IMG/VR virus record: IMGVR_UViG_3300025277_000060
Span: 1 to 36,649 of that record
Direction: 5' to 3' (one strand)
DNA from: a virus
Taxonomy: Duplodnaviria; Caudoviricetes
Length of the DNA: 36,649 bases
Shown: one piece after another, positions 1 to 36,649 of the stretch
How the letters are laid out: every line of letters begins with the position of its first letter
How positions within the stretch are numbered: position 1 is the stretch's first letter
Position numbers and translations under genes: made by a program
Notes under the pieces: model-generated
Databases searched by the model: none
What the model was told of the DNA's origin: nothing
Seen by the model: the letters and a program-made list of their open reading frames with translations, nothing else

Positions 1-487
1 GAATAAATATTTAGGTTCAGCTCATGCAACTAGTGTAGGAGCCATACGAGCAGGGAATGCATTTAGAGAATACGTCTATAATAAAGCTTTAGTAAGAGAT
101 TTTGGTCCTGCAGCTGGAGGATTAGGTCCTACAGTACAATTTAGAGCTTCAAGACAAGGTAGTACACTTCTTGTACCCGGCACTTTATCTGAAAAAGCTG
201 TAACGATACTTGATGGTCTTTATACAATTGCTGATGAAAGAGCAGGTGTACAACCTAAAAATACAGCTAATGAATACTTAGTAAATCAAGTTTCAGCTGA
301 AGAGGAAGGTGATAATATAGATCGTACTAAAAGGGTAACAGTTAGTGGAATAGACGGAATACCTGATGGTGATTATTCATACGCAGAACTTGAAGCTATA
401 AAAAAGAATACAAATGTAGATGATGTTCTTAAAATTGGTCAAATAGATGCCCTATTTAAAGAGTATACAAAGAAAAAGAAGGAATAA
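1..487 (+). CDS. 5'-truncated hypothetical protein, probably virion/internal protein
   Basis: Frame starting at nt 2 is open (NKYLGSAHATSVG...FKEYTKKKKE) to TAA 485-487; lies directly upstream of the large virion gene. Confidence 0.75.
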   Translation, partial: NKYLGSAHATSVGAIRAGNAFREYVYNKALVRDFGPAAGGLGPTVQFRASRQGSTLLVPGTLSEKAVTILDGLYTIADERAGVQPKNTANEYLVNQVSAEEEGDNIDRTKRVTVSGIDGIPDGDYSYAELEAIKKNTNVDDVLKIGQIDALFKEYTKKKKE

Positions 488-3400
488 TACATTGGCAGAT
501 CAACAAGTCATACTAAATAAAAAAAATCCAGTAGAAACTAATCCAGTTACAGAAGATGTAACAGATCCTAAGAAATACTTTATCCCTCCAGATAGTGAGC
601 CTGTTGTTGTAGATAGGACTTATGCCCATGTAACATCTGATGATGAACGAGAGCAAACAGAAATAGTTCCCTCTATAGCATCTGCAGCTGATATTCCTGT
701 ACATCCTGCAGCATTAGAACCCCCATTTGGGCACCGGACAAAACCTTCAGTAACTTGGGAAGAATATCAACAAAAAAAACTATTAGCAGTTAAAAAAGAT
801 CCTACTTTAGCAAAATACCGAGATTTACTTAGGTTAGAGGTATTAAAAGATGGTGATAAAGAAGTAGGAGTAATGTTTAAACAGTATAATGCAGAGGATG
901 AACTTGTAGATACTTTCACATTTCCTGCTGGATCGTATACATCTAAGCAAATAAATAGGTTATTTCATGATACTAAATCAAGAATGGAAAGAAAGGGTGT
1001 AACAACTTTAGGGGGAATGCCCGGAAGAAGAAGAACACTCGCAAGAAGAATAACAGAAAATCTTTATAGGCGTACAACAGAAGCCCCACTATGGGGAGCA
1101 ATTATGTACTCTTTAAGTGCAGGAAGAACAGCAACAATACCCGGTGCGATACTTCTAGCGTATAATTTAAGCCCTACTAGCTGGAAAGAAGCTTTTAATA
1201 TACCAGAAGGATTCCATGGAGAATTATATGAAACCGAAGAGGTAATACTCTGGATGGATAAAGTAGAACGAAATTGGAGGGATGGGCCAATAGGTGATCC
1301 AGATTTAGGCTTATTTGATAAATATGGAACATTAAAACCATTAACAGTAGATGAAGTAAACGAAAATTTAGACACTGTATCTCCAGATTGGGCAATAACA
1401 ACTTCAAATTTAGCTTTAGAACAACTGTTAACTGGTGGTGGATTTATTCTTGGTCTTAAAATGAATAGAGAATTTCTTAAAACTCTTACTGAACAAGCTG
1501 ATGATGTTGCTGTAGCATTTAAAAATAAACATGGAAGGGAACCAAATGTACTTGAAGCAGCAAAATTATTAGAATTAAGAGTTAAAGCAATAGCCCAGAC
1601 TTCTAAAGAAGGTAAAGATTGGGTATCAAAAAGAATACAAAATTTAGCAAATGTTAGAAATGATTTGGTTTTTGAATTTTCAAGAAAATTTGGTAAAAAT
1701 TTTACTGCATATGGAGTTACTGATGGGTCTTTTATTTTATCTTCTTATGGATTAGATAAAATGGCTGATGGAGGTTGGGATATTGGGGGTGGTTATAATA
1801 CTATGGGTGCTATTCTGACAAGTATAACTTCCGGTGGAGTTATAACAAATATAGGTATACCCCTTGTTAGAGGACTAGCTGAACCTACTATTACTGCAGC
1901 TACATTTCCCATTAGTTGGGTAGGTAAAATTAAAGATCCAAAAATAGTTCTTTCTAATGCAGCAAACAGAACCAGAAGAGAAGATCCAGATTTTATTATT
2001 AGTTTAGAAAATAAATTAAATAAAAATTTGCAAAGGGGACAAAAAAGAATTAAAGTTGAAGATGAACATATACTAAAAGAAATGATAGAAGTTAGAGCTA
2101 CAACAATAGCCGGAGGAGATCCAAAAAAAATACGACCATTGCACAGAGAAGAGGCAAGACGAGCAATAATAAAAGAAAATGAAGGGGGTATAGATGGGGA
2201 GAAGATTATTTCATGGCTACGAGGTGAAAACACGTTAGAAGGTTTGGGTTTACAAGGTAAACATAAAGAAATGGCTAGAGGATTTATTAAAAATTTTCAA
2301 CTCCTATCACCAGATTCACAAGTAGCATTAATTTCACACGTAAAAAGAGCTACTGTAGTTACTGATAAATTACTTGAACTGGGTATAAAAGATCCAGAAG
2401 CTGGTTTTGGTCTTCTATTTGGTTTAAATACTTTAAGAGCTGCAGAACCTGATATTCTTATGCAAGGATTAGCTAGATATGCAGGGAAAGATAAAAGTGG
2501 ATTTTGGAGAAAGAGTCTTTTTAAACAAGTAAGTCTAGAAGAATATTACCAAACTAAAATGGATTATACCAGACAGTTAGAAGATCAATATAAAAGAATA
2601 CTTATGGAAATGACTAAAAACCAAAATTTACGAAACAAAGGAGCTTTGGGATTTATACAAACAGATGTACAGGAGTACCTAGATGACATGGGTAGAATGA
2701 TAACAAAATTGGGTCAGGAAAATACAGCTTCAAAAAAATTACTGAAAAAAATAGGAAGCTTAACAATTGAAGATGGTAAAAATATAATAGATGATCCAAG
2801 ATTTCATGATAAAGTAGAACAATACATTAAAGCTATAAAAAAAATAGATCCAAATGCTGAAGAGGTATTTGCATTAGCTAAACAATTTGAAGCAAAAAAG
2901 ATACTTAGTGGAAAAAATCTAGTAAGAGCTATTCAGGAAGCAAAAACAGGTTCACAAAAAGAAGCAGCTACAGGTAGAGCAATTGCATTACCTATTATAA
3001 ACAAAATGAAAAATCTTAGAGATGAAAAAAATAGACTCTATGCATTAGCTAGAGAGCAAAGTGGATCCGTTCAAGTAGATAGTACCAGACTTTACGATGA
3101 CCTTACAGAAATGTTTGCCCTTCAAAGTAAAGCTAAAAAATTTAAAGAGAGCACAGATGATGTAGAATTAGATATTAGAGATGTATTTAATGCTACAGCA
3201 AATGCCTATTTTGTTAAGCTATCAAAAGAAATACCTGAAATGTCTTCAAAAAATGTTGATGAATTTATCAAAATATTTGCAAGAAAGAATGGTGATGGAG
3301 AACTACTTCCAAAGATTATGGGAGATTCTGCTTCAAAACTAAGATATATGATGGACAACAATGTATTAGCAGTTCCTGCTCATTTAAAACCTGCTTTTAC

Positions 3401-5069
3401 AATGGGTGTAGGTGATCTAAAAGATATGAGAATGGCATTAAATGCATTAGCTAACCGATCAAAAGGTGAAGGACAAACTACTACGCAAGCATTTAGAAGC
3501 CTTGGATTAGAGGATATAGTAAAAAGAGTAGATAGTGAATTGGATGATTTAGCATTAGCTGGAAAGTATGATTCTAAACTTTGGGATGAGGGTGATGCAG
3601 CAAACATGATATATCATGATGCTAAAGCTACAAGATTAATAAGGGATACTGTAGGAACGAGACATCGTTTCATGACTGATACAAAAGAGTGGTATTATAA
3701 AACACCAGTAGAAGAATGGGGAAATAAAATATTTAATAATCCTCTAAAAGCACAAAGTGTATACGATGATATAGAAAGAGTTTTTGGAAGTGATAAAAAG
3801 GCATACGATAACATAATAGAGGCTATAAATCAACATGCTCTTTCATTAATACAGCATGAAGCATTTGACTCAAAATTAGCAGCAATGGTACAAATAGGAA
3901 GGAAAGGAAAACTTATAGCAGATCCTGATAGGGAGTATGAAAAGGGTGCCCGATTTATAAAAGAAAAAATTAAAATGATTGAGGCACTTGAACTAGCCAG
4001 TGGTGGTAAATTTAATTTTAAGCATGCATATAATTTTAGTAAAAAACTAACTGACTTAGCAATGAAAGATAAAAGCATAATAAAAAAATTGAAAGAAGCA
4101 GATGTGAAGAGAGCCAAGTATCAAGACACATTTAATGATTTGTATATCAAAGATAAGGGATTATTTGTTAAAAGATTAGAAAAGCTAGGCATGGATATAG
4201 AAAAATGGACTGAAAATCCCCAAGCCTTTTTAACAGCATTTCAAAGTGGAAGCATTAAAAAGGCAAGAGACGCTTATAAAAGACAACATGCATGGCAGGG
4301 AAGAGGTAAAGCTGAAAAACAATTTGATGCTATGATACATTCCTTTTTTGTAGAGGGATTTACAAAAGCATTTACTGGAAGAACAGGTACAATACGAGTA
4401 GTATCAAAAAGTTTATCAGGCAAACCACAGCAGTTTGGTGGTGGTTTTGGGTCTAAAGGGGTACTAGATCAATTTGAAACCGATAAAATGCTGGATGGTC
4501 AAGCTGTTATAGACTTTTTAGCAGACAATGGTGATTTGATAAAAAAATACATACCAGATATTGAAATAGATAAATTACGTTATATAGTTGATGCAACAGC
4601 TATGAGACAAGTTGTACCAGCAACAGCAGGTGTAGAAAATATAACATCAGGTTTAACAAAACTTACAATTGGCTCTTATGTCAGTAGACTTTACGCTGTT
4701 TCTTCTGGTCGTACAGGTTTAACGTATGTTGGGGTAGAAGCATTAGTTGTACAACTACAACGACATGAAGTAGAGGTTATGGCTGCTCTTATGATGAATC
4801 CCCAAGCATCACGAGCAATTGCTAAAATAATAAGCTCAGGTAAACCAATACCTGCTACTATTGAAAGTTCAAAAGTTGCATGGCTTCCAGAATTGTTAGG
4901 ACAGATAGATGCTTTAATAGAAGAACAACTATTTGAACCTGTAGTTATAGAAGAAAGCACACTATTTGAACCTACAACTATGGCAAGCATGGAACCTACA
5001 AATCAACCAACATCAGAAGTAGCGATGTTAAATTCAATGCAACAAAATATAGGAGGGGCAAATGCCTGA
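447..5069 (+). CDS. Large putative internal virion / DNA-ejection protein (~1530-1540 aa)
   Basis: Very long, Lys/Glu-rich helical ORF with Gly-rich hydrophobic segments near the end of the structural module; function inferred from size and position. True start may be TTG 492 (AAGGA RBS upstream). Confidence 0.6.
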   Translation: MPYLKSIQRKRRNNTLADQQVILNKKNPVETNPVTEDVTDPKKYFIPPDSEPVVVDRTYAHVTSDDEREQTEIVPSIASAADIPVHPAALEPPFGHRTKPSVTWEEYQQKKLLAVKKDPTLAKYRDLLRLEVLKDGDKEVGVMFKQYNAEDELVDTFTFPAGSYTSKQINRLFHDTKSRMERKGVTTLGGMPGRRRTLARRITENLYRRTTEAPLWGAIMYSLSAGRTATIPGAILLAYNLSPTSWKEAFNIPEGFHGELYETEEVILWMDKVERNWRDGPIGDPDLGLFDKYGTLKPLTVDEVNENLDTVSPDWAITTSNLALEQLLTGGGFILGLKMNREFLKTLTEQADDVAVAFKNKHGREPNVLEAAKLLELRVKAIAQTSKEGKDWVSKRIQNLANVRNDLVFEFSRKFGKNFTAYGVTDGSFILSSYGLDKMADGGWDIGGGYNTMGAILTSITSGGVITNIGIPLVRGLAEPTITAATFPISWVGKIKDPKIVLSNAANRTRREDPDFIISLENKLNKNLQRGQKRIKVEDEHILKEMIEVRATTIAGGDPKKIRPLHREEARRAIIKENEGGIDGEKIISWLRGENTLEGLGLQGKHKEMARGFIKNFQLLSPDSQVALISHVKRATVVTDKLLELGIKDPEAGFGLLFGLNTLRAAEPDILMQGLARYAGKDKSGFWRKSLFKQVSLEEYYQTKMDYTRQLEDQYKRILMEMTKNQNLRNKGALGFIQTDVQEYLDDMGRMITKLGQENTASKKLLKKIGSLTIEDGKNIIDDPRFHDKVEQYIKAIKKIDPNAEEVFALAKQFEAKKILSGKNLVRAIQEAKTGSQKEAATGRAIALPIINKMKNLRDEKNRLYALAREQSGSVQVDSTRLYDDLTEMFALQSKAKKFKESTDDVELDIRDVFNATANAYFVKLSKEIPEMSSKNVDEFIKIFARKNGDGELLPKIMGDSASKLRYMMDNNVLAVPAHLKPAFTMGVGDLKDMRMALNALANRSKGEGQTTTQAFRSLGLEDIVKRVDSELDDLALAGKYDSKLWDEGDAANMIYHDAKATRLIRDTVGTRHRFMTDTKEWYYKTPVEEWGNKIFNNPLKAQSVYDDIERVFGSDKKAYDNIIEAINQHALSLIQHEAFDSKLAAMVQIGRKGKLIADPDREYEKGARFIKEKIKMIEALELASGGKFNFKHAYNFSKKLTDLAMKDKSIIKKLKEADVKRAKYQDTFNDLYIKDKGLFVKRLEKLGMDIEKWTENPQAFLTAFQSGSIKKARDAYKRQHAWQGRGKAEKQFDAMIHSFFVEGFTKAFTGRTGTIRVVSKSLSGKPQQFGGGFGSKGVLDQFETDKMLDGQAVIDFLADNGDLIKKYIPDIEIDKLRYIVDATAMRQVVPATAGVENITSGLTKLTIGSYVSRLYAVSSGRTGLTYVGVEALVVQLQRHEVEVMAALMMNPQASRAIAKIISSGKPIPATIESSKVAWLPELLGQIDALIEEQLFEPVVIEESTLFEPTTMASMEPTNQPTSEVAMLNSMQQNIGGANA

Positions 5070-5283
5070 ACAAGAAAAAATAACAGGAAGGTCTGATATG
5101 TCAGCAAACCCAGACAAAACTTCCTACACACCAAAAAAAGTACAACCACCAACACCTATGACGGATGCTGTAGAGTTATCCAATGTAGAACCGATGGGTG
5201 AAAAGAAATACCCCAATATAAAACAAATGAAATATGGTGGTACAGTTGTTTATAATAATGGACCAAGAAAGGTGAGGACATAG
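5062..5283 (+). CDS. Small hypothetical protein with C-terminal KYGGTV/YNNGPRK motif
   Basis: GGAGG RBS, overlaps the previous stop, motif shared with other late small proteins. Confidence 0.75.
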   Translation: MPEQEKITGRSDMSANPDKTSYTPKKVQPPTPMTDAVELSNVEPMGEKKYPNIKQMKYGGTVVYNNGPRKVRT

Positions 5284-5285
5284 CT

Positions 5286-6074
5286 ATGGCAAGGATTCAA
5301 TCAGAAAGATTAAGAGGAAAAAAACCTCCTGCAATAGATTATAAAATAGGCAACGGAGGTATACGAGATTTATTTAAGTATATATTCGGAGGTCAAGAAG
5401 TTCGTGATTCTATGAAAATTGTAAAAACATTTCGTGGTAAGAAAACAGTTATAAAAGATGTTATGCATAAAAATGTTATTGCAGATAGTCTTACAGAAAC
5501 AATAAATAATTCTAATCAAGTTAGTAGAATGGCAGGAGAAAGAGCAAGCCAAATACAAACAGACATGTTAAAAGCTATGGAACATGATTCAAGAAGACTT
5601 ACAGCATCTGATGCAACAAATCAATTAAGAGAAGCAGCTACGTATCCTCCGGGCTATACAGACACGCTTGCAGACACGCTTGATACAAGACCTGATCCTA
5701 TACAAAAGAAACCATTCATACGAGCAGTGGACTATAGAGCTTATGAACCACGAGGGAAGGGGCTCCACACTCTTCCTGAAAAACCAGTTAAAGATCCATC
5801 AGTACCTACAATAAGTGCAGCAGGACCTACTAAAATGCGACCAATGAGAGGGTACTCTCCATTAGGAATGGCAGGTGAAACTAATATAGTAGACCGATCA
5901 AGACTTGGAAGAGGTGCACCTGAATCCTACGCAAGAGATCCAATAATTAGAGTTGAAGATGAGAGAAATTTCTTTGGTGAAGGTCAGGTTGGATTTAACT
6001 ACGGTGGAAAAGTAAAAACAAAAAGAAAGAAAAGACTATACAAAGGTGGTAAAGTAACTTCTTACAACTATTAA
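5286..6074 (+). CDS. Hypothetical late protein with C-terminal YGGKV/YKGGKV repeats
   Basis: 262-aa ORF, GAGG RBS, basic C-terminal GGKV motifs. Confidence 0.8.
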   Translation: MARIQSERLRGKKPPAIDYKIGNGGIRDLFKYIFGGQEVRDSMKIVKTFRGKKTVIKDVMHKNVIADSLTETINNSNQVSRMAGERASQIQTDMLKAMEHDSRRLTASDATNQLREAATYPPGYTDTLADTLDTRPDPIQKKPFIRAVDYRAYEPRGKGLHTLPEKPVKDPSVPTISAAGPTKMRPMRGYSPLGMAGETNIVDRSRLGRGAPESYARDPIIRVEDERNFFGEGQVGFNYGGKVKTKRKKRLYKGGKVTSYNY

Positions 6075-6289
6075 GTTTTACAAAGCTTACCTACATCTTT
6101 CTCTATAGCATGGCCCACTCCTTTAAGATAGTCAACAATAGAACCTAACACATGTGTATTAGGATAATCTTTCCTCCAGCCATCTAAAGCTGTAATAAGG
6201 TTATCCCGTTCTATATAATTAAACTCCGTTATTACTTGACCACTTGAATTTAAACTAACTTGTAATTCAAATAATTTTGCCTCAACCAT
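6071..6289 (-). CDS. Hypothetical protein, last gene of the replication operon
   Basis: GGAGG RBS just after the RNR stop; 72 aa. Confidence 0.75.
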   Translation of the reverse strand: MVEAKLFELQVSLNSSGQVITEFNYIERDNLITALDGWRKDYPNTHVLGSIVDYLKGVGHAIEKDVGKLCKT

Positions 6290-6297
6290 AAATCCTC

Positions 6298-8238
6298 CTA
6301 TATATCAACCAATTCACACACTCCGGCTGTACAGGCTAGTTCTTGTGATCCTTTAGTATTATCTTCTTTTTCATATTCTTGTAACTTTTGCCAATCTATA
6401 TCGGTTGGCATTTTTTTTGACAATTTCTTGTACTCCTCTTCTTTTATATCTTGATATGGTGCTTGTTTATAAGTATGATCGGAATGTGGTAAAAAAGATA
6501 CCCCACTCAGATGTTCAAAATTATTCCAACACCAAGACCCTACATTAACCCACTCATGTTCACGCACTGAAATAGTAACAGACGGTTTATGCTCACACCA
6601 ATGTTCAGCGTAAACCCTCCAAAGTTCTAATTGATTAATAGCTGATATATCATTCCTGCACACTGCTTGATTAGGTGCTTTCATAGGAAAAGAAAACACA
6701 GTAGTATGATCAGGTTTAAGATAATCCGGCTCATTAGGTATACCAGATGCAATCATGAACTGCGTAAGAGGATCTTTATTATCCCCCCTTACTGTTCTGA
6801 CATAGAAAGGATTATGCCTTGCATGAATGCCACTGGAACTATCAACTAACTGACTGACAGTACCTGATGGTTTCACACAAGTGATAGCAGTAGATTGTGG
6901 TATACCTAATTTACCAGACCACTCTTTATTGGTTTGTACAGCAACTGATCGCAAAGTGTTCAGGTTATCAATTAACTTCTTTCTTGAATTTTCTACCCAA
7001 GGTAAAGCAAGGTAGTTATCTAATATACCTGTAAGTGATACACCAAGTAATCTCTCCTCTTCTGTATTATTTTGCCATCTTTTACGCAAATAACCAAAGT
7101 TGGTGAAGGTAGCCTGTATAGTGCCTAGTATAGTAGCGATCTTTACTTTTCTTTTTAGTGTATCCACTGTATCACCTGCACGTACTACAACTTCCGTAAG
7201 ATTACAGAACTGATTTGGTCTTAATATAATTTCTGAACAAGGATTTGTTCCAAATTCTACATCGGCATCTCTTCTACCATTCTGTCTAGCTTTCTCTTGT
7301 GCTGATGCTCTGTTAAATATTCCCCTTTCCCCAGATTTGCTTTCATAAAGGGATAACCACTCTTTCATAAATGTTCCCGTATCCGGTCTGTCTGTATAAA
7401 CAGCAGAATTATTAGCTAATGCCCGTTCCGGATTTGTAGTCCACCACTCTCCCTTTTTAGCTGAACGTATTCTATCATCAGATAAATTAGACAAAGATAT
7501 AAGAGCTGATCTACGAACACCACCAACAACAACTACCTCTCCTGTTTTACAAACTATATCATGGCATTCCATAGATGTAAGTTTTCTTCCTTTTGCATTC
7601 TTAAACTTTTCTATAGTAAAATCAAATAAATCTACTAAAGGTTGTGGGCCACTAGCCCTTCCACCAAATGTTTTAAGTCTGGAACCTGCAGGTCTAACTT
7701 TTGATACATTTACTTTAGGGATGCGAGAAGTATAGAGGTAAGATATTAAATCCCTAAATGCTCTTGCCCACCCTTCTTTAGAATCAGCTACAGCTATAAC
7801 ATCATCCGTCTGTTCAAATTCTCTATTGGGAACAGTGGGCAATCCACTAACGTACTGTCTTTCCACAGAAAATCCCACACCTGTGCCATTCATTAAAACA
7901 TACAAAACTTCATCAAATGCTTTTGGATTATCTATCGGTATATACGAACAGTTATAGCTTGCTACATTTTCCCTTTCCAATGCTTTCCCTGAAGTCATCA
8001 AAGCCCTCATACTTGGCATAACTTCAAGGGATAGTATAGATTCTTCTAGCATTGTCCATGTATTGGAAGGAACTTTTGCTTCAATGTTTTCCTGTACATG
8101 ATATTTAAAAAAGGTTACAAGTCGGTTAACCGTTTCAGACCACGTTTCTCTACTTCCTTTTTCCTCCAGCCATCTTGAATACCTTGATAGATGTATAAAT
8201 GACTGATAGCTTGTAGGTAAATAATTTCCAGCTACCAC
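6298..8238 (-). CDS. nrdJ: Class II (adenosylcobalamin-dependent) ribonucleotide reductase
   Basis: YSRW...RETW, MPSMR, YNCSY, GGVRRSA, catalytic GTNPCSEI, TCVKPSGTVS and C-terminal CTAGVC motifs; no beta subunit in the window. Confidence 0.95.
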   Translation of the reverse strand: MVAGNYLPTSYQSFIHLSRYSRWLEEKGSRETWSETVNRLVTFFKYHVQENIEAKVPSNTWTMLEESILSLEVMPSMRALMTSGKALERENVASYNCSYIPIDNPKAFDEVLYVLMNGTGVGFSVERQYVSGLPTVPNREFEQTDDVIAVADSKEGWARAFRDLISYLYTSRIPKVNVSKVRPAGSRLKTFGGRASGPQPLVDLFDFTIEKFKNAKGRKLTSMECHDIVCKTGEVVVVGGVRRSALISLSNLSDDRIRSAKKGEWWTTNPERALANNSAVYTDRPDTGTFMKEWLSLYESKSGERGIFNRASAQEKARQNGRRDADVEFGTNPCSEIILRPNQFCNLTEVVVRAGDTVDTLKRKVKIATILGTIQATFTNFGYLRKRWQNNTEEERLLGVSLTGILDNYLALPWVENSRKKLIDNLNTLRSVAVQTNKEWSGKLGIPQSTAITCVKPSGTVSQLVDSSSGIHARHNPFYVRTVRGDNKDPLTQFMIASGIPNEPDYLKPDHTTVFSFPMKAPNQAVCRNDISAINQLELWRVYAEHWCEHKPSVTISVREHEWVNVGSWCWNNFEHLSGVSFLPHSDHTYKQAPYQDIKEEEYKKLSKKMPTDIDWQKLQEYEKEDNTKGSQELACTAGVCELVDI

Positions 8239-8522
8239 TATTTATCTCCATATTCTAATTCTAATATCAATTCAGCATAATGTATAACCTTTTTTATATC
8301 TTCTGCACCATTTTTTAATCTATGGCGAGAAATATATTTTACTATATTTCCTTCACAGAAGTCAAGTTTATTTTTTGCAATGTACTCTATAGGCATAATT
8401 TTAAAATGCCTGTAGTGATCTCCACCAATTTGTTTTTCACTAGCTATCATTTCTTCTTCAGCTGTCATTCTTGCCATGTATTTTTCATGGGGCTCATGTA
8501 CCCTTTTCATTATCATCTCCAA
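8238..8522 (-). CDS. DUF3310 family protein (T7 gp1.7-like nucleotide kinase)
   Basis: QIGGDHY...FCEGNIVKYISR...KNGAEDIKK..HY signature; start may be further downstream. Confidence 0.8.
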   Translation of the reverse strand: MEMIMKRVHEPHEKYMARMTAEEEMIASEKQIGGDHYRHFKIMPIEYIAKNKLDFCEGNIVKYISRHRLKNGAEDIKKVIHYAELILELEYGDK

Positions 8523-8847
8523 ACAAATAGGTAATATTATCTACATTTTTAGGTTGTCTCTCTTTTTTTCTTGCTATTAAATCATCTATAATAGGAACAT
8601 CTATAGTATTTTTTAATTCTTCTAGTATAACACTTTGACCCCGTTCCTTTAATACATCCATATCATTAGCTAGATAAGATAAGATACCCCTTACAAGAGC
8701 ATAACATAGATCTACATAATTTCTTCCCACTGTATGTGTATCAAAAATACCTAAATCTACACCATCTTTGCCACTAGGTCTAATTAGCAGTACATACATA
8801 TCTTTAGGTAAACCCTCTTTATATTTTAGTAATTCTTCACTATTCAT
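8494..8847 (-). CDS. Hypothetical protein
   Basis: ORF-track frame trimmed to ATG 8847 (MNSEELL...), which overlaps the endonuclease stop. Confidence 0.7.
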   Translation of the reverse strand: MNSEELLKYKEGLPKDMYVLLIRPSGKDGVDLGIFDTHTVGRNYVDLCYALVRGILSYLANDMDVLKERGQSVILEELKNTIDVPIIDDLIARKKERQPKNVDNITYLFGDDNEKGT

Positions 8848-9205
8848 CCATCCATTCCTGTGGCAAAAATCCTTGACACCATTTAAAACCATGACGTTCA
8901 CACCAGCCTGCATAAGTTGTTTTAGATCCTTTATACAGCTTATTGTTTGCATTCATGAATAGAAAACGTATATCTAATTCAGGATGTTGTTTTTTTATCA
9001 ACAGATGCTTTCCTCTATCTGCTGTCGTAAGCCTTCCTTTTGCTTCTATAAGAAACTTTTCTAAAGCAAAGTCAGGAATATAAGTAGAATGCCTAACATA
9101 ATCTATTTTCTCCGATTCGTATTTAAATTTTATTTTATATTTATTTAAAGCTACAGCAATGCCAAGCTCAAAATCCGATCTGTATCCATGACTGCGTAGT
9201 ACCAT
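8840..9205 (-). CDS. T7 gp3-like endonuclease I / Holliday junction resolvase
   Basis: YRSDFE, YIPDF, IEAKG, HPELDIRFLF and TTYAGWC motifs. Confidence 0.9.
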   Translation of the reverse strand: MVLRSHGYRSDFELGIAVALNKYKIKFKYESEKIDYVRHSTYIPDFALEKFLIEAKGRLTTADRGKHLLIKKQHPELDIRFLFMNANNKLYKGSKTTYAGWCERHGFKWCQGFLPQEWMDE

Positions 9206-9215
9206 GTACTTCCCC

Positions 9216-9296
9216 TCATAAAATAACCATCATAAAAAAACTAATCATAGCTATTATTACTAATATATACCCAGCAATTAACAAATCTCTATGCAT
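9216..9296 (-). CDS. 26-aa single-pass membrane peptide (MHRDLLIAGYILVIIAMISFFMMVIL)
   Basis: ATG coupled to the upstream stop (TAATG); fills the intergenic gap; hydrophobic. Confidence 0.55.
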   Translation of the reverse strand: MHRDLLIAGYILVIIAMISFFMMVIL

Positions 9297-9688
9297 TACA
9301 GTTTCGGTAAATTTCTAGATATTATATCTTCAAATTTTTCATTAAAGTATTTAAAAGTTTTTGGTGCACTTTCTTTTAAAATACTTCTCAATTCTACCAT
9401 ACCTGTCCAATGCAAAACAACAAGACCACCTCTTTTTTTTGCATGTACAGCAAGTTCTCCTAAATCATAATCTATTTTTTCTAAATGTTCTTCAAACCTA
9501 TCATCTTTCCATGGTTCATCTAAATCAAAAGTAGTTGTCATTCTTATAGGTAATCCACTTGGACTATTTCGTAATTCTTTAACTATACTATCCCCACCAA
9601 ATTTTTTATCACATTCAGGATAGCCAAAGTAAGTTTCACTGTTTAGGTATCCGTCACCAATAGTTACTTCTGTAGATAAGTAAATCAT
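9296..9688 (-). CDS. Hypothetical protein
   Basis: 130-aa ORF with ATGA overlap and GGAGG RBS inside the replication operon. Confidence 0.75.
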   Translation of the reverse strand: MIYLSTEVTIGDGYLNSETYFGYPECDKKFGGDSIVKELRNSPSGLPIRMTTTFDLDEPWKDDRFEEHLEKIDYDLGELAVHAKKRGGLVVLHWTGMVELRSILKESAPKTFKYFNEKFEDIISRNLPKL

Positions 9689-10590
9689 ACTTCTACCTCC
9701 CGTTTCTTTAATTTAGTGTACCAGATTATAGGTCTTTGTGTTGCTTGTGTACCAACTCTTCTATGTTGTTCTGCAGAAGGCCAGCATTGTTTCTTATAAT
9801 CACAATAGCTACAAATAGTATGCATCAGTCTATTTCCTGTAGCAATAATCTCACCCTTTCGTTTACCATATTGTACTCTAAATGTTTCTTCTCTGTCTGC
9901 AAATTCCTTTTTAAGAGGTTTATTTGCTGTCATAGTTTTAGCATTCTTCTCTGCTTTTTCCAATTCCTCATCCGAATCTTCCTCTTGATAATCCGGTGCC
10001 TCACAAACAGCCCATTCACCCGATGCTTTGTCTATAACAATCCACCCACCAAAATCCATATTCTTTGCTTTGCTGTACAGGTATCCCTGCATAAGATAAC
10101 CAAAAGCATCATCTTCTTTTACCTTATTGTATCCACCAAACTCTCCACCAAATTTTTTAGAGAAAGCATACGGGGATGCTGATTTTATATCCCAAACTTT
10201 GCCATCAATAACAACGTCAAGAGTACCATCAAGTTTACAGGATTTTAAATCAAGAGAAACTTTTTCTTGTTCTGATTCTACATTAACTTCTGATGATTTC
10301 AGTATAACCATAGCAATTGCTTCTATTATATCACCAAATAAAAATCGCATAATTGAATTATACGCTATTTCTTTATCTGATCCATTTTTATCATGCCATT
10401 GTTGACATAATGGCCTACCTAAACCACTCATGCGTAATGAATAACTACCCCTGCCACGAGATATTTGTTTGACAAGAGCTTTTCCACAATTGTCTTTAAA
10501 TTCTTCTATAAGTTCAGGGTCTAGATCAATGCCCTCTCTTGTGGCACGATCTAGAAACCCTTGCACTTTCATGAAAATAGGATTAAACAC
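9685..10590 (-). CDS. PD-(D/E)XK / Cas4-like exonuclease with a probable Fe-S cluster
   Basis: LRMSGLG..C, GTLD, WDIKS, Q..LY and C-terminal CSYCDYKKQC. Confidence 0.85.
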   Translation of the reverse strand: MFNPIFMKVQGFLDRATREGIDLDPELIEEFKDNCGKALVKQISRGRGSYSLRMSGLGRPLCQQWHDKNGSDKEIAYNSIMRFLFGDIIEAIAMVILKSSEVNVESEQEKVSLDLKSCKLDGTLDVVIDGKVWDIKSASPYAFSKKFGGEFGGYNKVKEDDAFGYLMQGYLYSKAKNMDFGGWIVIDKASGEWAVCEAPDYQEEDSDEELEKAEKNAKTMTANKPLKKEFADREETFRVQYGKRKGEIIATGNRLMHTICSYCDYKKQCWPSAEQHRRVGTQATQRPIIWYTKLKKREVEV

Positions 10591-10593
10591 AAC

Positions 10594-11457
10594 CTATCCA
10601 GTTGTTCCGTCTAAAACTTCACTAAAATTAGATAGATCACCGGCTTTAGTTCGTTTTTCCTTTTCCGTTTTCCATGCATTAATAACCTTCTTGTTTATAG
10701 CATCTCTGGTTTCAAAGAATTTATTCAGTAATTCTTGATCACCATCCTTTGTTTGTATATTTTTTAACACAGAAAGGATAGGAACATAATAAGAATTACC
10801 ACCAAGTTTCTTCCTTGAAGTAACAATCTTGTTAACTACAGCATTCATAACCTGTTTCCGACCTATCATTTTTATATGATCACTAACAGGTATAAAACTT
10901 GATCCTCTTATATACCAAACAGAAGGAGTTTCATTCTTCATTTCTATCTTCTTGCCATCAGCATCTACAGGATCAATAAGTCTTACAGTATTGTATAAAA
11001 CCTGATTGCATTTTACACTTTTATGCAAAGTTAACTCTGGACTATCTTTTGGCAAATTATCTACTTCACTTTTTGTTAATCTACCACAACGAAAGTTGCC
11101 TTCAGTGTCATAGAAATCAGCACTTAAACTCGGTGCTTGAATTGTTTGACAACCAAAAGTATTTTCTGCTACATCCCACCTACTATAAGTATAGAATCTG
11201 CAGAATATCCTTAATTCAGCCTCTTTAGCATATACCATAGTATTAAGTTCGGGAATTTTCAAAGAGAATTGACCACGAGGTATATTTCTTCCCTCGTTAT
11301 CTTCTTCACTATGATTAATGGAAAAACGAGGCAAACCTTGATTACTTTCAAGACTTGTATCATTTTGTCCTGTAAGAGCAGCTATTTCTTGTATAGACAT
11401 AGTTTTCAAGGAAGGAACTGCACTTACCTTATTTACTGCAATGTCATTAGACATCAT
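10594..11457 (-). CDS. Putative ssDNA-binding/annealing protein
   Basis: 287-aa ORF between PolA and the exonuclease; function inferred from position only. Confidence 0.45.
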   Translation of the reverse strand: MMSNDIAVNKVSAVPSLKTMSIQEIAALTGQNDTSLESNQGLPRFSINHSEEDNEGRNIPRGQFSLKIPELNTMVYAKEAELRIFCRFYTYSRWDVAENTFGCQTIQAPSLSADFYDTEGNFRCGRLTKSEVDNLPKDSPELTLHKSVKCNQVLYNTVRLIDPVDADGKKIEMKNETPSVWYIRGSSFIPVSDHIKMIGRKQVMNAVVNKIVTSRKKLGGNSYYVPILSVLKNIQTKDGDQELLNKFFETRDAINKKVINAWKTEKEKRTKAGDLSNFSEVLDGTTG

Positions 11458-11472
11458 CGCTTTTCTCCACTA

Positions 11473-13557
11473 TCAGAGTGTTAAAACATTATCCATGTTA
11501 AGCCAATTATCACCCATTTTTAATTCAATGCCAATCGGCATATCATAGTTAATGTTGTATCTACGTTTAGCCTCTGATTTAATACTCAACATAGATTCTT
11601 TTAATATTTCAATTGCATCTTGCTCCTCTTCAGGATACACATCAAGAACAATTGAATCATGTACGGTATTGCATACCACAGACTTCATTCCTTTGTCAAG
11701 TAAAAATTTTCTTAAATTTATTAAAGCTAAAGGAAGTAGATCTGCTGTAGCAAATCCCTGTACAGGATAGTTTTTTATGGCTGTAGCATGGGAAGAACCC
11801 CCACTGAACACCCTACGAACATCAGGAAAATGATAAACCCTACCAGAAGGTAGAGTAATTTTCTTTTTCTGTATAGCCTCATTCTGCAATAGCACATGCC
11901 ATCGTGCAACATCTGAATATCTGGCCTTAAATAAATCGTAGTAGGCGACTTCTTTTTCGGTTCCATAAGTACCTCCATATAGTGGTTTAAATGTATGTGC
12001 TTTTGCTTCTTGTCTGGTAACTTCTAATGCTTCTGCAGAAAAGGTATGTACATCAAAACCTTTTGAAACATCCTCGTAGACCTGTTTATCTTTTGCTAAA
12101 AATCCTGCAACACGAAATTCTAACTGTGAGTAATCTCCCTCAAGGATTTTACCCTTTTTCCATCTTGATACTATACAACTACGTACAGGAAAGGTGCCAC
12201 CTCTCGGCATATTTTGAAAGTTTGGATTGCGAGAAGATAGTCTTCCCGTAGCAGTTACGCATTGCATATAGTGTGGATGAATAAAATTCTTATTATCCAT
12301 TCCTTTTTCAATGCCATCCACAAAAGTTCTTAAATATGTACTAATAGCGTTGTACTTTATATAGGAACTTACAAATTTCTTTTGCTCTTTATTGGCAGTC
12401 AATGCTAAAGTTTCTAATGTAAGTCTATCTGTTTTAAATCCATGAGAACTTACATCATAAGAATCTTTTGGTACAAGTTTAAATCCGGCAACTTTACCTG
12501 TAGGGATAAACATCAATCCCTCCCCCTCGCAAGTTTTACAAATTCTTTTAGCTTTTCCCACTGTACCATCCTTCTTTAAAGGATTAAAATATCCTCTCCC
12601 TCTACAAGAGACACACCTCTTCGCCTCTGTCTGTTGAAGAACAGAAGTATTTGCCCGTACCTTTCTAACAAAGTCATCCCGTTTATATCTTCTAACTTGT
12701 TTCTTTTTTCTAGAATTTCCCCGTAGTTCATATCCTAAATTAAAAGTAGCAGACCAATACTTTTTATCCTGTACAGCCCGACTGTATAAAACTTTTGATC
12801 TATCCTCCGGACTATCTAAATTTACAGGAGTGTCTCCCATTACACGTTTAACTTCCTCATTAAGAAATTCATGTAACTCATTGTATTCATTGTTATATTG
12901 TTCTCTAATTTCAGTAAGAGAATCAGCATCAATTTTCATTCCATTATTTTCCATTTCGGTAAGAACTTTGCATAGGTCATTCATTAGATGAATAGTTGGA
13001 AAAAGACCATCATCTGCTTTTTCATGTTGTGAATGAAATAGTTGTTTAGTTACTTCTACATCTGCTCTACCATATTCTTCTAAAATGTCCCAAGGTATAT
13101 TGTCAAAAGATACACCATCTTTTAAATACTGTTCCGTTAAATCTACACGTTTTTCATCAAGGCCATACCTTTGGGAACATTGAGCCAAAGATAATCCTAC
13201 CTTATCTCCACCATGCATGACATATTCTGCTATCATTGTATCATATAATTCTTTATTATACCGAAAATTACAAGCAAGCAACCACTTTAAATCAAATTTA
13301 ATGTTGTGTCCTACTAATATGTCAGTATTATCCAGAACTTTTTGTAATATGTCAAAGCCATTTTCTGTTGGTTCTTTATCTTTATGGGTAAAACAAAGGT
13401 AGCCCTCTTCCCATTTAGCAGTTTCATGATAGGATGTTCTTGTATCCGTAATGTAACCAACAGATACTAACATATTTCCTGTATAGGGATCAGCGTCTAC
13501 CTTCCCATCTGTATTCTTTTTAAATGTTGTTTCTATATCAAGGATAGTTACTCGCAT
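11473..13557 (-). CDS. polA: Family A DNA polymerase with 3'-5' exonuclease and DnaJ-type Zn-finger insertion
   Basis: ExoI LDIET, ExoII HNIKFD, ExoIII YGRAD, TATGRLSS, motif A DYSQLEFR, motif B KAHTFKPLYG, motif C VHDS; inserted CVSCRGRG...CKTCEGEG. Confidence 0.96.
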   Translation of the reverse strand: MRVTILDIETTFKKNTDGKVDADPYTGNMLVSVGYITDTRTSYHETAKWEEGYLCFTHKDKEPTENGFDILQKVLDNTDILVGHNIKFDLKWLLACNFRYNKELYDTMIAEYVMHGGDKVGLSLAQCSQRYGLDEKRVDLTEQYLKDGVSFDNIPWDILEEYGRADVEVTKQLFHSQHEKADDGLFPTIHLMNDLCKVLTEMENNGMKIDADSLTEIREQYNNEYNELHEFLNEEVKRVMGDTPVNLDSPEDRSKVLYSRAVQDKKYWSATFNLGYELRGNSRKKKQVRRYKRDDFVRKVRANTSVLQQTEAKRCVSCRGRGYFNPLKKDGTVGKAKRICKTCEGEGLMFIPTGKVAGFKLVPKDSYDVSSHGFKTDRLTLETLALTANKEQKKFVSSYIKYNAISTYLRTFVDGIEKGMDNKNFIHPHYMQCVTATGRLSSRNPNFQNMPRGGTFPVRSCIVSRWKKGKILEGDYSQLEFRVAGFLAKDKQVYEDVSKGFDVHTFSAEALEVTRQEAKAHTFKPLYGGTYGTEKEVAYYDLFKARYSDVARWHVLLQNEAIQKKKITLPSGRVYHFPDVRRVFSGGSSHATAIKNYPVQGFATADLLPLALINLRKFLLDKGMKSVVCNTVHDSIVLDVYPEEEQDAIEILKESMLSIKSEAKRRYNINYDMPIGIELKMGDNWLNMDNVLTL

Positions 13558-13795
13558 CTTTCACCTTTACTATTGACCATGTAGTTTTTTCATCTTCATT
13601 ACCCCATTCTCGCCATTCCAGCTCATCGTAGTCATCCCATTTTTGATACATGGCAACATCTAAAGCATACTCTGCATCTTGTAAATTTTTAAAGACTACG
13701 TTTTGCCTACGGTTTTCCTCACACCTTAAATGCCTTATCTTACCTGTTTTATTGTCTACTCCTCTTACTTTAAATCCACCAGTATGTTTTTTCAA
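13538..13795 (-). CDS. Hypothetical protein
   Basis: Probable TTG start at 13795 overlapping the upstream TGA, with a GGGAG RBS. Confidence 0.6.
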   Translation of the reverse strand: MKKHTGGFKVRGVDNKTGKIRHLRCEENRRQNVVFKNLQDAEYALDVAMYQKWDDYDELEWREWGNEDEKTTWSIVKVKDASNYP

Positions 13796-14013
13796 TACTC
13801 TTCTCCCGTATATAAAAAGATAGGTGTGCTTTCCCCTACCCAAGACCCCACTACATTAAAATCAAAGTACTCCATTGCTTGTTCTTCTGTCATACCATCC
13901 CTTTCTATAAGTATGTTTATGCACTCATGTACATCATACACTAATAAATCCGGTTGTCCACATCTTCTACCAACACCTACTATTGCCTTATCAAATCCAT
14001 CAGCTTTTAACAT
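13792..14013 (-). CDS. Conserved phage hypothetical protein
   Basis: ADGFDxAIxG...EEAxEYFxFNxxG.W.GExTP pattern recognised from marine phage proteins. Confidence 0.75.
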   Translation of the reverse strand: MLKADGFDKAIVGVGRRCGQPDLLVYDVHECINILIERDGMTEEQAMEYFDFNVVGSWVGESTPIFLYTGEEY

Positions 14014-14020
14014 ATTCTAC

Positions 14021-14362
14021 TCACACAGAAAAACTTTCTCCACACCCACATTCAGATGTAGCATTAGGATTAACTATTTTTAAATACGATCCAGCAATAT
14101 CATCTATAAAATCTATTTGTGTACCAAGAATGTACATGGTAACAAAAGGATCTATATAAAGAAAGCCTTCATTTAAACCTATCATGTCATTTTCTTCAGC
14201 AGTCTTAGGTTGCTCTTCTAAAAGATCCCATTTATAATTAAATCCTGCACAACCTCCCCCATCAACTGACAGAGAAACTCCCTTAACCTTATTTTTTATT
14301 ACAATCTTTGATAAGTGCTTATTTGCTTTATCTGTTATTGTAACCACATCTGGTTTCATCAT
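14021..14362 (-). CDS. iscA: A-type Fe-S cluster carrier (IscA/SufA/ErpA, HesB family)
   Basis: GGGCAG(F)xY and C-terminal NPNA..CGCGESF signatures. Confidence 0.92.
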   Translation of the reverse strand: MMKPDVVTITDKANKHLSKIVIKNKVKGVSLSVDGGGCAGFNYKWDLLEEQPKTAEENDMIGLNEGFLYIDPFVTMYILGTQIDFIDDIAGSYLKIVNPNATSECGCGESFSV

Positions 14363-15597
14363 AATTCATACCTTGCTCTAAAAATGTCAATAGAACATGT
14401 TACCGTTCCATGCCATCCATTAAGTTTATTTTTAGATATACATAAATGCCTTATATAATCCTCTTCTTCTCCGTAGTTTTTGCCAATTCCAATAATTAAA
14501 TCAGCCTCTGCTGCCTTCCCTGTTCTGCTATTTTCCAGCATACTAAAATCCACCTCCTGTCTACCTTGTGCATCATACGATGCTTGTGATACAGCCCAAA
14601 GTAATACCTGATGCTTTTTTGCAAGAGTTCTTGATCCCTCGTATAATGCTCTTAATTTTTCGTCAAGCCTTATAAAATTACCATTTATTACCGTTTTGTC
14701 AAGTTGATCTATTAATACTATGTCTGGCTTATGAATATCAAGAAATTTATCAATTTCAATCAAGGATATACCTCTACCCTCCAACAAATCAAAATTAGGT
14801 TCTATTTCTTTTTTGTATATAATCATTGAATCTTCAATGTGTTCTTTTAATTCATCAACTGATCTTCGTAAGTAAGCAGAGAATACTCTACCTTTAACTA
14901 ACCGACCCGGCTCTTCGTTGGCAAAGTATGCCACTTTAAATCCCTGCCTTATATACTCTGCAACCAAGTATGTACAGAAAGTTGTCTTCCCTGTTTCCGG
15001 TCTAGCAAAAACTATACCAAGATTACCCCTTCCTGCACCATTTAGTTTATCAGCAAGAGGTTGTAGTTCAAACTTAAATTCAAATCCTTCATCCCATTTC
15101 TCTATGTAATCTTTCACAGTGTCTTCCACTTTTGTAAAGTTTGCATCATCTTCCGGTGTTTTTTCTATAGCAGTATCTACAAGAGAACGTAACATAGTAA
15201 AGTCATCACTGTTGCCTAACCAAATGTCAGCAGATAAATCGCTTATCTTATGTGCCTTATCCTTTCTCCAAAAGTCTACTATAAGATCTTTAAGTATATC
15301 CTTATTCATTGGCTTATACTTGTCAAGTTCTTTTATAACCTCTTCTATAGGTTCTCTTGATGAATCCGGCAATGCAGGATACTTATTTCTATGCAATTGA
15401 ATAAGGGTATTAATATCTAAATCACTGTCATACTTCTTCTGTGCAGAGGCTATAGTATCAAAAATAGTCCCTACACCATTGGCAAACATCTCTTTAGAGA
15501 CAACATCTTGAGTTTCCTTAAAGAAATCTTTGATCATACAAGCTGATAGTATTTGTTTTTCAATTGTCAATCCAACTACTCCTTCAGCCCACGACAA
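14359..15597 (-). CDS. Superfamily 4 (DnaB/T7 gp4-like) replicative helicase
   Basis: Walker A ARPETGKT, NEE, Walker B IVLIDQ, VSQA, EAD, SKNK; start may be TTG 15570 (GGAG RBS). Confidence 0.92.
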   Translation of the reverse strand: MSWAEGVVGLTIEKQILSACMIKDFFKETQDVVSKEMFANGVGTIFDTIASAQKKYDSDLDINTLIQLHRNKYPALPDSSREPIEEVIKELDKYKPMNKDILKDLIVDFWRKDKAHKISDLSADIWLGNSDDFTMLRSLVDTAIEKTPEDDANFTKVEDTVKDYIEKWDEGFEFKFELQPLADKLNGAGRGNLGIVFARPETGKTTFCTYLVAEYIRQGFKVAYFANEEPGRLVKGRVFSAYLRRSVDELKEHIEDSMIIYKKEIEPNFDLLEGRGISLIEIDKFLDIHKPDIVLIDQLDKTVINGNFIRLDEKLRALYEGSRTLAKKHQVLLWAVSQASYDAQGRQEVDFSMLENSRTGKAAEADLIIGIGKNYGEEEDYIRHLCISKNKLNGWHGTVTCSIDIFRARYEL

Positions 15598-16274
15598 CTA
15601 AAGTTAGCAGAAAGTGTTCTTCTTTCTCCCTTTCCAAAAAATGGAGTAACAGAATGTAATAACCAATGAGGAAATATTATCATCTTCCCTTCTTCCGGAA
15701 CTATATATTCAGATGAAGGATGTCGGAGATCTACCATTTCTTTTCGTGAAGTTACACCCCAAAGTAATTGTGTAAATCCATCCACATCTCCTGATGCATT
15801 ATTGTGGTCTAATTCTAAATAGCCAGCATCATTTTTCATTAATTTAGTTCTTTTTTTTATACAGTCAGGAACTTTTAAGTACAATACAGAAGACATACCA
15901 ATAGGAGTAGTATCTGTTTCCACCCCATGATCATGCAACAAATTATAATCTCCAGAAAAACTATGTACAGTCCAACATTCATAAGCATGGGCTGATAGCT
16001 TTCTTTTAAAACCTTGTGTTAATAATTTTGTAGCACAATTATCAATAACATTTTTAAACTTCTTTCCAAATTCAGTATCCATAGGAAAGTCTAACTGTGC
16101 TGATTTTTTATCTTGCCTTATTTGACCTACAAGTTTAGATGCATAATCTTCATTAGCTGGAACAGTAGTCTTATCAACATACCCATTAATTTCACTAACA
16201 AAATCTTTTGGGAAGTAAATCGTAGCCATAGTTAATATTGGCTTTGCCTCTAGTCTAATTTTTATATCATCCAT
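15576..16274 (-). CDS. 2OG-Fe(II) oxygenase-like protein (TIGR02466-type)
   Basis: W...YNLLHDH, SSVLYLKVP, P.EG.MIIFP.WL.HSV.PF and R.TLSAN motifs. Confidence 0.85.
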   Translation of the reverse strand: MDDIKIRLEAKPILTMATIYFPKDFVSEINGYVDKTTVPANEDYASKLVGQIRQDKKSAQLDFPMDTEFGKKFKNVIDNCATKLLTQGFKRKLSAHAYECWTVHSFSGDYNLLHDHGVETDTTPIGMSSVLYLKVPDCIKKRTKLMKNDAGYLELDHNNASGDVDGFTQLLWGVTSRKEMVDLRHPSSEYIVPEEGKMIIFPHWLLHSVTPFFGKGERRTLSANFSCRGLKE

Positions 16275-17037
16275 TAAATTCTCCTAAAATATTTTCTTTT
16301 GTCCAAGTTTTTATGTCCTTATCAATTAGCTTTAGTTTTGTCCGTACATGAATGGACAGCTCATGTACAAGCTTCATTGCTTTCTTTGACGCATCTTTAT
16401 CTAAAGCAATTGTTACCTGCTCATACCCCTTACAGTATTTTAAATATTCTGTCAACAAATTTGTCCCCATCAAAGCCATGCCTTTAATGTCAGCCATTGT
16501 CAACGCACAGGCACTGGCACAGTCCTCAACAATTACAAGATGATCACTGTCATTTTTTGTAACGAATGGCACTCGTGATGATGCGTACCTTTTCCATTTT
16601 GGTTTGATTTTTGTCAGCGATCTACCTACGGCATCTACAAGAGTTTTATCTTTGTATACAAGAAACACACACCTGTCTTCCCTGACATCATACCGAATGT
16701 CAGCGTATCTGTTTTCATAAGCATAATGTGCCTGTACAGAATGGAGATAGTCAACTACTCTATTAGACCTTCCCACTCCAACCCACTGTTTGTCATATAC
16801 AGAAAGATCTATTCCTTTCCTCTTCGTAGGTTCAGCCGATAAAGAGATCTGCCTACCCGTCTTTGTAGATCCTTTAATTTGACAGTCAGCATGATAGCAA
16901 TTGTACAACAGCTTGCCAGAAACATTAGAAACATTGAAAGTATTCCTACGATTACAAACAGGGCAGTCGCCTCTATATGTTTCCTCATTAGGTATAGATA
17001 GTGCCTTAACAAATTCAAATACATTCTCTTTATCCAT
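16267..17037 (-). CDS. DNA primase (Zn finger + TOPRIM)
   Basis: CPVC...CYHADC Zn-binding domain, VIVED, ALMGT, IALDKDA. Confidence 0.9.
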   Translation of the reverse strand: MDKENVFEFVKALSIPNEETYRGDCPVCNRRNTFNVSNVSGKLLYNCYHADCQIKGSTKTGRQISLSAEPTKRKGIDLSVYDKQWVGVGRSNRVVDYLHSVQAHYAYENRYADIRYDVREDRCVFLVYKDKTLVDAVGRSLTKIKPKWKRYASSRVPFVTKNDSDHLVIVEDCASACALTMADIKGMALMGTNLLTEYLKYCKGYEQVTIALDKDASKKAMKLVHELSIHVRTKLKLIDKDIKTWTKENILGEFNG

Positions 17038-17067
17038 TACTAATACCTTTTTATAATTCTACTTAAA

Positions 17068-17096
17068 TCATTATACTATACCAGAACTCTTGTCAA
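17068..17096 (-). promoter_or_regulatory. Putative sigma70 promoter for the replication operon
   Basis: Minus-strand TTGACA (17096-17091); TATAAT at 15-nt spacing or TAATGA at 17-nt spacing. Confidence 0.55.
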
Positions 17097-17120
17097 TAAA
17101 AATATTTTTTTTATTAGGTA

Positions 17121-17149
17121 TTGACATTTATAATACTATATACTATATG
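17121..17149 (+). promoter_or_regulatory. Putative sigma70 promoter for early genes, divergent from the replication promoter
   Basis: TTGACA 17121-17126, 17 nt, then TATATG; AT-rich upstream element. Confidence 0.55.
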
Positions 17150-17155
17150 TATATA

Positions 17156-17359
17156 ATGGAAGATTTAAATAATAAAGTATCTGATAGTTTTTCAAAAGAA
17201 CTTCTTGACTTATGTAATAAGTATATGTTACTAGGAATAGATAGAGCTGAACAATGTACTATTATACTTAATGTATTTACTGGAATATATATTACATTTA
17301 TACATGAAATAGAAACACTAATAAAAGAAAAGGAAAAACCCGATGAAACTTTACACTGA
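17156..17359 (+). CDS. Hypothetical early protein
   Basis: ATG 17156 (MEDLNNK...) just downstream of the promoter; no RBS, possibly leaderless. Confidence 0.6.
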   Translation: MEDLNNKVSDSFSKELLDLCNKYMLLGIDRAEQCTIILNVFTGIYITFIHEIETLIKEKEKPDETLH

Positions 17360-17657
17360 AACATTAGTAACTTCAGCTATTAAAAACATGGTAGGTCATA
17401 AAATATTTAAAGCTATGTTTGTAAAAAGAAATGGTGAAGTTAGAGAAATGAATTGTAGATTAGAAGTTAAGAAACATTTGAAAGGGGGAAAAAATGTAAA
17501 TAATAAAGATAGGTATTTAACAGTTTATGATTTAAAGAGTAAAGGTTATAGAAATATAAACCTTAATACTATTATAGAAATTAGATGTGGTGGAAATATA
17601 ATCAAACGATTTACAGGAAACACTGGTAACATCTATGTTTTAGCAAAGGAAAAGTGA
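17343..17657 (+). CDS. WYL_2 / Sm-like SH3-barrel protein (DUF2693-like)
   Basis: F.K.NGE.R.M.C...YLTVYDL...GYR.INL pattern; AAGGA RBS. Confidence 0.75.
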   Translation: MKLYTETLVTSAIKNMVGHKIFKAMFVKRNGEVREMNCRLEVKKHLKGGKNVNNKDRYLTVYDLKSKGYRNINLNTIIEIRCGGNIIKRFTGNTGNIYVLAKEK

Positions 17658-17658
17658 T

Positions 17659-17910
17659 ATGTTAGTAGATGATTTTTATACATTAGGCTCTGCATTAATG
17701 CGTTCACAATTTGGATTGCCTACTGTATATGTAATGAAAGATAGTGAATACCAAAAACTTATCAACAAAAGAATAGAGAGTAGAATACAAGGTCTTGAAG
17801 AACATAAAAAAAGTCTTACAGCAGGTATGGAAAATGCTGATAGACAGATAGCTAAACTTAAAGAAGAACTTCAAGAAGTACCAAAAGAAGTAACTAAAGA
17901 GAAGTCATAA
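17659..17910 (+). CDS. Hypothetical coiled-coil protein
   Basis: RBS, heptad-like C-terminus. Confidence 0.7.
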   Translation: MLVDDFYTLGSALMRSQFGLPTVYVMKDSEYQKLINKRIESRIQGLEEHKKSLTAGMENADRQIAKLKEELQEVPKEVTKEKS

Positions 17911-18158
17911 TGGAACTCTTATATTATGCCATAATTTCATACTGTTTAAGTACCTGTTCAGTAGCTGAAGATTTTACAAGATATGTATATACACCTGCAG
18001 TTTCTTTAGAAGAGTGTATGCAAGCAACAGAAGAAATGGCAAAGTGGGAGAGAAAACAGCATAATGAGTTAGTGCATAAACCAATTAATACTCTCTGTGT
18101 ACAAACAGGAGTTATGTCAGAAGAACGTTTGTCTCTACATAAAGAATGGCATCCATGA
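17910..18158 (+). CDS. Hypothetical protein with hydrophobic N-terminus and Cys pattern
   Basis: TAATG coupling; CxxxC...C...C. Confidence 0.7.
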   Translation: MELLYYAIISYCLSTCSVAEDFTRYVYTPAVSLEECMQATEEMAKWERKQHNELVHKPINTLCVQTGVMSEERLSLHKEWHP

Positions 18159-18325
18159 CAAATATTATAACATTAGTAAATGAAAATAAGATATTAAAAA
18201 AGAATGTCAAAGATTTACAGGGACAACTACAGATGGCGTATAAGAAAATATATGAGTTGACAGAAAGATTGAATAGGTATAAGGTCAGAGAAAGTACTCA
18301 AAGTGAGGAGAAACACTATGACTGA
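18155..18325 (+). CDS. 56-aa coiled-coil protein (MTNIITLVNENKILKKNVKDLQGQLQMAYKKI...)
   Basis: ATGA overlap with the upstream stop; fills the gap; not in the ORF track. Confidence 0.7.
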   Translation: MTNIITLVNENKILKKNVKDLQGQLQMAYKKIYELTERLNRYKVRESTQSEEKHYD

Positions 18326-18680
18326 AAACACTTTTATTAAATGGATAAAAGATGAAGCTAAAGATTATGAAAGGAGAAAAGCTGTGCCTAAAAAGAAAGA
18401 AGAAAAAAGTCAGATAAGTGATGCTGTACTGAAACTTGTCAATATTACTAAAGAACTAACAAGACATATTGACGAGTGTGGAATACGGTACATTACTTAC
18501 AATGATGTACACAAAGTTGAAGATGCTATAGACATTGTTGTAGAAGAAACAAATTTAAAACTCCAAAAACACGTTCATGAAGCTGGTGAACAAAAAGGAG
18601 AACTGTCAAGAGCATGGTGGTCTGATTTTGTTAGAGCAGATGACCCAAGAGCATTTAAGGAGGAAGAAGATGGAAAATAA
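18318..18680 (+). CDS. Hypothetical protein
   Basis: GAGGAG RBS before ATG 18318. Confidence 0.75.
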   Translation: MTENTFIKWIKDEAKDYERRKAVPKKKEEKSQISDAVLKLVNITKELTRHIDECGIRYITYNDVHKVEDAIDIVVEETNLKLQKHVHEAGEQKGELSRAWWSDFVRADDPRAFKEEEDGK

Positions 18681-18927
18681 GAAATACCACACTAGAAAAG
18701 GAATGACACCTCAAATTATTAACATACTTAAAGACGGAGAGTGGCATACTGTACAGGAAATCTCAAAAGAGATTGGATATTTAGAAACAGGAACGTCAGC
18801 AGGTATCCGTAGTTTAAGAAAAGACGCTTATGGCAACTTAAATATTGTTGGCAGGTGGTTAGGTGGAGTTTACCACTATCGTCTTGAAGAGGGTAAGTGG
18901 GGTGAACAGTTAGAACTTGCTGTATAG
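18670..18927 (+). CDS. Winged-HTH DNA-binding protein
   Basis: IINILKDGEWHTVQEISKEIG..ETG.SA.IR.LRK...YRL pattern; GGAGG RBS before ATG 18670. Confidence 0.75.
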   Translation: MENKKYHTRKGMTPQIINILKDGEWHTVQEISKEIGYLETGTSAGIRSLRKDAYGNLNIVGRWLGGVYHYRLEEGKWGEQLELAV

Positions 18928-18933
18928 AAAAGT

Positions 18934-19040
18934 TTTGTTGGTGCAGGCATGAAAGGACTTTATTGTCAGTACAGGCTAAATGCTTAAAATTATACCTGTC
19001 TCAGTGAATTGACACATGGAGTATAAAATATGCCAACAAA
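18934..19040 (+). ncRNA. Candidate structured ncRNA (multi-stem junction)
   Basis: Closing stem 18934-18943/19031-19040; internal stems 18945-50/18980-85, 18990-95/19021-26 and 18997-19000/19011-14; followed by a terminator. Confidence 0.4.
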
Positions 19041-19044
19041 GGAA

Positions 19045-19081
19045 AGAGAGTGGTCTTTAATTAGACTGCTCTTTTTTTTTT
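19045..19081 (+). terminator. Intrinsic terminator
   Basis: AGAGTGGTCT/AGACTGCTCT stem (2 GU pairs) followed by a ~10-T run. Confidence 0.8.
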
Positions 19082-19082
19082 G

Positions 19083-19111
19083 TTGACAAGGTTTTTAATC
19101 TGTAGTAGTGC
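19083..19111 (+). promoter_or_regulatory. Putative sigma70 promoter
   Basis: TTGACA 19083-19088 right after the terminator; weak -10 (TAGTGC) at 17 nt. Confidence 0.45.
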
Positions 19112-19131
19112 TTGGATAGAAAGGAAAAAAG

Positions 19132-19263
19132 ATGATACGCAATTTTACATTTTTAGATGATCCTGTTAAGAAAAGAACATCAATCGGTCATTCCTGTAGA
19201 AGTAGACCAAAGAATAAACATAAGAGAAGGTCGTGGAAGAAGTATAGAGGACAGGGGAGATGA
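19132..19263 (+). CDS. 43-aa highly basic peptide ending KNKHKRRSWKKYRGQGR
   Basis: AAGGA RBS; KKxTSIG...KKYRGQG motif recognised from marine phage small proteins; not in the ORF track. Confidence 0.8.
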   Translation: MIRNFTFLDDPVKKRTSIGHSCRSRPKNKHKRRSWKKYRGQGR

Positions 19264-19418
19264 AGATGGATAAACTAACAGAACATGAATTATTAAAAAG
19301 ACTTGATAATGAATTTTATGATGTTGATTTTCAAGTTGTAACAAGTGCAACTAAAGGTGTTGTGGCTACTGTTCAATTTTATGAAGATAAAATAGAGGAG
19401 AATGAAGATGACACATAG
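19260..19418 (+). CDS. 52-aa acidic hypothetical protein
   Basis: ATGA overlap, GGGGAG RBS; not in the ORF track. Confidence 0.7.
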   Translation: MKMDKLTEHELLKRLDNEFYDVDFQVVTSATKGVVATVQFYEDKIEENEDDT

Positions 19419-19623
19419 AATAGGAGATAAAGTTACTATCATTTGGAATACAGAAGAACTACCTATGGAATATGCCAATGGTCATTATCCTAATGAGAAA
19501 GAAACAGTAACAGTTCTATCAGAAGATGAGGAATGTTACCATTGTACTAATTCTGTATGGGTATCAAAGAAACATGAAGATGATTATGTATGGGAGAATG
19601 AAGATGTTCCTAGTAACATATAA
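19402..19623 (+). CDS. Hypothetical protein
   Basis: GAGGAG RBS, MKM start. Confidence 0.7.
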   Translation: MKMTHRIGDKVTIIWNTEELPMEYANGHYPNEKETVTVLSEDEECYHCTNSVWVSKKHEDDYVWENEDVPSNI

Positions 19624-19888
19624 AATCCATGACGGAGAGCATGAATACTATGAATACTCTTGGTTCTCTATGGGTACTCAATCTGATTATGATGCAGGAA
19701 TTATTAAAGATAAGATACTGATAGAGGAAGTTTATGGTGGAGAAGTTGAACAAGAAGAAGGAACAAATAAATATTTTTCAAGAGATTGGGATACATTCAT
19801 ACAAGTGTATTCTGTACAGGATATAACAGTAAAGGAACTAAAGATGTTAAGCAAATTTGGTATAGTAAGTTATGATGGAGAAGGTTGA
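19598..19888 (+). CDS. Hypothetical acidic protein
   Basis: ORF-track frame trimmed to GGGAG-MKMFLVTY. Confidence 0.7.
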   Translation: MKMFLVTYKIHDGEHEYYEYSWFSMGTQSDYDAGIIKDKILIEEVYGGEVEQEEGTNKYFSRDWDTFIQVYSVQDITVKELKMLSKFGIVSYDGEG

Positions 19889-20076
19889 TGAATGAATATA
19901 CCTTTACAGTGCCATGCTGTTATTCTTACACTATACAGGCAAAAAGTGAAGAGGAGGCAAGGAAAATTTTAGTGAAAGACGGAGGAATAAATTTAAGTGG
20001 TGAGTTGTGTGGTTGTGAAACAGAAGATTATAAGAATGCAGAGTTAGAAGAGGTGGTGGAAAATGTCAATAATTAA
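19885..20076 (+). CDS. Hypothetical protein (A.S.EEA family)
   Basis: IQAKSEEEA motif, RBS. Confidence 0.7.
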   Translation: MMNEYTFTVPCCYSYTIQAKSEEEARKILVKDGGINLSGELCGCETEDYKNAELEEVVENVNN

Positions 20077-20311
20077 ACCTGCCGAAGAGAATATTGTCAT
20101 TATGGATAATGCAGTTTTCAAAAGTATTGTCAGAGAGATAGCTGAGGAGATGTTTCGTAGGTCAACTATGCAATGGAGTTATAATGACTTGCATGACATA
20201 ATGGGAGATGGGAAGAGATTGCCTAAAGCACAAAAGATATACAGACAGCATTATGATTTTGTCAGAGCTTGTTTGAAAAGGCATTATATATATAAAGAAA
20301 AAAAAGATTGA
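20063..20311 (+). CDS. Hypothetical protein
   Basis: GAGGTGG RBS, overlap with the previous gene. Confidence 0.7.
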   Translation: MSIIKPAEENIVIMDNAVFKSIVREIAEEMFRRSTMQWSYNDLHDIMGDGKRLPKAQKIYRQHYDFVRACLKRHYIYKEKKD

Positions 20312-20337
20312 CAGCAGTTTTAAGTTATGTCTATTCT
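20308..20337 (+). promoter_or_regulatory. Putative sigma70 promoter
   Basis: TTGACA 20308-13, 18 nt, then TATTCT. Confidence 0.5.
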
Positions 20338-20358
20338 GTACAAAGGAAGGAAATTGTC

Positions 20359-20613
20359 ATGATGAAAAAATCAATCACTAAAATAAATTCACAACTGTCT
20401 GTCAATGCATTAAAAAAGGAAATTGTCATGAGTTTAGATAGTCAACAACAAAGTAGTTTAGAGGACTTACAAGAGGAGACTGTACAGGAAGTATTGGATA
20501 TGTCAGTTAAGGATTTTTGTTTAGAGTGTAAAGAGTATATAAGAAAAACAGGTTATCATAAGTTTTCTGTACAGGATATAGTGGATATTATGGTGGGGGA
20601 GAAAAGAAAATGA
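20359..20613 (+). CDS. Hypothetical protein with two equivalent starts (20359 and 20428)
   Basis: Both ATGs lie in an identical AAGGAAATTGTCATGA context. Confidence 0.65.
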   Translation: MMKKSITKINSQLSVNALKKEIVMSLDSQQQSSLEDLQEETVQEVLDMSVKDFCLECKEYIRKTGYHKFSVQDIVDIMVGEKRK

Positions 20614-20831
20614 TAGTAGCAAATAACAATACACTTAAATCATTAGGATTAGATTACTCTGTACAGGAATGGCAAGATAAAAGAATAAATGCCATTAATA
20701 GAATATTGTCAAAAGCAAGGTACAATCATAAAGAGGTTGCAGAAAAGTATATAGACGAGTATACTAGGGTGTGTAATTCAAAAGCAATTGATAAGAGGGA
20801 ATATAAAAAAGAAAATGTTAAAAACAGTTGA
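20610..20831 (+). CDS. Hypothetical protein
   Basis: ATGA overlap; WQDKRINAINR motif. Confidence 0.7.
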   Translation: MIVANNNTLKSLGLDYSVQEWQDKRINAINRILSKARYNHKEVAEKYIDEYTRVCNSKAIDKREYKKENVKNS

Positions 20832-21606
20832 AAAAAGCAGAGCAAAAAAGACTACGGGAAGTGCTGTTACCTATAGAGCAGGAAAGGATAATGTTTTTGG
20901 TAGTTGTCCCAATACTTGTCCACTTAATCCTGTACAGGATAAAAGTACAGATGAGATTGATTGGTATTATTTAAAAGCTGTACTTCATGCAGTACCAAAA
21001 AAGGGAAAGGCATTTACATTTACCCATTTCAAACTTGAAAACGAGCCACTTGATAAATTGTTCTTGTTACATGATATAAAAGTTAATGAAAATACTACTA
21101 CTATCAATCGGTCAACGGATAGTTTAGATGAGGCAGTTGCTGTACATAGTAAAATGTTTCCAACTGCTGTAACTCTACCTTATAAAAATGCAGGCTATCC
21201 ACCAAATGTCAAAAAAAACTTCACTTATAAAAATGTCAGATTTGTTAGGTGTCCAGCAGAATATAACAAAACAATAACTTGTAAAAATTGTCAGCTCTGT
21301 ACACGTAAACTACGAAATTTTGTCATTGTATTCTATGCCCATGGTAATCAGAAGGAATTAGTAGGTAAAAAAGAGAACGGTGGTTGTTATGGTACTTTTG
21401 GAAATGTCAGATATCAATGGGAGCATACGAGAAAAAATGTCAAAAATGTCAGCAAGTACAACTTTAACTCTTTTATTAGTTCAACTATAGAACAAAAACA
21501 ACTGAAGGATTTTGCAAACAGTTTAGATACGGGAACTCTACTCCGACATCATGTCGTGGGGGATTTTGGGAAGATTAAGTACTCTGTACAGAATAAAAAT
21601 ACTTAA
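20815..21606 (+). CDS. Cys-rich putative Fe-S / radical-SAM-related phage protein (Gp88-like)
   Basis: SCPNTCP, FTH, CPAE..CKNCQLC, FYAHG, GGCYG and LRHHVVGD motifs. Confidence 0.6.
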   Translation: MLKTVEKSRAKKTTGSAVTYRAGKDNVFGSCPNTCPLNPVQDKSTDEIDWYYLKAVLHAVPKKGKAFTFTHFKLENEPLDKLFLLHDIKVNENTTTINRSTDSLDEAVAVHSKMFPTAVTLPYKNAGYPPNVKKNFTYKNVRFVRCPAEYNKTITCKNCQLCTRKLRNFVIVFYAHGNQKELVGKKENGGCYGTFGNVRYQWEHTRKNVKNVSKYNFNSFISSTIEQKQLKDFANSLDTGTLLRHHVVGDFGKIKYSVQNKNT

Positions 21607-21684
21607 AATTAATATTTGCTTATACTTTATTATTGTGTAACGATACTATTTTAACTCTAACTATATATAGGAAGGAAATTCAAA

Positions 21685-22734
21685 ATGTTAGATGCAGAAA
21701 ACGTAATGGGAACAGGAACACACATCCTACCCGAAACTCATAAGCACAATGATTTAAAAGATTTAAGTCTATTTGACTTTGGTATACAGGAAGAGGATTT
21801 ATACTATAAGTTTAACGGTGATTACTTAAAAGCAGATAAAAGAAAAGCAGTAGTCCGTTCCGATACGGGAGATTTTATCGGCAATCACAGTAAACGGTAT
21901 AAAACTATACCACATATTGACTTGTACAAAAAACACACCGAAAAATTACTTGATAGCAATCTTGGTGGTGGTGCTTTGGAAGTCATTGATCAAACTTGGG
22001 ATAATGGTGCTAAGGCAAGGAGAACTATTCATTTCCTTGACCATAAAACTGAAGTTAAGAATAATGATAATATTTGTTTACGTTCCGATATCTTTAACTC
22101 TATAGACGGGTCTTGGGCGTTTCAAACTTTTACTGGTGCATTCCGTAGCTTGTGTTTAAATACCCTAGTTTTTGGTGGGCAAAAGTTTTACCATGAAAGA
22201 AGAAAACATACTTCGGGATTAAATGTTAATTCAGCTTTGTCTAAAATAAGTAATACTTTAGATATATACACCAATCAATCAGATAAGTTTAAGAAGTGGA
22301 GTAATGCAAAAGTAACTGATGCACAAGTTATTCAGTTGTTGGCAAATACTGTTGCAAAAAAGGAAAGTAAAACAGTTGCCACTTTATCTGACTTAAATGA
22401 TATTGAAGTAAGAGATGATGATTTATATAAAAAAGATGTGTACAATAAAGACTTGGTTAATACTAACTTATGTGATTATTTGTACTATAGATATCAGCAG
22501 GAACAAGGCTCACTTGGTCAAACTCTTTGGGCTTTGTATAATGCTGTTACTCATTGGAGTACTCACACTGATGAAACTTTTGAACGTGAAAACAAAAAAG
22601 GGAAAGTCATTGAGATATCAATGGGAAGAAAAGGCAGTCAAAAAGCTAATGTACAGAAGGACAGAGAAATTGCAGTTCGCAATATGTTAGACAGTCGTCA
22701 TTTTGTTGCTTTGGAAGGCTTGGCAGTGGCATGA
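21685..22734 (+). CDS. DUF932 (phage/plasmid TIGR03299-like) protein
   Basis: AVVRSDTG..IG..S.RYK, NS.DGS, R.LCLN, KHT and TLWALYNAVT.W.TH motifs. Confidence 0.85.
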   Translation: MLDAENVMGTGTHILPETHKHNDLKDLSLFDFGIQEEDLYYKFNGDYLKADKRKAVVRSDTGDFIGNHSKRYKTIPHIDLYKKHTEKLLDSNLGGGALEVIDQTWDNGAKARRTIHFLDHKTEVKNNDNICLRSDIFNSIDGSWAFQTFTGAFRSLCLNTLVFGGQKFYHERRKHTSGLNVNSALSKISNTLDIYTNQSDKFKKWSNAKVTDAQVIQLLANTVAKKESKTVATLSDLNDIEVRDDDLYKKDVYNKDLVNTNLCDYLYYRYQQEQGSLGQTLWALYNAVTHWSTHTDETFERENKKGKVIEISMGRKGSQKANVQKDREIAVRNMLDSRHFVALEGLAVA

Positions 22735-22767
22735 TAAATATAACTTATAACACACAAGGCAATAATC

Positions 22768-22842
22768 ATGGAGATAATAAACGCATTATTTAAGATAGCT
22801 TGGATAATAATCATAATAGTTATATTAATGGTTTTACTATAA
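22768..22842 (+). CDS. 24-aa membrane peptide (MEIINALFKIAWIIIIIVILMVLL)
   Basis: Hydrophobic mini-ORF, weak AAGG RBS. Confidence 0.4.
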   Translation: MEIINALFKIAWIIIIIVILMVLL

Positions 22843-22903
22843 TCTAACGAAAGGAGGCTCTCTGAAATTAAATATTGATAAATCAGACAATTATATGTAC
22901 ATT

Positions 22904-22939
22904 AAAATGGTAGGTATTAATTTATCTACCATTTTTTTT
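22904..22939 (+). terminator. Hairpin with T-run (possibly bidirectional terminator)
   Basis: AAAATGGTAG/CTACCATTTT stem then Ts. Confidence 0.6.
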
Positions 22940-22958
22940 AATAACAGGAGATGTTAAA

Positions 22959-23204
22959 ATGACAAATGAAGTTAAAACTGCAAAAACAATAACACTTTAT
23001 CAAGATGATTTAGTCAATGCTGTTCGTACTCAGAATATAAACGGGTTCGTTACTGATTGCACAGAAGAATTTCTTGATAAATTCTCATCAAAAGATAAGG
23101 GTTTATTAGTTATGGGTGTTGTCATGGGTCAAAATAATATGCTTAAATTTCTAAAGAGTGTATTATATGACGGAAGTATAAAAAATGAAAGGTTAATAAA
23201 ATGA
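22959..23204 (+). CDS. Hypothetical protein
   Basis: AGGAG RBS. Confidence 0.75.
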   Translation: MTNEVKTAKTITLYQDDLVNAVRTQNINGFVTDCTEEFLDKFSSKDKGLLVMGVVMGQNNMLKFLKSVLYDGSIKNERLIK

Positions 23205-23383
23205 CAGCACAAGTTATGATAAAAGTACTTTGGGGCGTTTCATTCTTTTTAATTGCTCATGGGTTTATAGGTTTAACTCTTTTATATTCAAGTTCATATT
23301 TTCATTTATTCTTAAACTTGTTTACATTAGGATCGGGTTGTGCCATTCTATTAATACTGACTTTAACAACTAATGAAAGGTAA
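23201..23383 (+). CDS. Two-TM small membrane protein
   Basis: Two hydrophobic stretches, GAAAGG RBS. Confidence 0.7.
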   Translation: MTAQVMIKVLWGVSFFLIAHGFIGLTLLYSSSYFHLFLNLFTLGSGCAILLILTLTTNER

Positions 23384-23388
23384 ACATT

Positions 23389-23664
23389 ATGACTGATTTA
23401 ATATCCCAAAAAGATAAATATAAAGTAGAAGTTAGATATAATGATATTCAAAATAGCTTTAACATTATATCTATTGAAATAGAGGCTATCAATCAAGAGG
23501 TAGCAGAAAAGAAGGCGTTAAACCTGTTACAATCTACGGAATGGGTTCATGAGATACCACAGTCTAAGATGCTCAATAGTAATACAGAATATAGAGCAAA
23601 AGAAAATATAGCCGTTGAGCAGTCTTACGCCTTACTTCCTAAAATTAAAGTAAAGGCTGGTTAA
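23389..23664 (+). CDS. Hypothetical protein
   Basis: GAAAGG RBS; EA.NQE.A motif. Confidence 0.7.
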   Translation: MTDLISQKDKYKVEVRYNDIQNSFNIISIEIEAINQEVAEKKALNLLQSTEWVHEIPQSKMLNSNTEYRAKENIAVEQSYALLPKIKVKAG

Positions 23665-23665
23665 T

Positions 23666-23944
23666 ATGAAAGTAGAAAACATGACAAGCTCAAAAGGTAA
23701 CATAGTGCCAAATCAATTCATTATAAGGGATAAGTTAAACAATAAACTATCTTTTCAATCTTATGGCTCGGTTATCTGCGAAATAATAAACGATGACATA
23801 ACGCTTGATATCGTCTACTGGGATTACTCCCGTACAACTTCACGTTATCTTGGTGCATTCCTTAACTTACCATTAAAGGATATCAAAAAACGTGTATCTT
23901 CGGGGCAGTATCAGTTGAAGGATTTAAACCAAGTTAACCGTTAA
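23666..23944 (+). CDS. Conserved phage early hypothetical protein
   Basis: MKV.NMTS..G..VPNQF..FQSY..WDYSRTT pattern recognised from phage early genes. Confidence 0.75.
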   Translation: MKVENMTSSKGNIVPNQFIIRDKLNNKLSFQSYGSVICEIINDDITLDIVYWDYSRTTSRYLGAFLNLPLKDIKKRVSSGQYQLKDLNQVNR

Positions 23945-23969
23945 TCTCCCACTTCTGCCCCCAGAAGAT

Positions 23970-24015
23970 AACCCTAGCTGTTTGCAACCTCCTTGACATT
24001 CGGCTAGGGTTTTTT
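23970..24015 (+). terminator. Intrinsic terminator ending the early region
   Basis: AACCCTAGCTG/CGGCTAGGGTT stem plus T-run. Confidence 0.75.
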
Positions 24016-24362
24016 AGTTACGCTTTCTTACTACCTACATTCTCCCTTAAACCATGCCAACTAGCCCCTAAAATTGTCAATGTGTATCTTCACACGCATG
24101 ACATGACGGGAAACTTTATATAATATTACGGGGGAAGCTTAGGGTTATGCTTGGGAAGGTCATTTTGTCGGTATTAATAAAAAAAAGTGACAGAAACAGG
24201 GCGTGTTAGGGTCACCGGGGGGTACCCAGTACCCTGTATGCAACCTCGCACAATTTTGTGTATTTTTTAGGGCACCTACCAGAATCTTCGGACACCCCTT
24301 AAAAATTTTTGTGCATACCCTAGGGTTCCAACCAGCAAGAAACTTTAGAGGTATTTCCATTA

Positions 24363-24400
24363 CTGATGCATTCCCTAAGTATACCTGATGCATTCCCTAA
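24363..24400. repeat. Direct repeat CTGATGCATTCCCTAA x2 (22-bp period)
   Basis: Exact 16-mers at 24363-24378 and 24385-24400. Confidence 0.95.
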
Positions 24401-24443
24401 TGGTACTACCCTGTATATACTTTACCCCGACAGGCCTACCTTT

Positions 24444-24472
24444 AGTATACACCTAATATCAGACTTGTCAAG
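24444..24472 (-). promoter_or_regulatory. Leftward sigma70-like promoter (left arm of an inverted repeat)
   Basis: Minus strand TTGACA-N16-TATACT. Confidence 0.6.
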
Positions 24473-24508
24473 TAAAAAATGAAAAAAGTGAAAAAAATAA
24501 CTTTATCC

Positions 24509-24536
24509 TTGACAAACTCTATATTAGGTGTATACT
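24509..24536 (+). promoter_or_regulatory. Rightward sigma70-like promoter for the pqqA/late cluster
   Basis: TTGACA 24509-14, N16, TATACT 24531-36; A-tract UP element. Confidence 0.75.
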
Positions 24537-24542
24537 GGTAAC

Positions 24543-24680
24543 TAGTAGTTGAACATGTGCTTATGCTTCTTCAAGTAATACAAAAGAGAATATAGAGGTA
24601 AAGCATTAACTGCTGAGGGGGCTAGTACAATTAATGTTCTATCTCCGGAGGAAGCGTCTAAGCTTCAACTACCCCCTCAA
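24543..24680 (+). ncRNA. Structured 5' leader / candidate ncRNA upstream of pqqA
   Basis: Helices 24545-53/24664-72, 24558-70/24594-605 and 24614-21/24672-79. Confidence 0.5.
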
Positions 24681-24700
24681 AATAAAGAAAAGGAAACATT

Positions 24701-24784
24701 ATGAAAAATTTGTGGAATGCACCAGAAATCAAAGAGGTGTCTGTTGGCATGGAAATTAATTGTTATGTTTGTGCTGAGGTGTAA
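24701..24784 (+). CDS. pqqA: Pyrroloquinoline quinone precursor peptide PqqA
   Basis: MKNLWNAPEIKEVSVGMEINCYVCAEV (27 aa) has W-x-x-P...G-x-E-x-x-x-Y, matching alphaproteobacterial PqqA; AAGGAAA RBS. Confidence 0.88.
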   Translation: MKNLWNAPEIKEVSVGMEINCYVCAEV

Positions 24785-24789
24785 AGACG

Positions 24790-25101
24790 ATGGGAGATAA
24801 TATAATAGATTATAGAGCAGGTATATCCAATAAAATGGTAGGAGCAATGCTGGATAGTAATATTAATCCCACTACTGGTAAACCATTTGCAAATGAAGAA
24901 GCAAAACAAACGTGGATGCAGAACTATGATAAACCTGTTGAAAAACAAAGTAAAGGATTTTTTAAGAGATTAAAGGATGCTTTATTTGCACACGGTGGCC
25001 CAGTTAAAAAAAAGCGTGGGAGCTACATGGGTGGTGGAAAGGTTCATAGGAAAAAGTATGCCAAGGGTGGTGGCGTGAGGAAAGCAACCAGATACAAATA
25101 A
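24790..25101 (+). CDS. Small basic late protein with C-terminal GG-V tags
   Basis: AHGGPV, YMGGGKV, YAKGGGVRKATRYK. Confidence 0.8.
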   Translation: MGDNIIDYRAGISNKMVGAMLDSNINPTTGKPFANEEAKQTWMQNYDKPVEKQSKGFFKRLKDALFAHGGPVKKKRGSYMGGGKVHRKKYAKGGGVRKATRYK

Positions 25102-25115
25102 AAGGAAAAGAAACA

Positions 25116-25595
25116 ATGGGAACAACAAGGAAGAAGAGGAACGGGCGTTATAGATCAGGTGGTTATGGCATCCGTGTACCAAAGGATGAAAAAGCACTAT
25201 GGAGAGTAACAGAAGGTTCAACGGTTGCTAGAGAAAAAAATAGAGAACTAATGCGTGCAGAAAAAAAGGCATTAGAAGATAAAGTAGCTACAATGAAATC
25301 TTGGGATATAGAATTACAAACCGATGCTGAGGTTTGGCTTAGAAAAATAAAAAATGCAAAAACTAGAGAACAATTTGAAAAATTAGCACTTGCTTTTGAT
25401 AAAAAGTTTGAAGCTGCAAGAGAAGTAAAAAAACAAATGGGCCGACCGGGGGGGAAGAAGAAAGTTAGTGCATATGGAAGGAAATTAAGAGGATCTCATT
25501 CAAAGATTAGAAAAACATATAGAAAGGCACAAGATCAAGACATTAAAGAATATGCTAAAGGTGGTGGAGTGAGGAAAGCGAAGAGGTATGGCTAA
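25116..25595 (+). CDS. Basic late protein with C-terminal YAKGGGVRKAKRYG
   Basis: RBS AAGGA; shared tag. Confidence 0.8.
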   Translation: MGTTRKKRNGRYRSGGYGIRVPKDEKALWRVTEGSTVAREKNRELMRAEKKALEDKVATMKSWDIELQTDAEVWLRKIKNAKTREQFEKLALAFDKKFEAAREVKKQMGRPGGKKKVSAYGRKLRGSHSKIRKTYRKAQDQDIKEYAKGGGVRKAKRYG

Positions 25596-25890
25596 AATAC
25601 CTGTATCTCCGTGGGAAGCACTTGCATCATTAATTGTATTACCTGTTCGTGAATTTTTAAGTTTACATAAACAGGCTAGAGAAGCACAATTAAATATGCT
25701 AGATAAAAACAAACGAAAAAAAGCTAAGAAAGCAATAGCTGAAATAAATAAAGAGTTAGGATCTCAATTTAAAGAACAAAAAAGAAAAAGTGAAATGGAA
25801 AAAGGAGCACCGAAAGCCCACGGTGGCAAGGTCCACACGAAAACCTACGCCAAAGGTGGTGGCGTAAGGAAAGCAGCCAGATATAGCTAA
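25588..25890 (+). CDS. Basic late protein with C-terminal YAKGGGVRKAARYS
   Basis: Overlap coupling; shared tag. Confidence 0.8.
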   Translation: MAKIPVSPWEALASLIVLPVREFLSLHKQAREAQLNMLDKNKRKKAKKAIAEINKELGSQFKEQKRKSEMEKGAPKAHGGKVHTKTYAKGGGVRKAARYS

Positions 25891-26216
25891 TGCCAGTTGT
25901 TTATTTTGTAGCCTATCTTGTAGTGTGTTTCCATGGGGAATGCACAAGGTTTGAATCAGAACCATACAAAAAGGATATATCTGTTGAGTTCTGCCAACGA
26001 ATGTTACAGCATATGTTCCAAACACAAGTAGGCCCTTACTACGATGAAATCATTGATTTTGAACAGTCTGTTCCTGAAGATCTTCAAATTATTAATTCCG
26101 GTTGTGATACAACAGACCGTGTACCAGAAGCTGAATGGGAACTTATGCCAGATGTAGATAAAGAACCTAATCAGAATGATCTACGTTGGCAGCAGGATCA
26201 GGAGAAGAATATATAA
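25890..26216 (+). CDS. Hypothetical protein with hydrophobic N-terminus and Cys pattern
   Basis: TAATG coupling. Confidence 0.7.
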   Translation: MPVVYFVAYLVVCFHGECTRFESEPYKKDISVEFCQRMLQHMFQTQVGPYYDEIIDFEQSVPEDLQIINSGCDTTDRVPEAEWELMPDVDKEPNQNDLRWQQDQEKNI

Positions 26217-26217
26217 T

Positions 26218-26625
26218 ATGAATTTACTCCCAGAAAAAAAGAAGAAATTAACAGAAGGACAGCAAAAGTTTCTTAACTGTCTTTTTATAAATAATGGAGA
26301 TATAACCAAAGCCTGTGAAGAAGCAGGATATTCTTCAACATCTAGAACTTGGCTTGTAAAGGTTCTAGCTGATGAGATAGTGGAAGTTTCAAAAAAGGAA
26401 CTTGCAGTTAACTCTCCAAAAGCTGTATCTCGTGTTGTGGAATCCATGAATGATGATGGGTTAAACCCACGACAGGAGTTACGTCTTAAAGCAGCTCAGA
26501 CATTATTAGATAGAGTTGGTTTGGGTAAAATAGAAAAACAGCAACATGAAGTACAGGCAATACATGGTATTGTACTCATGCCAAGTAAAAAAGAAATGCC
26601 AGTGGTGGTGGATCATGAGGATTAG
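26218..26625 (+). CDS. terS: Terminase small subunit
   Basis: LTE.QQKFL..L....GD...A...AGYS HTH and RLKAA..LLDRVG patterns; upstream of TerL. Confidence 0.8.
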   Translation: MNLLPEKKKKLTEGQQKFLNCLFINNGDITKACEEAGYSSTSRTWLVKVLADEIVEVSKKELAVNSPKAVSRVVESMNDDGLNPRQELRLKAAQTLLDRVGLGKIEKQQHEVQAIHGIVLMPSKKEMPVVVDHED

Positions 26626-26627
26626 AA

Positions 26628-27176
26628 ATGCAAAAATGGTTGGTCTTTTTTATAGTGGTGGCATTTATAGGTATTTGGCAGGGAGATTCTTTAGCAGAAA
26701 CTAATACTGTTACGAGTACATCTTCTACTGTGTCAGGAACTACTACAGTAGATAGAACGCCTTCAACTGCGAATGCTCCGTCTATAATGAACGGTAATCA
26801 AGATGTTTGTAGTTTTGCTGCATCGGCAGCTATACAAACCCAAATATTAGGTATAGCAGGTGGAGGATCAATAACAGATCTAAACTGTGAAAGATTGAAG
26901 TTAAGTAGAGCATTATACAGAATGGGAATGAAAGTAGGAGCTGTAGCAATGCTTTGTCAGGATGCAAGAGTATTCCAAGCGATGGAAATGGCAGGAACCC
27001 CGTGTCCATATTTTGGAAAGATTGGGATAGAGGCTGCAGAAGGCTGGGCTAGTAATCCTGAAAAAAGACCAGATTATGAAAAGTGGGTAAAGGAAAATAC
27101 TAAAGATGAAGAGTACGTTACGGATGAAGCAGCTTTTGGTGGTTTTGCTGTTTTTCTTATTCTCCTTCTCCTCTAA
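26628..27176 (+). CDS. Exported Cys-rich membrane-anchored protein
   Basis: Signal peptide, Ser/Thr linker, D.C...CERLKL.R.L...GMKV.AV..LCQD.RV..AM..AGTPCP, C-terminal TM. Confidence 0.8.
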   Translation: MQKWLVFFIVVAFIGIWQGDSLAETNTVTSTSSTVSGTTTVDRTPSTANAPSIMNGNQDVCSFAASAAIQTQILGIAGGGSITDLNCERLKLSRALYRMGMKVGAVAMLCQDARVFQAMEMAGTPCPYFGKIGIEAAEGWASNPEKRPDYEKWVKENTKDEEYVTDEAAFGGFAVFLILLLL

Positions 27177-28542
27177 TGCACAAATGCTTGAAGAAGGGGA
27201 CACTATTACTCAGGAAATAGAAACTGAGCATTTGGGTGAAGGACATATTGATACAGTTACACAAACAACAGTAAATGTAGAACATAAGACTACTGAAGAT
27301 ATATTGCATAAAGACACAGGTCTTGTAACAAATCGCTATGAAGGTGATATGGATTTGGACTGGGGTGGTTTAGGTCCAGCAAGTATGCCAAATTGCAATG
27401 CATATTTTGGTACAGGTAAATGTGGTAAAGGAACATCAAACTCTTTAACAACTTTTGATCAGTACGTAGATATATCAGATTTTCATATATCTGATGGTGG
27501 TGCATTAGAATGGGAACTACAAATGTACCATTCACAAAATAATACTACAGGATATTTTCAAACAAAAGGATATAAAAATAACGTACTACAATGGGATACT
27601 GGACAAATTAACTTAGAGAATACTGGTAGTCCAGAGACGTTTTCGGGAAGTTATGATTTTGCAGGAGATTTAGATAAGGTTTTTATAAGGGTAGGAGGAA
27701 AAAAAAATTACTATTTTGATAACGTGGAATATACCGTTAACTACAATTATATCACTACTACCATAGAAACATGGATTGAAATAGTTCAACCCATGCAAAT
27801 GGAAGAAACAATAGCTCTAGATTTGATGGATACATATGAAAGTGCAACAATAGAAGAACAAATAGAAATAGATACCATGATGGAAGAAATGGACATGGTA
27901 ATGCACTTTGAATTAGAACCAATAGATACAAATGATATTCAAATAGAGGGTATGCTTGAAACTGTAGACATGGGTGCTATGGAGGGTATGTTTCAAGATA
28001 TGGACATGGGGGAGATGTCTGTAGAAGATGTTGTGGTTGAAATAGAAGCGATGGTAAATGACATAGGATTAGAAGTAGAGACTGTAGAAATAGAAATGCC
28101 AGAAATAACTGCAGAACCCGTAGAAGTTATTGAAGAAATAAAGGAGACAACCGATGTTGCTGAGATGGAAACTTCAGAAGTTGAAGATAAAGTTACAGAA
28201 GATACAGAGTCTCCTAAAGAAGAAGTTGCTGACACTAAAGAAGTGGTAGAAAATAAACCAACAAAAGAACAAGAGCAAAAACAGGAAAAGGCAAAAGAGA
28301 TTATAGCTGGACTACCAAATAGTTATAATCCAACAACGCAAATTACAACATTAGCTCTTGTAAATGCACTAGGTCCTGATATAAAGACATATCAACAGGA
28401 AATGGTAGTTACACAACCAACATGGTATGTACCTGAAGATATATACGAAGATGTTCTTATTCACGATCCTTTAGGAGACTACATAAGTGTACGAAGTAAT
28501 CTCCAAATGGAAAGGATGATACAACAACAGTATGAACAATGA
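27106..28542 (+). CDS. Exported acidic protein (beta-rich domain plus Glu/Met-rich stalk)
   Basis: Signal peptide ending SNA-Q; start may be the second Met (MKQLL). Confidence 0.8.
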   Translation: MKSTLRMKQLLVVLLFFLFSFSSNAQMLEEGDTITQEIETEHLGEGHIDTVTQTTVNVEHKTTEDILHKDTGLVTNRYEGDMDLDWGGLGPASMPNCNAYFGTGKCGKGTSNSLTTFDQYVDISDFHISDGGALEWELQMYHSQNNTTGYFQTKGYKNNVLQWDTGQINLENTGSPETFSGSYDFAGDLDKVFIRVGGKKNYYFDNVEYTVNYNYITTTIETWIEIVQPMQMEETIALDLMDTYESATIEEQIEIDTMMEEMDMVMHFELEPIDTNDIQIEGMLETVDMGAMEGMFQDMDMGEMSVEDVVVEIEAMVNDIGLEVETVEIEMPEITAEPVEVIEEIKETTDVAEMETSEVEDKVTEDTESPKEEVADTKEVVENKPTKEQEQKQEKAKEIIAGLPNSYNPTTQITTLALVNALGPDIKTYQQEMVVTQPTWYVPEDIYEDVLIHDPLGDYISVRSNLQMERMIQQQYEQ

Positions 28543-29119
28543 GGTTGAATACAGAGGTGTAAAAATACGTGGAGGTAAATTAAAGTTATTAATACTTTTA
28601 CCTTTACTTGGAACAATTGCCGGTAGTATCTGGGCAGGTTTTGAAGGATATGCTCGGTGGATTCAAATGGAAGAAAAAATAAATGAGTACGTGGCTCCTG
28701 ATCTTACTACTTTTACTGTAAAGTTAGATGTATTAGAAGAAAGACTAACTTCATTAGAAGAAACAAATAAGGTAGAAATAAGAACGGTTAAAGAATTAGT
28801 AGGCTCTGCACAGAGTGATGCTAGAACAATACGAATAGATTTACGCAAAGATATTAACGAAGTACAAGATCAGATAGCAGGTGTAGACAAACGATCTCGT
28901 GATATGGATACAAGTATACGTTCTTCGTTGAGGCAGACAGAAACAGATTTACGCACAATGATTGATCATGCTTCAGATAGATTTGATTCAAAAAGAACTG
29001 CTATAGAACAAGATGGACAAAGAAGAATAGAAACTATTGATATTAAATTGACAGAACTAGAGGAACGGTTGAGAACAATGTTAGAAAGAGCATTAAATAA
29101 CCCCTTGGCAGGCCAGTAA
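28532..29119 (+). CDS. N-terminally anchored coiled-coil membrane protein
   Basis: TM near the N-terminus, long heptad region, C-terminal LNNPL. Confidence 0.8.
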   Translation: MNNEVEYRGVKIRGGKLKLLILLPLLGTIAGSIWAGFEGYARWIQMEEKINEYVAPDLTTFTVKLDVLEERLTSLEETNKVEIRTVKELVGSAQSDARTIRIDLRKDINEVQDQIAGVDKRSRDMDTSIRSSLRQTETDLRTMIDHASDRFDSKRTAIEQDGQRRIETIDIKLTELEERLRTMLERALNNPLAGQ

Positions 29120-29223
29120 TGGAAGATAAAGAAAAATGCTGTGCTTGTGAAGACTGTACTTGTGAAAATTGTACATGTACAGAAGAAGGCCCTTGCGAAT
29201 GTTCAATAAACAAAAGGAGATGA
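29119..29223 (+). CDS. Metallothionein-like Cys-rich peptide (34 aa, 9 Cys)
   Basis: MEDKEKCCACEDCTCENCTCTEEGPCECSINKRR; TAATG coupling; not in the ORF track. Confidence 0.75.
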   Translation: MEDKEKCCACEDCTCENCTCTEEGPCECSINKRR

Positions 29224-29396
29224 GTATGCAAGAACTGATGAATCGCTTTAAAGAACCTTCATCTTATGCTGCACTAAGTGCTGTATTTGCGATGTTAGGT
29301 ATTATGGTACCAACTGATTTATGGCAAAGTGTTGTCATGGTTTGTTGTGGTGCTGCTGGAGCAATTGGTTTCTTCATTAGAGAGAAGAAAGACTAA
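29220..29396 (+). CDS. Putative holin (two TM)
   Basis: RFKEPSSYAAL motif, two hydrophobic helices, basic C-terminus; starts at 29220 or 29226 after AAGGAG. Confidence 0.55.
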   Translation: MSMQELMNRFKEPSSYAALSAVFAMLGIMVPTDLWQSVVMVCCGAAGAIGFFIREKKD

Positions 29397-29398
29397 TT

Positions 29399-29635
29399 GT
29401 GTCCTTGGAAGCATTAAAACAAAAGTATAAAGCAGAGATTGCAGTAGCAAAAGCTAATCTTGATGTTTTGATGCATAAGGCTGTAGGTATTGGAGAACAT
29501 TCTGATATTACAGCTGAAATGGATAAATGGATTGGGGCTATTGCTGATAATCAAGATAAGATTGCAGCAATAGATTCCCTGTATAGAATTGATGAATCAC
29601 AAGGTGATCTATTTAAAGATGCAAAACGATGGTAA
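29399..29635 (+). CDS. Conserved phage hypothetical protein
   Basis: VGIGEHSDI motif between helices. Confidence 0.75.
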   Translation: MSLEALKQKYKAEIAVAKANLDVLMHKAVGIGEHSDITAEMDKWIGAIADNQDKIAAIDSLYRIDESQGDLFKDAKRW

Positions 29636-29867
29636 GATTAAAAGAAAAACTAGTACAATACCTTTCGGATATACTCTGGATACAGAAGATGAAAAACTCT
29701 GTAGTCCAATTCCGGAAGAACTGCAAGCGTTGGATCAGGCTTTGATATACGCTAAATCATGTGGCTGGAGAAAAGCAAGTCAGTGGTTACTAGCAAAGAC
29801 TGATAGATATATGTCTGATGAAGGATTAAAAAAACGTAGTAAACTAGGGGTGTATTTAAGTGAATAA
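29619..29867 (+). CDS. Small putative DNA-binding protein
   Basis: IPFGY...P.EL..L...R.A..WL...T.R..S..GL.K pattern (recombinase-associated HTH-like). Confidence 0.6.
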   Translation: MQNDGKIKRKTSTIPFGYTLDTEDEKLCSPIPEELQALDQALIYAKSCGWRKASQWLLAKTDRYMSDEGLKKRSKLGVYLSE

Positions 29868-30428
29868 GAAGTATAGTAATCCACCTAGATCACCAAAGAC
29901 TTATATTATAGGTAATATATCAGGTATTAAAAAAGGAGTATCTAAGTTAGATTTAGATGGTAATATGTATATACCTTTAAGTCCTACTAATGATATTGGA
30001 GCATGGTTAGGAGGATCTGAAAGAAGAAGTCAAAGTGATCGGAATACTTTTTATTCTACTATTAATCAAGAAGTAAAATTTAGAGCTAGAAATGCAGGTT
30101 TTAAATTTAAAAATATTAAATTTAATCCCATAAAGGAAAGTGGAAAGAACAACATAAATTTGGACCTGAGGAAAGAGGAGGAGTTTTTAAATCAGATATA
30201 GGAAGATCACTTGAATTTAATGTATCTGATATAAAAGTAAATAAGAGTGGAACATTAACTGCAAATATTAATGTAGGTTTTAAAAGAGGGCATGTACCAG
30301 TTGGACAGGATGGTATATTTACCCCCGATCCAATGTTTAAGAATATTCATGATCAATATAGACAAGTTGGGCTCGGTCCAGAACATGAAACTGTAGGAAC
30401 AATTGGATTTAAATATACATGGCCATAA
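29860..30428 (+). pseudogene. Frameshift-interrupted gene, possibly a beta-barrel-like protein
   Basis: Frame ends at TAG 30201; the -1 frame is open 30126-30428 with typical codon usage and ends VGTIGFKYTWP. Confidence 0.55.
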
Positions 30429-32044
30429 CAACTAAAAACATAGCAAAATATGCACGTAAAGCTGTATCTACAAAGCTATCTAATGCAAAAGCCAAAGCAA
30501 AAAAAGAATCAAAACGTGCTAGAAATGCACGGTATAGGGCGAATAAACTACAAGAAAGTATAGGAAAAATAGATGCAGCCCTAAAAGGAGCTGGAAAAGA
30601 GCCAGTAACAGAAGAAGAACTACTTGCATTACCAGAAAAAGTAAGAAACCATGTTGCAGAGAATGAAGTAGTCTTTAAACCTAACGATGGACCACAATCT
30701 AATTTCTTAGAAAGCCCTGAAAGAGATGTTTTGTATGGTGGAGCAGCTGGAGGAGGCAAATCTTATGCACTTTTAGCTGATGTTTTAAGAGAAGTAGGCA
30801 ATCCCAATCATAGGGGACTACTTTTAAGACGTACTTTACCGGAATTAACAGAACTTATAGACAAAAGCAGACAACTCTATACACAAGCAATGCCCGGAGC
30901 AGTGTTTAAACAGGCAAAATCAACGTGGGAGTTCCCTTCTGGGGCAAAAATATGGTTTTCTTATGTTGATGATGATAGAGATGTAACAAGATACCAAGGA
31001 CAAGCATTTAATTGGATAGGAATAGACGAAATAACACAATATCCTACTCCATATGTATGGAATTACCTAAGATCTAGATTAAGAAGCACCGATCCAAAAC
31101 TTGGTTTATATATGAGATGTACAGCAAACCCCGGTGGTGTAGGAGGTTGGTGGGTAAAAAAGATGTATGTTGATCCTGCACCCCTAAATAAAGCATTTTG
31201 GGCAAAAGAATTTGATAGTGAGAAGACAATAAGGTATCCAATTGGTCATGTAAAAGGAGGACAACCTTTATTTTTAAGGAAGTTTATACCGGCTAGGCTA
31301 ACAGATAATCCTTACCTTGCATTAGATGGTCAGTATGAAGCAATGCTGCTTTCATTACCTGAAGTAGAAAGAAAACGACTTTTAGAAGGAGATTGGGATG
31401 TTGCAGAAGGTGCAGCGTTTACAGAATTTAGTAGATCATTACATGTTACAGAAACATTTGAACCCCCTGATAATTGGGCTAGGATACGTGCCGGAGACTA
31501 TGGTTATAGCAGTCCCTCTTGTGTTCTTTGGGGTGCTATAGATTGGGATAGTAATATCTGGATTTATAGAGAACTGTATATAAAGAATAGAACTGGTGAA
31601 AGCTTAGGCGATCTAATACTGGAAATGGAAAGAAATGATCCACAAATGCAAATTTCTGTATTGGATACAAGCTGTTGGAATAAAGTAGGATTAGGACCTA
31701 GTATAGCAGAAACAATGAATAGAAAAGGTTGTAGATGGATACCAGCTGATAGAAATAGATTAGCAGGTAAAATAGAAATTCACAGAAGGTTAGCTTGTGA
31801 TAGTAATGGACAACCAAGAGTACGAATTATGGATATATGTACAAATTTAATTAGAACGCTACCTGTGTTACCTCTTTCAAAGCATAATCCAGAGGATGTA
31901 GATACAAGAGCTGACGATCACGCATATGATGCATTGAGATACATGATGATGGTGAGATCATTGCATAATGCAAGTACACCGTATTATTCTAATAGACAAA
32001 TGCAAAGACATGTTCCTGCATTTAGTGAGGAGTTTGGATACTGA
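30419..32044 (+). CDS. terL: Terminase large subunit
   Basis: Walker A YGGAAGGGKS, Walker B IGIDE, TANPGG, nuclease GDYG and DHAYDALRY. Confidence 0.95.
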   Translation: MAITTKNIAKYARKAVSTKLSNAKAKAKKESKRARNARYRANKLQESIGKIDAALKGAGKEPVTEEELLALPEKVRNHVAENEVVFKPNDGPQSNFLESPERDVLYGGAAGGGKSYALLADVLREVGNPNHRGLLLRRTLPELTELIDKSRQLYTQAMPGAVFKQAKSTWEFPSGAKIWFSYVDDDRDVTRYQGQAFNWIGIDEITQYPTPYVWNYLRSRLRSTDPKLGLYMRCTANPGGVGGWWVKKMYVDPAPLNKAFWAKEFDSEKTIRYPIGHVKGGQPLFLRKFIPARLTDNPYLALDGQYEAMLLSLPEVERKRLLEGDWDVAEGAAFTEFSRSLHVTETFEPPDNWARIRAGDYGYSSPSCVLWGAIDWDSNIWIYRELYIKNRTGESLGDLILEMERNDPQMQISVLDTSCWNKVGLGPSIAETMNRKGCRWIPADRNRLAGKIEIHRRLACDSNGQPRVRIMDICTNLIRTLPVLPLSKHNPEDVDTRADDHAYDALRYMMMVRSLHNASTPYYSNRQMQRHVPAFSEEFGY

Positions 32045-34473
32045 TGGCTGAAGAAGAATTTGAAAAAACCATAATTGGTGAAGGTATAACACCACGTATA
32101 GAAGGATTAACTACTGATGAAGTAGATGAATTACTAGCATACAGAACAGTATATAATGCTCTATTTACTGATAAAAAAATTCCTTCAGTATTAGAATTAC
32201 AAAAAAAAGCAAAAGAAGATACTCTTACAATTAGAGATGCTATAGCTAGTAGATTTTATGTACAGGGAATAATCCACGATGATATAAAATCTTTTGATAA
32301 TTTTCCTAAAGAAGACATTGCTAAAATTAAAGAAATTTATGCTGTTTTTCCAGATGCTTCTAAAGGTAAAGGTAAAGCATTAAGAACTGTAACGGGGCAT
32401 GCAGATGTTATTAATAAATTTAATAACTTTTTAAAGAAACACAGAAGCTTTGACAATTTACGATTTGATACTTTAATGTCTGATGTTGAAGGAAGTATAC
32501 TTGAATTAAAACAATTAAATAAAACTTTACCAAAAAAAGATAAAATACCAAATATTACTTGGTTAGAAAGTGGTTTTATAAAACCATTTAGAAAAGTAGA
32601 TGGAATAAAAGAAAAATTACTTTCTGGTGATATTTTTCAAGAAACAGAAGGTGCAGGTTCACGTATATTTACAGGAGATATACCCGGTAAAGAAGTTATA
32701 GGTATAATACTTAGAGGAATAAGCAGAATAGAAGATCCAGAATTAAAAAATGCAGCAATTTTAGGACTATTTGGTCAAAGGGCAGAAGCTCTTATGAATA
32801 TGAAAAAAGATCCTATATCAGCATCAAAATTTAAAGGAAAAATTAGACCTTGGTATGATATAAATACTGGAATTATACATAATCCTACAGATATGCCTAG
32901 TATAATAGAAATTGGTGGAAGAAAACGATTACCTCCATCATCTCAGGTAGGTCCATTATTGCGACAAGTATTAGCTCAACAACATTTTATAAGTAAGGGC
33001 AAAGAGGAAATGTTTCCAAATTTAAGAGCTACCAATCTTACAAATATTATAAATAATGTTGTCCATAATAGTGGAGGAATATCAAACTATCCACCAGAAC
33101 TTGTAAAAACACTCGGAAGAAAACTTTCTGGTTTTACTGATTTTCGTAGATTATTTGCATCAATTATGATTAATGAAGTTGCTGATCAAACAACTGATCC
33201 TACAAAAAAGAAAGAATTATATAAACTAGCAAATAAAATGCTAGGACATGGAACAACAAAAAAAATGACTTTAGATGAAATAGATGATCTTCAATATAAA
33301 GTATTAACAGACCATTACGCTATATTAAAAGATAGTAAAACTAAAATTGCTGATAATAAAATTCCTATATTAATGGAAACATTTATGGCAGATGCTATGA
33401 ATGCTGTAGATGATAGAGGCCAATTAAAATCTAATAGATTAGCAGCTATATTAAATATAGATGTACCAGAAAATTTTGGTCATATTTATACTAATACAAT
33501 AGAGGGTGAGATAATACAAGAAACTCCAAATGTAATAGAACGTAATGAAACAGTACAACTTAAAAGTGATACTAAAAAACTTATAGAAACAACTAATACT
33601 AAAAATATTCAAAAACAAATTTTAGGTAATATAAATGAAACTATAGAAGTAACTCAAGGAATAGAAGAAGGTGCAGTAAAATTAGAAGAAAAGGGCTGGG
33701 TTGTAGATAGAGCAACTGGAAAAATGATTCCTCCAGAAAAAGAAATTACATTAACTGATAAACAACAAAGTCTTTATGATAAATATATAAATCCCACTCC
33801 TAAAGAGATAGAGGAACAAGATATTCAAGAGCAATTAGCTAAAACTGGAACAAGAGAAGAACAAACTATAGCACGACTTGCTGGTAAATTAGGTGTTTCT
33901 ATAGAACAGGCAACAGACATAGTTAAAAATAATAAAACTAAATATTTAACTAAAGATCAAATAAAGAAGGTATCACCATCATTGAGAAAAACATATGGTT
34001 TAAAAGATTATAAAAATGCTGCTTCACAAGAAGATCTTAATAAAATGGCTAAAGGTTTAGGTATAAAATTTAAAAAGAATGTAGACCCTAATAAACTTGA
34101 TGAAAAAATGAGAAAAAAATTAATAGGAAAACTTGGAGGTATTGGAAAAGTTTTATTTTTATGGAGTATATTTACCGGATTTAAACGTGCAAAATTTATA
34201 AAAGAAGAAGTTCCTGTAGAAATGTTTGAACCTAGATTAACAGAGGAAGGCAAAATGCCTTTTGCTGATCAAATGTTTGACGTTTTTGGAGAAGGTGCTA
34301 CTAGTAAGAAAAAATGGAGAGTAGCATATGAAAAATATGCTGGGTTTATTCCATGGTCTCAGCATCTTCCTCCGGATGTTGCATTTGGAACAGGAATGGA
34401 AGAAGAACATTATGAAGAAGTATTAGAAGAAGGCTTCGCAAAAGAAGTAGAAGGAGGTCCATTTGGATCTTAA
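32044..34473 (+). CDS. 809-aa protein with a central tyrosine-recombinase-like catalytic domain
   Basis: GQR246AEAL, GGRK294, TDFR368RLFAS, MLGH402 and DHY425 in canonical order. Confidence 0.65.
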   Translation: MAEEEFEKTIIGEGITPRIEGLTTDEVDELLAYRTVYNALFTDKKIPSVLELQKKAKEDTLTIRDAIASRFYVQGIIHDDIKSFDNFPKEDIAKIKEIYAVFPDASKGKGKALRTVTGHADVINKFNNFLKKHRSFDNLRFDTLMSDVEGSILELKQLNKTLPKKDKIPNITWLESGFIKPFRKVDGIKEKLLSGDIFQETEGAGSRIFTGDIPGKEVIGIILRGISRIEDPELKNAAILGLFGQRAEALMNMKKDPISASKFKGKIRPWYDINTGIIHNPTDMPSIIEIGGRKRLPPSSQVGPLLRQVLAQQHFISKGKEEMFPNLRATNLTNIINNVVHNSGGISNYPPELVKTLGRKLSGFTDFRRLFASIMINEVADQTTDPTKKKELYKLANKMLGHGTTKKMTLDEIDDLQYKVLTDHYAILKDSKTKIADNKIPILMETFMADAMNAVDDRGQLKSNRLAAILNIDVPENFGHIYTNTIEGEIIQETPNVIERNETVQLKSDTKKLIETTNTKNIQKQILGNINETIEVTQGIEEGAVKLEEKGWVVDRATGKMIPPEKEITLTDKQQSLYDKYINPTPKEIEEQDIQEQLAKTGTREEQTIARLAGKLGVSIEQATDIVKNNKTKYLTKDQIKKVSPSLRKTYGLKDYKNAASQEDLNKMAKGLGIKFKKNVDPNKLDEKMRKKLIGKLGGIGKVLFLWSIFTGFKRAKFIKEEVPVEMFEPRLTEEGKMPFADQMFDVFGEGATSKKKWRVAYEKYAGFIPWSQHLPPDVAFGTGMEEEHYEEVLEEGFAKEVEGGPFGS

Positions 34474-34502
34474 TTTAATAATAACTAAAAAGGGAGGCAA
34501 TT

Positions 34503-34739
34503 ATGCCAAAAGGAGTAGAAGGAGCATACCGTTCCGATTACGTTACACGTAGTGTTAAACAAGGTGAATTTAATGAAGCTAATGAAGCTGCATTACACCG
34601 TTATCCTTTAGAGAAAGATGTAATGGGTGCAAACTCTGGTGCATTCCAGCAAACTCAAGATTCACCATCATCTAAAACTAATCATAGAGGTGCTGCTAGT
34701 AAAATAGAAGGTAAAGTAACTCAAGGTGAACACGGATAA
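34503..34739 (+). CDS. Small hypothetical protein before the portal
   Basis: GGGAGG RBS. Confidence 0.75.
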   Translation: MPKGVEGAYRSDYVTRSVKQGEFNEANEAALHRYPLEKDVMGANSGAFQQTQDSPSSKTNHRGAASKIEGKVTQGEHG

Positions 34740-34763
34740 TTAAGTCAAAATAAGGAAGATAAT

Positions 34764-36649
34764 ATGTCTGATCCTGTTGACATACAAGAAGAGCTCTCTG
34801 AGGGATCTGGTCTTTTAGGTCTTATACAAGCTCGTATGCAAACTGCAGAAAATGGTAGACAAGCACATGAAAAACGATGGTTAAAAGCGTATAAAAATTT
34901 TCGTGGTATTTATGATTCTACTACCCAATATACAACTACTGAAAAGTCTAAAGTATTTTTAAAAATAACTAAGACTAAAGTACTTGCTGCGTATGGTCAA
35001 ATTGTAGATATTTTATTTGCTAATAAAAAATTTCCACTAACTATAGAACCTACACCGGTACCTGAAGGAATTGCAGAATTTGCTCATCTTAAAACACCTG
35101 CTGATCAATTATCTGATCCCTATGGTTTTGAAGGTGATGGAAGGCAATTACCACCCGGAGCTATGGAAGCAACACCACCAAACTTAGATTTTTTAGGATC
35201 TATGGCTAATAAGTTTGGTCCTGATGCACCACTTGCTGAAGGTCCAGCTAAAATAGGTGAACCTCAAATATCTCCAGCAAAAAATGCTGCATTACGTATG
35301 GAAAAAGTTATCCATGATCAACTTACAGATAGCAATGCTGTAAATGTACTACGACATGCTATTTTTGAATCAACTCTTCTTGGAACAGGAATTGTAAAAG
35401 GTCCATTTAGTTCTGGTAAAACTATTCACAAATGGGAAAATGCCGAAGAAGAAAGGGTTTATACACCAGAACAAAAATTAGTTCCTCGTATTGAGGCAGT
35501 TAGTGCTTGGAATATATATCCTGATCCTACTGCTACTAATATACAAGATTGTGAATATGTAATTCAACGTCATAAAATGAATAGATCACAAATACGTAAT
35601 CTTATGGAAATGCCTATGTTTAATCCTGATGCAATACGGGAAGTTATTGTTGGGGGAGGAAACTATACGGAAAAGTACTTTGAAAACACTATTCATGATG
35701 ATGAAACTGAACCATATGATAACCATGAACGATATGAAGTATTAGAATATTGGGGTGTATTAGATACAACTACTGCTAAACAAATGGGTCTTAAAGATAC
35801 AGCTGAATTAGATGATTTAGTTGATGTACAAGTTAATATATGGATTTCTGGAGGTCAGATATTGCGAGCTTGTGCAAATCCGTTTACACCAGAAAGAATA
35901 CCCTACTGTATGTTTCCTTATGAAATAAATCCCTACCAAATATGGGGTGTAGGTGTACCAGAAAACATGGAAGATGCACAATTACTTATGAATGGTCATG
36001 TAAGAATGGCTATAGATAATTTAGCACTTGCTGGTAATCTTGTATTTGATGTAGATGAAACCTCATTGGTACCCGGTCAAAATTATGAAATATTTCCGGG
36101 TAAAGTATTTAGAAGGCAATCAGGAGTTACGGGTACTGCAGTAAATGGTATTAAATTTCCTAGTACTGCCGGTGAAAATATACAAATGTATGATAAAGCA
36201 AGGCAACTTGCTGATGAAGAAACAGGTATACCAAGTATTATGCATGGACAAACTGGTGTAACTGGTACAGGAAGAACAGCTGCAGGATTATCTATGTTAC
36301 TTGGATCATCCGGTTTAGCTATAAAAACTGTTATAAAAAATATAGATGATTATCTACTTAAACCAATGGGAGAAGCTTTCTTTCAATGGAATATGCAATT
36401 TAATGAAGATAATCCTGATATAATAGGAGATCTTGATATTAAACCAAAAGGTGCAGCTTCTGTAATGCAAAAAGAAGTACGTTCACAAAGATTAACTATG
36501 TTATTACAAACAGTGGCAAATCCAATGCTTGCACCATTTATTAAGATACCAAACTTATTAAAAGAACTAGCTATATCACAGGATATTGATCCTGATAGTT
36601 TAGTAAATGACGTAAATGAAGCACAGATTTACGCTGAAATTCTCAAAGG
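34764..36649 (+). CDS. Portal protein (3'-truncated)
   Basis: ATG 34764 after AAGGA; E.RW..AY.NFRG.Y, LGTGIVK, WGVGV.E.M.D.Q, R.AIDN and DEETG.P...GQ...RTA.G.SML motifs; not in the ORF track. Confidence 0.9.
   Translation, partial: MSDPVDIQEELSEGSGLLGLIQARMQTAENGRQAHEKRWLKAYKNFRGIYDSTTQYTTTEKSKVFLKITKTKVLAAYGQIVDILFANKKFPLTIEPTPVPEGIAEFAHLKTPADQLSDPYGFEGDGRQLPPGAMEATPPNLDFLGSMANKFGPDAPLAEGPAKIGEPQISPAKNAALRMEKVIHDQLTDSNAVNVLRHAIFESTLLGTGIVKGPFSSGKTIHKWENAEEERVYTPEQKLVPRIEAVSAWNIYPDPTATNIQDCEYVIQRHKMNRSQIRNLMEMPMFNPDAIREVIVGGGNYTEKYFENTIHDDETEPYDNHERYEVLEYWGVLDTTTAKQMGLKDTAELDDLVDVQVNIWISGGQILRACANPFTPERIPYCMFPYEINPYQIWGVGVPENMEDAQLLMNGHVRMAIDNLALAGNLVFDVDETSLVPGQNYEIFPGKVFRRQSGVTGTAVNGIKFPSTAGENIQMYDKARQLADEETGIPSIMHGQTGVTGTGRTAAGLSMLLGSSGLAIKTVIKNIDDYLLKPMGEAFFQWNMQFNEDNPDIIGDLDIKPKGAASVMQKEVRSQRLTMLLQTVANPMLAPFIKIPNLLKELAISQDIDPDSLVNDVNEAQIYAEILK

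Follow-up and report, generated by a model that had tools for sequence, protein, structure and literature searches.

The window, that is, the whole stretch of viral DNA analysed here (36,649 nucleotides), carries a terminase-portal region in which an additional gene, P0001, occupies a position between terL and the portal gene that we call the slot. The features of this region are the following.

30419 to 32044, plus strand: terminase large subunit (TerL), 541 aa; Pfam Terminase_3/6N, PHROG 979
32044 to 34473, plus strand: slot gene P0001, encoding an 809-aa cysteine-free predicted tyrosine recombinase with a C-terminal tail
32221 to 32631, plus strand: core-binding-like helical domain of P0001, residues ~60-196, from structural matches (model residues 39-175)
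32653 to 33393, plus strand: predicted tyrosine-recombinase catalytic domain of P0001, residues ~204-450, from residue invariance and structural match
32779, 32923, 33145, 33247 and 33316: codons of the catalytic residues R246, K294, R368, H402 and Y425, respectively
33136: codon of T365, at the position of the HxxR His
33511 to 34470, plus strand: variable, helical, Ala/Glu/Gln-rich tail of P0001, residues ~490-809, without a family match
34503 to 34739, plus strand: 78-aa ORF between the slot gene and the portal gene, conserved even where the slot is empty
34764 to 36649, plus strand, running off the window: portal protein; Pfam SU10_portal, PHROG 332/1216

The stop codon of terL overlaps the start codon of P0001 as TGATG (32042-32046), in keeping with the translational coupling proposed in an earlier, sequence-only reading of this DNA. 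The 78-aa ORF had gone unmentioned in that reading. Among 85 family loci, two of which are identical to the window gene, terL lies directly upstream of the slot gene in 80 and the portal gene lies downstream in 69, the remainder stopping at a contig end, so that the order of terL, slot gene and portal is a general one. The best cultured matches of the window TerL are CRP-2, CRP-207, HTVC033P and HMO-2011 (49-59% to the CRP and HTVC phages). The window DNA polymerase matches PF00684 at 308-349 below the cut-off (E 6e-4), with both CXXCXGXG motifs visible. By this DnaJ-insert polymerase and the related TerL sequences, the window phage is classified as HMO-2011-type-like, a marine podophage; phages of the HMO-2011 type are an abundant marine group.

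The sequence-only reading identified P0001 as a cryptic tyrosine recombinase by five motifs in the order R-K-R-H-Y. All five are present, each occurring once: ILGLFGQR (ending at residue 246), GGRK (294), TDFR (368), KMLGH (402) and DHY (425). In an alignment of 38 homologs with a mean column identity of 20%, no column is invariant except G244, R246, K294, R368, H402 and Y425, and each of these residues is found in 74/74 non-redundant homologs. Two further observations of that reading also extend to the family: position 365, where Thr replaces the HxxR His, is T in 71 homologs, S in two, V in one and never H, and the loop between H402 and Y425 is long, with a spacing of 13-23 in the 74 homologs, whereas the integrases of HMO-2011 and CRP-3 have 9; this length suggests that the tyrosine may be donated in trans. 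R-K-R-Y is retained in the two other large slot families, and the profile of the P0001 family matches both of them (E 5.6e-6 and 1.4e-6).

Database searches gave a more uneven picture. PHROG integrase profiles are matched by 29 of 57 slot proteins at E <= 0.001, two of six other slot proteins tested (L157 and L167) pass the PF00589 cut-off, and the ESM features of P0001 score 0.96 to integrase clusters. P0001 itself has no match in Pfam, PHROG or PDB sequences by single-sequence or profile search, and neither it nor 37 of its homologs match PF00589 in the Pfam search. PADLOC found no match for 8 slot proteins, and tblastn of P0001, P0018 and P0040 against 50,697 phage records gave a single chance match (E 0.2). 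The estimated dN/dS of the core is 0.04-0.33 in all but one of the 32 pairs for which dS could be estimated, some of which are near-duplicates, which shows purifying selection on the core. Judged by its conserved catalytic set, P0001 is a divergent tyrosine recombinase, and it is very likely to be catalytically active.

The predicted structure agrees with this assignment, and P0001 almost certainly has a tyrosine-recombinase fold. When the model was compared with 48,161 chains, 28 reached Z >= 5, and all of them are tyrosine recombinases, type IB topoisomerases (TopIB) or protelomerases. The best match is XerA (4a8e; VIA Z 11.6, rmsd 3.1 over 165 residues), and other scores are 10.8 for IntI, 10.7 for lambda Int, 9.6 for SroF, 8.4 for MrpR, 6.6-9.2 for TopIB, and 6.4, 5.2 and 4.4 for the protelomerases TelA, TelK and ResT. 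Foldseek also ranks XerA first, only at E 0.008, and none of the Foldseek searches reached E 0.001. Across both domains, 233-250 residues of P0001 align to 2a3v, 1p7d, 5jjv and 1kbu. In particular, the core-binding domains of IntI, lambda Int(75-356), XerH and Cre are aligned to residues ~60-196, so that what had been taken for an N-terminal extension of ~230 aa is no extension. The segment from H402 to Y425 has a pLDDT of <50 and is left unmodelled, so that the model speaks for the fold and not for the geometry of the active site; the end-of-range offset to Y379 of Tn1549 Int (6emy; chain to 383, model to 408) would set Y425 at the nucleophile, provided that the alignment end is ungapped.

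The sequence-only reading had also treated the loss of the HxxR His as a pointer to protelomerases and TopIB. This does not hold: the ordinary integrases of the group read MDLRR and RDLRR (HMO-2011 and CRP-3, respectively) and thus also lack this His. The loss is therefore not diagnostic and does not exclude integrase activity, and the protelomerases give the lowest Z.

The slot is a trait of the clade and yet hypervariable. Among locus pairs whose TerL sequences are at least 95% identical, 97 of 132 have cores less than 25% identical, and the TerL tree requires 27 changes of slot family, compared with a minimum of 6 and a mean of 31.9 after shuffling. These comparisons of sequences show that the recombinase core is swapped wholesale among near-identical phages. 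The cassette begins between -1 and +6 nt from the terL stop codon, and a few dozen nt separate its end from the following gene; these tight borders leave no space for a target site that moves with it. The slot gene is ancestral to the clade, but one sub-clade lacks it; of the 72 TerL-seeded loci in which the slot is covered, 4 have it empty. The profile of the A2 family has no match in HMO-2011, HTVC103P or HTVC033P, the cultured relatives examined have no slot gene, and no cultured phage that carries one was found. The post-portal proteins of these three phages were considered as slot homologs and rejected because they are not homologous; likewise, RHph_N3_19 has an 849-aa ORF between its terL and portal genes, but the product is FAD oxidoreductase-like and not a recombinase.

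The composition of the slot proteins suggests how they may be delivered. There is no cysteine in the 35,296 aa of 57 slot proteins (22,753 aa when only the first 400 aa of each are counted) or in the 49,855 aa of 74 family members, the two sets having three proteins in common, versus 0.99% in TerL, 0.53% in portal proteins, 1.76% in replication enzymes and 1.23% in early integrases. Nor is there any in the large ejection-type proteins encoded by the window and by the complete genome G002 (4,774 aa), and an excerpt of PMC11445570 describes cysteine suppression as a mark of the ejection proteins of N4-like phages. However, cysteine is likewise missing from the scaffold protein (0 in 9,372 aa), from the 78-aa ORF and from several small late ORFs; its absence is therefore not specific to ejection, and may mark head-internal proteins in general. 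The sequence-only reading had called the enzyme possibly virion-packaged; the cysteine content lends this compositional support, and it is fairly likely that the slot protein is loaded into the virion and ejected.

The tail of P0001 is predicted to be the part responsible for loading and delivery. It contains a Gly-rich hydrophobic stretch (697-713) and ends in GPFGS. Among 50 complete slot proteins, [GSND]F, a motif picked after inspecting the protein ends, lies within the last 12 residues in 36 (background 0.10 per 12-mer), and a hydrophobic stretch with KD17 >= 1.3 occurs in 28 (mean 18.9 and maximum 30 for shuffled tails); this is a weak test, and capsid and portal proteins show similar values. 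The tails (200-400 aa) have a dN/dS of 0.11-0.74, pointing to purifying selection. Of 41 pairs that share a tail, 28 have cores <20% identical, a pattern that crossovers within the 3' end of the slot gene can produce on their own. No similarity to known ejection proteins was found for the tail, nor did tail queries match another protein in the relatives' regions or in G002; the best hit in the ESM Atlas (0.81) is a lead only.

The reading that we favour, with a probability of roughly 40%, is that the slot protein is a head-loaded, injected and swappable DNA-cutting effector directed against non-self DNA. The slot gene would be expressed late, together with terL, and its product would be packaged through the lineage-linked C-terminal tail and cross the phage tail and the periplasm unfolded, as the ejection proteins of N4-like phages do. 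After entry, Y425 would form a 3'-phosphotyrosine link, nicking and rejoining a specific site, either in the host chromosome or in a mobile element that is resident or co-infects the cell, and so cleaving, excising or rearranging its target. Frequency-dependent conflict would then maintain many recombinase specificities in circulation. Given the other steps, a non-self target is moderately probable; the swapped cores, the tails shared between dissimilar cores, the lack of space for a site moving with the cassette and the empty slots speak for it. A more specific and more doubtful version is a polymorphic weapon whose alleles would excise or break different sites in the host chromosome or in resident defence islands, prophages or satellites before phage expression begins.

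The best of the alternatives, although itself unlikely, is that the slot gene is a relocated lysogeny integrase, possibly carried in the virion for immediate integration, and that swapping alters its attachment site in the host. Related temperate phages are well known to exchange integrases, which would fit the pattern described above. The His-less xDLRR motif common to slot proteins and the HMO-2011 and CRP-3 integrases fits this reading equally well, as does the missing early integrase in the clade: three complete slot-carrying genomes (G002, G011 and G012) have no other PF00589 match. Furthermore, CRP-3 integrates at tRNA-Met, according to an excerpt of PMC6918029. On the other hand, there is no room for attP beside the slot gene, a tRNA T-arm pattern is absent from inside the slot genes, a comparison of 16 loci with Rfam gave nothing at E <= 1, and the profile comparison of slot families with the single HMO-2011 integrase is not significant (E 0.39 and 0.086). 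None of 85 viral and 23 metagenome loci adjoins host genes, and a TerL scan of 185,579 genomes yielded 3 loci, none of which shows the slot gene (one ends within terL); these absences weigh little because prophages of oligotrophic hosts are sparsely represented in the collections. If the slot gene were an integrase, the description of subgroups IV-X of the HMO-2011 type as lacking identifiable lysogeny genes (in an excerpt of PMC9038755) would need revision.

Less probable again is a housekeeping function on the phage's own genome, which was the original proposal: circularising injected DNA, resolving concatemers or processing ends, in the manner of Cre or a protelomerase. The gene sits in the packaging operon and is translationally coupled, it is ancestral to the clade, and its product combines core-binding and catalytic domains as Cre and Xer do, all of which is in line with this role. 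However, if the phage were its own target, the site would need to change in step with cores that are exchanged nearly at random on the TerL tree, and the gene is missing in one sub-clade and in the cultured relatives examined, so that this role fits poorly. The search for a target also speaks against it. The sequence-only reading had named repeats at 24.2-24.5 kb as candidates; the inverted repeat (24444-24478/24502-24536) is real, but it is a back-to-back pair of sigma-70 promoters and is kept in L135, whose slot is empty. In the window (45% complete) and the complete G002, a search for long palindromes or loxP/dif-like pairs (arms >= 12, spacer <= 10) gave only terminator-like or AT-rich ones, and no tel-like palindromic site was found. 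Two other candidates were rejected, 22904-22935 as terminator-like and the D1 repeats at 25.0-25.9 kb as coding sequence within three small ORFs. The idea that the slot enzyme inverts the early block was also rejected, since the block has one orientation in all 9 sequences that span primase and DUF932, without shared boundary repeats. In contigs from 4 of the 22 listed runs, none of the 15 joints listed, out of 46, changes strand; contigs cannot reveal ends.

Only marginally below this stands the possibility of a selfish, homing-like cassette that nicks the terL-portal region of co-infecting relatives with another allele and is copied by repair. Terminase genes are known to have free-standing homing nucleases as neighbours in some cases, the replacement starts cleanly at the terL stop, and at the slot position the outgroup L175 has an HNH-like ORF (Pfam HNH E 0.0055, under the cut-off) and L179 a similar-looking 180-aa ORF without a Pfam match. 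This reading leaves unexplained the ban on cysteine, the tail of 200-400 aa under purifying selection and its conserved C-terminal end, and the 3' ends of terL do not follow the slot allele.

It is very unlikely that the protein is an injected TopIB-like relaxase that removes supercoils at entry or early transcription and has diversified only to evade host sensing. The bacterial TopIB score (Z 9.2) is within 2.4 of the best, the His position is not conserved, and jumbo phages carry a TopIB of the same fold, according to an excerpt of PMC7824862. Nevertheless, the slot family has Thr, Ser or Val where TopIB has Lys (excerpt of PMC2747268), the N-terminal domain aligns to the core-binding domains of recombinases and not to TopIB, and a sequence-blind enzyme gives scant reason for families under 20% identical. 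Finally, it is highly improbable that the protein has a recombinase fold without catalytic function and acts in DNA binding or as a structural component, like MrpR of SPbeta: MrpR and SroF are among the model matches, but the invariant columns are exactly the catalytic residues.

Phage recombinases are known as products of early or lysogeny genes that are made in the cell. A virion-borne recombinase swapped like a polymorphic effector would, if the favoured reading is true, add a new type of conflict between phage and host or between phages, and the slot would hold a natural collection of dozens of recombinases of new specificity that could pass through a phage tail in unfolded form. In any case, it supplies many cysteine-free candidate recombinases, whose biochemistry synthetic genes permit without a cultured phage. 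In a literature search mostly confined to papers outside subscription, we found no report of an injected or virion-carried phage recombinase or of this slot, and none joining a tyrosine recombinase with an ejection or internal virion protein or with a hypervariable gene in the terminase region of marine phages.

Several known systems share part of these properties. The simple tyrosine recombinases XerA/XerH, IntI, Cre and lambda Int(75-356) (4a8e, 5hxy, 5jjv, 2a3v, 1kbu, 1p7d) have the same two-domain fold and R-K-R-H-Y set (Z 9.4-11.6); P0001 is 12-14% identical to them, lacks the HxxR His and has the longer H-to-Y loop, and the slot proteins add the tail, the absence of Cys, and a position in the head operon with no adjacent site. 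The protelomerases TelK, TelA and ResT and TopIB share the catalytic fold and the lack of the HxxR His, whereas the slot enzyme has lower Z to them, Thr and not Lys, and no palindromic target found. MuF-fused polymorphic toxins and phage polyvalent proteins (PMC3482391, PMC5512222) likewise place a variable enzymatic domain amid terminase, portal and capsid genes and are predicted to be packaged. Unlike MuF toxins, the slot proteins have no MuF domain (Pfam, PHROG) and no immunity gene, and their constant part is C-terminal; the words "recombinase" and "integrase" are absent from the main text of PMC5512222. The integrases HMO-2011 gp9 and CRP-3 gp2 (excerpts of PMC9038755 and PMC6918029) belong to the same phage group and have the same His-less xDLRR; in contrast to the slot gene, they lie upstream of the primase gene, encode 292-357 aa with 2-6 Cys, and have an H-to-Y spacing of 9. 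The ejection proteins of N4-like phages (vRNAP gp50/gp71, gp72 and gp73; excerpt of PMC11445570) are, like the slot proteins, enzyme-bearing, cysteine-free products of a late operon; they are conserved and unrelated in sequence and fold, whereas the slot protein, whose ejection is predicted from its sequence, is hypervariable and dispensable.

The product of the slot gene between terL and the portal gene (P0001, 809 aa; 32044-34473, + strand) belongs to the tyrosine recombinase superfamily. All five motifs that the sequence-only reading had assigned to it are in place, and its start does overlap the end of terL through TGATG. P0001 has no match in Pfam or PHROG. A phmmer query with residues 1-459 retrieved 38 matches from 1.84 billion representatives. 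A repeat protein of 5,820 aa and two fragments (80 and 196 aa) were excluded; when the remaining 35 were aligned with P0001, P0003 and P0004 (20% mean column identity), just six columns proved invariant: G244, R246, K294, R368, H402 and Y425. When locus-derived proteins were added (121 sequences; 74 after removal of those at least 90% identical), each of these residues was kept in 74 of 74. The proposed replacement of the HxxR histidine by Thr also holds (position 365 is T in 71, S in 2 and V in 1 of the 74), as does the extended H-to-Y loop, with a spacing of 13-23 in the 74 against 9 in the HMO-2011 and CRP-3 integrases. A long loop of this kind is linked to tyrosine donation in trans. Cleavage in trans is described for Flp (PMC2747268). 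For the core, the enzyme part, 31 of 32 pairs have a dN/dS ratio of 0.04-0.33; for the tail, the variable C-terminal part, the ratio is 0.11-0.74. Some of the pairs are near-duplicates. At 29.4%, the GC content of the slot gene is below that of terL (37.4%) and portal (34.7%), in line with recent exchange or a Lys/Ile-rich composition.

AlphaFold2 gave a pLDDT of 73 for the whole protein and, for residues 22-485, a pLDDT of 84 and a pTM of 0.83; the H402-Y425 stretch is left unresolved in the models. Foldseek ranked XerA first, but only at E-values of 0.008-0.015. Comparison of the model with 48,161 chains by VIA-align bears out a tyrosine-recombinase fold, since all 28 chains at Z >= 5 belong to the superfamily, and an ESM feature search is concordant (0.96).

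VIA-align comparison of the P0001 model with selected structures
XerA: Z 11.6, rmsd 3.1, 165 aligned
IntI: Z 10.8
lambda Int: Z 10.7
XerH: Z 10.4
Cre: Z 9.4
Bacterial TopIB: Z 9.2
TelA: Z 6.4
TelK: Z 5.2
ResT: Z 4.4

The alignments with IntI, lambda Int(75-356), XerH and Cre are 233-250 residues long and take in the N-terminal helical domain, so what had been taken for an extension of ~230 aa is a core-binding domain. Judged by the features tested, P0001 is not a canonical PF00589 integrase, a protelomerase, a TopIB or a MuF toxin.

The window, a linear IMG/VR record of 36,649 bases (~45% complete), is placed with the HMO-2011-type marine podophages by two features: it encodes a DNA polymerase with the DnaJ CXXCXGXG insert, given as a hallmark of such phages (PMC9038755), and a TerL that shares 49-59% identity with those of the CRP roseophages, HTVC033P, HTVC103P/115P and HMO-2011. 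Its replication module includes genes for IscA-like Fe-S cluster biosynthesis (PF01521) and a 2OG-Fe(II) oxygenase (14021-14362 and 15576-16274, both - strand). The early block (17343-23944; WYL_2, DUF7227, DUF932) is inverted relative to the primase in comparison with HMO-2011, with identical orientation in 9/9 clade sequences spanning both.

This affiliation bears on the missing histidine, formerly taken as a pointer to protelomerases or TopIB. It is no such pointer, because the ordinary integrases of the group lack it too (MDLRR in HMO-2011, RDLRR in CRP-3, whose integration site is given as tRNA-Met; PMC6918029); moreover, TopIB is described as having Lys at this position (PMC2747268), whereas P0001 has Thr. 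The shared loss hints that the slot enzyme may descend from the group's integrase; a direct profile comparison of the slot family with the HMO-2011 integrase was not significant. Integrase swapping occurs among temperate phages, and in the complete slot-carrying genomes G011 and G012 the sole PF00589 match is the slot gene itself, with no second integrase. The complete carrier G002 has no PF00589 match, and Qin et al. (PMC9038755) list a single integrase group, confined to subgroups I and III. We regard a role as an integrase as unlikely, although it is the strongest of the alternatives.

The proposed terL-gene-portal synteny is conserved. In 85 family-seeded viral loci (two identical to the window gene), terL lies directly upstream in 80, portal downstream in 69 and both in 65, the other 20 running out at the contig end; in 23 metagenome loci, on contigs partly overlapping the viral set, both neighbours are present in 18 and 5 are cut. 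Host genes flank the slot gene in none of these 85 and 23 loci, and the terL-portal position holds no slot gene in cultured HMO-2011, HTVC103P, HTVC033P, CRP-2, CRP-13, phiM6 and RHph_N3_19. Two outgroup phages have HNH-like ORFs between terL and portal (L175:7514-8173, Pfam HNH E 0.0055; L179:5539-6081, no Pfam HNH match). Loci L010-L088 carry a variable, nearly Cys-free second gene after portal (500-1,090 aa; 6 Cys in 27,219 aa). A MAG contig (L181) has an 863-aa TerL and a capsid gene split around a 234-aa ORF, which suggests an intein and an intron or inserted nuclease.

A slot survey seeded by TerL rather than by the slot gene covered the best 80 of 599 confirmed TerL matches: in 68 loci the slot is occupied by an ORF > 300 aa (complete in 57), in 4 it is empty, and 8 loci break off too early to show it. 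The slot proteins form six groups by single linkage, and 29 of 57 non-redundant ones match PHROG integrase profiles. The three large groups are mutually related by profile comparison and all keep R-K-R-Y, two having Arg at the H/W position; this Arg replaces the catalytic-pentad His/Trp throughout slot groups 0 and 2 (L157, L095 and relatives). Where TerLs are at least 95% identical, cores are < 25% identical in 97 of 132 pairs (redundant loci included), and the window's 89%-identical neighbours include four different slot groups. In the TerL tree, a single branch (SH-aLRT 99) separates the 61 slot-clade rows from the rest, a result that choice by TerL similarity favours, and the empty-slot and L129 rows form a single sub-clade (support 100). 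Slot-group labels require 27 changes on this tree, where the lowest possible number is 6 and shuffled labels average 31.9. Cassette starts fall between -1 and +6 nt relative to the terL stop. Among tail-sharing pairs, cores are < 20% identical in 28 of 41; tails track phage lineage more than the core does, which may alternatively be due to crossover position. Within the empty-slot sub-clade, L129:1528-2568 encodes a 346-aa slot protein without the recombinase core, with a YAMGG end and a weak PHROG 'virion structural protein' match (E 7e-4); the start of L126's slot also corresponds to it.

The inverted repeat at 24444-24536, once a candidate target, proves to be back-to-back sigma-70 promoters (TTGACA-N16-TATACT on each strand), the two best sigma-70 matches in the scanned 19.8-kb region. 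A leftward TTGAC promoter occurs at the corresponding place in 30/30 sequences and a rightward one in 25/30, including the empty-slot L135 (two pairs of these sequences each come from a single record); in sequences other than the window's close kin, the two promoters do not form an inverted repeat. The leftward promoter faces ~400 non-coding bases and the early-block end, and the pair might point to a genome end or to a non-coding RNA; Rfam has no match there. Neither the window nor G002 contains a long palindrome or a loxP/dif-like pair, and no tRNA-like stretch was found inside slot genes. Own-genome housekeeping would use a self-target. This is disfavoured, since each swap would need to bring the target along and no space is left for one; we consider this role improbable. 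Homing nucleases occur near terminase genes, and homing by the slot gene is doubtful to a slightly greater degree. A relaxase is still less probable, and a non-catalytic role is very improbable.

Cysteine is absent from 57 slot proteins (35,296 aa) and 74 family members (49,855 aa), three proteins being common to both sets, against 0.99% in TerL, 0.53% in portal, 1.76% in replication enzymes and 1.23% in early integrases. In the window and G002, the large proteins labelled ejection-type from size and position rather than a database match have 0 Cys in 4,774 aa; post-portal proteins have 0.02%, and scaffolds have none, so that the absence is not exclusive to ejected proteins. In N4-like ejection proteins, cysteine suppression is described as a conserved feature and ascribed to periplasm passage (PMC11445570). 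Because the recombinase fold tolerates Cys elsewhere, yet Cys is purged across slot groups < 20% identical, the purge is best explained by an ejection-type route through the periplasm. Tails end in [GSND]F in 36/50 against a background of 0.10 (a motif chosen post hoc), and 28/50 contain a hydrophobic stretch against 18.9/50 in shuffles, a weak signal. Small basic Cys-free late ORFs (24790-25890 and 5062-6074; repeat family D1) have YAxGG/YGG ends, a motif also present in relatives' post-portal proteins and L129's slot protein, where it might act as a signal for head loading or for a protease.

What is established for the slot enzyme is its fold and catalytic set, the selection on it, its position, the swapping, its dispensability and its lack of cysteine. 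Our leading, still tentative reading, with a probability of roughly 40%, is that the slot protein is an injected conflict effector. It would be synthesised late, loaded into the head by its tail, ejected from the virion, and would then cleave non-self DNA via a phosphotyrosine link. No description of the slot came up in section 17 of Qin et al. (PMC9038755) or among terms searched for in its supplementary files, and a search of openly accessible papers found none of a terL-portal recombinase slot. Such an effector would probably work in a similar way to the MuF toxins and polyvalent proteins (as presented in PMC3482391 and PMC5512222), with a recombinase as the payload.
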